NCBI GenBank assembly: GCA_964550205.1
Contig: CAZJYD010000008.1
Coordinates: 1-63,366, forward strand
DNA from: an uncultured Bacteroidales bacterium
GTDB taxonomy: Bacteria; Bacteroidota; Bacteroidia; Bacteroidales; JAIOZK01
Length of the DNA stretch: 63,366 nt
Direction of reading: 5' to 3'
Shown: piece by piece, positions 1 to 63,366 of the stretch
Position numbering within the stretch: position 1 is the stretch's first letter
Layout of the letters: each line of letters begins with the position of its first letter
Translations under genes and position numbers: made by a program
The notes under the pieces: model-generated
What the model saw: the letters and a program-made list of their open reading frames with translations, nothing else
What the model was told of the DNA's origin: nothing
Databases searched by the model: none

Positions 1-60
1 AACAGATTCCTCATTTCAACACTCCGCTTCGCTACGTGTTTCATTCGGAATGACCTGTTA
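1..60. repeat. GC-rich imperfect palindromic island (REP-like), possibly cut by the window edge
   Basis: Non-coding GC-rich patch in otherwise AT-rich DNA. Complementary arm pairs attcc/ggaat and aacac/gtgtt flank a tccgcttcgctac core. Confidence 0.3.
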
Positions 61-95
61 TTATCTGTTTGATTTAATTGAATCCTGAATTTTCT

Positions 96-103
96 TATTT
101 TTG
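96..103 (+). promoter_or_regulatory. candidate Bacteroidota -7 promoter box
   Basis: tatttttg fits TAnnTTTG, 40 nt upstream of the ATG at 143. Confidence 0.35.
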
Positions 104-142
104 CCTGGTTAATTGTAATATTAATAAATAAAACTAATAATC

Positions 143-1477
143 ATGAAAATACTAATTGTCGGAACAGGTTACGTAGGACTTGTTACCGGAACATGTTTTT
201 CGGAAGTGGGGATAGAGGTAACATGTGTTGATATTGATGAGAAAAAAATTGAAAACCTTAAAAAAGGTATTATTCCAATCTATGAACCGGGCCTTGAAGA
301 AATGGTTCACAGAAATATCAAAAAAGACAGATTGCATTTTTCAACTGATATTAGTTCTTCAATGGAAGGTGCAGAAATTGTTTTTAGTGCAGTCGGAACG
401 CCTCCTGATGAAGATGGCAGCGCTGACCTGCAATATGTTCTGGAAGTAGCACGGGAGGTTGGAAGAAAAATGAATGATTATATGTTAATGGTAACAAAAA
501 GCACTGTGCCTGTTGGAACAGCAAAGAAAGTAAAGTCAGCAATACAGGAAGAACTGGATAAAAGAAATGTTGATATTGAATTTGATGTTGCTTCAAATCC
601 TGAGTTTTTAAAAGAAGGTGCAGCGGTTAATGATTTTCTGAAACCTGACAGGATTGTTGTAGGACTTGAATCAGACCGGGCAAAGAAAATAATGGAAAGG
701 CTCTACAAGCCATTTGTTATGAACGGCCATCCTGTTATCTTTATGGATATTGTTTCGGCAGAAATGACAAAGTATGCGGCTAACTCAATGCTTGCCACAA
801 AAATTAGTTTCATGAATGACATTGCCAATTTGTGTGAGATTGTAGATGCAGATGTTAATATGGTAAGAAAGGGAATAGGTACGGACAGCCGAATTGGAAA
901 TAAGTTCATATATCCTGGCGCCGGTTACGGTGGCTCCTGCTTTCCAAAAGATGTGAAAGCACTCATCAGAACTGCTGATGAATATGGCTATCCTATGAGA
1001 GTATTGAAATCAGTTGAAGACGTTAATGAGTCACAGAAAAATTTAATGTATAAGAAGATTGCTAAATTTTTTGATAATAAGCTTAAAGGGAAAAAAGTTG
1101 CTTTGTGGGGATTGTCATTTAAACCACGCACAGATGATATGCGGGAAGCCCCCTCTATGGTTGTTATTGATAGTCTGGTAAAAGATGGTGCAGAGGTATA
1201 TGCCTATGATCCGGCAGCGATGGATGAAGCAAAAAGACGAATAGGAGATAAAGTAAAATACGTGTCGGATCAGTATGAAGCAATTATTGATGCTGATTGC
1301 CTCGTAATAATGACCGAATGGAATGAGTTCAGGTATCCTAATTTCAATGTGATAAAGAAGCTGATGAAAAATCCTGTGATCTTTGACGGTAGAAATGTTT
1401 ATGAAATTGATGAGATGAAAGAAAAAGGATTTGAGTATTTTGGTATCGGAATTAATACAAAAAAATTAGCCGTATAG
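143..1477 (+). CDS. ugd: UDP-glucose 6-dehydrogenase
   Basis: N-terminal Rossmann motif VGTGYVGLV, catalytic-Cys motif GGSCFPKD, typical 444-aa length. Confidence 0.93.
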   Translation: MKILIVGTGYVGLVTGTCFSEVGIEVTCVDIDEKKIENLKKGIIPIYEPGLEEMVHRNIKKDRLHFSTDISSSMEGAEIVFSAVGTPPDEDGSADLQYVLEVAREVGRKMNDYMLMVTKSTVPVGTAKKVKSAIQEELDKRNVDIEFDVASNPEFLKEGAAVNDFLKPDRIVVGLESDRAKKIMERLYKPFVMNGHPVIFMDIVSAEMTKYAANSMLATKISFMNDIANLCEIVDADVNMVRKGIGTDSRIGNKFIYPGAGYGGSCFPKDVKALIRTADEYGYPMRVLKSVEDVNESQKNLMYKKIAKFFDNKLKGKKVALWGLSFKPRTDDMREAPSMVVIDSLVKDGAEVYAYDPAAMDEAKRRIGDKVKYVSDQYEAIIDADCLVIMTEWNEFRYPNFNVIKKLMKNPVIFDGRNVYEIDEMKEKGFEYFGIGINTKKLAV

Positions 1478-1499
1478 TAATTTTTAAAAAAATCTCCTG

Positions 1500-2435
1500 A
1501 TGAAAAAAAAGATATTGGTAACAGGTGGTGCAGGTTTTTTAGGTTCCCACCTTTGCGATCATTTGCTTAATGAGGGTAATGAGGTTATTTGCCTCGATAA
1601 TTATTTTACAGGACAAAAGGAAAATGTAGTTCATCTGCTGGATAATCCCTATTTTGAATTGGTAAGGCATGACATTACCATGCCTTATTTTATTGAAGTG
1701 GATGAAATCTACAATCTGGCTTGTCCTGCATCACCTATTCATTATCAGTATAATCCTATTAAAACGGTTAAAACTTCTGTAATGGGAGCGGTTAATATGC
1801 TTGGACTTGCAAAGCGTATCAAAGCAAAAGTTCTACAAGCTTCAACCAGTGAGGTTTATGGCGATCCCGAAGTTCATCCTCAGGATGAGAAATATTGGGG
1901 ACATGTTAATCCTATAGGCGACAGATCTTGTTATGATGAAGGTAAACGTTGTGCTGAAACATTGTTTGTTGATTATTATAAACAAAATAATGTAAGAATT
2001 AAGATCGTAAGAATTTTTAATACTTATGGACCACGAATGCACCCCAATGACGGACGTGTAGTTTCAAACTTTATAGTCCAGGCATTGAAAGGTGAAGATA
2101 TAACAGTTTATGGCGATGGCAAGCAAACCCGTAGCTTCCAGTATGTAGATGACCTGATTAAGGGAATGGTAAAAATGATGGACACACCGGAAGATTTCAG
2201 GGGTCCTGTAAATATTGGTAATCCGGATGAATTTACTATCATTGAGCTTGCCGAAAAAGTAATAGAACTTACCGGTTCTAAATCGAAAATTATCTATAAA
2301 CCACTTCCTAAAGATGATCCTATGCAAAGACAACCGGATATATCAGTTGCTAAAAAACATCTATATTGGTATCCGGAGGTAAAACTTGAAGATGGTTTAA
2401 AAAAGACTATAGAATATTTTAAACAGATTGTTTAA
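1500..2435 (+). CDS. uxs: UDP-glucuronate decarboxylase (UDP-xylose synthase), extended SDR
   Basis: [14 protein letters not shown] motif, YDEGKR (YxxxK), and conserved STSEVYGDP and [10 protein letters not shown] blocks typical of UXS. Confidence 0.88.
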
Positions 2436-3304
2436 TGAAGCGAATATTAATTACAGGATGTAAAGGTCAACTGGGAAGAGAAATCCAGGAGTTATCTGTG
2501 GAATATAAGGATATGGATTTTGAATTTACCGATGTTGAAGAGCTTGATATAACTGATGAATCGGAGTTAAATAAATTTCTTGCAGCGGATAATTTTGATT
2601 ATATTATTAATGCTGCCGGATATACTGCAGTTGACAAAGCCGAAAAAGAAAAAGATAAAGCCGGGCTGATAAACTCTTATGCTGTGGAATTGTTGTCAAA
2701 AGCAACTGCAAAACACAATATTATATTAATACACATTTCTACTGATTTTGTTTTTGGGGGGGAGAAAAATACACCATACACAGAAAGCGACCAGCCCGCA
2801 CCACTGTCAGCCTATTCGGAATCCAAATATAACGGGGAAAAGAACTTTTTACAATTTGCCAAAAAAGGATTAATAATCAGGACTTCATGGCTTTATTCAT
2901 CGTATGGGCATAATTTTGTCAAAACCATCATGAAATATGGAAAGCAAAAGGATGAACTAAATGTTGTATTTGATCAGACGGGTACACCAACCTATGCCAA
3001 TGATCTGGCTAAAGCAATTCTGCATATTGTAAATTCGGAAAGGGAAATTACTACAACTGATATTTATCATTATTCCAATGAAGGCATTACCAGTTGGTAT
3101 GATTTTGCACATGCGGTTATTGAATTAGCCGCAATAAGTTGTAAAATTAATCCTGTTGAAACAAAAGATTATCCTTTACCGTCGAAACGGCCGCAATATA
3201 GCGTAATGAACAAAAATAAGATAAAGACTAAGTATAATTTATTAATTCCTTACTGGAGGGATAGTCTGAAAATTTGTATTGAAAGAATTAAATCTGAATG
3301 TTAA
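2435..3304 (+). CDS. rfbD: dTDP-4-dehydrorhamnose reductase
   Basis: ILITGCKGQLG N-terminus, STDFVFGG, YSESKYNGE (YxxxK), RTSWLYS block. Its ATG overlaps the uxs stop (TAATG). Confidence 0.85.
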   Translation: MKRILITGCKGQLGREIQELSVEYKDMDFEFTDVEELDITDESELNKFLAADNFDYIINAAGYTAVDKAEKEKDKAGLINSYAVELLSKATAKHNIILIHISTDFVFGGEKNTPYTESDQPAPLSAYSESKYNGEKNFLQFAKKGLIIRTSWLYSSYGHNFVKTIMKYGKQKDELNVVFDQTGTPTYANDLAKAILHIVNSEREITTTDIYHYSNEGITSWYDFAHAVIELAAISCKINPVETKDYPLPSKRPQYSVMNKNKIKTKYNLLIPYWRDSLKICIERIKSEC

Positions 3305-3315
3305 ATAATAATATC

Positions 3316-5058
3316 ATGAGCAATGCTAAGTTTGATAAAAGTATAATGGAAAAAGCCAAACGTTGGCTTGATGGTAATTACGATCAGGAAACAAAGAACA
3401 AGATCAGGGTAATGATAGAAAATGATCCCCAGGAACTTGTTGAATCTTTCTATAAGGATCTTGAATTTGGTACAGGGGGTTTAAGAGGTATTATGGGTGT
3501 AGGATCAAACCGAATGAATAAATACACGGTAGGTATGGCTACCCAGGGGCTTGTGAATTATTTAAAAAAGAAATTCCCTGATGTTGATAAGATCAAAGTT
3601 GCCGTTGCTCATGATTCGAGAAATAACAGCAGGTATTTTGCAAAGATAACAGCAGAAGTATTATCTGCCAATGATGTAAGGGTTTATTTATTTGATGATC
3701 TGCGCCCTGTTCCCGAACTTTCTTTTGCAGTGAGGTATTATAAATGCCAGAGCGGAATAGTTATTACTGCTTCTCACAATCCTAAAGAGTATAATGGTTA
3801 TAAAGTTTATTGGGATGATGGAGGACAATTGATTAATCCTCATGATGTTAATGTTATCGAAGAAGTAAAAAAAATAAGTGATGTTGGAGAAATCAGTTTT
3901 AAGGGTAAAAAGGAAAACATACGGGTTATAGGGGAGGAGATAGACAAAGCATATCTTAATAAGATCAAAGAGCAATCATTGTCACCAGACATTATTACAA
4001 AACATAAGGATCTGTTACTTGTATATACACCTCTTCATGGTACCGGTTATAAGCTGATTCCGGAAGCGCTTAAATTGTTCGGTTTTGAAAATATTCATTT
4101 GGTAGATGAACAAAGTGTTCCCGATGGAGATTTCCCGACTGTTTTTTCTCCAAATCCTGAAGAACCAAAAGCATTGGAAATGGCTTTAAAGAAAGCAGGA
4201 GAGGTTGATGCCGATTTGGTTATGGCAACTGATCCGGATGCCGACAGGGTAGGTATTGCTGTCAGAAATCCTGAAGGTAAGTATGTATTATTAAATGGAA
4301 ATCAGGCTGCCACACTTTTGCTTTATTATGTACTTGATCAATGGAAAAGAAAAGGGAAAATTACAGGCAAAGAGTATATAGTGAAAACTATAGTGACATC
4401 TGAATTATTAGCAGATATAGCAAATAAATATCATGTAAAATACTTTGATGTATTAACCGGATTTAAATACATAGCAGATAAGATAAAACAATACGAGGGC
4501 GAGCTACAGTATATTGCTGGCGGTGAAGAAAGCTACGGATATATGATAGGTGATTTTGTAAGGGACAAAGATGCTGTTAGTTCTTGCGCTATGCTGGCCG
4601 AAACGGCAGCCTGGGCCGCAGAAATGGGAAAAACACTTTATGAAGTGTTGATTGAGATATATATAGAATTTGCATTTTATAAAGAAAGATTATATTCTGT
4701 TGTGAGGAAAGGTAAAAAAGGTGAAGAAGAAATTCAGGAAATGATGAGAAGGTTTAGAAATAATCCGCCAAATAAAATAAATCAAAGCAAAGTAATAAGG
4801 ATAAAAGATTACCTGAAAAGAACAGATAAAAATTTATTAACAGGAGAAGAAGAAAGTATTGAATTACCAAAATCCAATGTTCTTCAGTTTTTTCTTGAGG
4901 ATGGAAGCAAGATAAGTATGAGACCATCGGGTACCGAACCTAAGATAAAATTTTATCTTGGAGTAAAAGGAGAAGTTAAGAGTATTGATGAATATGAAAA
5001 GGTGAATAATCAGCTTGAAAAGAAAATAGATAACATAATCAGTGATTTAGATTTATGA
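3316..5058 (+). CDS. phosphoglucomutase/phosphomannomutase family protein
   Basis: Phosphoserine loop TASHNPKEYNGYK, metal loop ATDPDADR, GGEESYG sugar-binding loop. Start moved to the ATG at 3316, after the rfbD stop. Confidence 0.88.
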   Translation: MSNAKFDKSIMEKAKRWLDGNYDQETKNKIRVMIENDPQELVESFYKDLEFGTGGLRGIMGVGSNRMNKYTVGMATQGLVNYLKKKFPDVDKIKVAVAHDSRNNSRYFAKITAEVLSANDVRVYLFDDLRPVPELSFAVRYYKCQSGIVITASHNPKEYNGYKVYWDDGGQLINPHDVNVIEEVKKISDVGEISFKGKKENIRVIGEEIDKAYLNKIKEQSLSPDIITKHKDLLLVYTPLHGTGYKLIPEALKLFGFENIHLVDEQSVPDGDFPTVFSPNPEEPKALEMALKKAGEVDADLVMATDPDADRVGIAVRNPEGKYVLLNGNQAATLLLYYVLDQWKRKGKITGKEYIVKTIVTSELLADIANKYHVKYFDVLTGFKYIADKIKQYEGELQYIAGGEESYGYMIGDFVRDKDAVSSCAMLAETAAWAAEMGKTLYEVLIEIYIEFAFYKERLYSVVRKGKKGEEEIQEMMRRFRNNPPNKINQSKVIRIKDYLKRTDKNLLTGEEESIELPKSNVLQFFLEDGSKISMRPSGTEPKIKFYLGVKGEVKSIDEYEKVNNQLEKKIDNIISDLDL

Positions 5059-5243
5059 TGATCAAAAAAAGTGCTTTGGTTTTAAAATAGTATCGCTTTA
5101 CTTGATTGAAAATAAATATTTCCTATTTTTGTATAGATAAAAATCAGTTTTGTTTTAATTTTGTAATGATGAAATGTTGATAATGGTTTACTGATATTTA
5201 CTCCTGTTTTTCTAGATAAGAGTAATTATTAAAAAATGAGTTA

Positions 5244-5489
5244 ATGAAAAAAGAAGTAATTGAAAATAAGATAAATAATGTGCTGATAGATGAGTTTGAA
5301 ATTGCTGAAGAGGATTTGGAACCTGATGCACGATTAATAAATGATCTTGGTATTGAGAGCCTGGATTTTGTTGATATTGCTGTTATTATTGAAAAGGATT
5401 TTGGTTTTAAGGTTGTTAAGGAGGAAATCACCAAAGTTAAAACCTTAAACGATTTATATGAATACATAGAAGACAGGGTAAAAAATTGA
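5244..5489 (+). CDS. acyl carrier protein (ACP 1 of 4)
   Basis: 81-aa acidic protein with the phosphopantetheine-site-like motif LGIESLDFVD. Confidence 0.8.
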   Translation: MKKEVIENKINNVLIDEFEIAEEDLEPDARLINDLGIESLDFVDIAVIIEKDFGFKVVKEEITKVKTLNDLYEYIEDRVKN

Positions 5490-5681
5490 TAGCGTATTTT
5501 TTAAACAGATAAAAAAGAAACTCACAAAAGCAGATTTTTTATATATATCAAAATTTTTCTGAAATATTGATAGTAAGTCAGAACATTTCCTTTTATAAGA
5601 GCGAACTACAGATAATACTATAGTCATATTTACAAATAGAATACCTCAAGTAAGTGATAATTAAGATTATTAACTTGTATG

Positions 5682-5689
5682 TATATTTG
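5682..5689 (+). promoter_or_regulatory. candidate -7 promoter box
   Basis: tatatttg fits TAnnTTTG, 39 nt upstream of the ATG at 5728. Confidence 0.35.
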
Positions 5690-5727
5690 TCTTTTGTTTT
5701 CACTTTTTATTCAAATACAGCAAAGCT

Positions 5728-6795
5728 ATGTCGGTTACATATGGTAAAGATGATAAGTCTGCGATTCAGGCAAAGTTTGATGCCCAGAAGATATCATTTG
5801 GTCCTGTAATGTTTCATGCCGCCAAACTGCTCAGGGATTTAGGCATATTAAAAACCATAATAAAAAACAGGAAAGGTATAACTTTAGATGAAATTGCCAA
5901 ACAGTTGAATCTTTCCAGGTATGGTGTAAAAATATTGCTTGAAGCAGGCTTGAGCCTTGAATTGGTATGTGTTAAAAACGATTTGTATTACATAACAAAG
6001 ACGGGCTACTTTATTCTTAATGATGATCTGACAAGGGTAAATATGGACTTTACCAATGATGTAAATTATCTTGGAATGTTTAAGCTCAAAGAAAGTATCA
6101 TAAATCATGAACCGGAGGGACTAAAGATTTTTGGTGATTGGAATACAATATATGAGGCCTTAACAGAGCTTCCTGATAAAGTTCAAGAAAGCTGGTATAA
6201 GTTTGACCATTATTATTCTGATTATGCATTCCCGGAAATATTGCCGGTTGTTTTTGAAGATAAACCCCGAAAAATACTTGATGTTGGAGGTAACACAGGT
6301 AAGTTCGCAATAAAATGCGCCGAATATGATGATAATGTTGAAATAACAATACTTGATCTTCCCGGGCAAATAAATGATGCATTGAAAAATATCAGGAAAA
6401 ACAATATGGAAAACAGAATCAATACTCATACAATTAATCTTCTTGATCATTCCAAACCTTTTCCTGAGGGAGCGGATGTGATTTGGATGAGCCAGTTTTT
6501 GGATTGTTTTTCTCAGGATGATATTTACGAATTGCTTCTAAGGTCTTACAAAGCTATGTCGGAGGATTCATCTCTGTTTATTTTAGAAACATACTGGGAT
6601 AAACAAAGATTTAAAGCTTCAACCTATTCATTACATGCTACTTCATTATACTTTGCCTGTATTGCAAATGGTTGCAGCCAGATGTACCATTCGGAAGATT
6701 TATTAAATCTTATAGATAAGGCAAATATGAAAGTTGTTAAAGAAATTAATGATGTGGGGGTTAGTCATACACTATTTAAGTGCAAAAAGAAATAA
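5728..6795 (+). CDS. small-molecule O-methyltransferase-type class I SAM methyltransferase (OMT 1)
   Basis: Winged-helix-like N-terminal region plus SAM motif I ILDVGGNTG, with later acidic and aromatic motifs. Confidence 0.78.
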   Translation: MSVTYGKDDKSAIQAKFDAQKISFGPVMFHAAKLLRDLGILKTIIKNRKGITLDEIAKQLNLSRYGVKILLEAGLSLELVCVKNDLYYITKTGYFILNDDLTRVNMDFTNDVNYLGMFKLKESIINHEPEGLKIFGDWNTIYEALTELPDKVQESWYKFDHYYSDYAFPEILPVVFEDKPRKILDVGGNTGKFAIKCAEYDDNVEITILDLPGQINDALKNIRKNNMENRINTHTINLLDHSKPFPEGADVIWMSQFLDCFSQDDIYELLLRSYKAMSEDSSLFILETYWDKQRFKASTYSLHATSLYFACIANGCSQMYHSEDLLNLIDKANMKVVKEINDVGVSHTLFKCKKK

Positions 6796-6797
6796 TT

Positions 6798-7235
6798 ATG
6801 AATCCAGTATTGATAAGCAGAGATCAGATAACGAAATTTATCCCGCACAGAAAGCCTATGATAATGGTAGATGAGTTAATAGATCATTCTGATAATTATG
6901 CAAAAACTTTCCTTACTGTAAGAGAGGAAAATATCTTTTGCGAGGATGGATTATTCAGGGAGCCAGGATTGATAGAAAATATAGCCCAGACAGTTGCATT
7001 AAAGACAGGATATGAAAGAATGAAACATACACAATCCGGCTCTTTACAAATCGGATATCTGGCATCTGTGAAAGAGTTAAAAATATACAATTTGCCGAAA
7101 TGCGGAGATAAAATTATTACCACAATAAATGTTAGGCACCGTGTAATTGATGCAATTGTTATAGAGTCTAAAACGGAATTAAATAATTCCGTTTTAGCAG
7201 AATCCTTAATGAATGTTGTAATTAAATCAAAATAA
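6798..7235 (+). CDS. hot-dog fold dehydratase-like protein (FabA/FabZ-like, APE type)
   Basis: IPHRKPMIMVDEL N-terminal block. The usual GHFP histidine position reads GLFREPG, so it may be a non-catalytic partner. Start moved to the ATG at 6798, after the OMT stop. Confidence 0.65.
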   Translation: MNPVLISRDQITKFIPHRKPMIMVDELIDHSDNYAKTFLTVREENIFCEDGLFREPGLIENIAQTVALKTGYERMKHTQSGSLQIGYLASVKELKIYNLPKCGDKIITTINVRHRVIDAIVIESKTELNNSVLAESLMNVVIKSK

Positions 7236-7243
7236 ACTATAAT

Positions 7244-7672
7244 TTGGAAAGAAATACAAATTTAATCAATAGTAAAGAGATACTTATCAGATTTAGTGAG
7301 GTTGATTCTATGGGTGTTGTATGGCACGGAAATTATGTTAAATACCTTGAAGATGGAAGGGAATCCTTTGGCGAACAATACAATCTGGGATACCTCGATG
7401 TTTTTGAACAGGGTCTTTTTACACCCCTGGTTAAACTCGATATAAACTATAAAAATACTGTTAAATATGGTGATAGAATTTGTGTAGAGACAAAATACAT
7501 GAATTCGGATGCGGCAAAAATAATATTCAAATATAGGATACACAAATGCGATGATAGCCTGGAAGTTCTTACCGCAAAGAGTATTCAGGTATTTATGGAC
7601 AGAAAAGGTGAACTTATTCTGACACCACCTGACTTTTTTATAGGGTGGAAGAAACAATGGAATATTTTATAA
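7244..7672 (+). CDS. 4HBT/YbgC-type acyl thioesterase
   Basis: IRFSEVDSMGVVWHGNY hot-dog thioesterase signature. A TTG start is the only start upstream of the domain. Confidence 0.72.
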   Translation: MERNTNLINSKEILIRFSEVDSMGVVWHGNYVKYLEDGRESFGEQYNLGYLDVFEQGLFTPLVKLDINYKNTVKYGDRICVETKYMNSDAAKIIFKYRIHKCDDSLEVLTAKSIQVFMDRKGELILTPPDFFIGWKKQWNIL

Positions 7673-7789
7673 ATATATTTTATTAGCGCAATTGCCAAAA
7701 ATAAACCTCTTAAATTTTTAAAAATTCTAAGCAAAGCTTAACATTATCAATGAAATGATAATCGGGAAATTTTCATTAAATAATTTAGT

Positions 7790-7797
7790 TAAATTTG
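7790..7797 (+). promoter_or_regulatory. candidate -7 promoter box
   Basis: taaatttg fits TAnnTTTG, 47 nt upstream of the ATG at 7844. Confidence 0.35.
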
Positions 7798-7843
7798 CAT
7801 CTTAATGTTTTTTATTGGTAAAAAGAGAATATATTAATTGATT

Positions 7844-8119
7844 ATGGAAAACTTAATTGAGAAGTTAAAAATACAGCTTATTGAGCAATTGAATCTTGAA
7901 GATATTGAACCTGATGATATTGATGCCTCAGAACCATTGTTTAATGAAGGTTTAGGGCTTGATTCAATAGATGCGTTGGAAATAATTGTGTTATTGGAAA
8001 AAGAATATGGAATAAAGCTCGAGGATCCCAAAAAAGGAAAGGATGTGTTTTACTCTGTAAAGACCCTTGCAGAATTCATTTCAAAAAATCAAAAAGTTAG
8101 CAGTAAGGAAAGTTCATAA
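7844..8119 (+). CDS. acyl carrier protein (ACP 2 of 4)
   Basis: LGLDSIDALE phosphopantetheine attachment motif. ATG at 7844 preferred over the TTG at 7838. Confidence 0.85.
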   Translation: MENLIEKLKIQLIEQLNLEDIEPDDIDASEPLFNEGLGLDSIDALEIIVLLEKEYGIKLEDPKKGKDVFYSVKTLAEFISKNQKVSSKESS

Positions 8120-8128
8120 TCTGTATTG

Positions 8129-9325
8129 ATGGATAGAACTATCTATATATCAGGTACAGGTATAATATCACCTGTTGGTAATAATACTGAGCAGTGTTTA
8201 ACATCCCTGAAAAATAAAAAAAGCGGTATTGAACCAATTTCTTTTCTATATACTGATTACAGGGGTAAAATGGTTGCAGGTGAGGTAAAACATACAAACA
8301 ATGAACTAATACAGATGCTCAACAAAAAATATAATGAGTATTATAAATATACAAGAACCACGCTTCTTGCAATGATTGCTGCTCAAGAGGCAGTTAGAAA
8401 TTCTGGAATTGATATAAATAAAGAGCAAAAAACAGGTTTTATTTCTGCCACAACAGTAGGGGGTATGGATAAAACTGAGAATGAATATTTCAAAAATGAT
8501 CAGCATGTTGATTTTATATTAACACATCCGAGTGGTGATTCTACCGAGAAGGTTGCTGAGTTTCTAAAAATTAAAGATTACAGAACAACAGTAAGCACTG
8601 CCTGTTCTTCTTCAGCAAATTCAATAATGCATGCTGCACGATTGATAAAAAATGGTTTTATTGACAGGGCAATAGCAGGTGGAACAGATGCATTATCTAA
8701 ATTTACTCTTAATGGATTTTTATCACTTATGATATTGGATAAGGAGCTATGCAAGCCTTTTGATGAGAACCGGCAGGGATTGAATTTAGGAGAAGGTGCT
8801 GCTTTTCTGGTTCTGGAATCGGAAGAATCGATGAAAAAAGGGAACAGGGAGCCGTTGTGTTGTTTAACCGGTTATTCAAATGCAAATGATGCCTATCACC
8901 AAACTGCCTCATCTCCTGAGGGCGAAGGCGCTTATCTTGCTATGAAAAAAGCATTGGAGATATCAGGTTGCAGCCCTTCTGATATAGATTATATCAACAG
9001 TCATGGCACCGGAACACTAAATAATGATCTCTCCGAGGGCGTTGCTATAAAAAAAATTTTTGAAGATAAGATTCCTAAATTCAGCTCAACAAAATCTTAT
9101 ACAGGTCATACCCTTGGTGCTGCTGCTGGGATAGAAGCAGTATTTTCTGTGTTGTCACTGGTTAATGGATATATTTTTCCTAATTTAAATTACAAGGAAA
9201 CTATTAAAGAGTTGGGTATTATTCCCGAAACCAAATTCACGAAAGGAAATAATATCAAGAATATTTTATCAAACTCCTTTGGATTTGGCGGAAATAATTC
9301 ATCATTGGTGTTCTCAAAAGTATAG
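8129..9325 (+). CDS. beta-ketoacyl-ACP synthase (KS, pair 1)
   Basis: Cys-His-His triad motifs STACSSSAN, SHGTGT and GHTLGAAAG, plus C-terminal NSFGFGGNN. Confidence 0.9.
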   Translation: MDRTIYISGTGIISPVGNNTEQCLTSLKNKKSGIEPISFLYTDYRGKMVAGEVKHTNNELIQMLNKKYNEYYKYTRTTLLAMIAAQEAVRNSGIDINKEQKTGFISATTVGGMDKTENEYFKNDQHVDFILTHPSGDSTEKVAEFLKIKDYRTTVSTACSSSANSIMHAARLIKNGFIDRAIAGGTDALSKFTLNGFLSLMILDKELCKPFDENRQGLNLGEGAAFLVLESEESMKKGNREPLCCLTGYSNANDAYHQTASSPEGEGAYLAMKKALEISGCSPSDIDYINSHGTGTLNNDLSEGVAIKKIFEDKIPKFSSTKSYTGHTLGAAAGIEAVFSVLSLVNGYIFPNLNYKETIKELGIIPETKFTKGNNIKNILSNSFGFGGNNSSLVFSKV

Positions 9326-9326
9326 T

Positions 9327-10379
9327 ATGGATATATATTTAAGTTCATTTGAGGCAATTTCTCCACAGCGTACTTTTAATACCGGTTCTTTTTTAAAAGA
9401 ATTAAAGGTACCTGAAAAAAATTATTTTACTTGCATAGAACCAAGATATGAAGATCATATTGATCCAAGATTTCTGAGGAGGTTGGGGAGAATTGTAAGG
9501 ATGAGTCTTGTGGCTTCTATTAAATGTCTTAAAAACAATAATATCGAAAAGCCGGACGCCATTCTCACAGGAACAAGCCTGGGATGTGTTCAGGATACTG
9601 CAAAATTTCTTTTAAACTTACATAAGGGCACTATAAATCCGACATCCTTTATACATTCTACTCATAATACCGTATCAGGACAGATCGCATTATTTTTGAA
9701 ATGTAAAAATTATAATCTTACCTATTCTCATAATAATATTTCATTTGAAACAGCTTTGATAGATGCATCGATGCTTCTCAAAGAACACGGGTACAATGAT
9801 ATATTATTGGGAGGAGTGGACGAAATAACAGAAGAAAGCTTTCAACTACTCTCTAAAACCGGATGTATTAAAAATTCAAAAATTGATCTTCAAAACACTA
9901 TCAATAATGGATCAAGAGGTTATTACCCCGGTGAGGGTGTAAACTTTTTTATTATTTCAAACCGTCGATCAGATAATACTATTGCTAGAATTGATGATGT
10001 TATGTTTATTAGCATGGAAAATGATCATTCTAATATTGCTGAAAAGTTATATGTTTTTCTTAAAAACAATAATGTTAAAACAAGTGATATAGATATTCTT
10101 ATTAGCGGAAATAATGGCGATGTTTTAAGTGATAATATTTACGATTATTTACTTGAAAATGTTTTTACAGATTCGTTAAATACAGTATATAAGAATGTAT
10201 GCGGTGAATACGACACTGCACAATCATTTGGCTTATGGACTGCATTAAAAATCATTAAAGAACAGCATGTTCCGCAAATATTAAGAAATAACGACAGAAA
10301 TATTGGTAATATTCGACGGATATTATTATATAATCATAAAAAATATTCTAATCATTCATTTATTTTATTGTCGGTATAA
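9327..10379 (+). CDS. KS-like chain-length-factor type protein (CLF, pair 1)
   Basis: Thiolase-fold-like sequence, but the active-site Cys position reads STHNTVSG and there are no HGTGT or GHT motifs. The ATG is 1 nt after the KS stop. Confidence 0.75.
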   Translation: MDIYLSSFEAISPQRTFNTGSFLKELKVPEKNYFTCIEPRYEDHIDPRFLRRLGRIVRMSLVASIKCLKNNNIEKPDAILTGTSLGCVQDTAKFLLNLHKGTINPTSFIHSTHNTVSGQIALFLKCKNYNLTYSHNNISFETALIDASMLLKEHGYNDILLGGVDEITEESFQLLSKTGCIKNSKIDLQNTINNGSRGYYPGEGVNFFIISNRRSDNTIARIDDVMFISMENDHSNIAEKLYVFLKNNNVKTSDIDILISGNNGDVLSDNIYDYLLENVFTDSLNTVYKNVCGEYDTAQSFGLWTALKIIKEQHVPQILRNNDRNIGNIRRILLYNHKKYSNHSFILLSV

Positions 10380-11135
10380 ATGTCAATCTTCAGCAGGATA
10401 AATATTGCATTTCTCTTTGTTTTAATAATTACATTAATACTTTCATTTTGTTATAGTTACTGGTGGATTATTTTAATAGCTACTATTTCTTTTTATTTTG
10501 CTATTGTTATTTATGGCGTATTCAATATCAGATCGGGATTTTTTACAAAATCTTTGTATAAAGTAAAAACTGATAAAAATATTGTTTCACTTACTTTTGA
10601 TGATGGTCCTTGTGAGAACACATTACAGTTACTTGATGTATTAAAAAAACATAATGTAAAAGCAAGCTTTTTTTTAATTGGAGAAAAAATTGAAAAAAAA
10701 CCTCATATTGTAAAACGCATAATTGATGAGGGGCATTCTATTGGAAATCATTCGTATAGCCATAAAAACTGCTTTCCTTTTCTTTCGGTGAAAAAAATGT
10801 TTAATGACCTTCATAAAACAAGCAGTATAATCAATAAATATTGTGCTGATAATATTTATTTCAGGCCTCCTTTCGGTGTACTTAATCTCAATATTGTAAA
10901 GGCAGCCTCAAAAGCCGGTTTAATTATAGTTGGCTGGAGCATTCGATCTTATGATACAACCGGAAGAAAAAAAGAAAAGATACTTGATAAATTAAAGAAA
11001 AAGATATCAGGAGGAGATATAATTCTTTTTCATGATACAATAAAAAAAACCAACTTTATTGTAGATGAATTATGTGTTTATTTGAAAAAAAATAATTTTA
11101 TAGCTGTAAAGATCAACGAACTAAGTGATATATGA
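10380..11135 (+). CDS. NodB-type polysaccharide deacetylase with N-terminal membrane helices
   Basis: TFDDGP and GNHSYSH metal and catalytic motifs. Two hydrophobic N-terminal segments. Confidence 0.82.
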   Translation: MSIFSRINIAFLFVLIITLILSFCYSYWWIILIATISFYFAIVIYGVFNIRSGFFTKSLYKVKTDKNIVSLTFDDGPCENTLQLLDVLKKHNVKASFFLIGEKIEKKPHIVKRIIDEGHSIGNHSYSHKNCFPFLSVKKMFNDLHKTSSIINKYCADNIYFRPPFGVLNLNIVKAASKAGLIIVGWSIRSYDTTGRKKEKILDKLKKKISGGDIILFHDTIKKTNFIVDELCVYLKKNNFIAVKINELSDI

Positions 11136-11767
11136 AAAACCTGATGATATATATGGCTATCTTATTTTTACTTATAAATGATAGCAGCGGACAAGAGACT
11201 TTCAAACCGGTAATTGATAAAGATTCTGTTGAAAAAAGACTTATGGACGAATCCGGTAAAATTAATTCCATTAAAAGCAATTTTACCCAGGATAAACATC
11301 TCGAAAATCTGTCAATTGTTATCCGCTCGGAGGGTAATTTTTATTTTAGACAAGAAAATAAACTTAAATGGGAATATACCAGTCCGTATTATTATTTAAT
11401 ACTTATCAATGAAGGGAAGTTTACCATTAAGGATGAAAACAAAACAAATCAATATAATATTCAATCAAATAAAATTTTCAGGGAAATAAATAATATAATT
11501 ATTAATTCCGTTAACGGAACACTTATAAAATCAGGAGATTTCATAAGTAATTTCTTTGAAAATGAAAAAACATATCTGGTAAGATTGATTCCAAAAGATA
11601 AAAATATGTTGGAGATAATTACAGAAATATTTATCTATTTCTCAAAGAAGGACTATACTGTAGAAAAAATTAAAATTGTTGAACCCGGAGAAGATTATTC
11701 TGTTATTACGTTTTCAAATAAAGAAATTAATGCTGAGATACCTGACAAAATTTTTACTGTTAATTAG
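11132..11767 (+). CDS. LolA-like lipoprotein-carrier family protein
   Basis: Signal peptide, size, and an SNFTQ...GNFYF-type pattern. Sits between the deacetylase and the lipoprotein as in ape clusters. ATGA overlap with the upstream gene. Confidence 0.6.
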   Translation: MKNLMIYMAILFLLINDSSGQETFKPVIDKDSVEKRLMDESGKINSIKSNFTQDKHLENLSIVIRSEGNFYFRQENKLKWEYTSPYYYLILINEGKFTIKDENKTNQYNIQSNKIFREINNIIINSVNGTLIKSGDFISNFFENEKTYLVRLIPKDKNMLEIITEIFIYFSKKDYTVEKIKIVEPGEDYSVITFSNKEINAEIPDKIFTVN

Positions 11768-12392
11768 TATATTGAGCATATTATTTACCTCCTGCTCAAT
11801 TAGAAAAGGACTGATGAAAAACGAAGCCGGCTGTGATATCCCGGAACTTATAAAACCCATTATTAGTCAGCCATATGGTACAATATTTTATAAAGCATCT
11901 TTTTATGTCAGGAACATTAATTTAACGGGAATTTTTATTTTTAAGGATGTTGATACTTCTCAGAGAATTGTCTTTATTTCGGAGGTAGGCCTAAAATATT
12001 TTGACCTGGAATACAGCAATGATACATGGACAGTAGTAGATTGTAAAAAGTTTCTTGAAAATGAATGGTTGATAGGACAAGTAGAAAACTCTCTCAAGTT
12101 AATTATTGATGAAGTGCTAGTTGCAAAAAGGGCGAAATTATATAAGAAAAAAGAGAGTAATGAAAAGGGTTTATTATTTAAAAGGAAAAACAGTAAATAT
12201 TGTTTTTTGTGGAATAACAAAAACAAAATAACTGAAATAAGGTTAAAGGAGGGAATATTTAATCATTTAATTATGAAAGTTAATTCATATAAAGAAAATC
12301 TTCCTCGAAAAATATTGATAAACAACAGAAGTATAATTAACTTTAAAATTGAGCTTAAACTATTAAAAACAAACGATGATGTTATCAGGTGA
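11730..12392 (+). CDS. lipoprotein of unknown function
   Basis: From the ATG at 11730 the N-terminus is MLRYLTKFLLLISILSILFTSC (signal peptide plus lipobox Cys). Confidence 0.5.
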   Translation: MLRYLTKFLLLISILSILFTSCSIRKGLMKNEAGCDIPELIKPIISQPYGTIFYKASFYVRNINLTGIFIFKDVDTSQRIVFISEVGLKYFDLEYSNDTWTVVDCKKFLENEWLIGQVENSLKLIIDEVLVAKRAKLYKKKESNEKGLLFKRKNSKYCFLWNNKNKITEIRLKEGIFNHLIMKVNSYKENLPRKILINNRSIINFKIELKLLKTNDDVIR

Positions 12393-12744
12393 TTTCTTTA
12401 CATTCAAAATGAATTATAATAAAGAAGGATTAATTAAAGGACGTATTAATTTTAATAAAGATCATAATATCTTTAAAGGACATTTTCCTAAAAACCCAAT
12501 TGTTCCTGGTGTATGTCAAATTCAGGCTATTAAGGAAATAGCAGAATATATATTAGATAAAAATTTTATGCTTACCCGGGCCAGAAATATTAAATTCATT
12601 TCCATAATTAATCCTGTAGAAACACCCTTTGTTTATATGGAATTATCCTATGAATTTTTGGAAGATAACGAATTGGATATTAATTGTACTTTAATATTAG
12701 ATGATAAAGTATTTTTAAAATTCAGGGGTACATTTAGTGAATAA
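12376..12744 (+). CDS. FabZ-like 3-hydroxyacyl-ACP dehydratase
   Basis: GHFPKNPIVPGVCQIQAIKE matches the FabZ catalytic His and PGV motif. Confidence 0.8.
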   Translation: MMLSGDFFTFKMNYNKEGLIKGRINFNKDHNIFKGHFPKNPIVPGVCQIQAIKEIAEYILDKNFMLTRARNIKFISIINPVETPFVYMELSYEFLEDNELDINCTLILDDKVFLKFRGTFSE

Positions 12745-13915
12745 CAATAATTACATAAAGGAATTTAAAGATTATAAATGTTGTGTTGTTATCCCCACTT
12801 ATAATAATGCAACTTTAATATCACAGGTTCTTAATGATGTTATTAAATACACTAATGATGTAATTGTGGTTAATGATGGGTCTACTGATGATACGAGGGA
12901 AGTATTGAGTAAATATAAGATAATTGATGTTATTTCATATAAACAAAATAAGGGTAAAGGATATGCATTGCGCAAAGGTTTTGAATATGCCATACAAAAG
13001 GATTATAAATATGCAATTACAATGGATTCCGATGGTCAGCATTCTGCACATGACCTTCCTTTATTCATCGAAAAATTAAAATCGAAACCCGGTTCTTTAA
13101 TTATAGGAAGTAGGAATATGAAGAAAAAGGGAGTTCCGGGTAAAAGCAGCTTTGGAAATAAGTTTTCAAATTTTTGGTTTAAAGTTGAAACAGGTATTTC
13201 CCTGCCAGATACACAATCGGGTTTCAGACTTTATCCATTAGAAGAAATATCAAAATCACGATTGCATACAAATAAATTTGAATTTGAAATAGAGGTGCTG
13301 GTTAGATTTGCCTGGCGTGGTGTAAATATAGAAACTGTACCTGTAGATGTACACTACGCCAGAAAAGAAGATAGAATTTCTCATTTCAGGCCTTTTGTTG
13401 ATTTTACCCGTATTAGTATCTTAAATACGATACTTGTCTTTTTAGCGCTTTTTGTGCACAGGCCCAAGGCAGTTGTTAGAAAATACAAAAAAAAGAAGAT
13501 AAAGCAGATCATAAAGGAAGATATACTTGGGAGTAAGGAATCGAATCTTAAAATAGCTTCGGCTATTGGCTTTGGTGTGTTTATGGGAATTTTGCCAATA
13601 TGGGGCTATCAGCTTGCAGTTGGATTTGTTTTAGCTCATTTGCTTAAACTGAATAAGGGTATTTTTTTTATTGCTGCAAACATCAGCATACCGCCGATGA
13701 TTCCCTTGATTTTATATTTAAGCTTTGCAACAGGAGGTTATGTAATTGGCGAAGAACCGTGGACAATTAACTTGAGTAATATCAGTTTCGAAATGGTATA
13801 TGAAAACCTGCTTCAATATATTATTGGTAGTATTGTTTTTGCAGTGATAGCCGGTGCTTTTTTCTTTTTAGCAAGTTATTCTGTATTTATGATCACAAGA
13901 AACAAGAAGAAATAA
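12737..13915 (+). CDS. family 2 glycosyltransferase with C-terminal polytopic membrane domain
   Basis: VVIPTYNN and MDSDGQH (DxD) motifs. The C-terminal third is hydrophobic (DUF2062-like). GTG start. Confidence 0.82.
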   Translation: MNNNNYIKEFKDYKCCVVIPTYNNATLISQVLNDVIKYTNDVIVVNDGSTDDTREVLSKYKIIDVISYKQNKGKGYALRKGFEYAIQKDYKYAITMDSDGQHSAHDLPLFIEKLKSKPGSLIIGSRNMKKKGVPGKSSFGNKFSNFWFKVETGISLPDTQSGFRLYPLEEISKSRLHTNKFEFEIEVLVRFAWRGVNIETVPVDVHYARKEDRISHFRPFVDFTRISILNTILVFLALFVHRPKAVVRKYKKKKIKQIIKEDILGSKESNLKIASAIGFGVFMGILPIWGYQLAVGFVLAHLLKLNKGIFFIAANISIPPMIPLILYLSFATGGYVIGEEPWTINLSNISFEMVYENLLQYIIGSIVFAVIAGAFFFLASYSVFMITRNKKK

Positions 13916-16900
13916 ATGATTTACTTGTTCAATTCAATATACAGCTACTTCAGTAAAAACAGATTATTATTTGTTTTTTTTCTTATCGTTATTATTGCTT
14001 TTATTGTAATCTTCGCAAGCCGTATTAAGCTTGAAGAAAATGTTAATGCAATAATACCTGATGATAAAAACCTGAACAAAATAAGCCGCGTTATTGAAAG
14101 CTCCGAAATATCCGATCAGATAATAATAAATATCAGCTTATCGGATACTTCCCTTGTATTACCTGATAGCCTGATCCGCTTTGCTGATAATTTATCCGCA
14201 AAACTTGATACTAACATACTTATTGAGGAATTAACATATAAAATTGATGAAAGCTTGTATTCTCAGGTTTATGATATTTTTTTTAATTATCTTCCTTTTT
14301 TCCTGGATAGTAGCGATTATGAGGATATAGCAAACAGATTAACTAATGATGAAATAGAAAATAATATTAAAAATGATCTGAAAGTGTTGATTTCACCTTC
14401 GGGAATAGTAACCAAGAAATACATATATAAAGATCCTTTGAACATAGTACCTTTAGTGTTAAGAAAACTGGAAAAGTTCAGATTTGGTGATAGTTTTATT
14501 ATTTATGATTCCCGCATATTCTCGAAAAATAAAAAACATTTACTTCTTTTTATAAATCCGGAATATTCATCTGCTAATACCTCAAAAAATACAGTTCTGA
14601 TAGAAGATATAGAAAATGCCATAAACAATAACTCAGAAGAGTTTATAGGGATTGATGCGGAGTATTATGGAGGGACGGCTGTTGCGGCAGCAAATGCAAA
14701 ATGTATTAAAAGAGATATTATTATTACGGTATCAATAGCGGTTATTATCTTGATTCTGGTTTTCATAATTATCTTCAGGAGGATAAGGATCTTTTTCTTG
14801 CTCTTTCTACCTGTTATTATAGGAGCAGGTGTTTCAATAGCCATACTATCAATAACAGAAGATAAAATCTCAGCAATATCATTGGGGATAGGAGCTGTGT
14901 TGGTCGGAATTACTATTGATTATTCCTTACATCTTTACACGCATTTTCGTAATTCCGGTTCTGTATCCCGATCCTTGAAAAATGTTTCACAACCGATATT
15001 AATGAGCAGCATAACAACTGCTTCTGCATTTTTATGTCTGTTGCTGATTAAGTCGGATGCGCTGAATGATCTTGGTAAGTTTGCTGCCCTGAGTGTTGTT
15101 GTATCTGCTTTGTTTGTTTTGTTATTTATACCTGTATTTTTAAAAAGAAAAGATAGCAGTATTTCCGGTAGAAAGAGAAAGACAATTTTTGACCGTTTTG
15201 TTGCTTTTAAATTTCATAGAAGTAAAATAATTATAATACTAATTGTTGTTTTATCAGTAGTATTTGCTTTTACATTAAAAAACATCAGGTTCAACAGCGA
15301 TATTTCAACCCTTAATTACATGCCTGATAAGTTGAAAGAAGCGGAAGAAAATTTAAAAAAAATAAGCTCGCAAACATATGGTGCAATGTATATTCTTTCT
15401 TTGGGGGATGATCTGAACTCTGCATTGGAAAACTCAGAAAAACATAATGCAATTCTGGATGATAAGAAATATAAAGATTTTTATTATGATGTAACTTCTG
15501 CTTCAGATCTGCTTTTATCAAAAAATATGCAGATAAAGAAAATAAAGCAATGGTCGGATTTTTGGAAAGATCAGGGAAAAGAAAGAGTAATAAACACGAT
15601 CAAAGAAAAAGGTAAAAAGTATCATTTTAAGGAAAAAGCCTTCAGGCAGTTTTATCACATTCTTAATAAAGAATTTAAACCTGTTGATGATTCGGTATTC
15701 AATCCCATGAAAAAGATGTTTCTGAAAAACTACATTACTGAATTTGATAGTGGTATGTCTGTTGTCTCAATATTGAAAGTAGACAGATCAAACAAAGACA
15801 AATTATTTGATGAACTTGAAGATCAGGATAATCTTATTTTCTTTGATCAGCTATACTTAACGAACCGCCTTTTCAAAATATTAAAAGACGATTTCAATAT
15901 GCTGGTGACAATTTCTCTGATAGTGGTATTTGTTATCATGTTAGTTTTCCTTGGAAGGATTGAACTGACAATTATTGCATTCACACCATTGATCATTAGC
16001 TGGCTCTGGACATTAGGACTTATGGGTATATTTAATCTTGAATTCAATATTTTTAATATAATTGTTTCCAGCTTTATTTTCGGATTGGGTATTGACTACT
16101 GTATTTTTATAATGCGTGGTTTACAGAATGATTATAAGGAAGGAAAAACAGAACTGCCATCATATAAGTTATCTATATTGATTTCTGCGATTACCTCAAT
16201 TACAGGTTTTGGAATACTTATTTTAGCAAATCATCCGGCATTAAGATCAATTGCATTAGTTTCACTGGTAGGTATTTCGGCAATACTTTTTATTTCATAT
16301 GCAATTCTGCCGTTTTTATTTTCTGCGCTTGTATCCGGAAATCAAAGAACAGGCCAAGGTCCTGTTACTATTGGAAGTCTGTTTTTTTCGCTTACAACTA
16401 TTATCATTTTTCTTATTGGATCTTTTTTATTAACGTTATTAGTACCTTTATTAAAGATACTTCCGTTACCTAATAAAACAGCAAAGCATTTGCATCATAT
16501 TGCTCTATGCTATGTAATGCGTTTTCTGGTTTATTTTAATATTAATACAAAAAAAATATTTATTAATAGAGGAAAACTTGATTTTTCCAAACCATCCGTG
16601 ATCATAAGCAACCATCAGTCGCAGCTTGATCTGTCGCTTACAATTATGCTTAATCCTAAGATTGTTGTGCTTACAAATGAATGGGTCTGGAATAGCCCGT
16701 ATTTTGGACATATTATAAAATATTCTGATTATGTGCCTCTTTATAGAGGATTGGAAAAGGGATATACAAGATTAAAAAAAGTTATACAAAATGGTTATTC
16801 GGTTCTTATTTTTCCCGAAGGTTCCAGAACACCGGATGGCAGAATAAAAAGATTTCATCAGGGGGCATTTAAGCTGGCTGATATGTATAACCTCGAAATT

Positions 16901-17749
16901 CAGCCCATTATGATACATGGTGCATTTCATTGCCTCAATAAGCATGAATTCTTTTTACGTAAGGGAAAAATAACCGTTAAAATATTTGACAGGGAAAAAT
17001 TACGTAAACGAAGTGAAGATGAAGTTACTTATAGAAATCATGCCATAGAATACAATAAGTTCTACCGGGAAGAATATGATAAACTAAGAAAAAGCATAGA
17101 AACACCTGATTACTTTAAGAGGCGGTTAATAAATCAATTCATATACAAAGGAGTTGAATTGGAATGGTATCTGAGAATTAAGCTTAGATTTGAAAAAAAC
17201 TACAATTTATTTAATGATGTGATTCCGCGGGATTGTAAGATAGTTGACATAGGCTGCGGATACGGATTTTTAGATTTTATGCTTAATTATATCTCAGATA
17301 AAAGAATAATACATGGAATAGACTATGATGAAGAAAAGATAAATACAGCAAAATCTATTGCAAAGCACTTTAAGAGTATTAAATTTTCTGAGACTGATAT
17401 AACACAAATTGAAATACCTGAAAGTGAGGTATATATTTTAAACGATGTGCTTCATTATATCCCTGAGCAAAAACAGTTATCAATACTGCGGGAATGCATG
17501 AATAAAATTCCGGCAAACGGAATGATAATAGTCAGGGATGCTGATAAAGATATGCAAAAGAGGATTAAAGGAACCAAAGCGATAGAGTTTTTATCAACAA
17601 AGGTTATTAAATTTAATAAAACAAAATATAAGAATCTGTCATTTATTTCAGGTGTCAGGATAATATCATTGGCACAAGAAAACGGATTAAGCGTTGAACG
17701 TATAGATAATACCAAATATACATCCGATATTATCTATATCATAAAATAA
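13916..17749 (+). CDS. fusion protein: MMPL/RND-type exporter + PlsC-type acyltransferase + class I SAM methyltransferase
   Basis: Two clusters of transmembrane helices separated by soluble loops (about aa 1-800). HX4D NHQSQLD (nt 16613-16630), FPEGSR (16811-16828), and SAM motif I VDIGCGYG (17243-17266). One uninterrupted ORF. Confidence 0.82.
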   Translation: MIYLFNSIYSYFSKNRLLFVFFLIVIIAFIVIFASRIKLEENVNAIIPDDKNLNKISRVIESSEISDQIIINISLSDTSLVLPDSLIRFADNLSAKLDTNILIEELTYKIDESLYSQVYDIFFNYLPFFLDSSDYEDIANRLTNDEIENNIKNDLKVLISPSGIVTKKYIYKDPLNIVPLVLRKLEKFRFGDSFIIYDSRIFSKNKKHLLLFINPEYSSANTSKNTVLIEDIENAINNNSEEFIGIDAEYYGGTAVAAANAKCIKRDIIITVSIAVIILILVFIIIFRRIRIFFLLFLPVIIGAGVSIAILSITEDKISAISLGIGAVLVGITIDYSLHLYTHFRNSGSVSRSLKNVSQPILMSSITTASAFLCLLLIKSDALNDLGKFAALSVVVSALFVLLFIPVFLKRKDSSISGRKRKTIFDRFVAFKFHRSKIIIILIVVLSVVFAFTLKNIRFNSDISTLNYMPDKLKEAEENLKKISSQTYGAMYILSLGDDLNSALENSEKHNAILDDKKYKDFYYDVTSASDLLLSKNMQIKKIKQWSDFWKDQGKERVINTIKEKGKKYHFKEKAFRQFYHILNKEFKPVDDSVFNPMKKMFLKNYITEFDSGMSVVSILKVDRSNKDKLFDELEDQDNLIFFDQLYLTNRLFKILKDDFNMLVTISLIVVFVIMLVFLGRIELTIIAFTPLIISWLWTLGLMGIFNLEFNIFNIIVSSFIFGLGIDYCIFIMRGLQNDYKEGKTELPSYKLSILISAITSITGFGILILANHPALRSIALVSLVGISAILFISYAILPFLFSALVSGNQRTGQGPVTIGSLFFSLTTIIIFLIGSFLLTLLVPLLKILPLPNKTAKHLHHIALCYVMRFLVYFNINTKKIFINRGKLDFSKPSVIISNHQSQLDLSLTIMLNPKIVVLTNEWVWNSPYFGHIIKYSDYVPLYRGLEKGYTRLKKVIQNGYSVLIFPEGSRTPDGRIKRFHQGAFKLADMYNLEIQPIMIHGAFHCLNKHEFFLRKGKITVKIFDREKLRKRSEDEVTYRNHAIEYNKFYREEYDKLRKSIETPDYFKRRLINQFIYKGVELEWYLRIKLRFEKNYNLFNDVIPRDCKIVDIGCGYGFLDFMLNYISDKRIIHGIDYDEEKINTAKSIAKHFKSIKFSETDITQIEIPESEVYILNDVLHYIPEQKQLSILRECMNKIPANGMIIVRDADKDMQKRIKGTKAIEFLSTKVIKFNKTKYKNLSFISGVRIISLAQENGLSVERIDNTKYTSDIIYIIK

Positions 17750-17756
17750 TAATGAT

Positions 17757-19250
17757 ATGAACATATCTGAAACTGTTATTATTGTGGGCAGCGGGCTTGG
17801 TGGTTTATTATGTGGAAATATATTAAGCAAGGAAGGCTACAGGGTGATTGTTCTTGAGAAACATTCTCAGATAGGTGGTAATCTGCAAACTTTTAAAAGG
17901 AACGGGTGCGTCTTTGATACAGGAATGCACTATATAGGATGCATGGATGAAGAGCAGATATTACACAAGATCTTTTCTTATCTTGATATAACTGATAAAC
18001 TAAAGCTGAGAAAACTTAATAAAAATGCCTTTGATATAATTGGTTTCCCGGATAAGGATTATAATTACGCTATGGGATTTGATAATTTTGAGAACATATT
18101 AACTCAATATTTTTTTGAAGAAAAAAGATCAATACATGAATATGTTGGAAGGATTAAGTCGGTATGGGACAAATTAAACATAGTTAATTTAAGAGATGTA
18201 TCAGGTGATGCTAAGTTTTATGAATCTCAAAATGTAAACACCTATGATTTCCTTGATTCACTATTCTCTAATAAGAGATTAAAGGCGGTTCTTGCCGGTA
18301 ACAATTTATTATATGGAGGGATCAAAGAAAAATCTTCTTTGTTTGTTCATGCACTCATCATGAATTATTTTATCAGAAGTTCCTACAGAATAGCTGGTGG
18401 ATCATCAGTATTGGCAGAAATTATAAAAAATAATATTGAAAAAAACGGTGGATCAGTGTATACAAATCAGGAGGTCGTAAAATTGATTAGTAAAGATAAC
18501 AGAATTAAGGCAGCTCAGGTGAAAAATAAACACAAGCATTATGGTGATATATTTATCTCTAATATACATCCTTTGTTAACTAATGATATTACTGATCAAA
18601 ACATATACAGGAAGGCACGATTTAACAGAATAAAAAGACTTAAAAATACTGTATCAGCATTTTCTGTATATATTGTATTGGAAAAATTTAAATTACGATA
18701 TTTCAATTCAAATTATTATTATAATAAAACTGATGATGTGTGGCAGGCAAATAATTACGCTACCGGAGATTGGCCATTATGCTATTTATTGTATATGACT
18801 CCTGATAGTGACAATCCTGAATATGCTGAAAGTATAACTATTATAACCACTATGCGTTTTGAAGAAGTAAAAAAATGGGAGAATACCAATATAGGAAAAA
18901 GGGGTAATGATTATATTGAGTTTAAAAGAAAAAAGGCAAATATTATTTTTGATTTAGTCAATAATAAATATCCGGGAATAAGAAATTTTATAAAAAATTA
19001 TTATACGGCAACTCCACTTACATATAGGGATTATACGGGAACTGTTGACGGTACTATGTATGGTCTGGTTGAAGATCATAAAAGTCCTCACGGGTCTTAT
19101 GTTTCATCCAAAACAAGAATGCCTAATTTGTTTTTAACGGGTCAAAATGTAAATTTACATGGTATGCTCGGGGTTACTATAACTTCTTTAACAACATGCG
19201 GGAATATTATTGATATCAATTCTATAATTAGAAAAATTAAAGTAAAATAA
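17757..19250 (+). CDS. FAD-dependent oxidoreductase, phytoene-desaturase (CrtI)-like
   Basis: IVGSGLGGLLCG...VLEKHSQIGGN dinucleotide-binding signature, ~500 aa. Confidence 0.78.
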   Translation: MNISETVIIVGSGLGGLLCGNILSKEGYRVIVLEKHSQIGGNLQTFKRNGCVFDTGMHYIGCMDEEQILHKIFSYLDITDKLKLRKLNKNAFDIIGFPDKDYNYAMGFDNFENILTQYFFEEKRSIHEYVGRIKSVWDKLNIVNLRDVSGDAKFYESQNVNTYDFLDSLFSNKRLKAVLAGNNLLYGGIKEKSSLFVHALIMNYFIRSSYRIAGGSSVLAEIIKNNIEKNGGSVYTNQEVVKLISKDNRIKAAQVKNKHKHYGDIFISNIHPLLTNDITDQNIYRKARFNRIKRLKNTVSAFSVYIVLEKFKLRYFNSNYYYNKTDDVWQANNYATGDWPLCYLLYMTPDSDNPEYAESITIITTMRFEEVKKWENTNIGKRGNDYIEFKRKKANIIFDLVNNKYPGIRNFIKNYYTATPLTYRDYTGTVDGTMYGLVEDHKSPHGSYVSSKTRMPNLFLTGQNVNLHGMLGVTITSLTTCGNIIDINSIIRKIKVK

Positions 19251-19288
19251 ATTAGCACGTTTTCGTATGCAGATTATAATTATATTAT

Positions 19289-19296
19289 TATATTTG
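19289..19296 (+). promoter_or_regulatory. candidate -7 promoter box
   Basis: tatatttg fits TAnnTTTG, 74 nt upstream of the ATG at 19370, in a 119-nt gap. Confidence 0.3.
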
Positions 19297-19369
19297 AACA
19301 TTATTTATAAAAAGTAAATTTTCTAAAATTAAATATTAAATAAAGCTTAAATAAATATTATTAATTAAT

Positions 19370-20680
19370 ATGATTATTCCTGCGATTGAGAAAAAAACGT
19401 TTAAGGAAATTGATGAATATCAGGAAAAAAGGCTTAAGGTTACTTTAGACTATATAAATAATAAATCAGTATTTTATCAATCATTTTTCAAAAAAAATAA
19501 AATTGATATATCAAAAATTAATACCCTTGAAGATATATCTTTTATTAAACCAACTACAAAATCCGATTTACAAAAAAATAATATGAATTTCCTGTGTGTT
19601 GACCGTAAACAAGTAATAGATTATAATACAACTTCAGGAACAACGGGAGATCCGGTTACCTTTGCCACAACGGAAAATGATCTTAAACGACTCGAATATA
19701 ATGAATACCTGTCATTTCTGTGTGCTAACGGAACCAGGGAGGATATTTATCAGATCATTGTTACGCTCGACAGAAGATTCATGGCAGGATTAGCATATTT
19801 TATGGGTGCAAGAAGGTTGGGGGCAGGAGTCGTTCGAGTGGGTCCGGGTAACCCGGAGCTGCATTTCGATACTATAAACAGGATTAAACCTACTTCACTT
19901 GTTACGGTTCCGTCTTTCATATTAAAACTTATAGATTATGCTGAAAAAAATAATATTGATTATAAAAATTCTTCGGTTAAGTCAGCGATTTGTATAGGCG
20001 AGCCTATCAGGAATATTAACCTGGATTACAATGTACTGGGAAGAAAAATATTATCAAAATGGAATTTACAATTGTTTTCAACCTATGCTTCTACAGAGAT
20101 GGGTGCGGCCTTTACTGAATGTATTGAAGGCAAGGGGGGACATCATCATCCAGAATTGTTAATAGTAGAATTTTTAGATAGTAATGATAATCCTGTCAAT
20201 GAGGGGGAAATCGGAGAATTAACAGTAACCACATTGGGTGTGGAAGCTATGCCTATGCTGCGATTCAAAACCGGGGATGTTTGCAAACATTACAAAGAAC
20301 CTTGCAAATGTGGCAGAAACACTATAAGAATTGGCCCTATACTTGGTAGAAAAAATCAAATGATAAAGTATAAGGGTACTACATTATATCCTTCTGCGTT
20401 TTATGATATTTTGAATGAGATAAGCGGAGTGAATACTTATGTAATTGAGTTATCAACAAGTAATATTAATACTGATGAAATACTTATTAAAATAGGCACT
20501 GAACGCAGAGATGAAGAATTGATAAAAAGAATAAAGAATCATTTCAGGGCCAAGTTAAGGGTTGCACCTGCTATTGAACTGTTTACAACTGAAGAAATAA
20601 CAAAGCTCCAATTTCCAAAAAACAGCAGAAAGGCCATCAAATTCATTGATAAAAGAAAAAATGCGTTTAATGGATGTTGA
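19370..20680 (+). CDS. PaaK/F390-synthetase-type adenylate-forming enzyme (aryl acid-CoA/ACP ligase)
   Basis: TSGTTGDPV adenylation motif, ~435-aa short ANL architecture typical of phenylacetate-CoA-ligase-like enzymes. Confidence 0.78.
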   Translation: MIIPAIEKKTFKEIDEYQEKRLKVTLDYINNKSVFYQSFFKKNKIDISKINTLEDISFIKPTTKSDLQKNNMNFLCVDRKQVIDYNTTSGTTGDPVTFATTENDLKRLEYNEYLSFLCANGTREDIYQIIVTLDRRFMAGLAYFMGARRLGAGVVRVGPGNPELHFDTINRIKPTSLVTVPSFILKLIDYAEKNNIDYKNSSVKSAICIGEPIRNINLDYNVLGRKILSKWNLQLFSTYASTEMGAAFTECIEGKGGHHHPELLIVEFLDSNDNPVNEGEIGELTVTTLGVEAMPMLRFKTGDVCKHYKEPCKCGRNTIRIGPILGRKNQMIKYKGTTLYPSAFYDILNEISGVNTYVIELSTSNINTDEILIKIGTERRDEELIKRIKNHFRAKLRVAPAIELFTTEEITKLQFPKNSRKAIKFIDKRKNAFNGC

Positions 20681-21824
20681 TAAAGAAATAGAATCACTGC
20701 GTCCTTATAAGAACTCAGAAGTTGCGGACGCAATTAACAGATTGATTTCACATCCCGGATTTGAAAGAATATGTAAATATTTATATCCCGGCCATTCAAC
20801 AAAAAAATTAATAGAATTACTTAGGAGTATTAATACTCTTGATGGATTTCAGAGTAAATTTTCACATGATGCAATTAAAACCGTACTTAAAAGAACATCA
20901 GACGGACTAACATATACAGGGATTAATAAACTTACTAAAAACCAGGGATATTTATTCATTGCAAATCACAGGGATATTATTCTGGATTCTGCTTTTATGG
21001 AATTGGCACTGGTAGAGAACAGATTTCCCACAACGCAAATCGCATTTGGCTCAAACCTTATGGCGAACCAGTTAATCACTGATCTGGCAAGACTTAATAA
21101 AGTTTTTATCATAAATAGAGGTGGTTCCAAAAAGGAAATATTTGAAAATACTTTGTTACGTTCAAAGTATATTCATAAGGTGGTTATTGAAAATAATGAA
21201 TCATTATGGATTTCACAAAGAAACGGCAGAACAAAAAACGGTGATGATAAAACACAAAGAGGATTGTTAAAAATGCTTGTCGGACCGCAAAATAATATAA
21301 TTCAAACCTTAATGAGATTGAATGTAATTCCGGTTACAATTTCATATGAGTATGAGCCCTGCGATATAGAGAAAGCTATTGAATTGTACATTTCTAAAAA
21401 AGCTAAATACAGGAAAAGCAAGAATGAAGATATAAATAGTATGCTGTCCGGAATCGTTAATCATAAAGGTCGCATGCATCTGACTTTTGGAAAACCTTTA
21501 AATGATGCACTTGAAAAAATGAAGGATGACAAACTCTTGCCGAATGATATATTTAACAACGCAGTGAATACTATCGATAACCAGATGTATAAGAATTACA
21601 AATTATGGAAAACAAATTACATTGCCTGGGACAAACTGAATAATAGCAAAAGATTTAATAATAAATATACCGAAGAAGAAAAGGAAAAATTTATAAATTA
21701 CCTGAATAACAAGATTAACAAAACTGATTTCACCTCAGAAAAAAATGAAATAGAAAGATTAATGATGGAAATATATTCCAATCCTGTTAATAATCTTGAT
21801 AAACTAGCCAACGTATTTTCCTGA
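20661..21824 (+). CDS. PlsC/LPLAT-type acyltransferase
   Basis: HX4D motif ANHRDIILD. Start uncertain: TTG 20646, ATG 20661 or ATG 20670. Confidence 0.75.
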   Translation: MRLMDVDKEIESLRPYKNSEVADAINRLISHPGFERICKYLYPGHSTKKLIELLRSINTLDGFQSKFSHDAIKTVLKRTSDGLTYTGINKLTKNQGYLFIANHRDIILDSAFMELALVENRFPTTQIAFGSNLMANQLITDLARLNKVFIINRGGSKKEIFENTLLRSKYIHKVVIENNESLWISQRNGRTKNGDDKTQRGLLKMLVGPQNNIIQTLMRLNVIPVTISYEYEPCDIEKAIELYISKKAKYRKSKNEDINSMLSGIVNHKGRMHLTFGKPLNDALEKMKDDKLLPNDIFNNAVNTIDNQMYKNYKLWKTNYIAWDKLNNSKRFNNKYTEEEKEKFINYLNNKINKTDFTSEKNEIERLMMEIYSNPVNNLDKLANVFS

Positions 21825-21852
21825 TTGATGTTATTTATTTCTTATCGATTAT

Positions 21853-21860
21853 TAAATTTG
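21853..21860 (+). promoter_or_regulatory. candidate -7 promoter box
   Basis: taaatttg fits TAnnTTTG, 56 nt upstream of the ATG at 21916. Confidence 0.3.
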
Positions 21861-21915
21861 CCGTTTTGTCTTTAGGAGAATATTCAAGTTATCTGATATC
21901 TTTAACAGATAAAAA

Positions 21916-23055
21916 ATGAAAATATATACAACAGGAGCGAACATTATAACATCACTTGGTTTTAATATTCAGAAGAATGTTGCACAGATAGAAAATGATA
22001 ATATTGGAATCAAATTAGATAATAGCAATCTTTTTGCTCCCTCGTTATTACCATTATCTTGTGTCAATAATGAAACACTTGGTAATAAAAGCAAAAAAAT
22101 TAATAACCACACCTCATACACCCGTTTTGAGAAATTATTGATTTTATCAATAGAAGATGCCTTGGAACAAGCATCTATTGATATTACAAGTGAGAAAACC
22201 GGGATAATTATTTCTACTACAAAAGGCAATATCGACTTGCTTGAGGAGAGGAATAAAGATTTGTTTCCTGCTGAAAGGATTTATTTATGGAAATCTGCGC
22301 AGATAATACAGGAATATTTAAAAAATCCTAATGCACCGATAATAATTTCAAATGCATGTATATCGGGAGTTGTAGGAATAATTACAGCAATGAGGCTAAT
22401 TGATTCAGGCAGATATGATCATGTAGTCGTTACAGGTGGAGATATAATGTCGAAGTTTGTGGTATCTGGTTTTTTGTCATTTATGTCATTAGATATTAAC
22501 CCATGTAAACCTTTTGATAAGAACAGGGAGGGCCTGACATTGGGAGAGGGTGCCGGCACTATTATTCTTTCTTCCGGAAGACATAATGATAAATACAAGG
22601 CTATATTTGTTAATGGATCATGCAGCAACGACGCCAACCATATTTCAGGACCGTCAAGGACAGGCGAAGGTTTATTAATAGCAATTAAAAACACGATAAA
22701 GGAAGATAAAAATATTGATTATATTTCAGCACATGGCACCGGTACTCTTTATAATGATGATATGGAATCAAAAGCATTAAAAAGGGCAGGAATTGCCAAT
22801 GTGCCTGTTAATAGTTTTAAGGGATATTTTGGACATACTCTTGGTGCTGCAGGAATTATTGAAACTATTTTGGGAATTTATTCCATGGAAAATAATGTTT
22901 TATTCAGAACAGCTAATTATGAAGAGTTTGGTGTAGCAGAAAATATTAATGTTATTTCCACTACAAGGGCGGAGGATATTAAAACGGTTTTGAAGACTGC
23001 ATCAGGATTTGGCGGGTGCAATGCAGCTTTATTAATCAAAAAAGGGATGAAATAG
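21916..23055 (+). CDS. beta-ketoacyl-ACP synthase (short KS)
   Basis: NACISGV (Cys), AHGTGT, GHTLGAAG, SGFGGCNA. Confidence 0.85.
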   Translation: MKIYTTGANIITSLGFNIQKNVAQIENDNIGIKLDNSNLFAPSLLPLSCVNNETLGNKSKKINNHTSYTRFEKLLILSIEDALEQASIDITSEKTGIIISTTKGNIDLLEERNKDLFPAERIYLWKSAQIIQEYLKNPNAPIIISNACISGVVGIITAMRLIDSGRYDHVVVTGGDIMSKFVVSGFLSFMSLDINPCKPFDKNREGLTLGEGAGTIILSSGRHNDKYKAIFVNGSCSNDANHISGPSRTGEGLLIAIKNTIKEDKNIDYISAHGTGTLYNDDMESKALKRAGIANVPVNSFKGYFGHTLGAAGIIETILGIYSMENNVLFRTANYEEFGVAENINVISTTRAEDIKTVLKTASGFGGCNAALLIKKGMK

Positions 23056-23110
23056 GCTATGAAATCTCAATAAGTTTGGAGGATTATATTAATAGTTTGA
23101 AAAAAGTACT

Positions 23111-23743
23111 ATGAAACCTGATTTGTATATTAGTAAATATGTCATAATAAGGAATAATAAAGTTTATGTTAATGGAGCACTGTTAATAGACAAGCAAAAC
23201 GAAATGCTTAAGTTCAGGCAATTTGCTAAGTCTGTTTATTCCTTTTATAACGTAAAATATCCGAAATATTTTAAAATGGATAATCATTGCAAACTTGGAT
23301 TTTTGGGAACAGAAATACTACTTCAGGATTTTTCTCTTTACAAATATAAACCCGATCAAATAGGAATAATTCTAAGTAATTCCGAATCATCATTATATAC
23401 TGACAGGGAATACCAAAAGTCTATAAATAATATACCAAGTCCTGCTCTTTTTGTTTATACGCTCCCTAATATACTTTTGGGTGAGGTTTGTATAAGAAAT
23501 AAAATAATGGGAGAAAATATCTTTTTTATTAATGAAAAATTTGATGCATCTGCTATTATGAATAATCTCGATCTGTTATTCAGTTATACAGATACATGCT
23601 TATGTATAACCGGTTGGGTAAATTTTGCAGATCCGGATAATTATGATTCAGTAGTTTATTTGGTTAGAAATGAAAAGGGTGATGATGATTTACTTGAATG
23701 CAATGTAGGTAACCTTAATAATATTTATAATTTTAGATTGTAA
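23111..23743 (+). CDS. KS N-terminal-like half-domain protein, no catalytic motifs
   Basis: 210 aa. LGFLGTEILL and PSPALFVYTLPN blocks resemble thiolase-fold N-halves, with no Cys/His/His motifs. Confidence 0.45.
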   Translation: MKPDLYISKYVIIRNNKVYVNGALLIDKQNEMLKFRQFAKSVYSFYNVKYPKYFKMDNHCKLGFLGTEILLQDFSLYKYKPDQIGIILSNSESSLYTDREYQKSINNIPSPALFVYTLPNILLGEVCIRNKIMGENIFFINEKFDASAIMNNLDLLFSYTDTCLCITGWVNFADPDNYDSVVYLVRNEKGDDDLLECNVGNLNNIYNFRL

Positions 23744-23802
23744 AAAGTTAGAAATTCTAATTAATGATAAACCAAAATTTGCAAATACCAGAAATCATTT
23801 GA

Positions 23803-24996
23803 ATGTTTGAGAAAACATATATAACAGGTTTAGGGATAATTAGTGCGATAGGTGATAACACGGAACAAAATCTACAATCACTGTTGAACAAGAAGTCGGG
23901 AATATCAAAGATTGAACTTCTTGATACTGTTCACAAAGATGACTTTGTTGCAGGTGAAATAAAACATACTAACGAAGAATTATCAAAACTCTTGAATATT
24001 GAATACCTTGATTATCCACGTGCAACTTTGCTTGGTATGATAGCAGCAAGGGAGGCTTATAATAATGCTGAAATAGAAGATAGCGGTGAACTACATACGG
24101 GTATTATAGCAGGAACTACAGTTGGTGGTATGGATAAAACAGAAAAGTATTATAAAAATACCGGCATGAATACTGAATTTATTCGTGCACATAATTGTGG
24201 TTACTGTACTGAAAGAATTGCTGAGTTATTAAATATTACTGAGTATGCCTCGAGTGTTAGTACTGCGTGTTCATCGGCTGCAAATGCAATACTTTTCGGA
24301 AGCATGTTAATAAGACACAATATTCTTGACAGGGTGATTGCGGGAGGAATGGATTGCCTTTCAAAATTTACATTAAACGGATTTAACACATTGTATATAC
24401 TGGATAAGGATCAATGCAAACCTTTTGACAAGAACCGGAAGGGATTAAATCTTGGTGAAGGAGCAGGATTTGTTGTAATTGAGTCGGAAAAGAGTATAAT
24501 GAGAAAAAGCAAGGATCCGATATGTGAATTAACAGGATATGCTAATTCTAATGATGCTTATCATCAAACGGCTTTGTCGCCTGATGCCGAAGGGCCTTAT
24601 TTAAGTATGAAAAAAGCATTGGAGACAGGTAATGTTCAGGAAGGTGATATAGATTATATTAATATGCACGGCACCGGTACGGAAAATAACGATATCACAG
24701 AAGTAAAAGCATTAAAAAGGCTATTTGGTGAGGATATACCGAAATTCAGTTCTACTAAATCATTTACGGGTCATACGCTTGGAGCGGCTGGTGGGATTGA
24801 GGCCATATACTCAATATTGGCTATGAAGTATAATTTCATTCCTCCTAATATTAATTATAACGTTCCGATGGAAGAACTCAGTACTATAATACCGGTTACT
24901 GAAGTAGTTCGTGATGTGAAATTGAAACATGTATTGTCGAATTCATTTGGTTTTGGAGGTAATGATTCTACGTTACTTTTTTCTAATCTGAAATAG
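23803..24996 (+). CDS. beta-ketoacyl-ACP synthase (KS, pair 2; paralogue of 8129-9325)
   Basis: STACSSAAN, MHGTGT, GHTLGAAGG. Long identical stretches shared with KS pair 1 (GGMDKTE, SKFTLNGF, CKPFD.NR.GLNLGEGA, IPKFSSTKS.TGHTLGAA). Confidence 0.9.
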   Translation: MFEKTYITGLGIISAIGDNTEQNLQSLLNKKSGISKIELLDTVHKDDFVAGEIKHTNEELSKLLNIEYLDYPRATLLGMIAAREAYNNAEIEDSGELHTGIIAGTTVGGMDKTEKYYKNTGMNTEFIRAHNCGYCTERIAELLNITEYASSVSTACSSAANAILFGSMLIRHNILDRVIAGGMDCLSKFTLNGFNTLYILDKDQCKPFDKNRKGLNLGEGAGFVVIESEKSIMRKSKDPICELTGYANSNDAYHQTALSPDAEGPYLSMKKALETGNVQEGDIDYINMHGTGTENNDITEVKALKRLFGEDIPKFSSTKSFTGHTLGAAGGIEAIYSILAMKYNFIPPNINYNVPMEELSTIIPVTEVVRDVKLKHVLSNSFGFGGNDSTLLFSNLK

Positions 24997-25003
24997 TAAT
25001 AAT

Positions 25004-26059
25004 ATGTTTATTAACGGAGTTGCAAATATTTCACCTCAGTGTACATTTGATACAAATGATTTTCTTACCGATATTATTGAGTGCAAAAGATATTTAACTT
25101 GCAAAGAGCCGGAGTATAAAAAATACATTGATGCGAAAAAACTTCGCAGAATGAGCAGAATTATGAGGATTGGAATGACTTCGGCAAAATATTGCCTTGA
25201 TTCGGCGGGTATTGAGCAACCGGATGCAATATTTGTTGGTACTGGTTTGGGGTGTTTAAAAGATACCGAGAAATTTTTAAATACAATGCTAGATTATAAT
25301 GAAAAGTTCCTGAATCCAACCTCTTTTATTCAATCAACTCATAATACTATCGGAGCTCAAATTTCTTTGATGTTGAAAAATTACAATGATAATATAACTT
25401 TTGTACATGAAAATGTTTCCTTTGAAAGTTCACTGATAAATGCTTATATGTATATAAGTGAAGGAAGAGCAAAAAATATACTTATCGGAGGTATTGATGA
25501 AATTACAGAAGATTATTATATCAAAAAAAAGCAGATCTCGGCATGGAAAGATGAGAATGTTGTCAATACACGACTTTATATGTCAAAAACGGTTGGCACC
25601 ATGCCCGGAGAAGGAGGGGCATTCTTTCTTGTATCGGATAAAAAAAATGAAATCACATATTCTCAAATGCTTGCAGTGGATGTAGTATATAAACTTAATG
25701 GTATTAATGACCTGGAAAAAAGATTTTTGAAAATACTTAATCAAAACAATCTGTCTTTGGATGATATAGACCTTGTTATTTTAGGAAATAACGGAGATGT
25801 GGATAATGATAAGATATATTATCAATTGATGGAAAGCATTTTCAGGAATAAACCTCTGGCATATTATAAACATTTATGTGGTGAATATGACACCTCTTCT
25901 GCTTTTGGTTTCTGGCTCGGAACAATGATAATCAAAAATAATAAAGTACCTGATCATTTATTAATATCGCAGAAAAAACCTGACAAATTACAGAACATTG
26001 TTTTATATAATCAGAGAAATAATACAAACCATTCAATAATTATTTTATCAAAACAATAA
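25004..26059 (+). CDS. KS-like chain-length-factor type protein (CLF, pair 2)
   Basis: Paralogue of 9327-10379 (PDAI..GT.LGC..DT.KFL, NPTSFI.STHNT, GG.DEITE, CGEYDT). No active-site Cys. Confidence 0.75.
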   Translation: MFINGVANISPQCTFDTNDFLTDIIECKRYLTCKEPEYKKYIDAKKLRRMSRIMRIGMTSAKYCLDSAGIEQPDAIFVGTGLGCLKDTEKFLNTMLDYNEKFLNPTSFIQSTHNTIGAQISLMLKNYNDNITFVHENVSFESSLINAYMYISEGRAKNILIGGIDEITEDYYIKKKQISAWKDENVVNTRLYMSKTVGTMPGEGGAFFLVSDKKNEITYSQMLAVDVVYKLNGINDLEKRFLKILNQNNLSLDDIDLVILGNNGDVDNDKIYYQLMESIFRNKPLAYYKHLCGEYDTSSAFGFWLGTMIIKNNKVPDHLLISQKKPDKLQNIVLYNQRNNTNHSIIILSKQ

Positions 26060-26087
26060 ATCAAATGTTTAACTTAAATTATTAATT

Positions 26088-26732
26088 ATGAGAAAAAAAA
26101 CAAGCAGTTTATTAGTATTGGTTGCATTATTTGTAACCTTTGTATTTGCGGGTTGTGCTGTATCCCGAAAAGTTCAGTACGACAGGTTGAATTTAAATTT
26201 GCCTGAAGTAAAAACAGAAAGTGTCAGCATTGCAACCTGGGATCAAAGGAGTCAAATCCTTGATGGTTCGCGTAAACCTGATTTTGTAGGTTATATGAGG
26301 TCAGGTGCAGGAATAGCATACCCTATGGGTACAAAATCAGGAAAACCTTTTACTGATGACCTTTCAACTACCATTGCCGAGGCCTTTAATGAAGAAGGTT
26401 GTAGCACATCTATTATTAAAACTACTTATGATCAAGAAGAAGATGCAATAATAGATAATCTGTTAAGTAGTGGAAATGAAAGATTGATACTATTGAAATT
26501 GGATAAATTATATACTGATGGATACGGGGTTCAGGTTCTTAACTACGATATGCAATTAAGTATATACGATGCCAGCGGAGAATTAATGGCAAGTGAAAGC
26601 AATGAGGGCAATAATGAAATTGGAGGAAATGCTTTCTGGGGACCCGGTGATTACAAACAATATATGCCAACCGCATTAAAGATTATATTGGAAAATATGT
26701 TCAGTGATTCAAGTATAAAAGAAGCGCTATAG
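26088..26732 (+). CDS. lipoprotein of unknown function
   Basis: Signal peptide ending in the lipobox FAGC. Confidence 0.55.
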   Translation: MRKKTSSLLVLVALFVTFVFAGCAVSRKVQYDRLNLNLPEVKTESVSIATWDQRSQILDGSRKPDFVGYMRSGAGIAYPMGTKSGKPFTDDLSTTIAEAFNEEGCSTSIIKTTYDQEEDAIIDNLLSSGNERLILLKLDKLYTDGYGVQVLNYDMQLSIYDASGELMASESNEGNNEIGGNAFWGPGDYKQYMPTALKIILENMFSDSSIKEAL

Positions 26733-26765
26733 AAGCTGTATTTTTTAATATAGGTTGGTTGTATT

Positions 26766-26808
26766 GTGCATAGAGCATAGAGCGCAGGGCTCAGAGTTGG
26801 GTGACGGG
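26766..26808. repeat. GC-rich island with 7-bp tandem catagag x2
   Basis: gtgcatagagcatagagcgcagggctcagag... stands out from the AT-rich flanks. It resembles the reverse complement of part of the 33403-33464 island. Confidence 0.4.
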
Positions 26809-26865
26809 TTTCTAAATTATTTGTTGAATTGATAAGTGTTATGTTTCGCAGCATTCTTTAATGTA

Positions 26866-26887
26866 GCAAAATTTAAAGTAATTTTGC
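26866..26887. promoter_or_regulatory. perfect 8-bp-arm palindrome overlapping a -7-like box upstream of radical SAM 1
   Basis: GCAAAATT-taaagt-AATTTTGC. taattttg (26879-26886) fits TAnnTTTG, 30 nt before the ATG at 26916. Confidence 0.35.
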
Positions 26888-26915
26888 TGTCTGAATTGAG
26901 ACATTGTATTTTTGC

Positions 26916-28253
26916 ATGAATATATTACTGATAAATCCGCCACGTTCGCCGTATAATAATATTTTATCCAATGCTTCAGAAGAAGCAAAACAATTCATAC
27001 ATAAAAAGCTTATAGGTCCTCCGTTAGGACTATTAACTATAGCAGAAGCAGCAAAAGAATATAATGTAACTTTATTTGATACTAAAGGTGAATATGATCT
27101 CAAGCCGGACACTCCTCCTTTAAAAGAACTCACACTTAAATTACTTGAGAAATATAAACCTGATGTAGTAGGCGTTACTATAATTACATCGGAATTTAAT
27201 TTTGCCCTGGAAATATTTGACGTTGTTAAACAATACGATCCTGAAATACTAACTGTAGCTGGAGGTTTACATGCAACATTATGCCCGGAGGATTTCAATT
27301 TACAAACTATTGATATAGTTTGCCCGGGTCAGGCAGGGAATACATTCAGGGAAGTTATCAGAGCCAAAGAAAAAAACCGGCCATACACTGATGTTGCCGG
27401 CATATATATTAATACACAAGTTGGGCTAGAGAAAACAAAAGTCCCTGCAAATAACTGGAATGCTGCAGGTGATGATTTTCTAATGCCTGACCGCACCCTG
27501 CTGGAAAGATGGAGATCGACTTACAGGGTGAAATCGGCTCCTTATCCTACTACATATACATTTACTTCTTTGGGCTGCCCTTACAGGTGTTCCTTTTGTT
27601 CAATATGGTGTGAATTCCAGGGTAAGTTTTTTCAGCGTAATGTTGAAAGTATTATCGAAGAATTAAAACACATTGATTATAATATTGTACGTTTTGCCGA
27701 TGCAAATACCATTGTAAATGTGGACTTTGTAGAGCAATTATTTGACAGGATAGAAGAAGAAGGAATTAAAAAGGAATATGTTATGGATATAAGGGCTGAT
27801 ACTGCTGTTAAATATCCCTGGCTCATTGAAAAGCTTGCAAAAAACGGCCTGAAGGTTGTCATATGCGGATTTGAATCTTATAAAGATTCTGAATTAAAGG
27901 AATATAATAAAAATACTTCGGCAGGTTATATTGAGGAAGCCGTTAATATATTTCATAATAACGACATATTAATCAGGGGGAATTATGTTATACCACCCCA
28001 TTATGATAAAGATGATTTTAAAGCATTGGCTGAATATGCCAATTCACATAAGGTTAATTATGCCGGATATACTATTCTTACACCTTTACCCGGCACACCT
28101 TTCTATAAAAAAGTAAAGGATCAGATCATTGATCACGACTATGCCAAATACAACTTTTTTAACTGTGTATTAAAAACGAAGTTGCCGCTTGAGGAGTTTT
28201 ATTATAGTATTGGTTCTTTGTGGTTGATAAAAAGAGGAGTGGATACTATATAA
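26916..28253 (+). CDS. B12-binding-domain radical SAM enzyme (rSAM 1)
   Basis: N-terminal cobalamin-domain-like blocks (KPDVVGVT, AGGLHAT). CX3CX2C CPYRCSFC at nt 27576-27599. ATG at 26916 preferred over the TTG at 26904. Confidence 0.85.
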   Translation: MNILLINPPRSPYNNILSNASEEAKQFIHKKLIGPPLGLLTIAEAAKEYNVTLFDTKGEYDLKPDTPPLKELTLKLLEKYKPDVVGVTIITSEFNFALEIFDVVKQYDPEILTVAGGLHATLCPEDFNLQTIDIVCPGQAGNTFREVIRAKEKNRPYTDVAGIYINTQVGLEKTKVPANNWNAAGDDFLMPDRTLLERWRSTYRVKSAPYPTTYTFTSLGCPYRCSFCSIWCEFQGKFFQRNVESIIEELKHIDYNIVRFADANTIVNVDFVEQLFDRIEEEGIKKEYVMDIRADTAVKYPWLIEKLAKNGLKVVICGFESYKDSELKEYNKNTSAGYIEEAVNIFHNNDILIRGNYVIPPHYDKDDFKALAEYANSHKVNYAGYTILTPLPGTPFYKKVKDQIIDHDYAKYNFFNCVLKTKLPLEEFYYSIGSLWLIKRGVDTI

Positions 28254-28276
28254 TTCTCGATTATTATTTTAATAAT

Positions 28277-28305
28277 ATAAAATCCAATTAACATAAAATC
28301 CAATT
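28277..28305. repeat. 13-bp direct repeat ataaaatccaatt x2 (3-bp spacer)
   Basis: Read directly at 28277-28289 and 28293-28305, in the convergent gap between rSAM 1 and the truncated rSAM stub. Confidence 0.7.
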
Positions 28306-28319
28306 TTTATAATTCCTTA

Positions 28320-28616
28320 TTAGTTTTTATTACAATATTTGCAATTATTTTCCTGGTTGAATCTTGTAAGAAAGATGATGAAAACGATTCCGAACCCAAC
28401 AATGTCTGGTTTAATTCTTTTTGGTATGGATTCTATTTCTTCATCAATTATCCTGATATGATAATTATCAGGTGTAAGTGCTGCCAGGGTGGGTAATGCC
28501 AGCGAAGTGTTGACAATTATTTTGCCCATAATGCGAGCCATGGTGAATTGCGTTGCGTATTGCTTGTATTTCTGAAAAGAATTTACTAAAAAAAGTTTGT
28601 ATTTTTTGTTATTCAA
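28320..28616 (-). pseudogene. truncated N-terminal stub of a fourth B12-binding radical SAM gene
   Basis: The 98-aa ORF matches rSAM N-termini only (LALPTLAALTPDNYHIRIIDEEIE...KPDIVGFG, compare rSAM 3 PVVFAATLPDYVSVDLIDENVE...VDFVGIS). It then diverges and stops, with no CX3CX2C in any frame downstream. Confidence 0.55.
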
Positions 28617-28620
28617 GGGT

Positions 28621-29733
28621 TTATCTTTTTCCTGCTGTAAAGCCTGCCTGCATAAATTTACTTACCTCAGTGACAAAACTAAGAATCAGATCATTTTTTT
28701 CTAATTTTTCTTCACGCAGAATTTTATCCAGGCAAATAAAGGCCATTGGGGGTCCATTATATCCCAGAGAGGATAACTTAGTATAGACCTTTTCTTTTGA
28801 AATTCCAAGTGATTCGCATTCCTCTATTATTAATTCTGCTATATGCCGGGAAGGAAAATTGATCTGAAAAAAACGTATTTTGTTAACATCAATGTCATAT
28901 TGTTTTATCATTCGCTTTAAACCTTTATAAAATACCGATCCGTCTTTTTCAATAAATTGCTTTCTTAATTGTTCATTAAATATTTGTTTAAGATGGTGGT
29001 AACCTTCCTCGTATTCTACCCTGGGATTCATCCAGTAGGCCGGTCGCTTATTATACATAGCCGGAGATTTTTTGCCTCCGGCGGATTCCATATATACATT
29101 CTCAAGAAATATACCATCATCTTTATCCGTGCTATTTTCAAGCAATACAGCGCCGGCCCCATCACTTAAAAAATACCTCAGGAAAAGTTCCTCCTTTTTT
29201 ATTTTTTTTTGATTGTAATAGTCTGCTCTTAATTCTGATGATGGAATATTCGAAGAAAGAACTAATGCATTGTTATACCTGCCTGATTTGATGAGTTCAT
29301 ATGCTGTAAGAAGAGCTTTATAAGCAGAAGTGCAATTTGCATGTATTGAGATTTCGCCGCATCTTTCAATACCCAATATGTCTTGTATCATAACTGATGG
29401 AGTGGGCATCTGGTCCTGATGTGGGCTTCCATATGCAATAAATTCTATGTCTTTTTTTTGAAATCCTGCCATTTGTAAAGCTTTTTCTGCAGCTTTAACT
29501 GACATGGAAATGTTATCATCAGTATATTTCCTGGTTAACGGATCTATTGCAAAATAATACTGATCTACTTCAAGTAGTTCGTGCATTATGTTTTTTGTCC
29601 TGTTTAACCATTTAACTATCTTATGAGGAGTATTAAGGAATTTCCCAAGGTAATTATCAATTTCTTCAAAAGAAACAGGTTTACCGGGAAGGTATGTGCC
29701 TGTTCCGGTAATTTTTACTTTACGGTTATTCAT
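28621..29733 (-). CDS. KAS III-like / DarB-like thiolase-fold protein with atypical triad
   Basis: Clear paralogue of DarB at 36744-37883 (YLPGKPVS.EE...YLG, FLR..LSDGAGAVL.EN). Cys134 is retained (HANCTSAY). The DarB His and Asn positions read Asn292 and Tyr325 in ungapped local alignment. Confidence 0.75.
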   Translation of the reverse strand: MNNRKVKITGTGTYLPGKPVSFEEIDNYLGKFLNTPHKIVKWLNRTKNIMHELLEVDQYYFAIDPLTRKYTDDNISMSVKAAEKALQMAGFQKKDIEFIAYGSPHQDQMPTPSVMIQDILGIERCGEISIHANCTSAYKALLTAYELIKSGRYNNALVLSSNIPSSELRADYYNQKKIKKEELFLRYFLSDGAGAVLLENSTDKDDGIFLENVYMESAGGKKSPAMYNKRPAYWMNPRVEYEEGYHHLKQIFNEQLRKQFIEKDGSVFYKGLKRMIKQYDIDVNKIRFFQINFPSRHIAELIIEECESLGISKEKVYTKLSSLGYNGPPMAFICLDKILREEKLEKNDLILSFVTEVSKFMQAGFTAGKR

Positions 29734-30413
29734 GATTTATTTTTTTCAAACTTTACAAACTTATCCAGTTCATCTTTAAGAAATATTGGATTGTAAGAAT
29801 CCTTAATGGTAAGTGCAAACTTTTCGGCAAAAACAACGGATGTCTTCTTTGGGACAATGTGATCTATTAGTTTCATTGATTTTGCTTCTTCAGGTGATAA
29901 GCTATCTCCGGAAAGAACGTATTCTATAGTTTTTGCTTTATGTGCATGAAGAAAAAAATTCTGAATACCGCCAATTCCAGGAATTAAATTAAACATGGAC
30001 TCGGGCAGGCTCAAATATGAACCTTCCTCACAAATCCTTACATTTGCAAATAATGCCAATTCAAGCCCCGCTCCTATACATACACCTCTTATCGCCGCAA
30101 TAACAGGGATATTCATCTTTTTTAAAGAGTAAAATGAATCTACGTTTTCCTTAAGAAAATCAGGTATTTTATCATTGGTATATTTCTTTTGTTTATTTAT
30201 TTGTTTTAAAAGATCATCCAGATCGGCCCCGGAAGAAAAATGACGACCTTTATTATACAATAAAATAGCCTGAACATCACTATTTGTTAATATATTGCTG
30301 ATCAGATTCTTGAAATCATTGTAGAAATGAGTGTCCATTCTGTTATCCGGTGGATTACTTAAAACAATATGTCCTATGTTCTGGATTTTTTTCCAATCAA
30401 TTCTTTCCATCAT
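29730..30413 (-). CDS. crotonase-fold enoyl-CoA hydratase/isomerase family protein (ECH 1)
   Basis: GRHFSSGADL oxyanion loop, CIGAGLELAL, LPES. 227 aa. Confidence 0.82.
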   Translation of the reverse strand: MMERIDWKKIQNIGHIVLSNPPDNRMDTHFYNDFKNLISNILTNSDVQAILLYNKGRHFSSGADLDDLLKQINKQKKYTNDKIPDFLKENVDSFYSLKKMNIPVIAAIRGVCIGAGLELALFANVRICEEGSYLSLPESMFNLIPGIGGIQNFFLHAHKAKTIEYVLSGDSLSPEEAKSMKLIDHIVPKKTSVVFAEKFALTIKDSYNPIFLKDELDKFVKFEKNKS

Positions 30414-30787
30414 ACACAGGTTTCATTGTTACTTAACTGGTAAACTACATATCCAGTTGCATAGTTTCGTGAATGGGATATCGAGCAATCAATACTTTTG
30501 ATATTAATATCTTTTAATTTCTTTTGGATTTCTTTATGAGTTTTTAGCACTGGTTTTCCAAGATCATTATTCAAAATTTCAATATAACGATAATTTATGT
30601 TTGAAATCAGAATTTTGTCAATTATGCACTTTTTTATAATAAAACGACCAGCTAAACTTCTGTATGCATTTTTTACGGGATAATTCCTGATTTCATTAAT
30701 TGTAAAGTATTTATTTATAAATTGTTCATTTTCTGCCATTGCCTTGAATTTTCCCAATTCTATTATGTCAAATTTTTCTTTTATCAT
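30410..30787 (-). CDS. AcpS-type 4'-phosphopantetheinyl transferase (PPTase 1)
   Basis: FDIIELGKF (GIDIxxIxR-like), RFIIKKC, SISHSRNYATGYV. Start trimmed to the ATG at 30787 to avoid overlap with ECH 2. Confidence 0.68.
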   Translation of the reverse strand: MIKEKFDIIELGKFKAMAENEQFINKYFTINEIRNYPVKNAYRSLAGRFIIKKCIIDKILISNINYRYIEILNNDLGKPVLKTHKEIQKKLKDINIKSIDCSISHSRNYATGYVVYQLSNNETCV

Positions 30788-30791
30788 TAGA

Positions 30792-31532
30792 TTAATCCTG
30801 CTTTTTATAAGGTTTTTGTGATGCCAATTCAAAAAACAACCTGGCATTCTCATACAGCGCTTCCTCATAAGTCATAGTTCGAATGTTATTTATTGATTGC
30901 ATAACACTGTTTATGATTGTTAGTGGCCTGTCATTAGTAATTCTTTTTAGTAATTCTATCGAAAACTCAAATGCCTTTTTTGATGGAACAAGATAGTCGA
31001 CCAAATGTATTCGGTGTGCCGTATTGGCATTAATGGTTTCACCTGATAATACCAGCTCAATACTTTTACCCTGTGATTGTAAAATATTTTGTATTCTTTG
31101 AATTCCGCCCAAACCAGGTATCAGATTATTAATTATCTCAGGAAATGCAAATAAAGATCTTTCCGAAGCTATTCTTATATGACATGCCAATGCGATTTCC
31201 AATCCTCCCCCAAAACAGATCCCTTCAATGGCAGCAACTATTGGAATATTTATGTTTTCAAGGTAGTTTAATACTTCATTGCCAAGATTTATTTCAGAAT
31301 GGAAATTTTTTCTTTTTACATCTTTGTATATCTTTTCTATATCGGCACCCGCAGAGAAATGTTTTCCTTTACCCTGAATAATAATTCCTTTAAGTGAATT
31401 ATTTTTGACAAAATCAATTAATTTATTTTTTTCTAACAGAACAGGGCTTTTTAAATAATTATGCGGAGTATCATTTATTGTAATGATACCGATTGAATTA
31501 TCTGTGTTTAGATCGACTGGATTTTTTTCCAT
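30792..31532 (-). CDS. crotonase-fold enoyl-CoA hydratase/isomerase family protein (ECH 2)
   Basis: GKHFSAGADI, CFGGGLEIAL, FPEI. 246 aa. Confidence 0.82.
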   Translation of the reverse strand: MEKNPVDLNTDNSIGIITINDTPHNYLKSPVLLEKNKLIDFVKNNSLKGIIIQGKGKHFSAGADIEKIYKDVKRKNFHSEINLGNEVLNYLENINIPIVAAIEGICFGGGLEIALACHIRIASERSLFAFPEIINNLIPGLGGIQRIQNILQSQGKSIELVLSGETINANTAHRIHLVDYLVPSKKAFEFSIELLKRITNDRPLTIINSVMQSINNIRTMTYEEALYENARLFFELASQKPYKKQD

Positions 31533-31534
31533 TA

Positions 31535-31918
31535 TTAGCTGTAAAGTTTTTCCGGTACATCAACCGGATTAAGTTCACTGTCAACCATCAACGCTTTTGT
31601 CTTTGACTTTGAAGCCAGTTTATTGTCTTTTTGTATAAATATCTTTTGTAAAAATACCAAATAAGGGGTTTCCATTTTTATCGATGTTTGTATTTCCACC
31701 TCGTCAAATAATTTTAATTCTTTGATATAACGAATATTTGTTTCAATCACTACAATGGAGTATTTATTATTTGAAAGATAATCAAGCATATCCAATTCCT
31801 TGAATACACACCATCTTGCCTGCTCAAGATAATTAAGATAAACAGCATTATTTAAGTGATTAAAACTATCAAGTTCATAACCTCTCACGGTTATATTATA
31901 TTTAAAGTGCTTGTTCAT
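31535..31918 (-). CDS. 4HBT/YbgC-type acyl thioesterase
   Basis: VRGYELDSFNHLNNAVYLNY hot-dog thioesterase signature. Confidence 0.72.
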   Translation of the reverse strand: MNKHFKYNITVRGYELDSFNHLNNAVYLNYLEQARWCVFKELDMLDYLSNNKYSIVVIETNIRYIKELKLFDEVEIQTSIKMETPYLVFLQKIFIQKDNKLASKSKTKALMVDSELNPVDVPEKLYS

Positions 31919-33329
31919 TTTTTGTATTTATTTTTTTTAAAATCTTATTGTGTTCGTGCTTTACAATTTTTTTCAATGGCATTTGGGTAAAATACGCGAA
32001 AAATGTTTTATGAATAATATCTGATATATGGTGGTTTTTATTTTTGCGGAATTTGTTGAAATAGAACAATGTTCGTTTTAGTATTTCTTTTCTGCTGTAC
32101 CCCTTGTTTTCGATGTTTAATAATGCTTTTATTAATTCATTATTACTAATGTTTTTATTAGGAACATTTGTAGCATTTGTATTAATATTGAGTAATTTGC
32201 CTTCTTTCTCCAACCGTTCAAATAAACGGCTTCCATGAAGTGCATAAACAGGATTGATTACAGGGAATATATTTGTTTCCCTGCAAAACTCTAATGTCTC
32301 ATAATAGGATTTTACAGTATCATTTTCATATCCGATTGTAAACCAGCCTGATAATATGATGCCTGAGTCCTGAAGGAATTCTATTTTATCCTTCATATCA
32401 GAAACCACATCATTGTCTTTTTGTATTCCCATCTTTTTTATGCTTCCGCTGGTTTTCAGGGTGTCAGGATTTATCGATTCCAACCCGACAGCAGCATATA
32501 TCAAACCGGATTCAACAGCCTTTTTTATTACTTTGCGCCCTTCATTTGAGGCAACTGCTTTTAAATTGGCCTGACCCATCCAGTATTTTTTCCCTGGCAA
32601 TTTACTTATTCGGTCATACAATTCATAATAGTAGTCATAGGATCCTTTTCTTCCGAAAACATTATCATCTATGAGGTAATAATAGCCTTTGAATTTCTTT
32701 ATTTCATTAACAACATCATTAATTGGTCTTGTTCTCGTATTTTTACCGAATACTTTTGATACAAGGCAAAAATCACAATCTATCGGACAGCCTCGTGAAG
32801 CATAGACCGTATCAAATTTATACTTATTCTTAAATGCATTGTGTGCAGGTCTTTTAATGGATTTAAGATCCGGTAAGTTATCAAGAAAATGTACGGTATA
32901 ATTTCCTGCATTAAATTCATTTGGAGAACATACATAAAAGTCTTTTAATTTATTATTTTCAAAATCACACAGTAATCGAGGCCATAGAAGTTCTCCCTCG
33001 CCAATTACTACTGCGTCGGCATGCTGTTTTGATACATAAGGATTAGCTGAAGCCTGCGGACCTCCCAAAATAACCGGTATATAATTTTTTCTGAATTTGT
33101 CAGCTATTTCAAATGCACTTTTCTCAGATGACATCTTTACACTTATCCCTACCAGGTCGGTTTTGTCATTATAATTTATTTTATCTCTTTTGCTATTTAA
33201 TAGATCAATTAAAGTATAATTGTGTTCAGGAGCTGCACTTACCAGGGTGGATAGCGATAAAGGCATAAATAATCTTCTTCCTTTTACATGGTCATCTTCT
33301 TCGGCTGCTAATATCAATTTAATATTCAT
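31902..33329 (-). CDS. B12-binding-domain radical SAM enzyme (rSAM 2)
   Basis: DLVGISV and LGGPQAS cobalamin-domain-like blocks. CX3CX2C CPIDCDFC at nt 32766-32789. Confidence 0.85.
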   Translation of the reverse strand: MNIKLILAAEEDDHVKGRRLFMPLSLSTLVSAAPEHNYTLIDLLNSKRDKINYNDKTDLVGISVKMSSEKSAFEIADKFRKNYIPVILGGPQASANPYVSKQHADAVVIGEGELLWPRLLCDFENNKLKDFYVCSPNEFNAGNYTVHFLDNLPDLKSIKRPAHNAFKNKYKFDTVYASRGCPIDCDFCLVSKVFGKNTRTRPINDVVNEIKKFKGYYYLIDDNVFGRKGSYDYYYELYDRISKLPGKKYWMGQANLKAVASNEGRKVIKKAVESGLIYAAVGLESINPDTLKTSGSIKKMGIQKDNDVVSDMKDKIEFLQDSGIILSGWFTIGYENDTVKSYYETLEFCRETNIFPVINPVYALHGSRLFERLEKEGKLLNINTNATNVPNKNISNNELIKALLNIENKGYSRKEILKRTLFYFNKFRKNKNHHISDIIHKTFFAYFTQMPLKKIVKHEHNKILKKINTKNEQAL

Positions 33330-33402
33330 TAATCGCAGTTCCTTATATGTTTTTTATTTTGATTTTGCTAGTGTAATGTCAAGTATAATGTGATGGTTAT
33401 TT

Positions 33403-33464
33403 ACACCCTCTGTCTCTCTGCACTCGGCATCTCCCCCTGCTCGCAGGGGAGAAAAAGAGGGGGT
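33403..33464. repeat. GC-rich nested hairpin island in a divergent intergenic region
   Basis: Inner stem ctcccc(c)tgc / gcaggggag and outer arms accctc / gagggggt, in an otherwise AT-rich 275-bp gap. Confidence 0.5.
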
Positions 33465-33604
33465 AAAATAAACGATAACTGCAAATTTACAATACATTTA
33501 CAAAATTATACTTTTAATAATTATCTATAATATTGCATAACATAAGTATGTTAATTTATTAGAAATTATTGAGATCAATTTGTTTGTAATAAACGAAAAA
33601 AATT

Positions 33605-35284
33605 GTGAAAAAAAGATCTGTGTTTACTAAGATATTGAAGATAACAGGAATAAGTCTGTTGGCTATTCTGATTATTTCATATGTATATGTAAAACTTGTT
33701 AGCAGGGTTGAACCTCCGGAAGTTCCTGTAACAGATATTGTAAAGGCCAAAGTTGTTACTAAAGATAATAACTTTTACAGTATAGGCAATTGCTGGCTGA
33801 AAGAGAGCGAAACAGGTATATGGGAGCTTTATATTGAAGGCAGCGCTTTTGAAAGAGGTGTGATTATAGGTAAACTTACCAAGGATTTAATAAGAAAACA
33901 GGAAGAAATATTTGTGTCAAAAGTAAAAGAATTTGTGCCTTCCCCAATTTATCGCAGCTTTTTGCAGATGATGATTGAGTATTTCAACCGTAATCTTGAT
34001 AGTAAGATACCGGATGAATACTTAAAGGAGATATACGGTATATCTTTATCAGCTTCAAAGGATTTTAATAGATACGGTTCACCATATATGAGAATTCTGA
34101 ATTATCATGCGGCTCATGATATAGGGCATGCTCTGGCAGATTATTCTTTTGTTGGTTGTACTTCATTTTCTTATTGGGATGTTACTAGAAAAGATACCTT
34201 GTTGATAACCGGTAGGAATTTTGATTTTTCAATAGGTGACGAATTTGCAGAAGATAAGATAGTTGCTTTTTTTGCTCCTGATGAAGGGAATAAATTTGCT
34301 TTTGTAACATGGGGAGGTATGATTGGTGTGGTTTCAGGAATGAATTGCCAGGGGATTTCGGTTACTATTAACGCTGCTAAGTCAGAATTGCCTATATCAT
34401 CGTCTACACCGATCTCAATCCTTACACGTGAAATTTTACAATATGCCGGAAATATTGATGAGGCTGTTAAGATAGCGAAAAAAAGACAAACCTTTGTTTC
34501 GGAATCAATATTGGTTAGCTCAGCAAGTGATGGTAAAACAATAATTATAGAGAAAACACCTTTAAAAGAAGCTGTCGTTTTTCCTGATTCCAATTATATA
34601 ATCTGTACAAATCATTTCAGAAGCAGGGTTTTCAGCGATACCAGTTTACCATCTTCAACCTCAAAATACCGTTATAAAAGAGTTAAGGAGCTATTTAACA
34701 GATACGATTCAATAACACCCGAAATAGCTGCAAGCATATTAAGAAACCGAAAAGGATTAAATGATGCGGATATTGGTAATGGAAATGAAAAAGCTATAAA
34801 TCAATTAATTGCACATCACTCTGTTCTTTTTGATTTATATAATAAGATAATGTGGGTATCTGCAAACCCTTATAATTTAGGTAAATATGTGGCTTATGAT
34901 TTGAATAAAGTATTTAAGGATTACAACGGATTAAAAGAAAATAAAGAAATTTACAATAAAGAGCTGAGCATACCACCCGACACTTTTTTGTTTACCAATG
35001 ATTATCAGCAGTTTATTAAATATAAAAGCCTGAGGAAAAAGATATTAAAGGCAACAGACAAAAGTAGGAGAATCAGTGCAGATACTTTAAAATTGTTTAG
35101 ATCCACAAATCCGGAATATTTTGAATTATATCTGGTTTTGGGTGATTATTATAAGAGCATACATCAATATAATAAAGCCATTGACAATTATAATATAGCA
35201 TTATCAAAAGAAATCGACTCTGAGAATAATGAAAAGAAAATATCAGAAAACCTTGAGGCATGCCTCGAAAATGCTAAAAGATAG
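33605..35284 (+). CDS. C45-family (Ntn, acyl-CoA:6-APA acyltransferase-like) protein with N-terminal membrane anchor and C-terminal TPR-like tail
   Basis: Hydrophobic N-terminus ITGISLLAILIISYVYV. Gly-Cys site FVGCTSFS (Cys185, nt 34157-34159). GTG start. Confidence 0.65.
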   Translation: MKKRSVFTKILKITGISLLAILIISYVYVKLVSRVEPPEVPVTDIVKAKVVTKDNNFYSIGNCWLKESETGIWELYIEGSAFERGVIIGKLTKDLIRKQEEIFVSKVKEFVPSPIYRSFLQMMIEYFNRNLDSKIPDEYLKEIYGISLSASKDFNRYGSPYMRILNYHAAHDIGHALADYSFVGCTSFSYWDVTRKDTLLITGRNFDFSIGDEFAEDKIVAFFAPDEGNKFAFVTWGGMIGVVSGMNCQGISVTINAAKSELPISSSTPISILTREILQYAGNIDEAVKIAKKRQTFVSESILVSSASDGKTIIIEKTPLKEAVVFPDSNYIICTNHFRSRVFSDTSLPSSTSKYRYKRVKELFNRYDSITPEIAASILRNRKGLNDADIGNGNEKAINQLIAHHSVLFDLYNKIMWVSANPYNLGKYVAYDLNKVFKDYNGLKENKEIYNKELSIPPDTFLFTNDYQQFIKYKSLRKKILKATDKSRRISADTLKLFRSTNPEYFELYLVLGDYYKSIHQYNKAIDNYNIALSKEIDSENNEKKISENLEACLENAKR

Positions 35285-35317
35285 TTTGTTGGATTTTCTT
35301 ATTTTATGAAATTATTA

Positions 35318-36325
35318 TTAATAACGTATTGCTTTTCGTAATTCCCTGTATACATTTTCCTCATTATCAGCGATACCATGCACCATATCAGCAATAGAAT
35401 CAAATGAAATTTCATTCTGGCCTCTTTTTTTGCATATCCTGCTTGCCATTATTGCAAATTCACGCCATTGATCTCCGACCTCAGTCATTTTTTGAGAAAG
35501 CCCAAGCATTCTATCATTATCCAGAATTTCTGCAGCTTCCTGCAGAAAAGCCGAATAGAGAAATCTGAAGCCTGCACCCCCTGTGCCTATTTCTTCCTGC
35601 ATTCTTACAACCTGCCCCAGATACTTTGATGCTTTTTCTTCACCGATCCTTTTAGGCCATTTTCTTATTCTTGAAGAAAGGTAACGAATCCCCCGTACTC
35701 CTATTATTGGGCCCGGAAGCAAGACCATTTCAAAGATAGTTCTCTTTATTCCTTTTATTATTGCTTTTTTAAGATCGATCTCAGAAGGTACCTTACTAAT
35801 ATAGTACATTTTGCCTTTGGGTTTGTATGTACCCCTTGCATATCTTACCTTAATTAGTTCATCATAGGTAAGCTCCTGAGGTGTTTCCATAATGGGATCA
35901 CTAATGAGATATTTATTGTCTTCTTTTCCAAAGGCAATGATATTATGTGCATTGAAATGAAATCTATAAGGAGCAGGAAAATAGGGTAGGTGATAAACTC
36001 CAATCACCATACCTGTGGGAATACCATGATTTAGATTATTGTCTAATTCGTACATTGCCTTCTCGGGAGACCTGAAACGCTTTATTTCGGTGGAAATTCC
36101 AAGAGAGTGTCTTATACGTTTAAATATCAAACCCGGCAATGGTCTGAAAGTAGTGACCGGAATGCCGTTGAGTTTTATTATTGGCAGGTGAGAAAAAAAG
36201 ATACCTGAACCTATACCAAAAATCATAGGCTCACTAAGATCAATTCCATAATACCGCAAAAGGTTGGAAACTACTCCATTCTCACAATGGGCAGCCATAC
36301 GGTGGTCAAAATCGATCTTTGTCAT
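35318..36325 (-). CDS. BtrH-like protein (BtrH N-terminal cysteine-peptidase-like domain + C-terminal domain), copy 1
   Basis: DHRMAAHCENGVVSNLLRYYGIDLSEPMIFGIGSGIFF N-terminus (Cys14, nt 36284-36286). Paralogue of 48117-49133. Confidence 0.68.
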   Translation of the reverse strand: MTKIDFDHRMAAHCENGVVSNLLRYYGIDLSEPMIFGIGSGIFFSHLPIIKLNGIPVTTFRPLPGLIFKRIRHSLGISTEIKRFRSPEKAMYELDNNLNHGIPTGMVIGVYHLPYFPAPYRFHFNAHNIIAFGKEDNKYLISDPIMETPQELTYDELIKVRYARGTYKPKGKMYYISKVPSEIDLKKAIIKGIKRTIFEMVLLPGPIIGVRGIRYLSSRIRKWPKRIGEEKASKYLGQVVRMQEEIGTGGAGFRFLYSAFLQEAAEILDNDRMLGLSQKMTEVGDQWREFAIMASRICKKRGQNEISFDSIADMVHGIADNEENVYRELRKAIRY

Positions 36326-36730
36326 TTATTCCTCAATATTATTAATATCTTTAACACTATTTAAATTAAATGCTTCCATGTACTTGATAAGCGTCTTATT
36401 TTTTAATTTATTAAAGGGTTTGGGTTTAAGGTGCCTCTTAACACATAAGATAAAAATGCCTGTATATTCAGATAGTAATTTAGGGGTCATCATATTCTTT
36501 TTCATATAATAGTATATGGGACTCGCTCTTCCGTCTTTTACTTTTCTTCTTGCTTCTTCAATTTCTTTGTTAGTATCTTCCCACACCTGTTTCATTACGA
36601 TATTTTTGGGTTTCCAGCCTACGCTCTTTATCTTTACATATTTTCCATCCTTATCAACTGCATACTGGATTTCTCTGGTTTTACCATTTAACATATTTTC
36701 ATCATCCTGAGGTACTTGATTTACTTTCAT
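36326..36730 (-). CDS. small protein with C-terminal XRE-like helix-turn-helix, copy 1
   Basis: Paralogue of 47647-48120 (S..YYYM....L....GI....KH.KP..FN..K.KTL.KY.E.FN). Its stop directly abuts the BtrH-like ATG (TAAATG). Confidence 0.45.
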   Translation of the reverse strand: MKVNQVPQDDENMLNGKTREIQYAVDKDGKYVKIKSVGWKPKNIVMKQVWEDTNKEIEEARRKVKDGRASPIYYYMKKNMMTPKLLSEYTGIFILCVKRHLKPKPFNKLKNKTLIKYMEAFNLNSVKDINNIEE

Positions 36731-36743
36731 TAGTTTATTGTTT

Positions 36744-37883
36744 TTAAACCACTGTTAAAAGAGCGTATGTGTATGAAAATCTTGCACTTTCAGGAACCAT
36801 CACCAAGAGTTTTTCTCCTGGGTTTAATTTACCTGAATTAAAAAGTTCTTCAAGTATCAGATAAATGGATGCAGAACCAACATTTCCAACCCTTTCAAGG
36901 TTTAAAGACCAGCGTTCCAAAGGAATTGGTATTTTTAATCGTTTCATTTCCTCATATATTTTTTCTTTGAAAAAATAAGAAGAAATATGGGGGATGAAAT
37001 GATCTATATCGTTAATATTTAGATTGTATTTATCCAAAATATAAACAAGTCCTCTGCCTCCGTATTTTACTATGTTTTCTTCCAGCAATTTAACATCCTG
37101 TTTTAGTGAAAAAACAGAGTTGCTGATTATCTCATTTAAGGAGCAGTCTCTCCAAGGCATTAATTCACTACTATTTTTTTTAATACCACCGGCATACATG
37201 CAAGTATCCACTTCATTTGCATAAGATTTAATGTCTATCCATTCAACTTTAAGTGATGTTTTATTTATTGCAGGTTTATTTTCCATAAGAACTGCACCAG
37301 CGCCGTCCGAAAGCATCCATCTGAGAAATTCATTTTCAAATGCTATATAAGGGTTTTTACCCAATTCTTGATGTTTTGCAGTTTCTTCTTCAAAGTTTTT
37401 TGATAAAAGCCAGGTAGATAATTTCTCTGAACCCGTACATACGGCATTATTTGTATTTCCTGTAATAAGAGAGTAATAACCATATTTTAATGCCGACATC
37501 CCTGCATTGCAACTGCCACTTGCTGATATTATTTCGATGGGATTGCATTTAAGTTTGCCATGTACCATTGATGCATGACCGGGTAATAATTGATCAGGTG
37601 AAGTTGTTCCGCATGCCAGTAATTCAATGTCATTCAGTTTAAAATGATCATCAAAAAGCTTTTGTATTGCTTCAACAGTAATATCGGTATTGCTGTGTGT
37701 GGAATTACCTTTTTTATCAATCGCATAATATCGTGAAGTGATTTTATTATTTCTGAGAATTATGTTTTTTGATCTTGATTTTGATCCGTTGATCAAACCA
37801 AGGTATTCTTCCATCTCTTCGTTGCTTACTGGTTTATTTGGTAAATATTTAGAACTAGCTGTTATGTATGCTTTACTTATCAT
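36744..37883 (-). CDS. darB: dialkylresorcinol-forming KAS III-like condensing enzyme
   Basis: Cys125 (ASGSCNAGM), His299 (FIPHIS), Asn334 (VGNVGSAS). Directly downstream of the darA-like gene. Confidence 0.78.
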   Translation of the reverse strand: MISKAYITASSKYLPNKPVSNEEMEEYLGLINGSKSRSKNIILRNNKITSRYYAIDKKGNSTHSNTDITVEAIQKLFDDHFKLNDIELLACGTTSPDQLLPGHASMVHGKLKCNPIEIISASGSCNAGMSALKYGYYSLITGNTNNAVCTGSEKLSTWLLSKNFEEETAKHQELGKNPYIAFENEFLRWMLSDGAGAVLMENKPAINKTSLKVEWIDIKSYANEVDTCMYAGGIKKNSSELMPWRDCSLNEIISNSVFSLKQDVKLLEENIVKYGGRGLVYILDKYNLNINDIDHFIPHISSYFFKEKIYEEMKRLKIPIPLERWSLNLERVGNVGSASIYLILEELFNSGKLNPGEKLLVMVPESARFSYTYALLTVV

Positions 37884-37928
37884 TACAAATAATTAGTTAG
37901 TCTTTTATTAATAATATGCAAATGTCTG

Positions 37929-37936
37929 CAAATATA
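37929..37936 (-). promoter_or_regulatory. candidate -7 promoter box (minus strand)
   Basis: The reverse complement reads tatatttg (TAnnTTTG), 46 nt upstream of the darB ATG. Confidence 0.3.
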
Positions 37937-37970
37937 TATACAACCAAACAAAGTGTGTATTCTTATTTGG

Positions 37971-38882
37971 TTATTTTTTAATACCTGAATAATATTTAAT
38001 ATCTGATTCGGATGAGGATCTTAGTATTATTTTCTTCAAATTAAAAAATAAAGAAGCAATGGGTGAGATTATAAAAATGACAAATAGCAAATAATATTTA
38101 AATAATCTGACTAATAATAGTCTTGTTTTCTTATTCTTTTTTTCTGCTTTCAGTATTAAACCGGCCCATATTCTGAAAATGCGTTTGGCATTTTTTTCCA
38201 TTTGTAAAATATTATATTGAATTTCAACAGCTTTCTCCTTAGTGAGTTCATCTTGCAGTTTTAAATAATCATTATTTAATAAATGCTTTTTTATTATAGT
38301 ACCATATTTTGATGATTCTGCTATTTCTTTATCCGAAACACCTGCAGAAGGAAGAAACCTGTATGGGCCTTTATTTCCTTTTATTAACCATTTTATTATT
38401 GTGATAACACTGATTAAATTATTTGACTTATCGGTGAAAACGATATTGCCTACTAACTCAGCCTCCATTTTATATAAATAACTTTTAATATCTTCCTGTG
38501 CCATCACCCACATATTCCTAACTCCAGAAATTGTTATAATCTTTTTTCCTTTTAATAACCGATGAGTTTCAGGCTTATGAAGAAAGCTTGTAACAGGCAA
38601 GGAAGGAGATAAGTACCAAACAGAGTACCCCAGAATTATGAGATCATATTTATTTAAAGGCGGGTTTACCGGTTTTATTTCACAAGGAATCAATTTAACT
38701 GATTCGGGAAAAACATTGAAAAAGTCATCTGACTTCCACGGAAAGCTATAATCAGGAATGGGATTTATTCTTTCATAGTCAATATGTATATTAGGATCGC
38801 TTGCTAATGGTCCAAGCAAATTCTTTAATATTTCTTCCAGTTGACCTGTTTGTGAATAATATACTACCAAAATACTTTTCAT
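37971..38882 (-). CDS. darA: DarA-like dialkylresorcinol aromatase/condensing-enzyme partner
   Basis: Flavodoxin-like N-terminus ILVVYYSQTGQLEEIL, C-terminal hydrophobic helix, ~300 aa. Paired with darB. Confidence 0.62.
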   Translation of the reverse strand: MKSILVVYYSQTGQLEEILKNLLGPLASDPNIHIDYERINPIPDYSFPWKSDDFFNVFPESVKLIPCEIKPVNPPLNKYDLIILGYSVWYLSPSLPVTSFLHKPETHRLLKGKKIITISGVRNMWVMAQEDIKSYLYKMEAELVGNIVFTDKSNNLISVITIIKWLIKGNKGPYRFLPSAGVSDKEIAESSKYGTIIKKHLLNNDYLKLQDELTKEKAVEIQYNILQMEKNAKRIFRIWAGLILKAEKKNKKTRLLLVRLFKYYLLFVIFIISPIASLFFNLKKIILRSSSESDIKYYSGIKK

Positions 38883-39799
38883 TGGGCCAGGATAGTATTT
38901 AGTTTGTTTACCGGAATAATTGTAAAATCTTTATCGATGAATTTTCCAATTCTGTATAATGAATCTCCAGGTCCGCATTCTATGCAATATTTTATTTCCA
39001 GTGAATTCAGTTTTTTCATTGTATTATGCCAGTTCAATGGTGTTTTTAAGTTTCTGACAAGTTCGTGTCTGATCTGTTCGGGATTTAAAAGTATTTGCTG
39101 ATCAATAGAGGATACGATTGGGTACCTGGGTTTATTTATTCTTAGTTTGTCAACAAAGGTAGAAAAATAATTTTCAGTTTCTTTTAGATATTTTGAATGA
39201 TAAGGAATTGAAGTATTGATAACTCCTGTTTGTATGGCGCCTTCATTTTTTGCGATTTTTATAATTCTAATGATATCACCTTTTTTCCCAGATAATAATG
39301 TGGAATGAATGTTATTGGTATTCACGATTTCAACACAAAGATTATTTTCTGATATATTATTTTGAATTTCTTCCTTGTTCAACCCTACTATATAACCCAT
39401 TCCGAATTCTGATTTAGATGGAATAACTTTTCTGCATATTTCATAAGCATTAATAATCAATTGAAGTCCATCGTTAAATGAAATGGCATTAATATCATAT
39501 AGTGCAGAATAAATGCCCATACTTATACCTGCAACATAATCCGGATATTGATTTTTTTGTTTCAGCAATTTTGAAACCCCGCAACTTATTATATATGTGA
39601 TATACTGGTTTTTGAGCTCATTATCCATAAAGTTATTTTCTTTTATATCGAACTCTGTAATGTTGGAATTAACGATGTGTTGAGCTTCTGTTAAGATATT
39701 CCCGAAATTAATATTATGATCGTTAAGAATTTTAACTTCAGCTCCCGTGTACTTTTGCACAAAGGCAGGAAATAAATGTACCGAGGCAGATTTAGTCAT
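38879..39799 (-). CDS. FabD-like acyl-carrier-protein acyltransferase, atypical
   Basis: GxSxG GISMG and PYHS His retained. The GQGSQ position reads PAFVQKY, and the malonyl-binding Arg position reads Ala by eye (INAYEICRK). Confidence 0.65.
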   Translation of the reverse strand: MTKSASVHLFPAFVQKYTGAEVKILNDHNINFGNILTEAQHIVNSNITEFDIKENNFMDNELKNQYITYIISCGVSKLLKQKNQYPDYVAGISMGIYSALYDINAISFNDGLQLIINAYEICRKVIPSKSEFGMGYIVGLNKEEIQNNISENNLCVEIVNTNNIHSTLLSGKKGDIIRIIKIAKNEGAIQTGVINTSIPYHSKYLKETENYFSTFVDKLRINKPRYPIVSSIDQQILLNPEQIRHELVRNLKTPLNWHNTMKKLNSLEIKYCIECGPGDSLYRIGKFIDKDFTIIPVNKLNTILAQ

Positions 39800-40178
39800 C
39801 TGTAAGTATAATTTTAAAAATTACATAATCATTTGTTGTTTCAAATGAAGAAATTGCTTTTTTAATATTGAGCTTATTCCGGTATTCCTCTGCAAACCCT
39901 GAAAAACGTATTTCATGATTTTCAATATCCTCATGAAATAACAATTCAATTTCTTTCCAGTCAATAGGGCTGTTTGTCCAGCTAATACCAAACGCTTTAA
40001 ATGCTGCTTCCTTACAGGCAAATCCTAAGGGAAAGCCAACGATTCCTTTCAGTGTATAGTTAGTCATAATCTCAGCTTGGGAAAAAACTGTTTTTAAAAA
40101 TGGATGTGTTGAATTTTCCTTGGTTAGATACTTTTTAAACCTGTTTATTTCTGTAATATCAATACCGCATCTTACCAT
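39792..40178 (-). CDS. AcpS-type 4'-phosphopantetheinyl transferase (PPTase 2)
   Basis: CGIDITEINRF N-terminus, CKEAAFKAFG. Confidence 0.75.
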   Translation of the reverse strand: MVRCGIDITEINRFKKYLTKENSTHPFLKTVFSQAEIMTNYTLKGIVGFPLGFACKEAAFKAFGISWTNSPIDWKEIELLFHEDIENHEIRFSGFAEEYRNKLNIKKAISSFETTNDYVIFKIILTDD

Positions 40179-40195
40179 GATTTTTTTAAAAGCCG

Positions 40196-40501
40196 TTAAT
40201 AGATTTCCAGGATTTTGTTTTCATGTTCAATGATTAGCAACTGCATATCTATTAATTCTCCGATTTTACGGACAGGATGTTTTGTACTGTATTTTCCTAT
40301 TGTCTTAAGTTCTATATTTAGGTCGTATTTCTTCTTATATATTTCTATGAGCTCCAGAAACATAAGTGAGTCACCTTCCAGGTCTTCAAAGATATCTGTT
40401 TCTTCTGTGATTGTATTTTTATCTACTTCGCATTCCTCGGCAAAAAAGTCGATAAGAATTTTCTTTACTTCCTTTCTTGTGTTTTTATTGATTTCTGCCA
40501 T
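40196..40501 (-). CDS. acyl carrier protein (ACP 3 of 4)
   Basis: LEGDSLMFLEL attachment motif. 101 aa, acidic. Confidence 0.8.
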   Translation of the reverse strand: MAEINKNTRKEVKKILIDFFAEECEVDKNTITEETDIFEDLEGDSLMFLELIEIYKKKYDLNIELKTIGKYSTKHPVRKIGELIDMQLLIIEHENKILEIY

Positions 40502-40580
40502 TATTCAACATATTTTAAAATAATGGCCAAAATTAGTAATATTTTCGTGAGAATTAAGGCCGTGAAACTACATTTTTATT

Positions 40581-41798
40581 TTATGTGTATTTTTTAAGCA
40601 CGAGAGTAGCGTTATGTCCTCCAAAACCAAAAGAGTTAACAAGAGCTGCATTAATTTTTTTCATCCTCCTTTTATTGGGAACATAATCCAGATCCAGATC
40701 CGGATCGGGATTATTTAAATTAATAGTAGGTGTAATTATATTAGCATCAATGCTCATAGCCGTAATGGCCGATTCAATTGCTCCGGCAGCGCCTATAGTG
40801 TGGCCTATCATCGATTTGGAAGATGATATGGGTATATTGTAAGCATCCTTAGTAAATATTTCTTTAATAGCTATAGTTTCGAACAGATCGTTTAATACTG
40901 TAGAAGTTCCATGTGCATTGATGTAATCAATATCGGATTTATTTATTCCGCTGTTTTCTATTGCTATTTTCATGGTTTCTGTCATGCCTTTTCCATCTGT
41001 TCTGGGAGCCATAATATTATATGCCTCATTGGTAAGAGCGTATCCGGCCACCTCCGCATAAATATGTGCATTTCTTTTGATGGCAGCATGTTCTGCCTCC
41101 AATAATATCATTCCCGCACCTTCACCTATGACGAAGCCACTCCTATCCTTTGAAAATGGTTTACTTGCTTTTTCAGGAATATCATTCTCAGTTGAAAGTG
41201 CATATAATTCATTGAAACCTCTGATCTCTTCCGGATTTACTGTAGAATCAGTACCGCCCGCTATTACAAGGTCAGCTATTCCGTGCCTGATCAAATCATA
41301 GCCTTGTGCTATTGCATAAGCTGATGAAGAGCATGCGGTTGAAATTGCATAATTAGGTCCGTGAAAACCATATTCCATTGCAATCCAGGCTCCAGGTGCA
41401 TTATTCATGTTCTTTATAACAGTGTTTTTGGAGCTTGTTACCTTTTCAATACTTGAATTGCCTGTTGTAACTATCCCCATTATTACAGCACAGCGTGCCT
41501 TATTAAATTTATTAAGATCAATATTGCTCTTGTTTATCATTTCCTTGGCACAAACCACTCCCATTTTAGTTACTCTGGTCATTTGTTTTGCAGCTCGCTT
41601 TTTGATATATTGTGGATAGAATTGGTTAAAATCTGATGTAACTTCTCCTGCGATTTGTGTCTCCAGTTCCGAAGGATCAAATAAAGATATTCTTGAAATT
41701 CCAGAATTACCTTGCGTGAGGTTTTTCCAGTTTTCTTTTGCGTTTAGTCCAAGTGCTGAGATAATATTTAATCCTGTGATGAATACTCTTGTTTCCAT
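40581..41798 (-). CDS. beta-ketoacyl-ACP synthase II-like (FabF-like)
   Basis: STACSSSAYA, AHGTST, GHTIGAAGA, NSFGFGGHNA. Confidence 0.9.
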   Translation of the reverse strand: METRVFITGLNIISALGLNAKENWKNLTQGNSGISRISLFDPSELETQIAGEVTSDFNQFYPQYIKKRAAKQMTRVTKMGVVCAKEMINKSNIDLNKFNKARCAVIMGIVTTGNSSIEKVTSSKNTVIKNMNNAPGAWIAMEYGFHGPNYAISTACSSSAYAIAQGYDLIRHGIADLVIAGGTDSTVNPEEIRGFNELYALSTENDIPEKASKPFSKDRSGFVIGEGAGMILLEAEHAAIKRNAHIYAEVAGYALTNEAYNIMAPRTDGKGMTETMKIAIENSGINKSDIDYINAHGTSTVLNDLFETIAIKEIFTKDAYNIPISSSKSMIGHTIGAAGAIESAITAMSIDANIITPTINLNNPDPDLDLDYVPNKRRMKKINAALVNSFGFGGHNATLVLKKYT

Positions 41799-41815
41799 AT
41801 TGGCTTATAAAAGTA

Positions 41816-42862
41816 CTATAATTTTTTGCTTAATGAGAAAGGTCCTGATTCAGATCCTAATAATTCTGTTAATGCAAAATCTATTTCATTATCTGTTAAA
41901 TTTGTTTGTTGCTTTATATTCAATGCTGATTCTAAGTACCATGATTCAAATTTTGCATTCACATCAGAAATATATTTTTTATTGTTATTAGTTGATTGAT
42001 TTTTATACGAACTTATCCTGATGTTATTTTTATAATCGTAAAAACCCTTGCCATTTTTTATTCCAAAACGATTTGATGAAATTTTCTTTTCAAGCTCCTG
42101 CATCAAGGGGTAATAGAATTCTTTATCTTTTTCTGATTTAATATAATTACAAATTGAATAATATGCAGTATCAATACCAATATGATCAAACATTTCGAAG
42201 ATACCGGGATTGAAAAAATTATTACTAACTATAGAATCCACTTCTTCATAGCTAAGTATGTTTTCTTGTATAATATGACAAGCACCGGCCTGTAGCCTTA
42301 ACAGAAACTTGTTTAAAATAAAGGCATTTTGCTCATTAAGAATTAAATAATGTTTATCTATTTTATTTAGGAAATCCAGTATATAGTTAATTGTATTTTT
42401 AGCAGTATTTTTTAGAATTATAAACTCAGCAATATTTTTTAACTCAACAGGAAAGAAAAAGTGTAATCCTACAAACTTATCACTGCGTTTATTGGAGGGA
42501 ATAATAAGTGAAGGAAGTATGGATGACGAATTCGTAGCAAATATGCAGTTATCATTAATAATTGTATCAATATTTGAAAATAGATCTTTCTTTTTTTTTA
42601 GATTTTCAGTAATTGTTTCAATAATGATATTACAATCCGACAGATCAGAAATATCATGAGTTATTTTTTTTTGCCTGCTAGTATCTTTTGTAATGACCTT
42701 ATTTTTTACTAGTCGGTTAACACGTTTTTCGTATTGTTTTTTCAGAGAGGATGAATCCTTATAATGATACAGAGTAACGGGAAAATTAAAATATAGTAAT
42801 GAAGAGAAAAGGTTAATTCCCATTTTTCCTGCACCTGTTATTCCAATATTAGGGGACTTCAT
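41816..42862 (-). CDS. 3-hydroxyacyl-CoA dehydrogenase family protein
   Basis: IGITGAGKMG NAD motif and the GLHFFFPVE signature. Confidence 0.75.
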   Translation of the reverse strand: MKSPNIGITGAGKMGINLFSSLLYFNFPVTLYHYKDSSSLKKQYEKRVNRLVKNKVITKDTSRQKKITHDISDLSDCNIIIETITENLKKKKDLFSNIDTIINDNCIFATNSSSILPSLIIPSNKRSDKFVGLHFFFPVELKNIAEFIILKNTAKNTINYILDFLNKIDKHYLILNEQNAFILNKFLLRLQAGACHIIQENILSYEEVDSIVSNNFFNPGIFEMFDHIGIDTAYYSICNYIKSEKDKEFYYPLMQELEKKISSNRFGIKNGKGFYDYKNNIRISSYKNQSTNNNKKYISDVNAKFESWYLESALNIKQQTNLTDNEIDFALTELLGSESGPFSLSKKL

Positions 42863-42881
42863 AAATTAATTATTAAACTTG

Positions 42882-42889
42882 CAAAAATA
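42882..42889 (-). promoter_or_regulatory. candidate -7 promoter box (minus strand)
   Basis: The reverse complement reads tatttttg (TAnnTTTG), 20 nt upstream of the ATG at 42862. Confidence 0.3.
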
Positions 42890-42900
42890 TATTAAAGCGT

Positions 42901-42926
42901 TTTTATATTGAAATTTTATATTGAAA
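42901..42926. repeat. perfect 13-bp tandem direct repeat ttttatattgaaa x2
   Basis: Read directly at 42901-42913 and 42914-42926, in the divergent control region between the dar/FAS operon and the TAL operon. Confidence 0.75.
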
Positions 42927-43011
42927 AATAAGATAGAGATTTTCATAAAACATTCATTTTCAAAACAGGAATTTAAACTATATTATTTTGTTATAATTCA
43001 TAGAATTGAGT

Positions 43012-43019
43012 TAATTTTG
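43012..43019 (+). promoter_or_regulatory. candidate -7 promoter box
   Basis: taattttg fits TAnnTTTG, 48 nt upstream of the ATG at 43067. A GGAGGA lies 8 nt before that ATG. Confidence 0.35.
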
Positions 43020-43066
43020 TTTTGTTTTTCTGTTTTAAGATAGAAAGCAATTTGGAGGAAGATAAA

Positions 43067-44605
43067 ATGGTAATAACAGACAAATCGCGGGTAGGAATAA
43101 GCGATTTTTATCGATTAATCTTTCAAAACGAAGAACTGCAAGTAGATAGTAGTACGCTTGAATTAGTGGAAAAAAATTACAGGTTTTTAGAAGAGTTTAT
43201 TGAGAACAAGATAATATACGGGATTAATACAGGTCTTGGACCTATGGCCCAGTACAAAGTTGATGATGATAAGCATAAAGAATTACAGCTCAATTTAATA
43301 CGCAGTCACTCGTCTGGTTGTGGTGATCCTATTGATAAATATAGTATTAAAGCGGCGATGATAAGCCGTTTAATTTGTTTTAGCAGAGGACTTTCTGGAA
43401 TACATCCGGAAGTTATTGAGCTCATAAGGCAATTAATAAATAACAACATAATCCCATATATACCTGAACATGGTGGGGTGGGAGCTAGCGGGGACCTGGT
43501 TCAACTGGCTCATTTTGCATTGTCTTTGATAGGAGAAGGTAAAGTATTATACAAGAATACCTGGCAGCCAACAGATGATGTTCTGAGAAAACTCGATTTA
43601 AAGCCGATTGGTATTCATATTCGGGAAGGGTTAGCATTGATAAACGGTACTGCAGTGATGTCAGGGATTGGTGTGATAAACCTGATCCACGCAAGAAATT
43701 TATTTAATTGGATGATTATTGCATCGGCAATTATTAATGAAATAGTTGAAACATTTGATGATCATTATTCAAATGAATTGAATTCGGTTAAATCCCATCC
43801 GGGACAGAACTATATTGCAAAAATCCTTAGAAACATACTTCAAGACAGTAAATTAACCAAGAGAAGACCGGATGTATTGTATAACAATAACAATAAGAAA
43901 AATCATAGGATCAAGAAAAAAGTACAGGAATATTACTCAATAAGATGTATACCTCAGATACTTGGCCCGGTTTATGACGTTATTGTTAATGCTGAAAAAG
44001 TGCTGGAGGATGAGATCAACTCAGTTAATGATAATCCGGTGATTGATATGCACAATAAATGTGTATTTCATGGAGGAAATTTTCATGGTGATTATGTATC
44101 GCTTGAGATGGATAAGTTGAAAATTGCCCTTACTAAATTATCTATGCTATCGGAAAGACAATTGAATTTTTTAATGAATCACAAGATAAATGAGATATTG
44201 CCACCATTTGTTAATTTAGGTGTTTTGGGACTGAATCTTGGAATGCAGGGTGCACAGTTCACAGCTACTTCAAATGTCGCTGAAAACCAGACATTATCTA
44301 CTTCAATGTATGTTCACAGCATTCCGTGTAATAATGAAAATCAGGATATAGTCAGCATGGGAACAAATGCTGCATTAATTACAAAAAGAATAATTGAAAA
44401 CGCGTTTCAAACATTGTCTATTGAATTGATAGCTTTAATACAAGCAGTTGATTATTTGGAGTTTCAGGATAAACTATCGGAGAAGACAAAGTGGTCATAT
44501 AAAGAACTAAGGAAGTTGGTGCCCAAATTCAATGAGGATAAAGTTTTATATGAGGATATTGAGAATATCAAAAATTATATATTAAAGAACAAAATTGAAT
44601 TATAA
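43067..44605 (+). CDS. flxA: MIO-dependent aromatic amino acid ammonia-lyase, probable tyrosine ammonia-lyase
   Basis: MIO triad GASGDL (ASG at nt 43484-43492), NTGLGPMA, NDNP, GGNFHGD, QDIVSMG. No hut genes nearby, and the gene sits in a pigment cluster. ATG at 43067 preferred over the TTG at 43022. Confidence 0.82.
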   Translation: MVITDKSRVGISDFYRLIFQNEELQVDSSTLELVEKNYRFLEEFIENKIIYGINTGLGPMAQYKVDDDKHKELQLNLIRSHSSGCGDPIDKYSIKAAMISRLICFSRGLSGIHPEVIELIRQLINNNIIPYIPEHGGVGASGDLVQLAHFALSLIGEGKVLYKNTWQPTDDVLRKLDLKPIGIHIREGLALINGTAVMSGIGVINLIHARNLFNWMIIASAIINEIVETFDDHYSNELNSVKSHPGQNYIAKILRNILQDSKLTKRRPDVLYNNNNKKNHRIKKKVQEYYSIRCIPQILGPVYDVIVNAEKVLEDEINSVNDNPVIDMHNKCVFHGGNFHGDYVSLEMDKLKIALTKLSMLSERQLNFLMNHKINEILPPFVNLGVLGLNLGMQGAQFTATSNVAENQTLSTSMYVHSIPCNNENQDIVSMGTNAALITKRIIENAFQTLSIELIALIQAVDYLEFQDKLSEKTKWSYKELRKLVPKFNEDKVLYEDIENIKNYILKNKIEL

Positions 44606-44618
44606 ATAATAAAAAATT

Positions 44619-45341
44619 ATGAATGCACTTGTAACAGGAGGATCGAGGGGTATTGGAAAAGCAATATGTATAAAGCTTGCTGAATCCGGGCATCATGTGA
44701 TAATAAATTATCATAAAAATAAACAGAAAGCAAAAGAATCTTTACAAGAAGTTAATAAGCATAGTAGCGGGGAATTGTTGAAATTTGATGTTGCAAATAG
44801 TAAGGAAGTGGAAAATGCTATAAATAAATGGAAAGCAGAGAATAAAGAACGTCATATTGATATATTGATAAATAATGCAGGAATAAGGAAAGATAATGTG
44901 ATCATATGGATGAATAATGATGAATGGGAGGAGATCATAAATACAAACCTGAATAGTTTTTTCTATCTTACAAGATTACTAATTCAGGACATGTTGGTGA
45001 ATAAATTCGGGCGTATTATTAATATAGTTTCTTTATCCGGTTTAAAAGGATTACCGGGGCAGATAAATTATTCTGCTGCTAAAGCAGGTTTAATAGGTGC
45101 AACTAAAGCACTTGCCCAGGAAGTTGGTAAAAAGAAAGTAACAGTAAATGCTGTTGCACCCGGGTATATCAAAACAGACATGACAAAAGAGCTGGATGAG
45201 AAGGAATTAAAAAGGACTATTCCTTTAAACCGTTTTGGATACCCTGAAGAGGTTGCCGAACTGGTTAATTTTCTGGCCTCGGAACGATCATCTTATATAA
45301 CAGGTGAAGTAATATCCATAAATGGTGGTTTATATACATGA
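44619..45341 (+). CDS. fabG: 3-oxoacyl-ACP reductase (SDR)
   Basis: VTGGSRGIGKAI, NNAG, YSAAKAG. Confidence 0.9.
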   Translation: MNALVTGGSRGIGKAICIKLAESGHHVIINYHKNKQKAKESLQEVNKHSSGELLKFDVANSKEVENAINKWKAENKERHIDILINNAGIRKDNVIIWMNNDEWEEIINTNLNSFFYLTRLLIQDMLVNKFGRIINIVSLSGLKGLPGQINYSAAKAGLIGATKALAQEVGKKKVTVNAVAPGYIKTDMTKELDEKELKRTIPLNRFGYPEEVAELVNFLASERSSYITGEVISINGGLYT

Positions 45342-45365
45342 TTTCTGCATATAAAATTTAAAAAT

Positions 45366-46583
45366 ATGAATAAGGTAGTAATTACCGGAATTGGCATATA
45401 TTCAACTATTGGAAAAAATATACATGAGGTAAAGCAATCTTTATATGAAGGTAGATCGGGTATAGTTTACGATCCTGAAAGAAAGGAAATGGGATTTAGA
45501 TCTGCGCTTACAGGCAAAATCGAACGCCCTGTCCTTAAAGGCAAATTACCAAGGCGCATGAGAATTGGCATGGCAGAACAAGGTGAATATGCATATGTAT
45601 CAACTTTAGAAGCTTTGGAAATGTCAAATTTGAACCAGGATTATCTTGATAATAATGAGGTGGGTATTCTTTTTGGCAATGATAGTTCTGCTGTTCCTGT
45701 CGTTGAAGGTATGGACCTTTTGAGAGAGAAAAAGGATACTATGTTATTGGGATCGGGAGCGATTTTTCAGTCAATGAATTCAACAGTGAGCATGAACCTT
45801 TCGGTTATTTTTAAGCTCAAAGGAATCAATTTTACTGTAAGTGCAGCTTGTGCAAGCGGTTCACAAGCCATAGGTATTGGAACATTGCTTATAAGAATGG
45901 GTTTGCAGGATACGATAATATGTGGAGGAGCACAGGAAATAAGTGCCGAATCGATGAGTAGCTTTGATGGTTTGGCTGCTTTTTCAACACAGGAAAAAGA
46001 ACCTACAAAAGCGTCCAGACCTTTTGACAGTGAGAGAGATGGTTTGATTCCAAGCGGTGGAGCAGCAACAGTGATAATTGAAAATTATGATACTGCGAAA
46101 AAAAGAGGAGCACCAATATTAGGTGAAATAATAGGATATGGATTTTCATCGAATGGTGACCATATTTCTGTTCCTAATGTTGATGGACCTGTTAGATCAA
46201 TAAAAAGGGCTTTAAAAGATGCCAGGATTAATAGTAGTGAAATTGATTATGTTAATGCACATGCTACTTCAACGATTGTAGGAGATAAAAATGAAGCACA
46301 GGCTATTTATCAAGTACTTGGAGGTGACGTGTTGGTGAGTTCCACAAAATCGATGACAGGTCACGAAATGTGGATGGGGGGAGCTAGCGAGGTTGTATAT
46401 TCTATGATTATGATGACAGATTCTTTTATTGCTCCAAATATCAATCTGAATAAACCTGATGAAGAATCTGAAAAATTAAATATTGTCAGAGAAACCATGA
46501 ACAAGAACATAAATGTTTTTTTATCTAATTCATTTGGTTTTGGGGGAACAAATTCAACATTGATCATAAGAAAAACAGTTTAG
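45366..46583 (+). CDS. beta-ketoacyl-ACP synthase I/II-like
   Basis: SAACASGSQA (Cys), AHATST, TGHEMWMGG, NSFGFGGTN. Confidence 0.87.
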   Translation: MNKVVITGIGIYSTIGKNIHEVKQSLYEGRSGIVYDPERKEMGFRSALTGKIERPVLKGKLPRRMRIGMAEQGEYAYVSTLEALEMSNLNQDYLDNNEVGILFGNDSSAVPVVEGMDLLREKKDTMLLGSGAIFQSMNSTVSMNLSVIFKLKGINFTVSAACASGSQAIGIGTLLIRMGLQDTIICGGAQEISAESMSSFDGLAAFSTQEKEPTKASRPFDSERDGLIPSGGAATVIIENYDTAKKRGAPILGEIIGYGFSSNGDHISVPNVDGPVRSIKRALKDARINSSEIDYVNAHATSTIVGDKNEAQAIYQVLGGDVLVSSTKSMTGHEMWMGGASEVVYSMIMMTDSFIAPNINLNKPDEESEKLNIVRETMNKNINVFLSNSFGFGGTNSTLIIRKTV

Positions 46584-46662
46584 TAACCTGAATTTGCAAT
46601 GAATAAAAATATGCTTGATAATAACTTATCGGAATTAATCTGTTTATTGTAAACTACTGTAA

Positions 46663-47553
46663 ATGACTTCATGGAAAGGTAAAAGCAGAGGAGGTGTTCT
46701 TGGAACCAGAATTTTTATTCTAATTCTTAAAAGATTTAATATATCTCTCGCTTATTTTGTCTTGTATTTTGTTGCTTTTTATTACTTGATCTTTACTGAA
46801 AGATCAGGGATCAGGTATTATTTTAGAACGATCTTAGGGTATCCTCTAATAAAAACCTACTGGAGTATTTATAGAAATTATTATAAATTCGGTCAGGTGT
46901 TATTAGATAAGGTTGCTGTTCTTGCCGGCTTTTCTGATAAATTTACTTTTAATTTTGATGGTGAGAATTATCTACGTACTTCTGTTGGAGAGAATCATGG
47001 AGGAGTACTTATAGGAGCACATTTAGGTAATTGGGAAATAGCAGGACAACTACTTGAACGGCTGGATACAAATATTAATATTGTAATGTTTGATGCCGAA
47101 GAAAGAGGGATAAAGGAATTGTTGAATGATGTGTTGGTGAAGAAAACTGTTAAAATAATATTTATAAAAGAAGATAGCTTTTCTTATTTGCATGAAATCA
47201 GCAATGCTCTTGAAAATAAAGAAATTGTAGCTATTCATGGTGACAGATTTTTAAAGGGGCATAAATATACCGAATGTCTATTTATGGGTAAAAATGCAAA
47301 GTTTCCTACAGGCCCATTCTATTTAGCTATGAAATATCAAGTACCTGTGTTTTTTGTTAATGCAATGAAAGAAACCTCCACCCATTATCACTTTTATTCG
47401 ACCGAAGCCAAAATTTATCCTTATCCTTCAAAACTTAATGAAAGAAACCTAATAGTGAATAAAATGATTAAAGATTATACTAATGAATTGGAAAGAATTC
47501 TCAGAAAATACCCTTTGCAATGGTTTAATTATTATAATTTCTGGTATCAATAA
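46663..47553 (+). CDS. LpxL/HtrB-family (lipid A late acyltransferase-like) acyltransferase
   Basis: N-terminal membrane anchor, GAHLGNWE (HX4E) motif, ~295 aa. Confidence 0.72.
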   Translation: MTSWKGKSRGGVLGTRIFILILKRFNISLAYFVLYFVAFYYLIFTERSGIRYYFRTILGYPLIKTYWSIYRNYYKFGQVLLDKVAVLAGFSDKFTFNFDGENYLRTSVGENHGGVLIGAHLGNWEIAGQLLERLDTNINIVMFDAEERGIKELLNDVLVKKTVKIIFIKEDSFSYLHEISNALENKEIVAIHGDRFLKGHKYTECLFMGKNAKFPTGPFYLAMKYQVPVFFVNAMKETSTHYHFYSTEAKIYPYPSKLNERNLIVNKMIKDYTNELERILRKYPLQWFNYYNFWYQ

Positions 47554-47646
47554 ATTTGCTAATAAAATTTGATGACCCAATTAACGAAATTGAAGTAATT
47601 TTACAAACAAAAATAAGCTAAGAAATTTTGTTTAAAATCAATATTG

Positions 47647-48120
47647 ATGAAGGAAAAAGAATTATATGTCGAATATACTCCCCAGCAACATGTCTATTAT
47701 GTTGAGAAAGAAGATGAGATTTATGGACCTGTATTGAGCGGGTCGTATATTTCGAAACACCATCTTGATGATTACTGGAATAAACGCAAAAATCTTGAAA
47801 TGAAATTACGTAAGCAATTGCATTCGGGAGAAATTTCCACTGTTTATTATTATATGGTTCTTCAGGAAATGGGAGAAGCAGATTTGGCATCTAGGGTAGG
47901 TATTAGCAGGCATAAACTGCATAAGCATTTCAAACCGGCATATTTTAATAGAATAAAAATAAAAACTTTGAAAAAATATGCTGAAGTATTTAATGTGCCA
48001 CTGGTAAATATGTTTCAAACACTGCTGATAAAAAATGGTGATGAGAAGAAGATCAATGTTGATCAGATAAAAACAAATAATCCATTACATCTGGTCACTA
48101 AAATAGGACTTAATAAATGA
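47647..48120 (+). CDS. small protein with C-terminal XRE-like helix-turn-helix, copy 2
   Basis: LASRVGISRHKLHKHFK HTH-like segment. Paralogue of 36326-36730. ATGA overlap with the BtrH-like gene. Confidence 0.5.
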   Translation: MKEKELYVEYTPQQHVYYVEKEDEIYGPVLSGSYISKHHLDDYWNKRKNLEMKLRKQLHSGEISTVYYYMVLQEMGEADLASRVGISRHKLHKHFKPAYFNRIKIKTLKKYAEVFNVPLVNMFQTLLIKNGDEKKINVDQIKTNNPLHLVTKIGLNK

Positions 48121-49133
48121 ATACAATGGAGTTTAATCATAAGATGGCTGCTCATTGTGAGACAGGAACGCTAACGTCATTATTAAATAATAAAGGGCTT
48201 GATATAACCGAACCATTAGTTTTTGGTATATCAAGCGGAATATTTTTTGGATACCTGGATAATGCTAATTTTAGTTTCCCCACGATAATATTCAGAAGCA
48301 GGCCCGGACAAATACGAAAAAAAATATCCAAGCGACTGGGGATTAAGTTTATTACTCAGCGGTTTAAAGATATTGAAAAAGGTGAAGAGGCACTCAATCA
48401 ATTGATTGCAAAGCAGTTGCCTACGGCTGCCCAGGTGGATTTCTTTTATATGAATTATATGCCCGAATGGCAAAGAGTACATAATAATGTACATTTTATA
48501 ATCGTGATAGGTAAGAATTCATCAAAATATATTGTAAGTGATAGCTATTATCCGAAAATTGCAGAAATAAATCAGGATCAATTATATAAGGCTAGGTTTG
48601 CCGGTGGTTTTATGGCCCCGAGAGGTTTTATTTATTATCCTGATGAAATCAAGCAAGATAGAATTGATTACAAACCAGCAATAATTACAGGTATTAAAAA
48701 GGCCTGTACAAATATGTTGAAATTACCTGTACCTTTTGTTGGCGTTAAGGGAATATATAAATTTGCGAATAAAGTAAAAACATGGCCTGAATTAGTGAGG
48801 GATGAAGAACATTTATCGCACGAAATTATGAAAATCAATATATTGCTTGAAGATCAGGGTACGGGTGGAGCAGGTTTCAGATATATGTATGCAACTTTTC
48901 TTCAGCAAGCCTCGGAGATATTAGATAATAAACAATTGAATGAACTGTCGAAAAGAATGATGGAAATAGGAGATAAGTGGAGAAAAATATCTTATTTTGT
49001 TGCGAAAATAGGAAAACAAAGAGACCTTGGAGAAAACAGAATAAATGAATTAAGCGATAAAATTAAAATACAAGGTGATCTGGAAAAGAAATTCTTTAAG
49101 GATTTATATAAAACAATAAATAAACAAAAGTAA
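48117..49133 (+). CDS. BtrH-like protein, copy 2
   Basis: NHKMAAHCETGTLTSLLNNKGLDITEPLVFGISSGIFF (Cys14, nt 48156-48158). The C-terminal half is also collinear with copy 1 (GTGGAGFR, ASEILDN). Confidence 0.68.
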   Translation: MNTMEFNHKMAAHCETGTLTSLLNNKGLDITEPLVFGISSGIFFGYLDNANFSFPTIIFRSRPGQIRKKISKRLGIKFITQRFKDIEKGEEALNQLIAKQLPTAAQVDFFYMNYMPEWQRVHNNVHFIIVIGKNSSKYIVSDSYYPKIAEINQDQLYKARFAGGFMAPRGFIYYPDEIKQDRIDYKPAIITGIKKACTNMLKLPVPFVGVKGIYKFANKVKTWPELVRDEEHLSHEIMKINILLEDQGTGGAGFRYMYATFLQQASEILDNKQLNELSKRMMEIGDKWRKISYFVAKIGKQRDLGENRINELSDKIKIQGDLEKKFFKDLYKTINKQK

Positions 49134-49138
49134 ATTGT

Positions 49139-49420
49139 ATGAATGATAGTGAGAAACAACAGCTTAGAAGGGATATAAAAGGGAAAATAATGGAGCGATT
49201 GGATATAGCGCATATGAAACCGGAAGAAGTACCTAATGATGCCCAGTTGTTTGGAAAAAATAACCCATTAGGATTGGATTCAATAGATGCGATTGAAATA
49301 ATAATGACTATACAGGAGGAATATGGGGTGAGAATATCAGATCAGGATCATGCAAGAGTAATATTGAATTCAATTGATTCAATAGCTGAATTTTTAGAGA
49401 AAGAGCAAGTAAAAATATAG
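49139..49420 (+). CDS. acyl carrier protein (ACP 4 of 4)
   Basis: LGLDSIDAIE attachment motif. Starts 5 nt after the BtrH-like stop. Confidence 0.85.
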   Translation: MNDSEKQQLRRDIKGKIMERLDIAHMKPEEVPNDAQLFGKNNPLGLDSIDAIEIIMTIQEEYGVRISDQDHARVILNSIDSIAEFLEKEQVKI

Positions 49421-49512
49421 ATGAGTTGTAAAAATTATTAGTTTAAACCAGCAGAATTTATTACTTTTATTGATATATTCAACCAGAATTTTAAATCTAA
49501 AACTTATTAATC

Positions 49513-50127
49513 ATGAAAAAAACATTAGTGATATTATTTTTAATTGCGTTTGGTGCTGTTTCGCTAAGCGCCCAGGATTGCTCAAAAGCATTCAATTCAA
49601 CCACCATTACATGGTTTGGTCTTGATTTTTCAAAAGCAAAAATGATAGGTGCTATAGGATTTACTAATCCCGACAAAATTGTAAACTATTATTTTGATGC
49701 ATGGAACCAATTGATAATAATGGAATCCGATAAGTATAATGTAAAGAAGTTTTTTAAGAAGAATGATGTTGATAACGATTTATCAGTTGTAAGTGAAAGA
49801 AATGAAGAAGTAAGTTCTGATGAACTGGTGATTGAGGATTCCTATGATTTTACTGCCGACGATGTCAAGGGTATAATAAGCCAATATAATTCTGATGATG
49901 ATGGAGTTGGATTGGTATTTATTATTGAGGACTTTAATAAACTGGAAGAAATGGGAAGTATTTGGGTTACTTTCTTTGACATTTCATCCAGTAAGGTATT
50001 ATTTACAGCAAAGGTTTCAGAAGAGCCAGGTGGATGGGGATTCAGAAATTACTGGGCACGTTGTATTTATGAGGTTATGAAAACCTCAAAGAAGAATCTT
50101 AATAAATGGGAAAAGGATTGTAAGTAG
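49513..50127 (+). CDS. secreted protein of unknown function
   Basis: Cleavable-type signal peptide MKKTLVILFLIAFGAVSLSAQ. No recognised motif. Confidence 0.5.
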   Translation: MKKTLVILFLIAFGAVSLSAQDCSKAFNSTTITWFGLDFSKAKMIGAIGFTNPDKIVNYYFDAWNQLIIMESDKYNVKKFFKKNDVDNDLSVVSERNEEVSSDELVIEDSYDFTADDVKGIISQYNSDDDGVGLVFIIEDFNKLEEMGSIWVTFFDISSSKVLFTAKVSEEPGGWGFRNYWARCIYEVMKTSKKNLNKWEKDCK

Positions 50128-50282
50128 AACAAGATGATTTTGTTTTATTCAAACATTTAAGACTTAATTTTATAGATAATACAAATATCAACATATAATA
50201 ATTAGTGCAATAAGTGTATCCATTATTATTTCGATTGAAAAACAAATAAATCAAACATCTTCAGTCGAAATATTTTTTTATA

Positions 50283-51374
50283 ATGAGTAAATCTTTGAAA
50301 ATATTGTTTGTCCGAATTTTTTTTTCATTCAGGAACGGTCTGAAAAAGCTTTCCTGTTTTATTATACCTTCTAATCTTGCTGTTTTGGAACTTGCCCAGA
50401 ATTATTGGATTTCAAAGGCTATTGGTACTGCTGCTGAATTAGAAATTGCAGATTTCTTAGTAAAAGGTCCAAAGGATATTAATAAACTAGCTGTAGAAAC
50501 AAAAACCGATGTATCAGCTTTGTACAGATTAATGAGAGCATTGTCTGGTATTGGGATATTTAAAGAAAAGAATAACAGGGTTTTTGAAATGTCAAAACTT
50601 GCACTTCCTCTTGCGAAAGGCCCAAATTCGGTTAAACATATGATCATCCATCAGACGAGTAAATACAACTGGAAGATGGTATCAGAACTGGATCTGGCTG
50701 TCAGGCGAGGCAACTACGTTGCCGGAAAGGTGCTGGGTGAGGATATTTTTAGTTATTTAAAACATAATCCGCAAAGAAACGAATTGTATAATAAAGCTAT
50801 GTCAGATAGCGCTGAGTTCTTCTCAAAAACATTAGTAAGGTTTCATCATTTGCCGGATTTTAATACCTTGGTTGATGTTGGTGGTGGGGAAGGTATTTTA
50901 CTGGGTTATTTATTGAGGAATAATAAAAAAGCGAAAGGTGTTCTTTTTGATTTTCCTCATGTAATTAGCAGGGCAGAATCAAATTTTAAGAGATTAGGTG
51001 TTGCAAAAAGAGCATCAATTGTTACAGGAAACTTTCTTGAAAGTATTCCTGTGAAAGCTGATACTTATCTTTTTAAAAATATTTTTCATGCATTTGATGA
51101 TAAAACATGTGTTAGAATTTTACGAAATGTTGAAAAAGCGATGAGTGAAAATGCAAAAATTCTTATTGTGGAAATGGATTTAAAAAGAAAGAATAAATAT
51201 TCATGGGGGAAATTATTTGATTTGCAAATGCTTGTTGGTGTTGAAGGTGGAAGGGAAAGAACTAAGGATAATTTTAAAAACTTATTAGAAAATACCGGAT
51301 TTGAAATAAGCAAAATAATAAAAACAGTAACACCTTTTCATATAATTGTTATTAACAGAGTAGATGAAAAATGA
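50283..51374 (+). CDS. small-molecule O-methyltransferase-type class I SAM methyltransferase (OMT 2)
   Basis: Winged-helix/dimerisation-like N-terminus, SAM motif I LVDVGGGEG. Confidence 0.78.
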   Translation: MSKSLKILFVRIFFSFRNGLKKLSCFIIPSNLAVLELAQNYWISKAIGTAAELEIADFLVKGPKDINKLAVETKTDVSALYRLMRALSGIGIFKEKNNRVFEMSKLALPLAKGPNSVKHMIIHQTSKYNWKMVSELDLAVRRGNYVAGKVLGEDIFSYLKHNPQRNELYNKAMSDSAEFFSKTLVRFHHLPDFNTLVDVGGGEGILLGYLLRNNKKAKGVLFDFPHVISRAESNFKRLGVAKRASIVTGNFLESIPVKADTYLFKNIFHAFDDKTCVRILRNVEKAMSENAKILIVEMDLKRKNKYSWGKLFDLQMLVGVEGGRERTKDNFKNLLENTGFEISKIIKTVTPFHIIVINRVDEK

Positions 51375-52456
51375 AACACTCATATTTTCTGGCGGGCATT
51401 CCGTTAAATAAATTGTTTCGGTTAATAATCCGCAATAAAGGAATTACATTATATCCAAAGTATATTATCCGGTTTCTATTTTTGTTGCAGAACGGAATAT
51501 GGGTGTTTTTCTTTTCGATAAAGGAAAAGAGAAAATACAAAAAACAGGTTTGTTCTATTCCGGTACCGGATGATCCTCTGGTTATAATAGGACACTGGCG
51601 TTCAGGAAGTACTTTTCTACATCAGCTTATTGCATTGGATGACAATTTTATTGCACCCACTGTATTTCAGGTTTCCCTGCCACAGGGATTTTTGGTTTCA
51701 AGAAAATATTACAAACTTGTCATGAGCAGGATGATTGGTAAAAAAAGACCTATGGATAATGTTAAATTAGGTTTTGATGAGCCTCAGGAAGATGAGTATG
51801 CCGTATTAAAAATGACAAGCTCTTCCCCACTGGAAAATCTGATATTTCCGAAAGATAGGGAGTATTTTCTTTCAAAATATTCTGATTTTATTCCGACGGA
51901 AGAAGATAAGTGGCGGGATTTTTTATATGAATTTTGTAAAAAACTTATTATTATTAATGGTGGTAGAAAAAAAATTGTGTTTAAGAATCCATTTCACTCT
52001 CTGAGAATTGAATTACTTTGTAAAATGTTTCCGAATATAAAATTCATACATATATACAGGAATCCTCTTGATGTTGTGCCTTCAACAATTCGCATGTGGA
52101 GTGTGGTTGGGAAACAAAATTCAATGAAAAAAGGATTCGTTCCTCCAAAGGTTAGTGAGCTTGCTGTGTTTATGAACAAATATTTAAATAAAACAAGGGA
52201 GTATCTTAGGGGTTTGCCGGATAATAAATATATTGAATTAAAGTTTGAAGATTTTGAAAATGATCCGGTAAAAAGCATAAAATCGGTCTATGAGCATTTC
52301 GGTTTTAAATACTCAAAGAATTTGGAAAACAAAATGAATGATTATCTGAAAGAACTTGGAGATTATAGAAAAAATAAATATTGCCTAACAGACAATGAAA
52401 AGGAAATAATTGAAAGTGAGCTGAGAGATCATATGATCTATTATAATTATTTATAA
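51371..52456 (+). CDS. PAPS-dependent sulfotransferase family protein
   Basis: 5'-phosphosulfate loop HWRSGSTF (RSGST at nt 51599-51613) and 3'-phosphate motif YRNPLDVVPS. ATGA overlap with OMT 2. Confidence 0.78.
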   Translation: MKHSYFLAGIPLNKLFRLIIRNKGITLYPKYIIRFLFLLQNGIWVFFFSIKEKRKYKKQVCSIPVPDDPLVIIGHWRSGSTFLHQLIALDDNFIAPTVFQVSLPQGFLVSRKYYKLVMSRMIGKKRPMDNVKLGFDEPQEDEYAVLKMTSSSPLENLIFPKDREYFLSKYSDFIPTEEDKWRDFLYEFCKKLIIINGGRKKIVFKNPFHSLRIELLCKMFPNIKFIHIYRNPLDVVPSTIRMWSVVGKQNSMKKGFVPPKVSELAVFMNKYLNKTREYLRGLPDNKYIELKFEDFENDPVKSIKSVYEHFGFKYSKNLENKMNDYLKELGDYRKNKYCLTDNEKEIIESELRDHMIYYNYL

Positions 52457-52465
52457 AGTTTATGT

Positions 52466-53731
52466 ATGAAGTTTAGAATTATATATCCTAAATGGGAAAA
52501 GCTAAAAGAACAAACAACATTTAACCTTCCACCACATGGTCCTGTTGTTTTTGCGGCAACTTTGCCTGATTACGTTTCTGTTGATTTAATTGATGAAAAT
52601 GTTGAAAGTATTGATTTTAATGAACCGGTAGACTTTGTGGGTATCTCAGTTATGTTAACAGCACAGATTAAAAGAGGCTGGGAAATAGCACAGGAATATC
52701 GAAGCAGGGGAATTAAAGTTATTTTTGGTGGTATAGCAACCATGCTTCATGCTGAGGAAACATTGCAATATACTGATTCTATTTTCCTTGGTGAAACAGA
52801 AGGCAGGATGGAACAGGTAATCAATGATTTCATGAATGATAAACTTAAGAAAGTTTATAATTTTTTTAATGACCGTCCTGATCCTTCTGAAATTAATCCG
52901 GCCAGGAGAGATATTTTAAATAATGAATTATACTACCATAAGGGTGTGAGAATGGTTGATTTGTTTCATGCATCACGTGGTTGTAAATTCAATTGTTATC
53001 CTTGTTGTGCTGCTTTTTTAGGAGGTAGAAAATTTCGCCCCAGACCAATAGAAAAATCTATTGAGGAGCTTGAATCCATAGAAAATAATAGATTATTCAT
53101 TGTGGATAATTCTCTTGCACAGGATACAGAATGGGAAAAAGAACTGTTTAGAGAAATGATCCCACTTAAAAAGAAATGGTGTTGTCATACAATAGAAAAT
53201 GATAGTGAAGTTTTAGACCTGGCTGCTCAAGCAGGTGCATGGTATGTTTATCAGGCTGTTTTTGATGATTCTGAATATATCAGAAAAAGGATTAAACAAT
53301 ATCATGATTTCGGGATAGGAATTGAAGCCACTATACTCCTTGGTATGGATAACCAGACAGAAGATGATATTTTGCGGTTGCTCGACTTTTTGCATGAAAT
53401 GAAAATCGAACTTGCTGAATTTACTGTGTTAACTCCTTTTAAACAAACCAAAGCTTATGACGATCTTCTTAGAGAGGATAGAATAATTGATTTCGATTGG
53501 AATAACTATAATGCAGGCAAAGTAGTTTTTAAACCTAAAAATATGAGCCGGGAAAGATTACAGGAACTATATGAATATGCATGGGAGAGTTTCTACAGTG
53601 AAGAAACGCAAGAGGAAAAAATGTTTAAACTGTTAATGAGGGTTATCGATAAAGAGATTCAGGATGGCACATACCGTTCGAGAAGAAAAGACCTTATTGA
53701 TAAATCATTCGGGGATAAAATTGATAGATAA
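52466..53731 (+). CDS. B12-binding-domain radical SAM enzyme (rSAM 3)
   Basis: VDFVGISV and FGGIATM cobalamin-domain-like blocks. CX3CX2C CKFNCYPC at nt 52982-53005. Confidence 0.85.
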   Translation: MKFRIIYPKWEKLKEQTTFNLPPHGPVVFAATLPDYVSVDLIDENVESIDFNEPVDFVGISVMLTAQIKRGWEIAQEYRSRGIKVIFGGIATMLHAEETLQYTDSIFLGETEGRMEQVINDFMNDKLKKVYNFFNDRPDPSEINPARRDILNNELYYHKGVRMVDLFHASRGCKFNCYPCCAAFLGGRKFRPRPIEKSIEELESIENNRLFIVDNSLAQDTEWEKELFREMIPLKKKWCCHTIENDSEVLDLAAQAGAWYVYQAVFDDSEYIRKRIKQYHDFGIGIEATILLGMDNQTEDDILRLLDFLHEMKIELAEFTVLTPFKQTKAYDDLLREDRIIDFDWNNYNAGKVVFKPKNMSRERLQELYEYAWESFYSEETQEEKMFKLLMRVIDKEIQDGTYRSRRKDLIDKSFGDKIDR

Positions 53732-53796
53732 AGTCGGTTAAAAGTTATGATTTCGTACTAAAGGATTATTGTGTATTAATATAACAATTTGTTTTT

Positions 53797-54171
53797 ATGA
53801 AACATCATAACAAATATATTGATGACATATATACATTTGAATCGGCTTTGGGAATAATTTCAAAATGTGGCATTAAAATAATTGAAAAAGAAAAGAAGAA
53901 AATCATTATTTTAACGGAACTTTATGATATTAATCCCGGAAGCTCAATCACAGAAAATTGTTCCTCCCTGGCTAATGAATTAATTAATAAGGAAAATTTG
54001 AATCCTGAAACCACAGTATTCATTCATCAAAATCCGGATAGAGGTTCCAAATACGAATTTTACAAGGAAGCTTTTGATATTATTCATTTTAAAAATAAAG
54101 ATGGTAAATTATCTAATCCTAAATGGGAAAGGCTATCCCGGAAACAGATCGATAAATTGATTAGCACATAA
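53797..54171 (+). CDS. hypothetical protein
   Basis: 124-aa ORF with ordinary composition and no recognised motif. Confidence 0.4.
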   Translation: MKHHNKYIDDIYTFESALGIISKCGIKIIEKEKKKIIILTELYDINPGSSITENCSSLANELINKENLNPETTVFIHQNPDRGSKYEFYKEAFDIIHFKNKDGKLSNPKWERLSRKQIDKLIST

Positions 54172-54224
54172 GAACATTATAAGTATGTTTTAATGATTAA
54201 TAAAGGTAATTTAATATTGGTGGT

Positions 54225-54677
54225 TTAGTAGATATCTTTAATCTTTATTTTATTCCCCCTGAATTCAAATTCGTCACCTTTTTTAAGATCCTTCATTGCA
54301 TGGAAAAATGGCACCATGGGGGAGATTGTATAAATGCTTTCACCGTCAAGACTTACCTTGCCAATACTTGTTGATATAAATACTTTTTGTGTATTTGTGT
54401 ATACTACTGATCCGAACTCTACGGTATCTTTAATTTTGTCAGGGTCAATTTTATTAAAGATTTCTAATTGATCAAGCGCTTTTTGCAGCTGTTGAGCAAA
54501 CATATCTCTTTTTCTGTATAACTGAGTACGGTAGGAGTCATAAATATCATGCTGCTGACCATATTCATCAGCACTCTTCTGGGCTTCATCCATAGCTTCA
54601 CGAATATTATCTATAGTTTTCTTATGTGCTTTGTTACATGCTTCTAATAGTTTCCTTTTCTTCTCAGTTTTACCCAT
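54225..54677 (-). CDS. hypothetical coiled-coil protein with GreA-C-terminal-like tail
   Basis: Charged helical N-half. The C-half FGSVVY...GDEFEFRGNKIKIKDIY resembles small beta-domain tails. Start set at the ATG at 54677. Confidence 0.4.
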   Translation of the reverse strand: MGKTEKKRKLLEACNKAHKKTIDNIREAMDEAQKSADEYGQQHDIYDSYRTQLYRKRDMFAQQLQKALDQLEIFNKIDPDKIKDTVEFGSVVYTNTQKVFISTSIGKVSLDGESIYTISPMVPFFHAMKDLKKGDEFEFRGNKIKIKDIY

Positions 54678-54798
54678 ATGAGTTCTTTTTTCTTTAAAAA
54701 TAGTAAATTTTAACGAGTTGGGAAACAATTTATTTTAAAATCGTTCCTATTTTAGCAAAGAAAATAATTTATGAATAAATACTTAAAGCTTTGATAAA

Positions 54799-55347
54799 AT
54801 GACAAATATACAAGATGAACCGGCATATTCCAAAAATGTATTGGAATTTATTGCAGTTGCTAATGAATATTGTCTTTTTATAACTGAAATGGGCAGCTAT
54901 TCAACTGAGGAAGCATTGGATTATTTGAATAAGTTATTACCCTTGCTATATATAAAAGGGGCTATGCTACCTCATGTTAAAGTTGATAACCCCGATGCTA
55001 ATGAACGCTTTGTTACCGAAGAACAATATCAGAATGTTTTTAATGATTTCAGAAAACTTTTTTCAAATATCGATGAGTATTGGTTTATTGATTTGGAAAG
55101 CCCTGATGAGAATGAACCTGTAAAAGCAAGTCTTTCAGAAAATTTTGCAGATACCTACCAGGATATAAACGATTTTCTTTTATTATATCAAAAAAATTCA
55201 AGAGAATCAAAACAGAATGCAGTATATGAATGTAAAAAGCTATTTAAAAACAATTGGGGAAGTAAAGTACTTAATGCACTAAAAATGATTCATCATTATA
55301 TATTTGTTAATAATGATGATGAACCTCAAGATTTCCCAATTGAATAA
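54799..55347 (+). CDS. hypothetical acidic protein
   Basis: 182-aa ORF with no recognised catalytic motif. Confidence 0.4.
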   Translation: MTNIQDEPAYSKNVLEFIAVANEYCLFITEMGSYSTEEALDYLNKLLPLLYIKGAMLPHVKVDNPDANERFVTEEQYQNVFNDFRKLFSNIDEYWFIDLESPDENEPVKASLSENFADTYQDINDFLLLYQKNSRESKQNAVYECKKLFKNNWGSKVLNALKMIHHYIFVNNDDEPQDFPIE

Positions 55348-55452
55348 TTTTAACAGAAAATAAACTTTTACTAATAATAACTGTTTTCCGGTAACGAAAA
55401 ATTTTATAATATTGTAAGTTTAATTGGTCTAAATAAAAAATAGTGAATTTGG

Positions 55453-57975
55453 ATGACTTTGCTTGATTTACAGGAGGGTGAAAAAGGAATAATTACCAAG
55501 ATCAGGGGTCGGGGAGCTTTTAGGAAAAGGATTATGGAGATGGGCTTCATTACCGGTAAGGAAGTTATTGTTGGTAAAAAAGCCCCTTTAAAGAATCCTG
55601 TTGAATATACGGTATTAGGATATAATGTATCTCTAAGAAATAGTGAAGCAGATTTAATAGAAGTTGTCAGATATATTAATGATAATAAAATAAAGGTTAA
55701 TGGGTTCAGAGGTATAATAGATAGTGAAATTATAAAAAAGAAGCAAAAGTTAAAGAGTAATGTAATAAATGTTGCATTAATAGGAAATCCTAACTGTGGT
55801 AAAACATCCTTGTTTAATTTTGCATCGCATTCACATGAAAAAGTAGGTAATTATAGCGGTGTGACCGTTGAGGCCAAAAAAGCAAAATTAAAAACCAAGG
55901 GATATACACTCAATATTATTGATCTTCCCGGAACATATTCACTTACCAGCTATTCTCCTGAAGAACTATTTGTAAGGGATTATTTATTCGATGAAATACC
56001 TGATGTTGTTGTTAATGTTGTTGATGCGTCTAACCTGGAACGTAATTTATATCTTACCACTCAGTTGATAGATCTTGATATTAAGGTTGTTATGGCACTT
56101 AATATGTATGATGAATTGCTTAAAAAAGGAGATAAGTTCGAATATGAGGTTCTGGGCAAAATGATAGGTATTCCTATAGTTCCTACTGTTGGGTCAAAAG
56201 GTAAAGGCATAAAATATTTAATCAATACTATTATTGATGTTTTTGAAGACAGAGAACCGACCGTAAGACATGTTCATATTAATTATGGTGAGGACTTGGA
56301 AAATGCAATAAAAAACATTCAGGACAAAATTAAGATAGAGGAAAACAAAAAAATCACAAATATAGTTTCTCCAAGGTTTATGGCAATTAAGCTTCTGGAA
56401 AAGGACCGGGAGGAAGAAAAGCGTGTCAGAAGTTGTGTAAATTATGATGAAATTATCAATACTGTTCAAGATGAGCTAAGATTGATAGAGAAAGACTACC
56501 TCGAAAATCCCGAATCGGTTGTTACAGATCAGAGATATGGTTTTATTGATGGAGCCCTGAAAGAAACCTTTATACCATCTAAAAAAGATATAAGGATACT
56601 TAGTCGCACTGTTGACAAAATTTTGACAAATAAGTATCTGAGTTATCCTGTATTTATCATTCTGATGTTATTGATATTCCAATCTACCTTTACTTTGGGT
56701 GAATATCCCAAGATGTGGATTGAACAATCTGTAGGGTTTCTGGGTCAGGTAGTATCAAATAATATGCAGGAAGGCCTTTTAAGAAGTTTATTAATAGACG
56801 GGGTTATTGATGGAGTAGGAGGAGTTATTGTTTTTCTTCCAAATATATTAATATTGTTTTTCTTTATTTCAATAATGGAAGACACAGGCTATATGGCCAG
56901 AGTTGCTTTTATTGTTGATAAGTTGATGCATAAAATAGGTTTGCATGGCACTTCATTTATCCCTATGCTAATGGGATTTGGTTGTAATGTTCCTGCAATT
57001 ATGGCAACAAGAACAATCGGTGGATGGAACGACAGACTGGTAACAATGCTTATTAATCCTTTTATGTCGTGCAGTGCAAGATTACCTGTTTATGTGCTTG
57101 TAATAGGTGCGATTTTCCACCGAAATCATGGTCTTATTTTATTTTCAATATATGCTATAGGGATAATAATGGCTATTATAGTGGCACTGATATTTAAGAA
57201 AACCTTGTTTAAAACAAAAGAAATACCTTTTGTCATGGAGCTACCCCCATACAGGATGCCCACAGCAAGATCAGTATTACGACATACATGGTTTAAAGGT
57301 TCTCAGTATCTTAAAAAAATGGGGGGAGTTATTTTAATTGCTTCAATAATTATCTGGGCATTAGGTTATTTTCCCCGCAACAAAGAAATAATGGAACAGT
57401 ATGATAATAAGATAAAAAACACCAAACAATATTATACTTCAGCATTATTGCCATTAAATAAGAAGGAAGACTCCACAAAATATCAGAAGCTGCTTAGAGA
57501 GCGAGAAGATACTATAAATAAAATACAATCTGAGAAAGAAAAAACAAAACAGGAAAATTCTATAATTGGTAAAGTTGGTAAGTTCATAGAGCCGGTTATT
57601 TATCCTCTTGGCTTTGACTGGCGCATGGGAATTAGTTTATTATCTGGTATAGCAGCGAAAGAAATAGTTGTGAGTACTATGGCAGTTTTATATCTTGAAA
57701 ATACAGAAAATATTAATACCGAAGGTCTGGCGCAAAAGCTAAGGGATGAACGATATGAATCAGGCAAACGAAAAGGAGAAACTATTTTCACTCCTCTTGC
57801 TGCTTATTCTTATCTTTTGTTCATATTAATTTATTTTCCCTGCATTGCCGTAATTGTAGCAGTTAAAAAAGAATCAGGAGGTTGGAAATGGGCTATATTC
57901 CTTGCGGTTTATACAACTTCTTTGGCCTGGATAGTATCATTCTCTGTTTATCAAATCGGAAGCTTACTATCATAA
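55453..57975 (+). CDS. feoB: ferrous iron transporter, FeoA-FeoB fusion
   Basis: N-terminal FeoA-like SH3 segment, G1 GNPNCGKTSLFN, DLPGTYSL, polytopic C-terminal permease. Confidence 0.92.
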   Translation: MTLLDLQEGEKGIITKIRGRGAFRKRIMEMGFITGKEVIVGKKAPLKNPVEYTVLGYNVSLRNSEADLIEVVRYINDNKIKVNGFRGIIDSEIIKKKQKLKSNVINVALIGNPNCGKTSLFNFASHSHEKVGNYSGVTVEAKKAKLKTKGYTLNIIDLPGTYSLTSYSPEELFVRDYLFDEIPDVVVNVVDASNLERNLYLTTQLIDLDIKVVMALNMYDELLKKGDKFEYEVLGKMIGIPIVPTVGSKGKGIKYLINTIIDVFEDREPTVRHVHINYGEDLENAIKNIQDKIKIEENKKITNIVSPRFMAIKLLEKDREEEKRVRSCVNYDEIINTVQDELRLIEKDYLENPESVVTDQRYGFIDGALKETFIPSKKDIRILSRTVDKILTNKYLSYPVFIILMLLIFQSTFTLGEYPKMWIEQSVGFLGQVVSNNMQEGLLRSLLIDGVIDGVGGVIVFLPNILILFFFISIMEDTGYMARVAFIVDKLMHKIGLHGTSFIPMLMGFGCNVPAIMATRTIGGWNDRLVTMLINPFMSCSARLPVYVLVIGAIFHRNHGLILFSIYAIGIIMAIIVALIFKKTLFKTKEIPFVMELPPYRMPTARSVLRHTWFKGSQYLKKMGGVILIASIIIWALGYFPRNKEIMEQYDNKIKNTKQYYTSALLPLNKKEDSTKYQKLLREREDTINKIQSEKEKTKQENSIIGKVGKFIEPVIYPLGFDWRMGISLLSGIAAKEIVVSTMAVLYLENTENINTEGLAQKLRDERYESGKRKGETIFTPLAAYSYLLFILIYFPCIAVIVAVKKESGGWKWAIFLAVYTTSLAWIVSFSVYQIGSLLS

Positions 57976-58211
57976 ACCTGTTTGTTTGATTGGTTACTTA
58001 ATTGTTAATAAAATTATGCTTTTTTAAGGTTACTTTTCATGAAGAAAAGGGAATAAATTTCCACAAATAATAATTATTCCAGTATTTGGAAACCATAATA
58101 GTTTTTAATGTTTTATAAGGTGTTGATAAATAAACTAATATGGGGTGCTAATAATCTGGCATGGTCTTTTAATTGTAATTAAAGCAGGTTTAACAAAAAA
58201 ATAAGTCATTC

Positions 58212-58286
58212 ATGGCGAAAAAAGGAGAGAACAAATTAAACATATTGATTGTAGAGGATAACTTGATAAATCGAAAGATGTTTTAA
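58212..58286 (+). pseudogene. 24-codon stub resembling the start of a response-regulator receiver domain
   Basis: MAKKGENKLNILIVEDNLINRKMF then stop. ILIVEDN is the canonical beta1-DD start of receiver domains. Lies 48 nt upstream of the Hpt ORF. Confidence 0.3.
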
Positions 58287-58333
58287 GCATTTATTAAAAA
58301 ATTAATTAGTTTATGAATTAATACTGTTGTATT

Positions 58334-58675
58334 ATGATAGATAGAGAGAAATTTATTGAGAATTTCCGGTCTTTTGATAAAGAAATAGTATTGGAAATCA
58401 TTGATATTTTTATTAATGAATATCCGGAAAGAATGAAAGAGCTAAAAAACAATGTTAATGAAGAAGATTTTGATTCTCTTCGTTTTAATGCTCATAGTAT
58501 GAAAGGCGTAGTTGCTAATTTTGTGGCTGACAAACCCAAAACAATTGCAAAACAGCTGGAAGAAAATGGTAAAAATAAAATTAAAGATGGCAATCTTGAT
58601 TTGCTGAGAGATCTTAAGGAGTCTCTTGATATAATGATTGAAGAGCTTGGTGAACTGAGAAAGAACTATATCTAA
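58334..58675 (+). CDS. Hpt (histidine phosphotransfer) domain protein
   Basis: FNAHSMKGVVANF phospho-His motif. 113-aa helical protein. Confidence 0.7.
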   Translation: MIDREKFIENFRSFDKEIVLEIIDIFINEYPERMKELKNNVNEEDFDSLRFNAHSMKGVVANFVADKPKTIAKQLEENGKNKIKDGNLDLLRDLKESLDIMIEELGELRKNYI

Positions 58676-59715
58676 ATGTTTGATTGTACTTTGCCGGTTT
58701 TATCCAGCCTGTTTAATCCTTTAATCGCCTGTTCGTAATTTGTTTTAAATTCAAGCGATTTCCGATAATCTGATCGGGCTTTATCATAATTACCTGTTAG
58801 CTCGTAACAATAACCCCTGTTGTAATAGGCTTTGGCATATTCAGGATCTATTTCAATAGCATTTGTAAAATGTTCAATAGCTTTTAAGAATTTTTCAAGA
58901 TAAACAAGATTAATGTATCCCATGTTATAATGAGCATATTTGAAATCAGGATTTACATCAATGATTTTTTGATAGTTCTCAATTGCCTTTTCTGCATTAT
59001 ATATATTTTGATAATATATTGCCAGCCCATATAATGCTTCAATGCTCTGCGGATTTATATTAAGTGCATTATTAAAGTAATCAACTGCAATAGGATCTTC
59101 TTTTCTGCTAAAGATAATTCCTAACTGAACATGTGCGTCATATGTATTTTGATCTTTATCGATTGATATACGAAAATTTTCAATTGCACGGCTTGTATCT
59201 CCACCTTCAAGATAAGCATAACCTTTTATCAGATATGGCGTTGGATTGTTCTTTTCTTTTTTTATGGCCTTATTAAGGTAATTTATAGCATCCTCATATT
59301 TTTTAAGTATAAAGTTTAATTCTCCCAATTTCAACAACGCATTAATGTTTTCTTTGTCTAGCTGATAAGCTTTCTTCAGTGAACTTTCACATTTAACACT
59401 ATTGCTCATTGCCAGATAAATATCTGATAGTGTAATAAAATAAGTTGGATTTTTATTGTCAAGCTGAATTGCTTGGTTTATATCGGAAAAGGCTTTATTG
59501 ATATTCTTATTTCTGATATGATATTTAGCCCTTAAATTATAAAGATCGGGATTTGTTGAATCCTGGGAAATTTCTTTGTTGAGTTCGGCTATATTTGCAA
59601 GTTTTATTGATTCATTAATTTGTTGTTCTTTTTTTCCCTTTTTCTCAGGAGCACAAGAATAAAACGCAATTAAAAGAATAATTGACCATATTATTAATCG
59701 AACCAAATACTTCAT
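58672..59715 (-). CDS. TPR-repeat lipoprotein
   Basis: Lipobox AFYSC followed by about eight 34-residue TPR-like repeats (A..Y..AI..DP.N pattern). Confidence 0.8.
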   Translation of the reverse strand: MKYLVRLIIWSIILLIAFYSCAPEKKGKKEQQINESIKLANIAELNKEISQDSTNPDLYNLRAKYHIRNKNINKAFSDINQAIQLDNKNPTYFITLSDIYLAMSNSVKCESSLKKAYQLDKENINALLKLGELNFILKKYEDAINYLNKAIKKEKNNPTPYLIKGYAYLEGGDTSRAIENFRISIDKDQNTYDAHVQLGIIFSRKEDPIAVDYFNNALNINPQSIEALYGLAIYYQNIYNAEKAIENYQKIIDVNPDFKYAHYNMGYINLVYLEKFLKAIEHFTNAIEIDPEYAKAYYNRGYCYELTGNYDKARSDYRKSLEFKTNYEQAIKGLNRLDKTGKVQSNI

Positions 59716-59752
59716 TTCTTTTTTTGAATATTAGAACGAATAATAATAATGA

Positions 59753-60778
59753 TTATTCTGATTTTTTAATTGAATCAAGTATTTTGTTTTCAAGTTCTTC
59801 GGCAAGTTCAGGATTATCTTTAAGCAAGGTTTTTACTGCATCACGACCCTGGCCTAATTTTGTATCTCCGTAGCTAAACCAGGAACCGCTTTTCTTAATG
59901 ATATTTTTTTCAACACCAAGATCTATTATTTCGCCATATTTTGATATTCCCTCTCCATATATAATATCAAATTCGGTTTTCCTGAATGGTGGTGCAATTT
60001 TATTTTTTACAACTTTAACCCTTACACGGTTACCAGTAGCATCTTCCCCTTCTTTTAACTGGGATATTTTCCTTATGTCTATCCGTACAGATGCATAGAA
60101 TTTGAGAGCATTTCCACCGGTTGTTATTTCAGGGCTGCCGAACATAACTCCTATTTTTTGACGTAATTGGTTAATAAAAATGCAACATGCTCCTGTTTTA
60201 CTAATAGAGGCTGTAAGTTTTCTGAGGGCTTGAGACATAAGTCTTGCCTGGATTCCCATTTTAGAATCACCCATGTCGCCTTCCAGTTCGCTTCGTGGAA
60301 CGAGTGCTGCGACAGAGTCTATAACAATTACATCCAGTGCACCGGAACGGATCAAATTATCAGTTATTTCCAAAGCTTGTTCACCATTATCCGGCTGGGA
60401 CATTAATAAGTTTTCTATATCAATACCTAACTTTTTAGCGTAAAATCTGTCAAAGGCATGCTCGGCATCAATAAATGCAGCTATACCGCCTTTCTTTTGT
60501 GATTCTGCTATTGCATGAAGGGCAAGTGTCGTTTTTCCTGATGCTTCGGGACCGTATATCTCAACAACTCTTCCCTTTGGATAACCTCCGACACCAAGAG
60601 CCATATTAAGCCCTATTGAACCGGAAGATATGGATTCAACATCTGTTACCGCCTCATCACCGAGTTTCATTATCGTGCCTTTTCCATAGCTTTTTTCAAG
60701 ATTGCCAAGGGCCAAATCCAGTGCTTTAAGCTTTTGGGCTTTGATTTTATCGTCTGTTTTATTGTTATCTTTTGCCAT
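59753..60778 (-). CDS. recA: recombinase RecA
   Basis: Walker [30 protein letters not shown]2 region. Full length. Confidence 0.97.
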
Positions 60779-60985
60779 GTTTAATGATATTTGTGTTGTC
60801 TATATTTTGATAAATATTCTTATCAATAAATATTATCAGTATAAAAATAAACGATTATTTTCATTTAATGTTAATCATTAAGACTAATCTTATTCCCTTT
60901 TTGTCTGGTTTCAATATAATACAAATATATCCATTTCAATTGGTAAACAACCGGGATTGGTTACTGAGTTATTAACAAGGAATAA

Positions 60986-61630
60986 TTATTTTAATGAATT
61001 GTTCTGGAAATATTTACAAAGATCAGTAAGACCGCAATTATTACATAAAGGTTTTCTTGCTTTGCAAACATATCTTCCGTGAAGTATAAACCAATGGTGT
61101 GCCAAAGGGATCTTTTCATCAGGTATATATTTCACAAGCTGTTCCTCAGCCTGTAAGGGGTTTTTTGCATTTGTTGTTAACCCTAACCTGGCAGTTACCC
61201 GGAAAACATGTGTGTCAACAGCAAGTGTGGGTTTATTATAAAGAACGGATGCTATTACATTGGCTGACTTTCTTCCGATACCAGGTAGCTTCTGAAGTTG
61301 ATTAACATCAGGGGGAACCTTGCTATTAAAATCATTAACCAAAACATTGGCCATGCCAATTAAGTGTTTTGTTTTGTTATTGGGATATGAACAGCTTTTA
61401 ATTAATTCATAAACTGTTTCCTTTTTGGCTCTGGCCAAGCTCTCTGCATTTGGAAACTTTTTAATAAATGAAGGAGTGATCATATTTACTCTTCTGTCCG
61501 TACATTGTGCAGATAAAATCACAGCTACAATCAATTGATAAGGTGAAGTATAGCCTAATTCAGTTTCAGCATATGGATTATGCTTTGAAAAATAGTTAAT
61601 TATCTGTTGGAATCTTTCTTTTTTGGTCAA
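60986..61630 (-). CDS. nth: endonuclease III
   Basis: HhH-GPD LPGIGRKSANV, catalytic-Lys region, Fe-S cluster C-x6-C-x2-C-x5-C (CKARKPLCNNCGLTDLC). Confidence 0.92.
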   Translation of the reverse strand: MTKKERFQQIINYFSKHNPYAETELGYTSPYQLIVAVILSAQCTDRRVNMITPSFIKKFPNAESLARAKKETVYELIKSCSYPNNKTKHLIGMANVLVNDFNSKVPPDVNQLQKLPGIGRKSANVIASVLYNKPTLAVDTHVFRVTARLGLTTNAKNPLQAEEQLVKYIPDEKIPLAHHWFILHGRYVCKARKPLCNNCGLTDLCKYFQNNSLK

Positions 61631-61655
61631 TTTGTTTTTTTGTGTAAAAATAAAA

Positions 61656-61692
61656 AATCCCGGTTTTTATCAATTACAAATAAACCGGGATT
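61656..61692 (-). terminator. rho-independent-type hairpin with T-tracts on both strands
   Basis: aatcccggttt / aaaccgggatt 11-bp arms with a 15-nt loop. On the minus strand a tttttattttt run follows. Lies after the ORF ending at 61713. Confidence 0.55.
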
Positions 61693-61712
61693 GTTTTTTA
61701 ATAAAAATGTTT

Positions 61713-61904
61713 TTAATTCATAATGGTATTCACAGCACCAAACATTTTTGTTTTTAGTACAACCAGAGACCTGGAATAATTCAACAAATTATTTATTACT
61801 CTTTCACTTGGTCCATGAGTGTACTCAATATTGCCGAAGCTTTTTGTCTCTTTGTTTTGTGAATGATTTTGGTTGTTAAAAGTAAATTGGTTTTTCATAG
61901 GCAA
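61713..61904 (-). CDS. small hypothetical protein downstream of the ECF sigma factor
   Basis: 63-aa ORF co-directional with the sigma gene. No TM segment or zinc-finger motif seen. Coding status uncertain. Confidence 0.25.
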   Translation of the reverse strand: MPMKNQFTFNNQNHSQNKETKSFGNIEYTHGPSERVINNLLNYSRSLVVLKTKMFGAVNTIMN

Positions 61905-61982
61905 TTCAATAGATTAACAAAATGTTTTATGAATTGCAAACGAAGAACCAATAGTTTTTATTTCACTGTTTAATAACTTAAA

Positions 61983-62570
61983 CTATGGAGTTAAAATAAT
62001 CTTTCTTTCGTTTATGAGCTTTCTCAAATTTATCAAGGCATATCTCATTCTTCCAAGTGCAGTATTGATACTTACATTTGTTTTTTCTGCAATGTCTTTA
62101 AAACTCATATCAGAATAATGGCGCATGAACAATACTTCTTTTTGCTCCCGAGGTAAATATTCAATAAGCTTTCGTACATCCTCATGTATCTGGTCGGTAA
62201 CCATTCTTTCTTCTACTGATGGATCGACAAACTTTATTGTGTCGAATATATCATAATCATCATTATTGTTTTCAACAACAGGTATTCTTTTTGATTTTCT
62301 AAAATGATCAATTATCAAATTGTGTGCTATACGCATAACCCATTGAATGAACTTGCCTTCTTCTTTATACGAGCCTGCTCTTATTGTATTAATTACCTTA
62401 ATGAATGTGTCCTGGAATATATCATCAGCAAGATCTTTATCCTTAACAATCATAAGGATATATGCAAATACTTTGTTCTTGTGACGGGTGATTAATTTTT
62501 CAAGGCTGGTTTGATTACCTTGTAAATACCTCTTTATTAGCTCTTTGTCGCTAATTACTTCGGCTTTCAT
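61983..62570 (-). CDS. ECF-type RNA polymerase sigma-70 family factor
   Basis: Region 2 DDIFQDTFIKV...WVMRIAHNLIIDHFR. Region 4 HTH SFKDIAEKTNVSINTALGRMRYAL. Confidence 0.88.
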   Translation of the reverse strand: MKAEVISDKELIKRYLQGNQTSLEKLITRHKNKVFAYILMIVKDKDLADDIFQDTFIKVINTIRAGSYKEEGKFIQWVMRIAHNLIIDHFRKSKRIPVVENNNDDYDIFDTIKFVDPSVEERMVTDQIHEDVRKLIEYLPREQKEVLFMRHYSDMSFKDIAEKTNVSINTALGRMRYALINLRKLINERKIILTP

Positions 62571-62580
62571 AGTGCCTCCC

Positions 62581-62649
62581 TTTTATTTATTGTTCTTTAT
62601 TAAAAGGGTAGATATCTACTCGATAATCCTCCTGTTTTTATTTATTGTT
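62581..62649. repeat. 14-bp direct repeat ttttatttattgtt x2 bracketing a perfect 12-bp palindrome gtagatatctac
   Basis: Repeats at 62581-62594 and 62636-62649, palindrome at 62608-62619, all immediately upstream of the sigma-factor ATG (62570, minus strand). Confidence 0.7.
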
Positions 62650-62745
62650 AATAATATAATATCAATTATTATGCAAATATAACCAAATATTTATAAAAAG
62701 CAACTTTATGCAATTTTTTCATTATTATTTTAACACAATTTATAA

Positions 62746-63366
62746 TTATTCAAATCTTATAGTTATATCTTCCAAAGCATAATTCACAGCAGCTTCGCAA
62801 TGTATTTGTAGTGTATCGAAAAGTCTAATCGAAGTATCTTTTTGCCTGATAATTAACGGAATTTCCGTGCATCCAAGAATAATACCTTCTGCTCCTTTTT
62901 TCCTGAAAGTATTAATGGTAGCCTTAAAGAATTGCTTTGTTTCATTTATGAATTCCCCTATAGCTAATTCTTTGTATATTTTGTCATGAATGAGGTCAAT
63001 TTGGCATTCATCCGGGATCAGGCATTTAATTCCATAATTACTAAGGCTATTTCTATAGAAATCGGCTTGCATTGTGTATCTTGTTCCGAGTAATCCTACT
63101 ATTTTTATATTATTAGAGTAAATAGCCTTAGCTGTCTCTTCAGCTATGTGGATAAGTGGTATAGATATGTGCCTCTGTATTTCTTCAGCTGCTATATGTA
63201 AAGTATTTGCACATAATATAATGCAAGCTGAACCACTTTTTTGTAAGTTTTTAGAAATAGTAATAAGTTTTTTGGTAGAAATATCCCAGCCGGATTTATT
63301 TGTTGTATTGAAAAATTCTTCGAAATTTAGCGAATACATGATAAGTTTTGCTGAATTTCTTCCACC
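62746..63366 (-). CDS. aspartate/glutamate racemase family protein, 5' end outside the window
   Basis: The two catalytic-Cys blocks ILCANTLH and ILGCTEIPL. The reading frame stays open upstream of the listed ATG to the window edge (GGRNSAKLIMYS), as expected for a missing N-terminal ~40 aa. Confidence 0.8.
   Translation of the reverse strand, partial: GGRNSAKLIMYSLNFEEFFNTTNKSGWDISTKKLITISKNLQKSGSACIILCANTLHIAAEEIQRHISIPLIHIAEETAKAIYSNNIKIVGLLGTRYTMQADFYRNSLSNYGIKCLIPDECQIDLIHDKIYKELAIGEFINETKQFFKATINTFRKKGAEGIILGCTEIPLIIRQKDTSIRLFDTLQIHCEAAVNYALEDITIRFE

What the first reader, a model, noticed from the sequence alone, without database searches (positions are those of the whole stretch)
13916..17749. 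Single 1277-aa ORF fusing an MMPL exporter, a PlsC-type acyltransferase and a SAM methyltransferase
Seen: one uninterrupted ORF with three parts. About aa 1-800 has two transmembrane bundles with large loops (MMPL/RND-like) and two extra helices. An acyltransferase module follows with HX4D NHQSQLD (nt 16613-16630) and FPEGSR (16811-16828). A class I methyltransferase module with VDIGCGYG (17243-17266) completes it. Established: in described ape clusters the exporter, the LPLAT acyltransferase and the methyltransferase are separate proteins. Inference: the fusion would physically couple lipid-anchor acylation and methylation to export, which is unusual for an RND/MMPL protein.
Basis: partly seen in the sequence, partly recalled or inferred. 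Interest (0 to 1): 0.65.

Follow-up and report, generated by a model that had tools for sequence, protein, structure and literature searches.

The report
FlxU-type exporter–acyltransferase–methyltransferase fusion protein
The three-part gene is real and intact, but it is the standard "FlxU" gene of flexirubin pigment clusters found across the phylum Bacteroidota. The fusion was noted in 2014 and is already named in RefSeq, and only its biochemistry, especially what its methyltransferase part methylates, remains unknown.

Summary
Observation confirmed. ORF 13916-17749 (+) encodes 1277 aa without stops and every quoted motif sits at the stated coordinates. Pfam supports MMPL, PlsC-type acyltransferase and class I methyltransferase modules above their curated thresholds. 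Contigs from two separate metagenome runs span both junctions without indels.

The fusion is not unusual. At least 498 species-level genomes encode a relative. In 80 of 80 loci examined all three modules share one reading frame. Gene order (GT2-DUF2062, fusion, CrtD-like oxidoreductase) is conserved up to Chitinophaga pinensis. This is FlxU (Cpin_1873). Schoner et al. [quoted passage not shown] Refinements:
- The transporter is a 12-helix HpnN/MmpL-like RND protein.
- The "two extra helices" are PlsC's own membrane-anchoring two-helix motif.
- The acyltransferase is the window's only ApeD counterpart.
- The methyltransferase is not the ape-cluster methyltransferase. ApeB's orthologue is a separate gene (5728-6795). 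The fused module has no counterpart in the E. coli ape cluster and its methyl acceptor is unknown.

Verdict: a divergent new member (51% identity or less) of a known but biochemically uncharacterised family. Interest is low to moderate.

The parts
13916..17749 (+). Complete ORF, 1277 aa, orthologue of FlxU (trifunctional MMPL transporter / LPLAT acyltransferase / class I SAM methyltransferase)
13916..16348 (+). RND/MMPL transporter module (aa 1-811). TM1 is aa 16-34, periplasmic domain 1 is aa 38-252, TM2-6 is aa 253-403, TM7 is aa 437-456, periplasmic domain 2 is aa 463-643 and TM8-12 is aa 645-811.
   Evidence: Pfam MMPL. NCBIfam best hits are HpnN/HAE3, below their cut-offs. AF2 model pLDDT 84.5. 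Foldseek gives HpnN 5KHN at E 1.8e-20 and TM 0.62-0.64. PDB sequence search gives HpnN 6WU0 at 3.5e-11. ApeM matches at 21% identity, E 1.4e-14.
14918..14923 (+). Asp335-Tyr336 in TM4, a candidate proton-relay pair
   Evidence: D335 in 118/119 and Y336 in 111/119 homologues. The role is inferred from the MmpL3/HpnN literature (own knowledge).
16094..16099 (+). Asp727-Tyr728 in TM10, a candidate proton-relay pair
   Evidence: D727 in 119/119 and Y728 in 117/119 homologues
16370..16537 (+). Two helices after TM12: aa 819-848 is hydrophobic and aa 853-874 is amphipathic and K/R-rich. Together they are the PlsC-type two-helix membrane-anchoring motif.
   Evidence: AF2 secondary structure. Hydropathy and charge statistics. 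Foldseek alignment covers all of PlsC 5KYM, 241/241 residues, TMt 0.82.
16547..17020 (+). LPLAT/PlsC-type acyltransferase core (aa 878-1035), counterpart of ApeD. HX4D is at 16613-16630 and FPEGSR at 16811-16828.
   Evidence: PF01553 at 4.1e-17. PlsC 5KYM at 1.4e-12 by sequence. ApeD at 25% identity, E 1.5e-13, the only window protein that hits ApeD. H900, D905 and E968 in 119/119 homologues.
17021..17221 (+). Helical linker and cap (aa 1036-1102) with the conserved motif YKGPxLEWYxRxKLxxExxY. It is probably the substrate-binding lid of the methyltransferase.
   Evidence: Four helices in the AF2 model. Y1085 and K1089 are invariant. Mean pairwise identity is 47%.
17222..17746 (+). Class I (Rossmann) SAM-dependent methyltransferase core (aa 1103-1277). 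Motif I, VDIGCGYG, is at 17243-17266. The methyl acceptor is unknown.
   Evidence: Methyltransf_31/25/2/11/12. Foldseek matches small-molecule class I MTs. D1111, G1113, G1115, D1136 and H1180 in 119/119 homologues. No hit to any E. coli Ape protein.
12737..13915 (+). Upstream neighbour, GT2-DUF2062 glycosyltransferase (FlxT-like, matches the N-terminal half of ApeJ). Its stop codon abuts the fusion's ATG.
   Evidence: Present in 62/80 related loci.
17757..19250 (+). Downstream neighbour, CrtD/phytoene-desaturase-like FAD oxidoreductase (FlxV-like)
   Evidence: Present in 63/80 related loci.
5728..6795 (+). Separate O-methyltransferase-family gene, the true ApeB orthologue (aryl head-group methyltransferase)
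   Evidence: 45% identity over the full length to E. coli ApeB, E 8e-121. Dimerisation2 + Methyltransf_2 domains, as in ApeB.
10380..11767 (+). Polysaccharide deacetylase (10380-11135) and LolA-like carrier (11132-11767), presumed partners in anchor tailoring and periplasmic transit
46663..47553 (+). LpxL-type acyltransferase (FlxE-like), matches the C-terminal half of ApeJ
   Evidence: Lip_A_acyltrans. 25.5% identity over 298 aa to ApeJ aa 258-549, E 5e-25.

Best explanation
The gene is the orthologue of FlxU, the exporter component of flexirubin-type aryl-polyene pigment clusters of Bacteroidota. It sits in a gene set of about 48 kb that reads as a complete flexirubin-type cluster.

Shown here: it is one polypeptide with three parts. 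The first is a 12-helix RND/MMPL transporter of the HpnN/MmpL lipid-exporter type, with conserved Asp-Tyr pairs in TM4 and TM10. The second is a complete PlsC-like acyltransferase unit, including PlsC's two-helix membrane anchor and intact HX4D and FPEGxR motifs. The third is a class I SAM methyltransferase with an intact SAM-binding motif and a conserved helical cap.

Inferred mechanism: TM12 of an RND protein ends in the cytoplasm, so the PlsC unit sits on the cytoplasmic face of the inner membrane beside the transporter. Like its homologue ApeD, it would transfer an ACP- or CoA-bound acyl chain onto a lyso-glycerolipid-type acceptor of the pigment's membrane anchor. The methyltransferase would add a methyl group to an unidentified acceptor on the same lipid. 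The proton-motive-force-driven MMPL part would then extract the finished lipid from the inner membrane and pass it to the LolA-like periplasmic carrier for delivery to the outer membrane. The fusion keeps the last tailoring steps next to the export site.
For: Identity and reality of the fusion: ORF, motifs, domains; two independent assemblies, no indels; more than 100 full-length homologues with the same three Pfam domains. One search found at least 498 species genomes across Bacteroidota orders, including C. pinensis. One search found 80/80 loci in one frame. One search found 478 clusters at E<=1e-30, and 115 of the best 150 are about 1,280 aa. One search shows conserved synteny. Searches give the RefSeq/UniRef name and the 2014 FlxU annotation.

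Cluster context: searches found a TAL-like lyase, AMP ligase, KS/CLF pairs, ACP, KR, DH, TE, DarB-like KAS III, an Ntn hydrolase, a LolA-like protein, a deacetylase and GT2-DUF2062.

Modules look functional: catalytic residues are present in 119/119 sequences and conservation is comparable between modules (MT 47%, AT 52%, TM bundles 52-64%).

Folds: PlsC 5KYM TMt 0.82-0.83, full-length alignment; class I MT; 12 TM helices; HpnN, then MmpL4/5/3.

Role mapping: the AT module is the window's only hit to ApeD, the MMPL part matches ApeM, and ApeB's orthologue is a separate gene. ApeD's proposed role (acylating sn-2 of a lysophosphatidylglycerol) and ApeM's (export) come from bioRxiv 10.1101/2020.12.19.423268 and PMC8253772.

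Topology: the loop after TM12 is K/R-rich (mean 3.8 K+R), helix aa 853-874 is amphipathic (mean 4.6 K+R), and helix aa 819-848 is hydrophobic.
Against: No member of this family has been assayed. No paper on FlxU/Fjoh_1078 function was found. The acyl donor, acyl acceptor and methyl acceptor are all unknown. Published flexirubin and APEL structures contain no methyl group beyond the aryl-ring methyls credited to ApeB-type enzymes, so the MT module has no assigned product. Similarity to ApeD is modest (25% over 159 aa), and the protein is below the NCBIfam cut-offs for PlsC, HpnN and HAE3. The cytoplasmic placement of AT and MT is therefore inferred and not observed. At least one lineage carries AT-MT as a stand-alone gene (L083/L084), so covalent fusion is not obligatory.
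Confidence: 0.8

Rival explanations
1. The long ORF is an artefact: a mis-assembly, a missed stop codon or a frameshift joins what are really two or three separate genes.
For: Depth is low (about 7x word depth). One related metagenome contig (L085) does show the gene broken by a frameshift.
Against: Two independently assembled contigs from different samples span both junctions with no gaps. 80/80 related loci have all three modules in one frame. 115 of the best 150 representative clusters are about 1,280 aa. In L085 the homologous sequence continues across the frameshift, so that contig is a damaged fusion and not a split.
Confidence: 0.01
2. The fused methyltransferase is the ape/flexirubin aryl head-group methyltransferase (the ApeB function) moved onto the exporter. 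Ring methylation would then be coupled to export.
For: An in vitro study of the Xenorhabdus enzyme suggested that methylation happens after polyene assembly (cited in PMC8253772). The MT domain also gives a Methyltransf_2 (O-methyltransferase) Pfam hit.
Against: A full-length ApeB orthologue (45% identity, E 8e-121) is encoded separately at 5728-6795, and a second Methyltransf_2 gene lies at 50283-51374. The fused MT hits no Ape protein at E<=1. It also lacks ApeB's dimerisation domain.
Confidence: 0.08
3. The acyltransferase module forms the flexirubin ester bond itself. It would transfer the aryl-polyenoyl chain from ACP onto the phenolic hydroxyl of the dialkylresorcinol, and would not acylate a lyso-glycerolipid anchor.
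For: The enzyme that makes this ester has not been identified, and Schoner et al. only proposed FlxW. PlsC-type enzymes make O-esters from acyl-ACP or acyl-CoA. The cluster encodes DarB-like ketosynthases. Placing that step at the exporter would make sense.
Against: The module's nearest characterised relatives are ApeD and PlsC, which act on lyso-glycerophospholipids (bioRxiv 10.1101/2020.12.19.423268). ApeD-type enzymes also occur in clusters with no dialkylresorcinol genes, such as E. coli. The cluster has two other acyltransferases (20646-21824 and 46663-47553) and an Ntn hydrolase/AAT protein that could do this step.
Confidence: 0.15
4. The methyltransferase fold is a non-catalytic SAM-binding or scaffolding domain, for example one that regulates export according to SAM level.
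For: No methylated product is known that would need it.
Against: Motif I, the beta-2 acidic residue (D1136), H1180 and a conserved substrate-cap motif are invariant across sequences of 34-51% identity. The domain is as conserved as the acyltransferase. That pattern is typical of an active enzyme.
Confidence: 0.05

Closest known systems
FlxU (Cpin_1873) of Chitinophaga pinensis and Fjoh_1078 of Flavobacterium johnsoniae. [quoted passage not shown]
   Same: It has the same three-module architecture and length (about 1,280 aa). Homology runs full length: 38% identity to the C. pinensis locus L046 and 43% to the named protein WP_262324637.1. It holds the same position between GT2-DUF2062 (FlxT) and the phytoene-desaturase-like gene (FlxV) in a flexirubin-type cluster.
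   Different: It is a divergent member, with the closest database relative only 51% identical (a Salinivirgaceae MAG). The surrounding cluster carries extras not listed for the reference clusters: three B12/radical-SAM proteins, a sulfotransferase and a second OMT.
ApeM + ApeD of the E. coli CFT073 / Xenorhabdus doucetiae aryl-polyene (APEL) cluster
   Same: The MMPL part is homologous to ApeM (E 1.4e-14) and the AT part to ApeD (E 1.5e-13). The cluster logic is shared: KS/CLF, ACP, DH, KR, TE, GT2, LolA-like carrier and an ApeB-type methyltransferase.
   Different: In E. coli they are two separate proteins (772 and 273 aa), six genes apart. There is no equivalent of the fused methyltransferase, the polysaccharide deacetylase or the CrtD-like oxidoreductase. 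Conversely, E. coli ApeJ (GT2 + LpxL-like acyltransferase) is split into two genes here.
HpnN hopanoid transporter (PDB 5KHN, 6WU0) and the mycobacterial MmpL3/4/5 lipid exporters
   Same: They share the fold: 12 TM helices and two periplasmic domains (Foldseek E 1.8e-20, TM about 0.62). HpnN is also the best NCBIfam match. The Asp-Tyr pairs in TM4 and TM10 are conserved. All of them move lipids from the inner membrane towards the outer envelope.
   Different: Sequence identity is only 12-15%. The score is far below the HpnN and HAE3 family cut-offs (119.5 against 751.85 bits). None of the solved relatives carries fused enzyme domains. MmpL4/5 instead dock a free acyl carrier protein (AcpM), as the PDB titles show.
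PlsC, 1-acyl-sn-glycerol-3-phosphate acyltransferase of Thermotoga maritima (PDB 5KYM)
   Same: The whole PlsC fold is matched, including the N-terminal two-helix membrane motif (241/241 residues aligned, TMt 0.82-0.83). The HX4D and FPEGxR motifs are present.
   Different: Identity is 19-20%. The score is below the TIGR00530 cut-off (61.8 against 102.95). The unit is tethered to TM12 of a transporter and followed by a methyltransferase. Its substrate is unknown.
LplT-Aas-type fusions (NCBIfam NF006386, acyl-[ACP]--phospholipid O-acyltransferase, 1147 aa)
   Same: This is a precedent for a membrane transporter fused to a PlsC-family acyltransferase that acts on lyso-phospholipids. The profile matches aa 826-1004 (E 4.7e-11).
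   Different: The transporter there is of the MFS type and imports or flips lysolipids for re-acylation (own knowledge). The third module there is an acyl-ACP synthetase and not a methyltransferase.

Membership tests
FlxU-type trifunctional MMPL/LPLAT/methyltransferase family | Single polypeptide of about 1,280 aa with MMPL, PF01553 acyltransferase and class I methyltransferase modules in that order | tested here: met
FlxU-type trifunctional MMPL/LPLAT/methyltransferase family | Full-length homology to named or described members | tested here: met
   100% coverage and 43% identity to WP_262324637.1, which carries the 'trifunctional...' name. 38% identity over aa 4-1277 to the C. pinensis locus L046.
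FlxU-type trifunctional MMPL/LPLAT/methyltransferase family | Position in a flexirubin-type cluster between GT2-DUF2062 (FlxT) and the phytoene-desaturase-like gene (FlxV) | tested here: met
.
FlxU-type trifunctional MMPL/LPLAT/methyltransferase family | Required for flexirubin-type pigment production or export | not testable with these tools
   Only indirect evidence exists: a fragment Fjoh_1078-1089 complemented a pigment-negative mutant (McBride 2009, as cited in PMC3992019).
RND superfamily, MMPL/HpnN-like lipid exporters | 12 TM helices in two bundles, with large periplasmic domains after TM1 and TM7 | tested here: met
   AF2 model. Foldseek to HpnN, MmpL3/4/5 and Patched.
RND superfamily, MMPL/HpnN-like lipid exporters | Conserved charged or polar proton-relay residues in TM4 and TM10 | tested here: met
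   D335-Y336 and D727-Y728 are conserved in 111-119 of 119 sequences. Their function is inferred from MmpL3/HpnN work (own knowledge).
HpnN (TIGR03480 / NF052374) or HAE3 (TIGR00921) equivalogs | Score above the curated family cut-off | tested here: not met
   119.5 against 751.85 bits, 53.5 against 1100, and 114.1 against 351.9. It is related to these families but is not a member.
LPLAT / PlsC acyltransferase superfamily (PF01553) | HX4D catalytic motif and the FPEGxR (motif III) acceptor-binding motif | tested here: met
   H900...D905 and F966-P-E-G-S-R971. H900, D905 and E968 are invariant. Pfam score is above the gathering threshold.
LPLAT / PlsC acyltransferase superfamily (PF01553) | PlsC fold with the N-terminal two-helix membrane-association motif | tested here: met
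   Foldseek to 5KYM with 241/241 residues aligned and TMt 0.82-0.83
PlsC proper (TIGR00530, 1-acylglycerol-3-phosphate O-acyltransferase) | Score above the curated cut-off; LPA as acceptor | tested here: not met
   61.8 against 102.95 bits. The acceptor cannot be tested with these tools.
Class I SAM-dependent methyltransferases | Rossmann fold, motif I (D/E)xGxGxG, and an acidic residue at the end of beta-2 | tested here: met
   VDIGCGYG at aa 1110-1117 and D1136, both invariant. Fold confirmed.
ApeB-type aryl head-group methyltransferase | Homology to ApeB, including the N-terminal dimerisation domain plus Methyltransf_2 | tested here: not met
   No BLAST hit to ApeB at E<=1. The separate gene at 5728-6795 is the ApeB orthologue.
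ApeD-type LPLAT of aryl-polyene clusters | Homology to ApeD and location in an APE-type cluster | tested here: met
   25% identity over 159 aa, E 1.5e-13. It is the only window protein that hits ApeD. Whether the substrates are the same was not testable.

The most novel reading that the evidence does not exclude
The fused methyltransferase is invariant in its catalytic residues, is restricted to the Bacteroidota version of the cluster, and has no counterpart in the E. coli ape cluster. It may therefore methylate the lipid anchor and not the chromophore, for example an amine or hydroxyl of a head group exposed by the co-clustered polysaccharide deacetylase. On that reading, flexirubin-type clusters would make a still undescribed methylated pigment-lipid, and FlxU would act as a built-in assembly line that acylates, methylates and then exports it. 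The deacetylase link is my speculation. It rests only on the co-occurrence of the two genes in Bacteroidota clusters and their joint absence from the E. coli cluster.
Probability: 0.25. Interest if true: 0.5.

Novelty: new member of a known kind. Interest (0 to 1): 0.25.

Why it matters
Aryl-polyene and flexirubin clusters are described as among the most widespread biosynthetic gene clusters in Gram-negative bacteria, and their pigments protect cells against oxidative stress. How the pigment is anchored to a lipid and moved to the outer membrane is still only a proposal. FlxU-type proteins place an ApeD-like acyltransferase and an extra methyltransferase on the exporter itself. That makes them a convenient single target for dissecting the coupling of lipid tailoring to export in Bacteroidota. 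The window's copy adds a divergent sequence but no new principle, because the architecture was recorded in 2014 and is named in RefSeq. The useful new points are modest. The fused methyltransferase is not the ApeB function, so an unassigned methylation step exists. The 'extra helices' are PlsC's membrane anchor. Relative to E. coli, ApeM and ApeD are fused while ApeJ is split.

Tried and rejected
I folded aa 770-1277 and aa 1-820 separately, so the relative placement of the enzyme domains and the transporter could not be examined, and no model coordinates are returned in any case.
I solved this by aligning the window segment with full-length database proteins.
- Literature searches for 'trifunctional MMPL family transporter', FlxU/Fjoh_1078/Cpin_1873 and the APPE family found only one taxonomic paper that uses the name, the 2014 cluster paper, and general RND reviews. 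None is a functional study.
- I looked for natural split forms among the short hits of the exhaustive search. Most are contig-edge fragments (two start with V or L). L085 is a frameshifted fusion. Only L083/L084 look like a true stand-alone AT-MT gene, and their contigs end 76 nt upstream, so the neighbouring gene is unknown.
- I tried to infer the methyl acceptor from solved relatives. The best sequence hits are phosphoethanolamine N-methyltransferases, but only at E 1e-5 to 1e-6 over the SAM-binding core. The best fold hits are assorted small-molecule C-, O- and N-methyltransferases. The invariant His in 'NDVLHY' aligns with the His in the 'ILH' of the Plasmodium enzymes, but to my knowledge similar His-containing motifs are common in class I methyltransferases. 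I rejected this as evidence of substrate class.
- The second acyltransferase (20646-21824) was tested as a possible ApeD or ApeJ counterpart, or a paralogue of the fused AT. It shows no significant similarity to any of them.
- I could not test for intermediate architectures (MMPL-AT without MT), because the search tools list only the top 120-150 hits.

Full report
**1.
The window contains one open reading frame at 13916-17749 on the + strand. It has an ATG start, encodes 1277 aa and has no internal stop. An in-frame stop lies directly upstream at 13913-13915. That stop is also the stop codon of the preceding gene, so the two genes abut.
- HQSQLD at nt 16613-16630
- FPEGSR at nt 16811-16828
- VDIGCGYG at nt 17243-17266

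Pfam supports all three modules above their gathering scores:
- MMPL, 1.1e-20, in two stretches
- Acyltransferase PF01553, 4.1e-17, aa 891-1000
- Methyltransf_31, 1e-13, aa 1106-1216, plus several sibling methyltransferase families

**2. It is not an assembly artefact.**
The sequence is found in two microbial-mat metagenome runs from different samples. Their independently assembled contigs cover 13700-17900 and 13700-17618 with no gaps and one substitution each. One substitution changes N237 to S and the other is synonymous. The architecture is also conserved in many other genomes, as section 3 shows.

**3. The fusion is the rule in Bacteroidota.**
- A search of 5.8 billion proteins gave 1114 hits at E<=1e-10. 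The best 120 are 38-51% identical. All but a few, which are truncated or slightly shorter, are about 1,260-1,320 aa, and all carry the same three Pfam domains.
The best 80 cover residues ~1-1277. They come from Bacteroidales, Marinilabiliales, Chitinophagales (including Chitinophaga pinensis), Sphingobacteriales, Cytophagales, Flavobacteriales and Saprospirales.
- In 80 of 80 of these loci the three modules lie in a single stop-free frame. The median stop-to-stop length is 1288 aa.
- An exhaustive HMMER search with only the acyltransferase-methyltransferase part (aa 811-1277) found 478 representative clusters at E<=1e-30. Of the best 150, 115 are at least 1200 aa long with the match at about 815-1280.
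- The 35 shorter hits have a continuous spread of lengths and always reach the C-terminus, as expected for contig-edge fragments. Two of them start with V or L.
- One apparent split (L085) is a frameshifted fusion.
- One lineage (L083/L084) seems to have a genuine stand-alone AT-MT gene. It starts exactly at the loop after TM12 and is followed by the usual FAD oxidoreductase. The contigs end 76 nt upstream, so nothing can be said about its neighbour.

**4. The fusion is already described and named.**
[quoted passage not shown]'.
- A 2026 taxonomic paper lists that full name for flexirubin-cluster gene 'U (78)', meaning FlxU / Fjoh_1078 in the nomenclature of Schoner et al. 2014 (PMC12968099).
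- Table S4 of Schoner et al. [quoted passage not shown] - I found no functional study of the protein.

**5. The window gene is the positional orthologue of FlxU.**
The order dehydratase, GT2-DUF2062, fusion, CrtD-like FAD oxidoreductase is conserved in C. pinensis, Mucilaginibacter, Labilibaculum, Sporocytophaga, Carboxylicivirga and a Flavobacteriales MAG. GT2-DUF2062 is present in 62 of 80 loci and the oxidoreductase in 63 of 80; several of the loci are short contigs that may end before these genes.

The surrounding genes make up a complete flexirubin-type set from about 5.7 to 53.7 kb:
- an ApeB-like methyltransferase, a thioesterase and an ACP
- two KS/CLF pairs and further KS genes
- a polysaccharide deacetylase, a LolA-like carrier and dehydratases
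- an AMP ligase and a ketoreductase
- DarB-like KAS III genes
- an Ntn-hydrolase/AAT protein and BtrH_N proteins
- an LpxL-type acyltransferase
- an aromatic amino-acid ammonia-lyase

**6. Anatomy of the protein.**
The model of aa 1-820 (pLDDT 84.5, pTM 0.77) has the canonical RND layout:
- TM1, aa 16-34
- periplasmic domain, aa 38-252
- TM2-6, aa 253-403
- TM7, aa 437-456
- second periplasmic domain, aa 463-643
- TM8-12, aa 645-811

Its closest solved structures are the hopanoid transporter HpnN (Foldseek E 1.8e-20, TM about 0.62-0.64; phmmer 3.5e-11), followed by the mycobacterial MmpL4/5 and MmpL3. Asp-Tyr pairs in TM4 (D335-Y336) and TM10 (D727-Y728) are conserved in 111-119 of 119 homologues. 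By analogy with MmpL3 and HpnN (my own knowledge), they are the likely proton-relay residues.

The model of aa 770-1277 is confident (pLDDT 91.9, pTM 0.87). It contains:
- TM12
- a hydrophobic helix, aa 819-848
- an amphipathic K/R-rich helix, aa 853-874
- an alpha/beta acyltransferase fold
- a four-helix linker or cap, aa 1040-1102
- a Rossmann methyltransferase fold

Foldseek aligns 241 of 241 residues of T. maritima PlsC (5KYM) to it, with a TM-score of 0.82-0.83 on the target. The two 'extra helices' are therefore PlsC's own N-terminal two-helix motif. In PlsC that motif anchors the enzyme to one membrane leaflet (my knowledge of the 5KYM work). The methyltransferase domain resembles assorted small-molecule class I methyltransferases, with no clear indication of substrate.

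**7. All three modules look active.**
Across 119 sequences, H900, D905, E968, D1111, G1113, G1115, D1136, H1180 and D727 are present in every one. Mean pairwise identity is similar between modules:
- TM8-12, 64%
- TM2-6, 52%
- acyltransferase core, 52%
- linker or cap, 47%
- methyltransferase core, 47%

**8. Correspondence with the characterised aryl-polyene system.**
I fetched the E. coli CFT073 ape cluster and compared its proteins with the window's.

| E. coli protein | Window counterpart | Evidence |
|---|---|---|
| ApeM | MMPL part of the fusion | 21% identity, E 1.4e-14 |
| ApeD (LPLAT) | AT module of the fusion | 25% identity over 159 aa, E 1.5e-13; the window's only hit to ApeD |
| ApeB (methyltransferase) | separate gene 5728-6795 | 45% identity over the full length, E 8e-121 |
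| ApeJ, N-terminal half | GT2-DUF2062 gene, 12737-13915 | E 7e-36 |
| ApeJ, C-terminal half | LpxL-type acyltransferase, 46663-47553 | E 5e-25 |

The fused methyltransferase matches no Ape protein. So, relative to E. coli, ApeM and ApeD are fused, ApeJ is split, and the methyltransferase module is an addition. The polysaccharide deacetylase, the CrtD-like oxidoreductase and a second PF01553 acyltransferase (20646-21824) likewise have no E. coli counterpart.

**9. Most likely mechanism.**
Work on Xenorhabdus and E. coli proposes the following (bioRxiv 10.1101/2020.12.19.423268; PMC8253772):
- ApeD acylates sn-2 of a lysophosphatidylglycerol on the cytoplasmic face.
- ApeJ adds the sugar and then the aryl polyene.
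- ApeB methylates the aryl ring.
- ApeM, with LolA/LolB-like proteins, moves the finished lipid to the outer membrane.

Transferring this to FlxU gives the following model, which is inference:
1. TM12 of an RND protein ends in the cytoplasm, and the following loop is K/R-rich. The PlsC unit therefore sits on the cytoplasmic face beside the transporter.
2. The PlsC unit acylates a lyso-glycerolipid-type acceptor of the pigment anchor.
3. The methyltransferase modifies an unidentified position on that lipid.
4. The proton-driven MMPL part extracts the lipid and hands it to the LolA-like carrier.

A cytoplasmic location also fits the need for acyl-ACP or acyl-CoA and for SAM. The donors, the acceptors and the exact membrane disposition of helix 819-848 are not shown.

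**10. Rivals.**
- An artefact is excluded (section 2).
- The idea that the fused methyltransferase performs the ApeB ring methylation is unlikely, because a full ApeB orthologue is present separately.
- The acyltransferase could instead form the flexirubin ester between the polyene acid and the dialkylresorcinol. That enzyme is unidentified, since Schoner et al. only suggested FlxW. I cannot exclude this and give it about 0.15.
- A non-catalytic methyltransferase fold is unlikely, given the invariant catalytic and cap residues.

**11. Verdict.**
The fusion is genuine and probably couples tailoring to export, but it is not unusual. It is the standard, already annotated FlxU of flexirubin clusters, present in hundreds of Bacteroidota species. 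The window's copy is a divergent new member (51% identity or less) of a known but biochemically uncharacterised family. The one open question worth pursuing is what the fused methyltransferase methylates.

Noticed in passing
window 26904-33329 and 50283-53731: The flexirubin-type cluster carries extras not listed for the reference clusters. There are three B12-binding/radical-SAM proteins (26904-28253 +, 31902-33329 -, 52466-53731 +; the first is closest to the hopanoid C-3 methylase HpnR). There is also a sulfotransferase (51371-52456) next to a second O-methyltransferase (50283-51374), and two enoyl-CoA hydratases and a thioesterase beside a DarB-like KAS III. Together these suggest additionally C-methylated and/or sulfated products.
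   Followed up: partly
window 12737-13915 and 46663-47553, compared with L082:7713-9389: E. coli ApeJ (GT2 + LpxL-like acyltransferase, 558 aa) corresponds to two separate genes here. GT2-DUF2062 matches ApeJ aa 4-232, and a Lip_A_acyltrans protein 33 kb away matches ApeJ aa 258-549. So fusion and fission went in opposite directions for ApeM+ApeD and for ApeJ.
   Followed up: yes
L083:78-1493 and L084:76-1491: A stand-alone 471-aa acyltransferase-methyltransferase gene (37% identical to the window's AT-MT part) starts exactly at the loop after TM12 and is followed by the usual FAD oxidoreductase. Two contigs from different samples both break about 76 nt upstream of it, which is unexplained.
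   Followed up: partly
L085:1-1721: In this metagenome contig the fusion is interrupted by a frameshift just after TM12. The homologous sequence continues from frame 1 into frame 3. It is probably a sequencing error or a pseudogene and not a natural split, yet the gene caller reports a 476-aa 'protein' that is the best database hit to the window's AT-MT part.
   Followed up: yes
window 20646-21824: A second PF01553 acyltransferase (392 aa) has no NCBIfam family and no detectable similarity to ApeD, ApeJ or the fused AT module. It is conserved next to the AMP ligase in Labilibaculum and Carboxylicivirga loci. Its function is unknown.
   Followed up: partly
window 11676-12392, 23111-23743, 26088-26732, 6780-7235: Four cluster ORFs have no Pfam match. 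The 238-aa ORF overlaps the LolA-like gene by 92 nt, so its TTG start is probably set too early. The ORFs at 11676, 23111 and 6780 recur in related loci (15, 24 and 25 of 80). The ORF at 6780 weakly matches the ApeP dehydratase. The ORF at 26088 has no match in the 80 loci.
   Followed up: partly
L025 and L066: Two loci carrying the full fusion are labelled as Chlorobiota and Hyphomicrobiales MAGs. In L025 none of the usual neighbours were found within 10 kb. This could be mis-binning or horizontal transfer.
   Followed up: no
Foldseek list (PDB 9mw0, 9rfu, 9dp6, 9u51, 9s2u): Several recent structures show mycobacterial MmpL4/5 transporters in complex with the acyl carrier protein AcpM. This is a non-covalent precedent for docking lipid-biosynthesis components onto an MMPL exporter.
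   Followed up: no
window 55453-57975: A single 840-aa ORF combines FeoA with FeoB (N, cytosolic, Gate and C domains). It lies just outside the pigment cluster.
   Followed up: no
window 143-5058: Four sugar-nucleotide genes lie directly upstream of the pigment cluster: a UDP-glucose/GDP-mannose dehydrogenase, an NAD-dependent epimerase/dehydratase, an RmlD-like reductase and a phosphoglucomutase/phosphomannomutase. They could supply the sugar for the GT2-DUF2062 step or belong to an unrelated polysaccharide locus.
   Followed up: no

Follow-up and report, generated by a model that had tools for sequence, protein, structure and literature searches.

Three radical SAM proteins of class B architecture in a flexirubin/dialkylresorcinol gene cluster of an uncultured Bacteroidales bacterium

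Flexirubins are the textbook chemotaxonomic pigments of aerobic Bacteroidota, and their pathway had so far been taken to need type II FAS/PKS-like enzymes only. The ring methyl group of flexirubin is derived from methionine, and ring methylation in C. pinensis has been attributed to FlxJ, a class-I methyltransferase. Neither the text nor the gene table describing the flxA-flxY and Fjoh clusters contains a radical SAM gene (Schoner, 2014). Our literature search found no paper that combined "flexirubin" with "radical SAM", and the combination of "aryl polyene" and "radical SAM" led to generic BGC surveys only, in agreement with an initial annotation of the DNA described here, according to which described flexirubin and ape pathways are not known to use such enzymes. 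The "ladderane-type" FASII/APE-like clusters that anammox bacteria and Desulfotalea carry (Rattray, 2009) form a second group of reference systems; clusters of the antiSMASH "ladderane" class occur in many anaerobes. Here we describe a stretch of 63,366 nucleotides from an uncultured Bacteroidales bacterium (assembly GCA_964550205.1, contig CAZJYD010000008.1; hereafter the window), in which three genes for radical SAM proteins with a B12-binding-type domain, designated R1, R2, and R3, lie inside a flexirubin/dialkylresorcinol cluster.

Canonical flexirubin genes and an add-on module

The window carries a full flexirubin gene set, namely FlxA, FlxY, LolA2/LolB2, DarA/B/G/H, and FlxP-W. Five of these proteins exceeded the NCBIfam equivalog cut-offs for flexirubin/dialkylresorcinol (DAR) biosynthesis: FlxA (815 bits, cut-off 700), FlxY (673 bits, cut-off 520), LolA2 (209 bits, cut-off 125), DarB (586 bits, cut-off 550), and DarH (462 bits, cut-off 300). 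The pigment cluster assumed in the initial annotation is thus a flexirubin/dialkylresorcinol cluster. By Pfam and NCBIfam, the plus-strand region 5728..26732 encodes a class-I methyltransferase, two DHs, TE, ACP (7838-8119), KS/CLF, the FlxP deacetylase, LolA2, and LolB2 (59.6 bits, cut-off about 60), together with the GT2 FlxT, the MMPL-PlsC-MT protein FlxU, the CrtD-like FlxV, the FlxY ligase, an acyltransferase, a KS, a second KS/CLF pair, and a lipoprotein. The genes for the start of the polyene, which we mapped by the flx gene table of C. pinensis, lie at 43022..47553 on the plus strand and encode the tyrosine ammonia-lyase FlxA, a FlxB-type KR, a FlxC-type KS, and a FlxE-type LpxL acyltransferase (NCBIfam, Pfam). 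A FlxW-type C45 autoproteolytic acyltransferase is encoded at 33605..35284 on the plus strand (Pfam AAT; NCBIfam C45_proenzyme, 206 bits, cut-off 85). There are three class-I methyltransferases in the window.

The dialkylresorcinol genes are on the minus strand: DarH (35318-36325), DarG (36326-36730; NCBIfam DarG_fam, 144 bits, cut-off 70), DarB (36744-37883), and DarA (37971-38882). DarA was assigned by homology and synteny; it shares 37% identity with an ORF of plasmid NZ_CP009155 that is followed by a DarB homologue and acpP. We found no source paper for the names DarG and DarH, and a paper on Azoarcus gives these letters to other genes. Because DarA is present in the window, we rejected the idea that the radical SAM proteins substitute for a missing DarA in the canonical DAR pathway. 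Among the canonical flexirubin steps that require O2, we found none to be absent from the window except that of the optional halogenase FlxK, and thus the suggestion in the initial annotation of an anaerobic substitute for O2-dependent tailoring gained no specific support.

The cluster also includes an add-on module that is absent from characterised aerobic flexirubin clusters. Its first part, on the minus strand, encodes a StlD/DarB-like ketosynthase (28621-29733), an ECH (29730-30413), a PPTase-like protein of 152 aa (30410-30868), a second ECH (30792-31532), and a 4HBT thioesterase (31535-31918), and homologues of this operon (28621..31918) in relatives are 55-65% identical. A second minus-strand part consists of an acyltransferase (AT; 38879-39799), a PPTase (39792-40178), an ACP (40196-40501), a FabF-like KS (40581-41798), and a 3-hydroxyacyl-CoA dehydrogenase (HCDH; 41816-42862). 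The third part, at 47644..52456 on the plus strand, encodes a DarG-like protein (DarG2, 47644-48120; NCBIfam 65 bits, just below the cut-off of 70), a second DarH (DarH2, 48117-49133; NCBIfam 331 bits, cut-off 300), an ACP assigned within this part (49139-49420), a secreted 204-aa protein encoded after that ACP that matched no family, an O-methyltransferase (50283-51374), and a sulfotransferase (51371-52456). Apart from DarG2, DarH2, the ACP beside DarH2, and the secreted protein, these assignments are based on Pfam, in the case of the StlD/DarB-like ketosynthase supplemented by a family model and a PDB match. This ketosynthase scored 141 bits with the StlD/DarB family model, below the cut-off of 450, and its top PDB match is StlD (full length, E 1.5e-21), while it is approximately 22-25% identical to the true DarB of the window. 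No DarA-type aromatase adjoins the StlD-like KS in the 88 loci from relatives (L001-L088).

Architecture of R1, R2, and R3

R1 (445 aa, 26916-28253, plus strand), R2 (475 aa, 31902-33329, minus strand), and R3 (421 aa, 52466-53731, plus strand) fall into three different runs of genes, each on a single strand: R1 ends the plus run 5728-28253, which contains the KS/CLF genes, R2 belongs to the minus run 33329-28621, and R3 to the plus run 43022-54171. The radical SAM core of each protein contains a CX3CX2C motif: CPYRCSFC in R1 (nt 27576-27599, aa 221), CPIDCDFC in R2 (nt 32766-32789, aa 181), and CKFNCYPC in R3 (nt 52982-53005, aa 173). The three cysteines (C221, C225, and C228 in R1, C181, C185, and C188 in R2, and C173, C177, and C180 in R3) are invariant among the orthologues of each protein. 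The initial annotation was accurate on the cobalamin-domain-like N-termini, the motif positions, the placement in three different gene runs (there called transcription units), and the class B-type architecture. The ATG at 26916 is the correct start of R1, because its orthologues open with M(K/N)ILLIN.

With Pfam, R1 scored 63.3 bits for Radical_SAM (cut-off 29.5) and 59.3 bits for B12-binding (cut-off 32.1). R2 scored 37.5 bits for Radical_SAM and 19.9 bits for B12-binding, the latter below the cut-off of 32.1, and has a C-terminal DUF4070 domain. For R3, B12-binding (31.6 bits) fell just below 32.1, and Radical_SAM (20.8 bits) fell below 29.5. These sub-threshold scores are offset by the fact that most R2 and R3 homologues carry both PF02310 and PF04055 in precomputed annotation; PF02310 is also found on most R1 homologues. 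In the AlphaFold models, the N-terminal domain has a confident Rossmann-type beta-alpha fold, and TsrM, OxsB, MgmA, TokK, CysS, and AprD4 are the best fold matches in the PDB. The R1 model (pTM 0.71) matched TsrM, OxsB, AprD4, MgmA, and TokK, with Foldseek E values of 1e-10 to 2e-14 and TMq of 0.52-0.60 for TsrM, OxsB, MgmA, and TokK. The R3 model matched TsrM, MgmA, and CysS in Foldseek; its pTM of 0.47 is mediocre, so that its TM-scores are informative for architecture alone. On the basis of Pfam scores, homologue annotation, and fold matches, we assign an N-terminal Rossmann-type B12-binding domain to R1-R3. In sequence searches of the PDB with phmmer, the three proteins gave remote matches, with E no better than 1e-8.

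Pairwise BLASTP comparison of R1-R3 gave E values of 5e-12, 2e-11, and 2e-27 at 24-27% identity, which indicates that they are homologous but ancient paralogues, not recent duplicates. Each has a separate orthologue family in Bacteroidales metagenomes, with identities of 62-71% for R1, 47-57% for R2, and 68-75% for R3. Within the cluster, R1 and R3 belong to the best-conserved proteins (62-75% identity versus 34-50% for AT, FlxU, and FlxT). R1-R3 are therefore anciently diverged radical SAM enzymes of class B (cobalamin-domain) architecture. This architecture also includes non-methylases (the cyclase BchE, HpnJ, and OxsB) and the cobalamin-free AprD4; for R1-R3 we infer cobalamin use, substrate, and reaction type.

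Subgroup assignment, a check proposed in the initial annotation, was carried out by scoring against the curated NCBIfam equivalog cut-offs, and R1-R3 reached none of the characterised equivalogs (HpnR, BchE, HpnJ, and ladderane-type B12-radical SAM). The top family match of R1 is the lipid C-methylase HpnR (TIGR04367), with 134.3 bits against a cut-off of 650 (E 4.5e-39), followed by BchE (TIGR02026), with 110 bits against 481 (E 1.4e-31); residues 36-430 of R1, nearly its full length, align with both models. R2 and R3 scored 34.7 and 40.6 bits for BchE and are likewise not members. All three proteins matched the HpnJ model far below its cut-off, and their scores for the ladderane-type model TIGR04072 (18.6, 48.8, and 49.4 bits for R1, R2, and R3; cut-off 360) place them outside that family. 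None of the NCBIfam models named after flexirubin matched R1-R3. Judged by its sequence, R1 is HpnR/BchE-like yet a member of neither family, and we rejected its identification as a true HpnR or BchE on the basis of NCBIfam score and gene context. An Rfam scan of the window gave no matches, a cobalamin riboswitch being among the absent elements, and B12 genes are absent from the window.

A remnant of a fourth gene, R4, lies at 28320..28616 on the minus strand. Approximately 74 N-terminal residues of this truncated B12-type radical SAM protein are recognisable, and they show 58% identity over 72 aa (E 9e-27) to the N-terminus of a 521-aa R4 in a related locus (L088:14431-15996). Its location immediately downstream of the StlD-like KS is also that of R4 in relatives. 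Misassembly was rejected as the cause of the truncation, since independent contigs in two runs span the junction. Relatives carry up to six families of B12-type radical SAM proteins. The count of three in the initial annotation, although R1-R3 are real, is therefore an undercount.

Neighbourhoods of the radical SAM genes in related loci

We compared the window proteins with 83 loci containing R1 orthologues, namely 80 metagenome loci and L001-L003. The neighbours of the R1 orthologues across these loci are genes of this cluster in shuffled order, most commonly AT (33 loci), ACP (30), KS (18), and HCDH (11). R1 has DarG2 and DarH2 beside it in 21-22 loci, the sulfotransferase in 14, FlxA in 4, FlxY in 5, and KS/CLF pairs in 4-5. 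When the R1-containing loci of at least 15 kb were considered, 30 of the 32 had at least one gene of the add-on module, 11 had a gene specific to the polyene/DAR pathways, and 2 had neither. R2 leads an operon of the order R2-TE-ECH-ECH-StlD-like KS, which is kept in L030, L086, and L088, and in relatives R2 and R4 flank the StlD-like KS within one operon. Of 18 loci with R3, 13 have the sulfotransferase as its 5' neighbour and four have FlxW (L043, L061, L064, and L085). Its 3' neighbour in 15 of the 18 is u124, a 124-aa protein (53797..54171, plus strand, in the window) with homologues of 33-47% identity directly after R3; u124, u204, u210, and u214 had no match in Pfam or NCBIfam.

The module also occurs apart from the polyene genes. 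In L001 and L086-L088, it lies without FlxA, FlxY, or KS-CLF within approximately 10 kb, and GCA_964468645 has R1-R4 together in a compact cluster of approximately 28 kb without FlxA, FlxY, KS-CLF, or DarB. L001, the single locus returned by a search of genome contigs with the R1 protein alone, comes from a MAG labelled deltaproteobacterial (53.5% GC) and has the operon R4-ACP-PPT-CrtD-like-KS-StlD-like KS-AT-HCDH-ECH-ECH-R1, followed by DarG2-DarH2. The cluster genes of two genomes that are complete or nearly so are dispersed over several loci, and in one complete genome the R1 orthologue stands apart from the cluster genes except for a neighbouring PlsC-type acyltransferase. Other genomes thus also keep the radical SAM genes together with genes of the cluster, which is the opposite of the refuting outcome named in the initial annotation, but the tightest link is to the add-on module, not to the aryl-polyene genes.

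Possible chemistry and comparison with known systems

We favour, with moderate confidence, the view that R1-R3 are dedicated, conserved parts of a variant flexirubin OM-lipid cluster in anaerobic Bacteroidales and apply class B chemistry, C-methylation being the likeliest, to the add-on lipid. Their most likely function would be to functionalise C-H bonds in the alkyl/cyclohexanedione-resorcinol half of the lipid independently of O2, probably through C-methylation. The KS, HCDH, and ECH enzymes would supply beta-keto- and enoyl-acyl thioesters, which the StlD-like KS may join head-to-head into a second lipid of the cyclohexanedione/resorcinol type. R1-R3 would cleave SAM reductively at a [4Fe-4S] cluster to yield the 5'-deoxyadenosyl radical, probably in combination with methylcobalamin, and unactivated carbons of the alkyl/ring moiety could be functionalised without O2, most plausibly by site-specific C-methylation. 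The product would then be acyl-transferred by DarH2, O-methylated or sulfated, and exported via LolA2/LolB2/FlxU. The comparisons themselves show the architecture of R1-R3, their membership in the cluster, their co-conservation, and their tie to the module, and the top match of R1 to the lipid C-methylase HpnR speaks for this view. Against it stand the non-methylases and the cobalamin-free AprD4 of the same architecture, the equivalog scores that were not reached, the three class-I methyltransferases that the cluster already has, the sub-threshold B12-binding scores of R2 and R3, the dispersed genes of two genomes, and the absence of a cobalamin riboswitch.

Since the radical SAM genes track the add-on module and the module is also found without polyene genes, the aryl ring, which the initial annotation had named as a methylation target, is less likely to be the substrate. 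In that proposal, R1-R3 would tailor the aryl-polyene, either by methylating a ring carbon or by cyclising or cross-linking the polyene, and replace O2-dependent steps. The occasional R1 orthologues next to FlxA, FlxY, or KS/CLF genes, the position of the window's R1 at the close of the run with KS/CLF genes, and the methionine origin of the ring methyl are consistent with it. However, R1-R4 occur together with no FlxA, FlxY, or KS-CLF within reach, FlxJ is credited with the reaction in C. pinensis and class-I methyltransferases are present in the window, the activated ortho carbon of a phenol needs no radical chemistry, and the canonical O2-dependent steps are all there save that of the optional FlxK, all of which makes this proposal improbable. 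Still less probable, and strongly disfavoured, is the view that R1-R3 have housekeeping or other unrelated roles, for example as true hopanoid C-3 methylases, and lie near the cluster by chance. Several R1 orthologues are indeed named "hopanoid C-3 methylase" in JGI annotation, and the complete genome with R1 beside only a PlsC-type acyltransferase would fit, but R1 falls far short of the HpnR cut-off (134 versus 650 bits), hopanoid genes are absent from the window and from all related loci, and the linkage to the cluster survives many rearrangements and extends to another lineage (L001).

Non-methylating enzymes of the class B type would be a somewhat unlikely alternative to C-methylation. 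In this case, R1-R3 might catalyse C-C bond formation, cyclisation, ring contraction, dehydrogenation, or aromatisation of the product of the StlD-like KS; variants would be conversion of a carboxy-cyclohexanedione independently of O2 and DarA, or formation of a carbocycle as proposed for ladderane clusters and shown for BchE, HpnJ, Tes, and GrsA. The DarA-less StlD-like KS of the 88 loci, flanked by R2 and R4 in its operon, points in this direction, as do the match of R1 to BchE (110 bits), the matches of R1-R3 to HpnJ, the weak TIGR04072 matches of R2 and R3 (approximately 49 bits), and the presence of OxsB and AprD4 among the fold matches. The anammox and Desulfotalea ladderane-type clusters, moreover, share an FlxY-like ligase, a GT, a deacetylase, a PDH-like oxidoreductase, FabF paralogues, and SAM-radical genes. 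On the other hand, all of the family matches are far under their cut-offs, a canonical DarA is present in the window, most characterised class B enzymes are methyltransferases, and the radical SAM enzymes of ladderane-type clusters are, according to a review, without known chemistry. A bolder and more doubtful idea is that R1-R4 and further families, the DarA-less StlD-like KS, ECH/HCDH, and the sulfotransferase build an undescribed OM lipid, perhaps a sulfated cyclohexanedione/resorcinol that is multiply branched or contains a carbocycle formed by radical chemistry. In this case, the radical SAM enzymes would catalyse new C-C bond-forming or aromatising reactions and not simple methylation. 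Such a lipid would be expected widely among uncultured anaerobic Bacteroidales from mats, sediments, and digesters, and some Desulfobacterota-like lineages would share it.

The window and approximately 80 related metagenomic loci present a conserved extension of the flexirubin cluster in uncultured, apparently anaerobic Bacteroidales. Encoded in it are a sulfotransferase, a second condensing enzyme of the DarB-like kind, and between three and five B12-type radical SAM enzymes, which are oxygen-sensitive. The extension predicts a family of modified pigment-lipids, possibly sulfated and C-methylated, for anoxic mats and sediments. It also connects flexirubin/APE clusters with the "ladderane-type" ones known from other anaerobes, and it offers enzymology several new, highly conserved class B radical SAM subfamilies whose genetic context is defined.

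With the clusters of C. pinensis (flxA-flxY, darAB) and F. johnsoniae, the window shares the FlxA TAL, FlxY, KS/CLF, KR, DHs, TE, and FlxP, and also LolA2/LolB2, FlxT, FlxU, FlxV, FlxW, and DarA/DarB/DarG/DarH. It differs by its radical SAM genes, StlD-like second KS, ECH pair, HCDH, and sulfotransferase, none of which is present in characterised flexirubin clusters, whereas the flavin halogenase FlxK of those clusters is absent from the window. Common to the window and the ladderane-type clusters are FabF paralogues (KS/CLF), ACP, a phytoene-desaturase-like oxidoreductase, a phenylacetyl-CoA-ligase-like (FlxY-like) enzyme, a GT, a polysaccharide-deacetylase-like protein, and radical SAM enzymes; in the ladderane-type clusters, one of the latter has a B12 domain. 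However, R1-R3 are outside TIGR04072, and the window adds TAL, DarAB, the StlD-like KS, ECH/HCDH, and the sulfotransferase; ladderanes are not expected as products of this cluster. R1 resembles HpnR and BchE in domain order and near-full-length alignment, and in the case of HpnR also in the lipid class of the substrate, but its scores are far under the cut-offs and genes for hopanoids or bacteriochlorophyll are not nearby. TsrM, TokK, CysS, MgmA, and OxsB have the two-domain fold in common with R1 and R3, although the sequence identity is just 13-17% and they act on unrelated substrates (peptides, carbapenem, nucleoside). AprD4, which has the same architecture and binds no cobalamin, matches equally well as the cobalamin-dependent enzymes. 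The KS co-transcribed with R2 is nearest to StlD in the PDB and also matches the StlD/DarB family model; while StlD is paired with StlC and DarB with DarA in their pathways, the StlD-like KS has no adjoining DarA/StlC and is instead flanked by B12-type radical SAM genes.

Three radical SAM proteins of the class-B type

The initial annotation described three B12-type radical SAM (rSAM) proteins with a CX3CX2C motif, and translation, Pfam searches, and family-level evidence confirmed them in the window (63,366 bp, GC 32%): R1 (26916-28253, + strand, 445 aa; CPYRCSFC at nt 27576-27599), R2 (31902-33329, - strand, 475 aa; CPIDCDFC at nt 32766-32789), and R3 (52466-53731, + strand, 421 aa; CKFNCYPC at nt 52982-53005). 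Each lies in its own same-strand gene run, in agreement with the three transcription units it had proposed. All three matched the Pfam B12-binding and Radical_SAM families; R1 exceeded the gathering scores for both domains, R2 exceeded that for the radical SAM core with a weak B12 domain, and both domains were borderline or weak in R3. The weak R2 and R3 scores are covered by family-level evidence, namely that both domains are precomputed in most of their homologues, that all three cysteines are invariant in separate alignments of the R1, R2, and R3 families, and that AlphaFold models have a confident Rossmann-type N-domain. The R1 model (pTM 0.71) best matched the cobalamin-domain radical SAM structures TsrM, OxsB, AprD4, MgmA, and TokK, and the R3 model (pTM 0.47) matched AprD4, TsrM, MgmA, and CysS. 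The three proteins are homologous with 24-27% pairwise identity and are thus ancient paralogues.

None of R1-R3 reached a curated equivalog cut-off of NCBIfam. R1 scored highest with HpnR (134 bits, cut-off 650; residues 36-430 aligned) and BchE (110, cut-off 481), and R2 and R3 with an uncharacterised MJ_1487 family, MCR glutamine methylase, HpnJ, and the ladderane-type B12-rSAM model (approximately 49 bits, cut-off 360). Together with their remote PDB sequence matches, this argues for placing R1-R3 in new predicted subfamilies inside the class-B-type architecture. The JGI name 'hopanoid C-3 methylase' for some R1 orthologues is an over-annotation, as the HpnR score is far below the cut-off and no hopanoid genes lie nearby. 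The class-B-type architecture includes the methylases TsrM, TokK, CysS, MgmA, and HpnR as well as the cyclase BchE, the rearrangement enzymes OxsB and HpnJ, and the cobalamin-free dehydratase AprD4, and does not fix the chemistry of R1-R3.

A flexirubin cluster with an add-on module

The cluster (approximately 5.7-54.2 kb) is flanked by sugar-nucleotide genes on the left and by DUF5063, FeoAB, RecA, and further housekeeping genes on the right. NCBIfam identified FlxA tyrosine ammonia-lyase (815 bits, cut-off 700), FlxY ligase (673, cut-off 520), LolA2 (209, cut-off 125), DarB (586, cut-off 550), DarH (462, cut-off 300), LolB2, and DarG. Beside DarB lies a 303-aa protein with 37% identity, across 98% of its length, to a Burkholderia plasmid ORF. 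A DarB homologue (51% identical to the window DarB) and acpP follow that ORF in the classical darABC arrangement, and this homology identifies the 303-aa protein as DarA. Pfam assigned KS/CLF pairs, KR, DHs, TE (thioesterase), deacetylase, GT2-DUF2062, an MMPL-PlsC-methyltransferase fusion, a CrtD-like oxidoreductase, and a C45 acyltransferase. These canonical genes correspond one-to-one to flxA-flxY of Chitinophaga pinensis, and by gene content the cluster is a genuine flexirubin pathway. The fusion is a FlxU-type protein of 1277 aa (13916-17749, +) that joins an MMPL/RND-type exporter, a PlsC-type acyltransferase, and a class-I methyltransferase. There are at least three ACPs, counting 40196-40501 (-); those at 7838-8119 (+) and 49139-49420 (+), each of 93 aa, fell under the 100-aa ORF listing.

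The remaining genes, none of which has a counterpart in the C. pinensis gene table, form an add-on module: R1-R3, a StlD/DarB-like ketosynthase (KS) (28621-29733, -; best PDB match StlD, E 1.5e-21), two enoyl-CoA hydratases (ECH), a second 4HBT thioesterase, a 3-hydroxyacyl-CoA dehydrogenase (HCDH), a FabF-like KS with its own ACP, PPTase, and acyltransferase (AT), a second DarG/DarH pair (DarG2/DarH2), an O-methyltransferase, a sulfotransferase, and several small proteins of unknown function. The canonical DarG/DarH pair (35318-36730, -) adjoins DarA/DarB; the second (47644-49133, +; DarH 331 bits against a cut-off of 300, DarG-like 65 against 70) is the pair that accompanies R1 at 21-22 further loci. 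The StlD-like KS is approximately 22-25% identical to the true DarB of the window and 55-65% conserved across loci (window, L001, L030, L040, L064, L083, L084, and L088); it is a 'DarA-less DarB', and no DarA-type aromatase lay beside it in any locus compared. R3 is followed by u124 (53797-54171, +; 124 aa), which had no family match, is conserved in this position at 33-47% identity, and may be an R3 partner or substrate-presenting protein.

The published description and gene table of the C. pinensis and Flavobacterium johnsoniae clusters contain no radical SAM gene and credit ring methylation to the class-I methyltransferase FlxJ. Our literature search found no publication combining 'flexirubin' with 'radical SAM', and no flexirubin-named NCBIfam model matched R1-R3. 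The earlier statement that described flexirubin pathways lack such enzymes therefore holds as far as testable here.

Conservation among relatives

The metagenome orthologue families are large for R1 (62-71% identity), R3 (68-75%), and R2 (47-57%), with sources, where named, in Bacteroidales or Lentimicrobiaceae. A metagenome scan with the R1 alignment gave 80 loci, which were compared, together with L001-L003 (83 in total), with every window protein. Homologues of the window cluster genes surrounded the R1 orthologues in variable order: AT (33 loci), ACP (30), DarG2 (22), DarH2 (21), FabF-like KS (18), sulfotransferase, R2-like (14 each), R3, GT2 (13 each), FlxU (12), HCDH (11), u124 (10), FlxY (5), FlxA (4), and KS/CLF (4-5). 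Thus, the genes are co-conserved with pigment-cluster genes; a lack of such co-conservation is what the initial annotation had named as evidence against its proposal. Of the loci, 32 span at least 15 kb; an add-on-module gene is present in 30 of these, a polyene/dialkylresorcinol-specific gene in 11, and neither in two. R3 was preceded by the sulfotransferase in 13 of 18 loci and by FlxW in four, and followed by u124 in 15; R2 heads a TE-ECH-ECH-StlD-like KS operon with fixed partners.

Three observations point to R1-R3 belonging to this second, DarB-like lipid module rather than to the aryl-polyene part. GCA_964468645 has a compact cluster of approximately 28 kb with R1, R2, R3, and a fourth B12-rSAM protein, R4 (521 aa), together with the StlD-like KS, two ECHs, TE, HCDH, KS, AT, three ACPs, DarG2/DarH2, sulfotransferase, u124, LolA/LolB2/ApeI-type DH, and an outer-membrane protein; FlxA, FlxY, KS-CLF, and DarB were not found in it. 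A MAG labelled deltaproteobacterial (53.5% GC; locus L001) has a single operon R4-ACP-PPT-CrtD-like-KS-StlD-like KS-AT-HCDH-ECH-ECH-R1, then DarG2-DarH2. No compared locus had a canonical DarB or DarA homologue in the neighbourhood of R1. In GCA_964468645, a 46-aa ORF was called immediately upstream of R2 (L086 3643-3783 / L088 9861-10001), and no convincing equivalent was found upstream of R2 in the window.

Two genomes, complete or nearly so, have the genes distributed over several loci. In CP070687, one locus carries R1, whose only cluster-like neighbour is a free-standing PlsC-type acyltransferase gene, and another carries cysC/D/N-like genes, sulfotransferase-R3-u124, a FlxY-like ligase, and StlD-like KS-ECH-ECH-TE. 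There (L084 1-9982), APS kinase, PAPS_reduct-family, and GTP_EFTU-family genes directly adjoin sulfotransferase-R3-u124, and this cysC/cysD/cysN-like sulfate-activation set suggests that the cluster product is sulfated via PAPS. A 3.75-Mb genome has R1, another rSAM, AT, ACP, and KS at one locus and FlxT-FlxU-FlxV-FlxW-R3-u124-OMT at another.

The rSAM ORFs of all loci fall into six families (at least 40% identity inside, 21-31% between), three of which are carried by the window. A remnant of R4 also persists there as a 98-aa ORF (28320-28616, -), recognisable over its first approximately 74 residues, which match the R4 N-terminus at 58% identity (72 aa); it occupies the position of R4 in relatives, between the StlD-like KS and HCDH, and the remainder of the gene has been lost. 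The truncation is real, since independent contigs from two runs of one microbial-mat metagenome span the junction. A further two B12-rSAM families (457-475 aa), absent from the window, were seen in related clusters (L003 11366-12784; L064 11446-12873; L083 6866-8269; L059, L068, L069, and L076), one of them directly downstream of R1. Contig word depth in the intergenic region between the R2 start and FlxW (33209-33475) is 54-67x, compared with approximately 7x in both flanks, and a loose end lies at 33364; the region carries a GC-rich hairpin, CCCCTGCTCGCAGGGG, amid AT-rich DNA and resembles a small repeat element present in multiple copies. Judged from gene context, R1-R3 are conserved, dedicated cluster enzymes, as initially interpreted; their count of three holds for the window, but the cluster type has six families, and their place is in the second module.

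Possible chemistry and comparison with known clusters

DarB/StlD-type enzymes convert a beta-ketoacyl thioester and a 2-enoyl thioester to a carboxy-cyclohexanedione, which DarA/StlC then aromatises. We infer the function of R1-R3 and of every other module component from such relationships. The add-on KS/ACP/AT, HCDH, and ECH would provide the two thioesters, from which the StlD-like KS would make a second cyclohexanedione/resorcinol-type lipid. DarG2/DarH2 (DarH is named a BtrH-related acyltransferase in NCBIfam) could then transfer an acyl group, the O-methyltransferase and sulfotransferase would decorate hydroxyls, and LolA2/LolB2/FlxU would export the product. The targets of the rSAM enzymes, which would work independently of O2, would be unactivated carbons in the alkyl or ring moiety.

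Site-specific C-methylation is the most likely rSAM reaction, because methylases make up the majority of characterised class-B enzymes and R1 comes closest to a lipid C-methylase. Its strong rival is aromatisation, cyclisation, or C-C coupling, for which it speaks that the StlD-like KS is never paired with DarA and is flanked by R2 and R4. A less likely reaction is methylation of the aryl ring, as initially suggested: some copies of the module have no aryl-starter genes close by, the cluster contains class-I methyltransferases, and radical chemistry is not required at a phenol ortho carbon. The further suggestion of an anaerobic substitute for O2-dependent tailoring gained no specific support: no canonical O2-dependent step in need of replacement was found missing from the window cluster, which has DarA and lacks just FlxK, an optional flavin halogenase.

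Among described anaerobe clusters that resemble aryl polyene/flexirubin clusters and contain radical SAM genes, the 'ladderane-type' FASII cluster found in anammox bacteria and Desulfotalea comes nearest. Besides FabF paralogues and SAM-radical genes, one of which encodes a B12 domain, it shares with the window a phenylacetyl-CoA-ligase-like enzyme, a GT, a deacetylase-like protein, and a phytoene-desaturase-like oxidoreductase. R1-R3 and the ladderane B12-rSAM family are not orthologous. Such orphan clusters have been reported across many anaerobic phyla. The cluster kind and enzyme class are thus known, and the add-on variant with its new subfamilies is new; its widespread, very well conserved, and uncharacterised rSAM set links flexirubin and ladderane-type clusters.

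Follow-up and report, generated by a model that had tools for sequence, protein, structure and literature searches.

A conserved crotonase and KAS III-like gene cassette of uncultured Bacteroidales that may build a second phenol-like lipid beside a flexirubin-type cluster

A compact operon of lipid-handling genes lying next to a canonical dar gene set raises the question of whether it serves the dar pathway or makes a product of its own. The operon in question lies in a 63,366-nucleotide stretch of DNA from an uncultured Bacteroidales bacterium (contig CAZJYD010000008.1, analyzed here in full and termed the window). The original prediction placed six co-directional minus-strand genes between 33329 and 28621, and both ORF coordinates and domain calls match: the six ORFs are intact and tightly packed, and Pfam and NCBIfam support all six assignments. 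In order, they encode a B12-type radical SAM enzyme (rSAM2, 31902..33329, 475 aa), a hot-dog thioesterase (4HBT, YbgC/FadM-like; 31535..31918, 127 aa), a crotonase of hydratase/dehydratase type (Crotonase A, 30792..31532, 246 aa), an AcpS-fold protein (PPTx, 30410..30787, 125 aa), a second crotonase of the same type, short at its C-terminus (Crotonase B, 29730..30413, 227 aa), and a KAS III-like thiolase-fold enzyme (KAS3x, 28621..29733, 370 aa). Four of the five predicted short junctions stand as they are, with a 17-nt overlap between rSAM2 and the thioesterase, a 2-nt gap between the latter and Crotonase A, and 4-nt overlaps at both ends of Crotonase B. The fifth, between Crotonase A and PPTx, is a 4-nt gap with a PPTx start at Met28 (30787) and a 77-nt overlap with the longest ORF (30410-30868, 152 aa); Met28 is preferred because the N-termini of homologues agree with it. 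As had been claimed, the ORF and domain survey reveals no ACP gene inside the six-gene operon. The gene count needs amending, since a truncated seventh gene follows on the same strand (rSAM3 remnant, 28320..28616), in which the opening ~78 codons of a B12-type radical SAM gene, ~520 aa long when complete, are preserved and then run into read-through. The remnant matches the downstream radical SAM genes of related loci (phmmer E = 3e-24, 22/22 matched) and none of the upstream type (0/31); a gene of its type follows KAS3x in 22 related loci, and the junction of the remnant is identical in contigs from two independent runs. None of the six operon proteins reaches any specific (family-level) NCBIfam cutoff, the only one passed being that of the generic PPTase domain model TIGR00556, by PPTx (51.2 bits, cutoff 45.35).

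The condensing enzyme had been described as DarB-like, a label that is correct for its nearest relatives and not for family membership. StlD is the best match of KAS3x in the PDB by sequence (E = 1e-21) and by fold (TM 0.70), with OleA, ChlB3, MxnB and AbyA1 as close fold neighbours (TM about 0.6-0.66), and its FLR(Y/W)xLSDGAGA motif is common to DarB and StlD. Its scores of 140.7 bits on the NCBIfam StlD/DarB family model and 118.7 bits on that of DarB are, however, far under the cutoffs of 450 and 550 and, although Cys134 is kept, Asn292 and Tyr325 stand where DarB/StlD have their catalytic His and Asn. Both replacements are invariant in 81/81 relatives, in which six active-site-region positions are unchanged altogether. 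Further invariant residues are His105, located in a loop that we take to be the source of Phe87' in FabH and Glu117 in OleA, and His246 and His247, which lie in family-specific insertions modelled by AF2 with pLDDT below 50. Judged by its sequence, KAS3x is a relative of the resorcinol-forming DarB with rewired catalytic residues, nearest to StlD/DarB and not itself a DarB and, since the catalytic His and Asn are replaced, its chemistry may differ from that of DarB. An assignment as type III PKS was ruled out (Pfam Chal_sti_synt_N 16.7 bits, cutoff 27).

Among the remaining operon proteins, the thioesterase (Pfam 4HBT_2, 65 bits) carries Asp17 and His21, both of which all of its relatives share (71/71). 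The predicted GGGLE/FPE and GAGLE/LPE motifs of the crotonases are present with both Glu residues, conserved in 71/72 relatives of Crotonase A (Glu112 and Glu132; Pfam ECH_1, 118 bits) and in 77/77 of Crotonase B (Glu118 and Glu138; 99 bits). The top PDB matches of Crotonase A are true enoyl-CoA hydratases and those of Crotonase B are likewise hydratases. The supposed PPTase retains an AcpS-fold domain match, but its family lacks both AcpS Mg ligands (Asp8 and Glu58 in B. subtilis AcpS numbering): Asp8 shows no conservation among its members, and Lys takes the place of Glu58 here and in most relatives, a pattern suggesting that PPTx is probably a catalytically dead PPTase. rSAM2 combines Radical_SAM (Pfam, 37.5 bits), DUF4070 (23 bits) and a weak B12-binding match with a CxxxCxxC motif at residue 181, falls under every NCBIfam cutoff, and is of a type that precedes the thioesterase gene elsewhere too.

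The gene-neighbourhood survey that had been proposed was carried out on 80 related KAS3x loci, all from metagenome-assembled genomes, viewing 10 kb on each side. The thioesterase-crotonase-(AcpS-like)-crotonase-KAS III order is colinear in about 70/80 of these Bacteroidales loci, with the thioesterase found in 70 and PPTx in 36. The loci that share this order come from genomes that differ at species level, with protein identities of 61-68%, and the order is therefore more than chance. The six-gene operon thus forms the centre of a more extensive gene set, or cassette, that is strongly conserved in uncultured anaerobic Bacteroidales. KAS3x relatives of only 37-50% identity are still neighboured by KS, ACP, ECH, AT and B12-type radical SAM genes, those of 42% and 50% also by a 3-hydroxyacyl-CoA dehydrogenase-family gene (HCDH), and one such locus adds a UDP-glycosyltransferase and sugar-nucleotide genes.

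The window itself contains all the usual cassette partners of the related loci, at 38879-42862 and 47644-54171, so that together with 33329-28320 the cassette is here spread over three operons. The minus-strand block begins with HCDH (41816..42862, 348 aa; 3HCDH_N 117 bits), which adjoins KAS3x in 50/80 loci and has Ser-His-Glu invariant in 51/51 relatives, and a FabF-type elongating KS (40581..41798, 405 aa; PRK07314 434 bits, cutoff 387), found in 48/80 loci with Cys-His-His intact in 48/48 relatives; catalytic residues are thus conserved across relatives in both these enzymes as in the thioesterase and the crotonases. It continues with a dedicated ACP (40196..40501, 101 aa; PP-binding 29.9 bits; Ser45 invariant in 29/29 relatives; ACP in 28/80 loci), a canonical AcpS-type PPTase with intact GIDI..E and CKEA..K motifs (39792..40178, 128 aa; Pfam ACPS 30.5 bits) and a FabD-fold AT (38879..39799, 306 aa), in which the malonyl-binding Arg117 of FabD is Ala (Ala or Val in 25/25 relatives) while Ser93 and His201 are kept. 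This non-malonyl AT occurs in 28/80 loci, and in about 20 loci neither an ACP nor an AT gene is seen in the 10 kb on either side. On the plus strand, a second pair of DarG-like (158 aa) and DarH-like BtrH-type acyltransferase (338 aa) genes at 47644..49133 (DarH 331 bits, over the cutoff of 300; DarG_fam 64.8 bits, just under 70) is followed by a block at 49513..54171 that encodes, in order, a 204-aa protein of unknown function, a phenol-type O-methyltransferase (50283-51374; Methyltransf_2 137 bits plus a Dimerisation domain), a sulfotransferase-like protein (51371-52456), a B12-type radical SAM enzyme (rSAM4, 52466-53731) and an unknown 124-aa protein (53797-54171). Orthologues of the last four occur in 26, 6, 20 and 19 of the 80 loci, respectively, and in about 17 loci the rSAM4 and 124-aa genes form a pair that immediately precedes the thioesterase gene. 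Where DarG/DarH genes stand beside cassettes elsewhere, they are orthologous to this second pair in 9 loci and to the DarB-linked pair in 1. Depending on the lineage, the cassette is accompanied by three different types of hydroxyl-decorating enzyme. The rSAM1 gene (26904..28253, plus strand, 449 aa; B12-binding 59 bits, Radical_SAM 63 bits) runs towards the end of the operon, and its closest families, HpnR and BchE, are far under cutoff. It is found in 19/80 loci and is orthologous (381 and 298 bits) to the radical SAM enzymes adjoining those KAS3x relatives that are 50% and 42% identical. Four B12-type radical SAM types in all are cassette partners, each in 19-32 of the 80 loci.

On this basis, the cassette product is probably a second fatty-acid-derived phenol-like lipid. 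In its specific form, the reading we put foremost, tentatively and at somewhat less than an even chance, is that of a self-contained cassette, conserved as a unit, which builds a head-to-head hydroxylated lipid from 3-oxoacyl and 2-enoyl thioesters. The FabF-type KS, with its ACP and the non-malonyl AT, would yield a 3-oxoacyl thioester, and HCDH and the two Glu/Glu crotonases would interconvert its 3-oxoacyl, 3-hydroxyacyl and 2-enoyl forms. Cys134 of KAS3x would then be loaded with an acyl group and two chains joined, presumably with no decarboxylation because the His/Asn pair for malonyl decarboxylation is missing. By analogy with the Michael-Claisen reaction of DarB/StlD, the outcome would be a hydroxylated head-to-head lipid of cyclic dione, resorcinol-like or related type. 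The thioesterase would release the product, B12-type radical SAM enzymes would modify unactivated carbons without oxygen, and a free hydroxyl would be decorated by O-methylation, by O-sulfation or, through the second DarG/DarH pair, by acylation. The substrates of DarB had been given as a beta-ketoacyl and a 2-enoyl thioester, in agreement with the literature (PMC6836626). Also in favour, a FabG-type reductase is rare near the cassette (3/80) and, in a survey that did not screen for enoyl reductase, no gene that would fully reduce the chain was seen there. Weighing against this reading are the altered catalytic pair of KAS3x, the rarity of an adjoining DarA-type aromatase (1/80) and the roughly 20 loci in which ACP and AT are not seen nearby.

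The original prediction had also offered the role of tailoring or feeding acyl precursors for the dar pathway. The canonical darA (37971-38882; NCBI and UniRef give the name DarA to homologues of its 303-aa product), darB (36744-37883; 586 bits, over 550), darG (36326-36730; DarG_fam 144, over 70) and darH (35318-36325; 462, over 300) genes, on the minus strand (35318..38882), are context and not cassette members. Nevertheless, the 4-nt overlap between AT and darA joins HCDH-KS-ACP-AcpS-AT and darA-darB-darG-darH into one operon, and this translational coupling of genes that elsewhere stand beside KAS3x implies that they make DarB-type substrates, a point that also speaks for the head-to-head reading. 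That operon holds a reductase and no dehydratase, so that the two cassette crotonases are the sole dedicated dehydratases available to it, and one further locus (L029) carries cassette and DarB system side by side. Feeding or editing of 2-enoyl and 3-oxoacyl thioesters, or alkyl chains, for DarA/DarB may hence be a side role here. As the only role, with no separate product, it is quite unlikely: DarB lies within 10 kb of the cassette in 1/80 loci and TAL in 2/80, and the cassette has its own thiolase-fold enzyme with an invariant active-site region, as well as its own DarG/DarH paralogues, O-methyltransferase and sulfotransferase. Neither hydratase nor radical SAM genes, moreover, are listed for model flexirubin clusters in the published flx/dar gene table (PMC3992019). 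The other half of the prediction, in which the operon makes a different ring or lipid of its own, is favoured, given the conserved partners and the lack of DarB within 10 kb in 79 and of TAL in 78 of the 80 loci, although DarB could be encoded further away in those genomes.

The product might instead be acyclic, a branched, mycolate-like or ester lipid, with KAS3x acting like OleA (non-decarboxylative Claisen condensation to a 2-alkyl-3-oxo acid) or as an acyltransferase like ChlB3/CerJ, and with HCDH reduction and crotonase dehydration of the joined product. The fold neighbours of KAS3x and the position of His105 are consistent with this, HCDH, crotonases and thioesterase could all work after condensation, and KAS III-like enzymes that have given up malonyl decarboxylation typically lack the His/Asn pair. 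We consider it unlikely, as StlD/DarB are clearly on top in sequence and profile similarity, OleB, OleC and OleD homologues are absent, and O-methyltransferase and DarH-type partners better suit a phenolic or enolic acceptor. The same His/Asn pair is required by a priming KAS III for malonyl-ACP decarboxylation, and its absence in 81/81 relatives argues against KAS3x priming a chain that KS, HCDH and crotonases extend with no enoyl reduction, giving a polyenoyl or hydroxy/enoyl chain for a pigment or signal, such as DSF-like cis-2-enoic acids freed by crotonase and thioesterase. A KS, the equivalents of a 3-keto reductase and two dehydratases, and a thioesterase are indeed present, no enoyl reductase was seen, though none was screened for, Crotonase B weakly matches RpfF (E = 6e-11), and about 7 cassettes lie inside aryl-polyene-type KS/CLF clusters. 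Yet most cassette loci lack aryl starter genes, and the polyene of the window is already served by KS/CLF pairs, FabG and FabA-like dehydratases, making such a chain builder distinctly improbable. Finally, AT, ACP, KS, thiolase-fold enzyme and two crotonases parallel the pksC/acpK/pksF/G/H/I set for HMG-CoA-synthase-type beta-branching, which would add a methyl branch to a polyketide or lipid chain, and residues 69-164 of KAS3x weakly match HMG-CoA synthase in NCBIfam (E = 8.5e-8). This very improbable reading is largely refuted by the sequence tests: no HMGS occurs among the Pfam domains or PDB matches of KAS3x, both crotonases retain the two Glu residues of hydratases and match these rather than ECH2 decarboxylases, the AT lacks the malonyl-binding Arg, and the KS keeps its Cys in 48/48 relatives and is therefore not a decarboxylase-only KS.

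As originally suspected, the cassette appears to match no pathway described in the literature, in line with proteins that fall under the specific NCBIfam cutoffs, and the substrates, reaction type and product proposed for it are inferred from the gene content, conserved order, partners and catalytic-residue states observed here. The parallel drawn with DpgA/DpgB/DpgD survives at the superfamily level, a thiolase-fold condensing enzyme with two small crotonase-fold helpers and a resorcinol-type ring. DpgA, however, belongs to the type III PKSs and has malonyl-CoA as its only substrate, the Dpg product being 3,5-dihydroxyphenylacetyl-CoA, whereas KAS3x is under the chalcone-synthase domain cutoff and the crotonases (71 of 400 bits on the NCBIfam DpgD model) are no nearer to DpgD than to generic hydratases. 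OleA, MxnB/CorB, AbyA1, PqsD and ChlB3 likewise reuse the KAS III scaffold for head-to-head condensation or acyl transfer, but in operon contexts that differ from the cassette. They keep the His and mostly Asn or Asp, and we know of no report of the Cys/Asn/Tyr plus His-His pattern for any of them. The DarB/StlD ketosynthase-cyclases and DarA/StlC aromatases of dialkylresorcinol and bacterial stilbene synthesis share with the cassette the active-site Cys, the FLR(Y/W)xLSDGAGA motif, a context supplying 3-oxoacyl and 2-enoyl substrates, and DarG/DarH-type partners. Unlike them, KAS3x is only 24-28% identical (119 of 550 and 141 of 450 bits), has Asn292/Tyr325 for the catalytic His/Asn and new invariant His105 and His246/His247, and stands with dedicated crotonases, thioesterase, HCDH, KS and up to four B12-type radical SAM types; a DarA-type aromatase adjoins it in no more than 1/80 loci and is absent from the other 79. 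Some DarB relatives noted in cyanobacteria also lack an adjacent aromatase and are predicted to differ in reactivity, their products being not known (PMC6836626), although they belong to another phylum and other gene contexts, with no reported link to crotonases, thioesterases or B12-type radical SAM enzymes. With the flexirubin clusters known from Chitinophaga pinensis and Flavobacterium johnsoniae, the window shares FlxY (673 bits, over 520), TAL, KS/CLF pairs, LolA/LolB2, DarB, DarG and DarH. Although the cassette is mostly found outside such clusters, here it may provide a second ester partner for a flexirubin-type aryl-polyene and, if the head-to-head reading is true, its lipid would most likely be the second acceptor for that aryl-polyene.

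All six genes originally predicted between 33329 and 28621 on the minus strand were found as ORFs at the expected positions. According to their Pfam and NCBIfam domains, they encode a 475-aa radical SAM protein with Radical_SAM, DUF4070 and weak B12-binding domains (rSAM2, 31902-33329), a 127-aa 4HBT hot-dog thioesterase of YbgC/FadM-like type (31535-31918), crotonase A (30792-31532, 246 aa), a protein with an AcpS-type PPTase domain (30410-30868, 152 aa as the longest ORF), crotonase B (29730-30413, 227 aa) and a 370-aa KAS III-like enzyme with StlD/DarB as its top profile, here called KAS3x (28621-29733). The tight packing claimed for the operon is borne out by junctions with a 17-nt overlap, a 2-nt gap and two 4-nt overlaps, and a PPTase start at Met28 (30787), backed by aligned homologues, leaves a 4-nt gap between crotonase A and the PPTase. 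The GGGLE/FPE and GAGLE/LPE motifs ascribed to the two crotonases are both present and, as anticipated, no ACP gene lies inside the operon. A scan of 28000-34000 for sigma-70 promoters and terminators was uninformative (34 sites versus 32 expected). Two Bacteroidetes-type TAnnTTTG boxes can be seen by eye in the region about 150-175 nt 5' of the rSAM2 start codon (~33480-33505), and the rSAM2 leader carries a GC-rich element of ~70 nt (33398-33467, minus strand) with a CTCCCCTGC/CAGGGGGAG hairpin, in a genome of 32% GC. This element occurs once in the window and has no Rfam match, the Rfam search of the entire window being likewise negative, and its hairpin does not fold better than shuffled sequences (z = -1.7).

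The operon also contains a real, truncated seventh gene. A 98-aa ORF (28320-28616, minus strand) lies 4 nt downstream of KAS3x and aligns only with the N-terminal ~78 residues of a ~520-aa B12-binding radical SAM protein (B12-rSAM; E = 3e-24), which follows KAS3x in 22 related loci and is here called rSAM3; no matches to the upstream-type rSAMs were obtained. Contigs from two independent runs show the same deletion junction, near 28382, and it is this agreement, together with the match to the start of the downstream rSAM, that establishes the ORF as a genuine gene remnant.

The labeling of KAS3x as DarB-like holds insofar as StlD/DarB is its best profile, but the enzyme is not a DarB: it scores 140.7 bits against the StlD/DarB family model (NF005293, cutoff 450) and 118.7 against DarB (NF053539, cutoff 550), on which the true DarB of the window attains 559.5 and 586.3 bits, respectively. 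When aligned with StlD (PDB 5gk0; 5gk2 is the His302Ala mutant) and with the window's own DarB, KAS3x keeps the active-site cysteine (Cys134), but Asn292 occupies the position of the catalytic His and Tyr325 that of the catalytic Asn of the GN motif. Membership in the StlD/DarB family is hence ruled out by the sub-cutoff scores, the missing His and Asn and the usual lack of an adjacent DarA, and membership among FabH (KAS III) initiation enzymes by a score of 84 bits against a cutoff of 292 (TIGR00747) and the absence of the same two residues. Cys134, Asn292 and Tyr325, together with His105, His246 and His247, are invariant in 81 of 81 KAS3x relatives. A full-library search with KAS3x returned 35 clusters at E <= 1e-30, and the wider clade, down to ~31% identity, has in common the motifs H(A/S)NC(T/S), G-x-H-H and G-Y, at the positions of which DarB, StlD and more distant KAS III-like sequences present P-H and G-N. 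The AF2 model of KAS3x (pLDDT 69) has StlD as its top fold match (TM 0.70), followed by FabH, AbyA1, MxnB, OleA, PqsD and ChlB3; its thiolase core is confident, and the family-specific insertions at 20-60, 164-190 and 219-256, the last of which includes His246 and His247, fall below a pLDDT of 50.

Originating in a microbial mat metagenome, the window is a true flexirubin-type cluster, with TAL (43022-44605), FlxY (673 bits, cutoff 520), KS/CLF pairs and LolA/LolB2. It comprises a canonical dialkylresorcinol operon on the minus strand, made up of darA (37971-38882), encoding a 303-aa flavodoxin-like protein whose homologues are named DarA, darB (36744-37883; 586 bits, cutoff 550), darG (36326-36730) and the BtrH-like gene darH (35318-36325), and the partner of DarA here is the true DarB, not KAS3x. 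The conserved partners that recur with the operon core in other genomes, and that together with it constitute what we term the cassette, are all present in the window in dispersed form: HCDH (41816-42862), a FabF-type KS (40581-41798), ACP (40196-40501), a canonical AcpS (39792-40178) and an acyltransferase, AT (38879-39799), run consecutively from 42862 to 38879 on the minus strand; rSAM1 lies at 26904-28253 on the plus strand; and a third operon (47644-54171, plus strand) encodes a second DarG-like/DarH-like pair (47644-49133), a 204-aa unknown protein, a phenol-type O-methyltransferase, a sulfotransferase-like protein, rSAM4 (52466-53731) and a 124-aa protein. The DarH-like protein of this operon scores 331 bits (cutoff 300), and it is to this second pair (DarG2/DarH2), not to the DarB-linked one, that the DarG/DarH genes beside the cassette elsewhere are orthologous. 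At 13916-17749 on the plus strand, a 1277-aa fusion of MMPL/RND-like transporter, PlsC-type acyltransferase and SAM methyltransferase has orthologues that accompany the cassette in nine loci.

Database relatives of KAS3x number 1,424, and they are found in 306 of 185,579 species-representative genomes. For the best 80 of these 306 genomes, every ORF within 10 kb on each side of KAS3x was scored against all window proteins. These 80 are all MAGs, belonging to Bacteroidales, Marinilabiliales, Rikenellaceae and Lentimicrobiaceae, with a few bins labelled Spirochaetes, Chlorobiota and Leptospirales. The surveyed loci share one fixed order, thioesterase-crotonase-(AcpS-like)-crotonase-KAS3x, absent members falling mostly at contig ends, and among the 80 loci crotonase B is present in 76, crotonase A in 72, the thioesterase in 70 and the AcpS-like protein in 36. 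The most frequent partners are HCDH (50/80) and the FabF-type KS (48/80), followed by the rSAM2/rSAM3 type (32/80), ACP and AT (28/80 each), a phenol-type O-methyltransferase (26/80), a CrtD-like FAD oxidase (24/80), rSAM4 (20/80) and, in 19 loci each, rSAM1, the 124-aa protein and a C45 acyltransferase; a FlxY-like ligase (12/80), DarG2/DarH2 (9/80), a sulfotransferase (6/80) and FabG (3/80) are rarer. Neighborhood with KS, ACP, AT, crotonase and a B12-rSAM persists in KAS3x relatives at 50%, 42% and 37% identity, and HCDH also adjoins the 50% and 42% relatives, whose rSAM is orthologous to rSAM1 of the window.

Individual loci add further detail. In loci L086/L087, the 42% relative is followed by an rSAM1 orthologue, HCDH, KS, a UDP-glycosyltransferase, a Flavodoxin_5 protein and NDP-sugar genes, which might reflect a glycosylated version of the cassette product. 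A sulfotransferase adjoins the cassette in L001 (CP070687.1), L070, L075 and L078, from Rikenellaceae and Bacteroidales bins, joined in L001 by APS kinase and CysD/CysN-like genes, suggesting a sulfated product in those lineages. In L063 and L074, the KAS III-like gene has TAL and FabG as immediate neighbours within a flexirubin-type cluster and lacks the thioesterase and crotonases, HCDH and KS remaining close by in L063. Finally, L054, L061, L067, L068 and L076, whose bins carry the labels Chlorobiota, Leptospirales and Spirochaetes, have a near-identical cassette architecture, at 63-65% identity, as a result of either lateral transfer or mis-binning.

None of the operon proteins reached the cutoff of a specific family model. 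Both crotonases (ECH_1, 118 and 99 bits) are of the enoyl-CoA hydratase type, with oxyanion-hole motifs and both catalytic Glu, the latter kept in 71 of 72 and 77 of 77 relatives, and neither attained the cutoff of any NCBIfam equivalog model. The AcpS-fold protein (30410-30787 from Met28) scores 51.2 bits on TIGR00556, above the 45.35 cutoff, and its family keeps the GKP and SxSHS motifs. Of the Mg-binding residues of AcpS, Asp8 and Glu58 in B. subtilis numbering, the former is not conserved across 36 family members and the latter is mostly Lys, as in the window; the canonical AcpS (128 aa) keeps both. The AcpS-fold protein probably has no catalytic function and acts as a CoA-binding or scaffold subunit and, AcpS and crotonases both being trimeric, a complex between it and a crotonase is conceivable. 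The CxxxCxxC motif was found in rSAM1, rSAM2 and rSAM4; rSAM1 has a clear B12-binding domain (59 bits), that of rSAM2 being sub-cutoff (19.9 versus 32.1). The B12-rSAMs of the cassette are orphan types: no functional rSAM subfamily model reached its cutoff, the nearest (HpnR, BchE, HpnJ and PhpK) falling far below. The partner enzymes look active, judging from the conservation across relatives of HCDH Ser-His-Glu, KS Cys-His-His, the ACP Ser, the thioesterase Asp/His and both crotonase Glu pairs. AT keeps the Ser-His dyad (Ser93 and His201), but in place of Arg117, which in FabD contacts the malonyl carboxylate, it has Ala, and 25/25 relatives have Ala or Val there. This loss and a score of 139 bits on TIGR00128 (cutoff 261) rule out a FabD malonyl-CoA:ACP transacylase, and the acyl group loaded by AT is probably non-carboxylated.

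From a 3-oxoacyl and a 2-enoyl thioester, DarB and StlD form a carboxy-cyclohexanedione through Michael addition and Claisen condensation, and DarA aromatises this dione (PMC6836626). The cassette partners would be what is required to make and interconvert these two kinds of thioester: the KS would yield the 3-oxoacyl form, HCDH would interconvert 3-oxo and 3-hydroxy, and the crotonases 3-hydroxy and 2-enoyl species. Since KAS3x keeps the acyl-accepting Cys without the malonyl-decarboxylation residues, the most economical reading is that it takes up an acyl group on the Cys and joins two chains non-decarboxylatively, with Asn292 and Tyr325 perhaps acting as donors in the oxyanion hole and with candidate bases in the invariant His. 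The thioesterase would then release the product, and the B12-rSAMs would catalyse C-methylation or other radical chemistry without oxygen. A free phenolic or enolic OH on the product is suggested by the O-methyltransferase, the sulfotransferase, the DarH-type acyltransferase and, in a distant relative, a glycosyltransferase. Among the rival readings of the cassette are an OleA-like or acyl-transfer product and a non-reducing chain-building unit.

The window itself could also suggest that the cassette merely feeds DarB, as the AT gene overlaps darA by 4 nt and the resulting fusion of the precursor genes to darA-darB supports their making DarB-type substrates. A pure feeder role is nevertheless contradicted by the near-absence of DarB and TAL beside the cassette elsewhere (within 10 kb, DarA/DarB/DarG1/DarH1 in 1/80 loci and TAL in 2/80), although the fusion leaves room for some sharing of precursor genes with the dar pathway. 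The originally invoked kinship with the DpgA/B/D route, defined by a type III PKS with DpgB/DpgD crotonases, did not stand as membership, both components being sub-cutoff (KAS3x, 16.7 bits on Chal_sti_synt_N versus 27; crotonases, 71 on the DpgD model versus 400). An HMGS-type beta-branching cassette, which calls for an HMGS-family enzyme, an ECH1 dehydratase, an ECH2 decarboxylase and a Cys-less decarboxylating KS, is largely excluded by sequence criteria: KAS3x has no HMGS domain, neither crotonase has lost the hydratase Glu pair, and Cys156 of the KS is kept in 48 of 48 relatives, whereas a Cys-less enzyme is required. Returning to the joining of two chains by KAS3x, we tentatively raise the possibility, itself rather unlikely, that KAS3x is the founder of an unrecognised class of thiolase-fold C-C-bond-forming enzymes, with a Cys/Asn/Tyr site and a relocated His-His, which together with beta-oxidation-type enzymes and several B12-rSAMs gives uncultured anaerobic Bacteroidales an O2-independent route to new ring-bearing or head-to-head lipids, later methylated, sulfated, glycosylated or esterified to aryl-polyenes.

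If the proposed reading of the cassette is right, an undescribed lipid or pigment building block would be encoded by a gene set that at least 306 species-level genomes carry, KAS3x would show the DarB/StlD scaffold working without its His/Asn pair, and roles would be revealed for several cobalamin rSAMs acting on a fatty-acid-derived scaffold under anoxic conditions. In genome mining, such loci should not be labelled plainly as resorcinol or flexirubin, as the cassette forms a unit apart and brings decorating enzymes of its own. Only uncultured carriers were seen, and sample names suggest that the related MAGs come from sediments, digesters and groundwater. A literature search found no paper on this gene set, in agreement with the original remark that no described pathway with it was known, and model flexirubin clusters are without the cassette genes (PMC3992019). 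All the enzyme superfamilies involved are already known, and the logic of the system resembles that of dialkylresorcinol biosynthesis, with a key enzyme, KAS3x, that is genuinely unusual.
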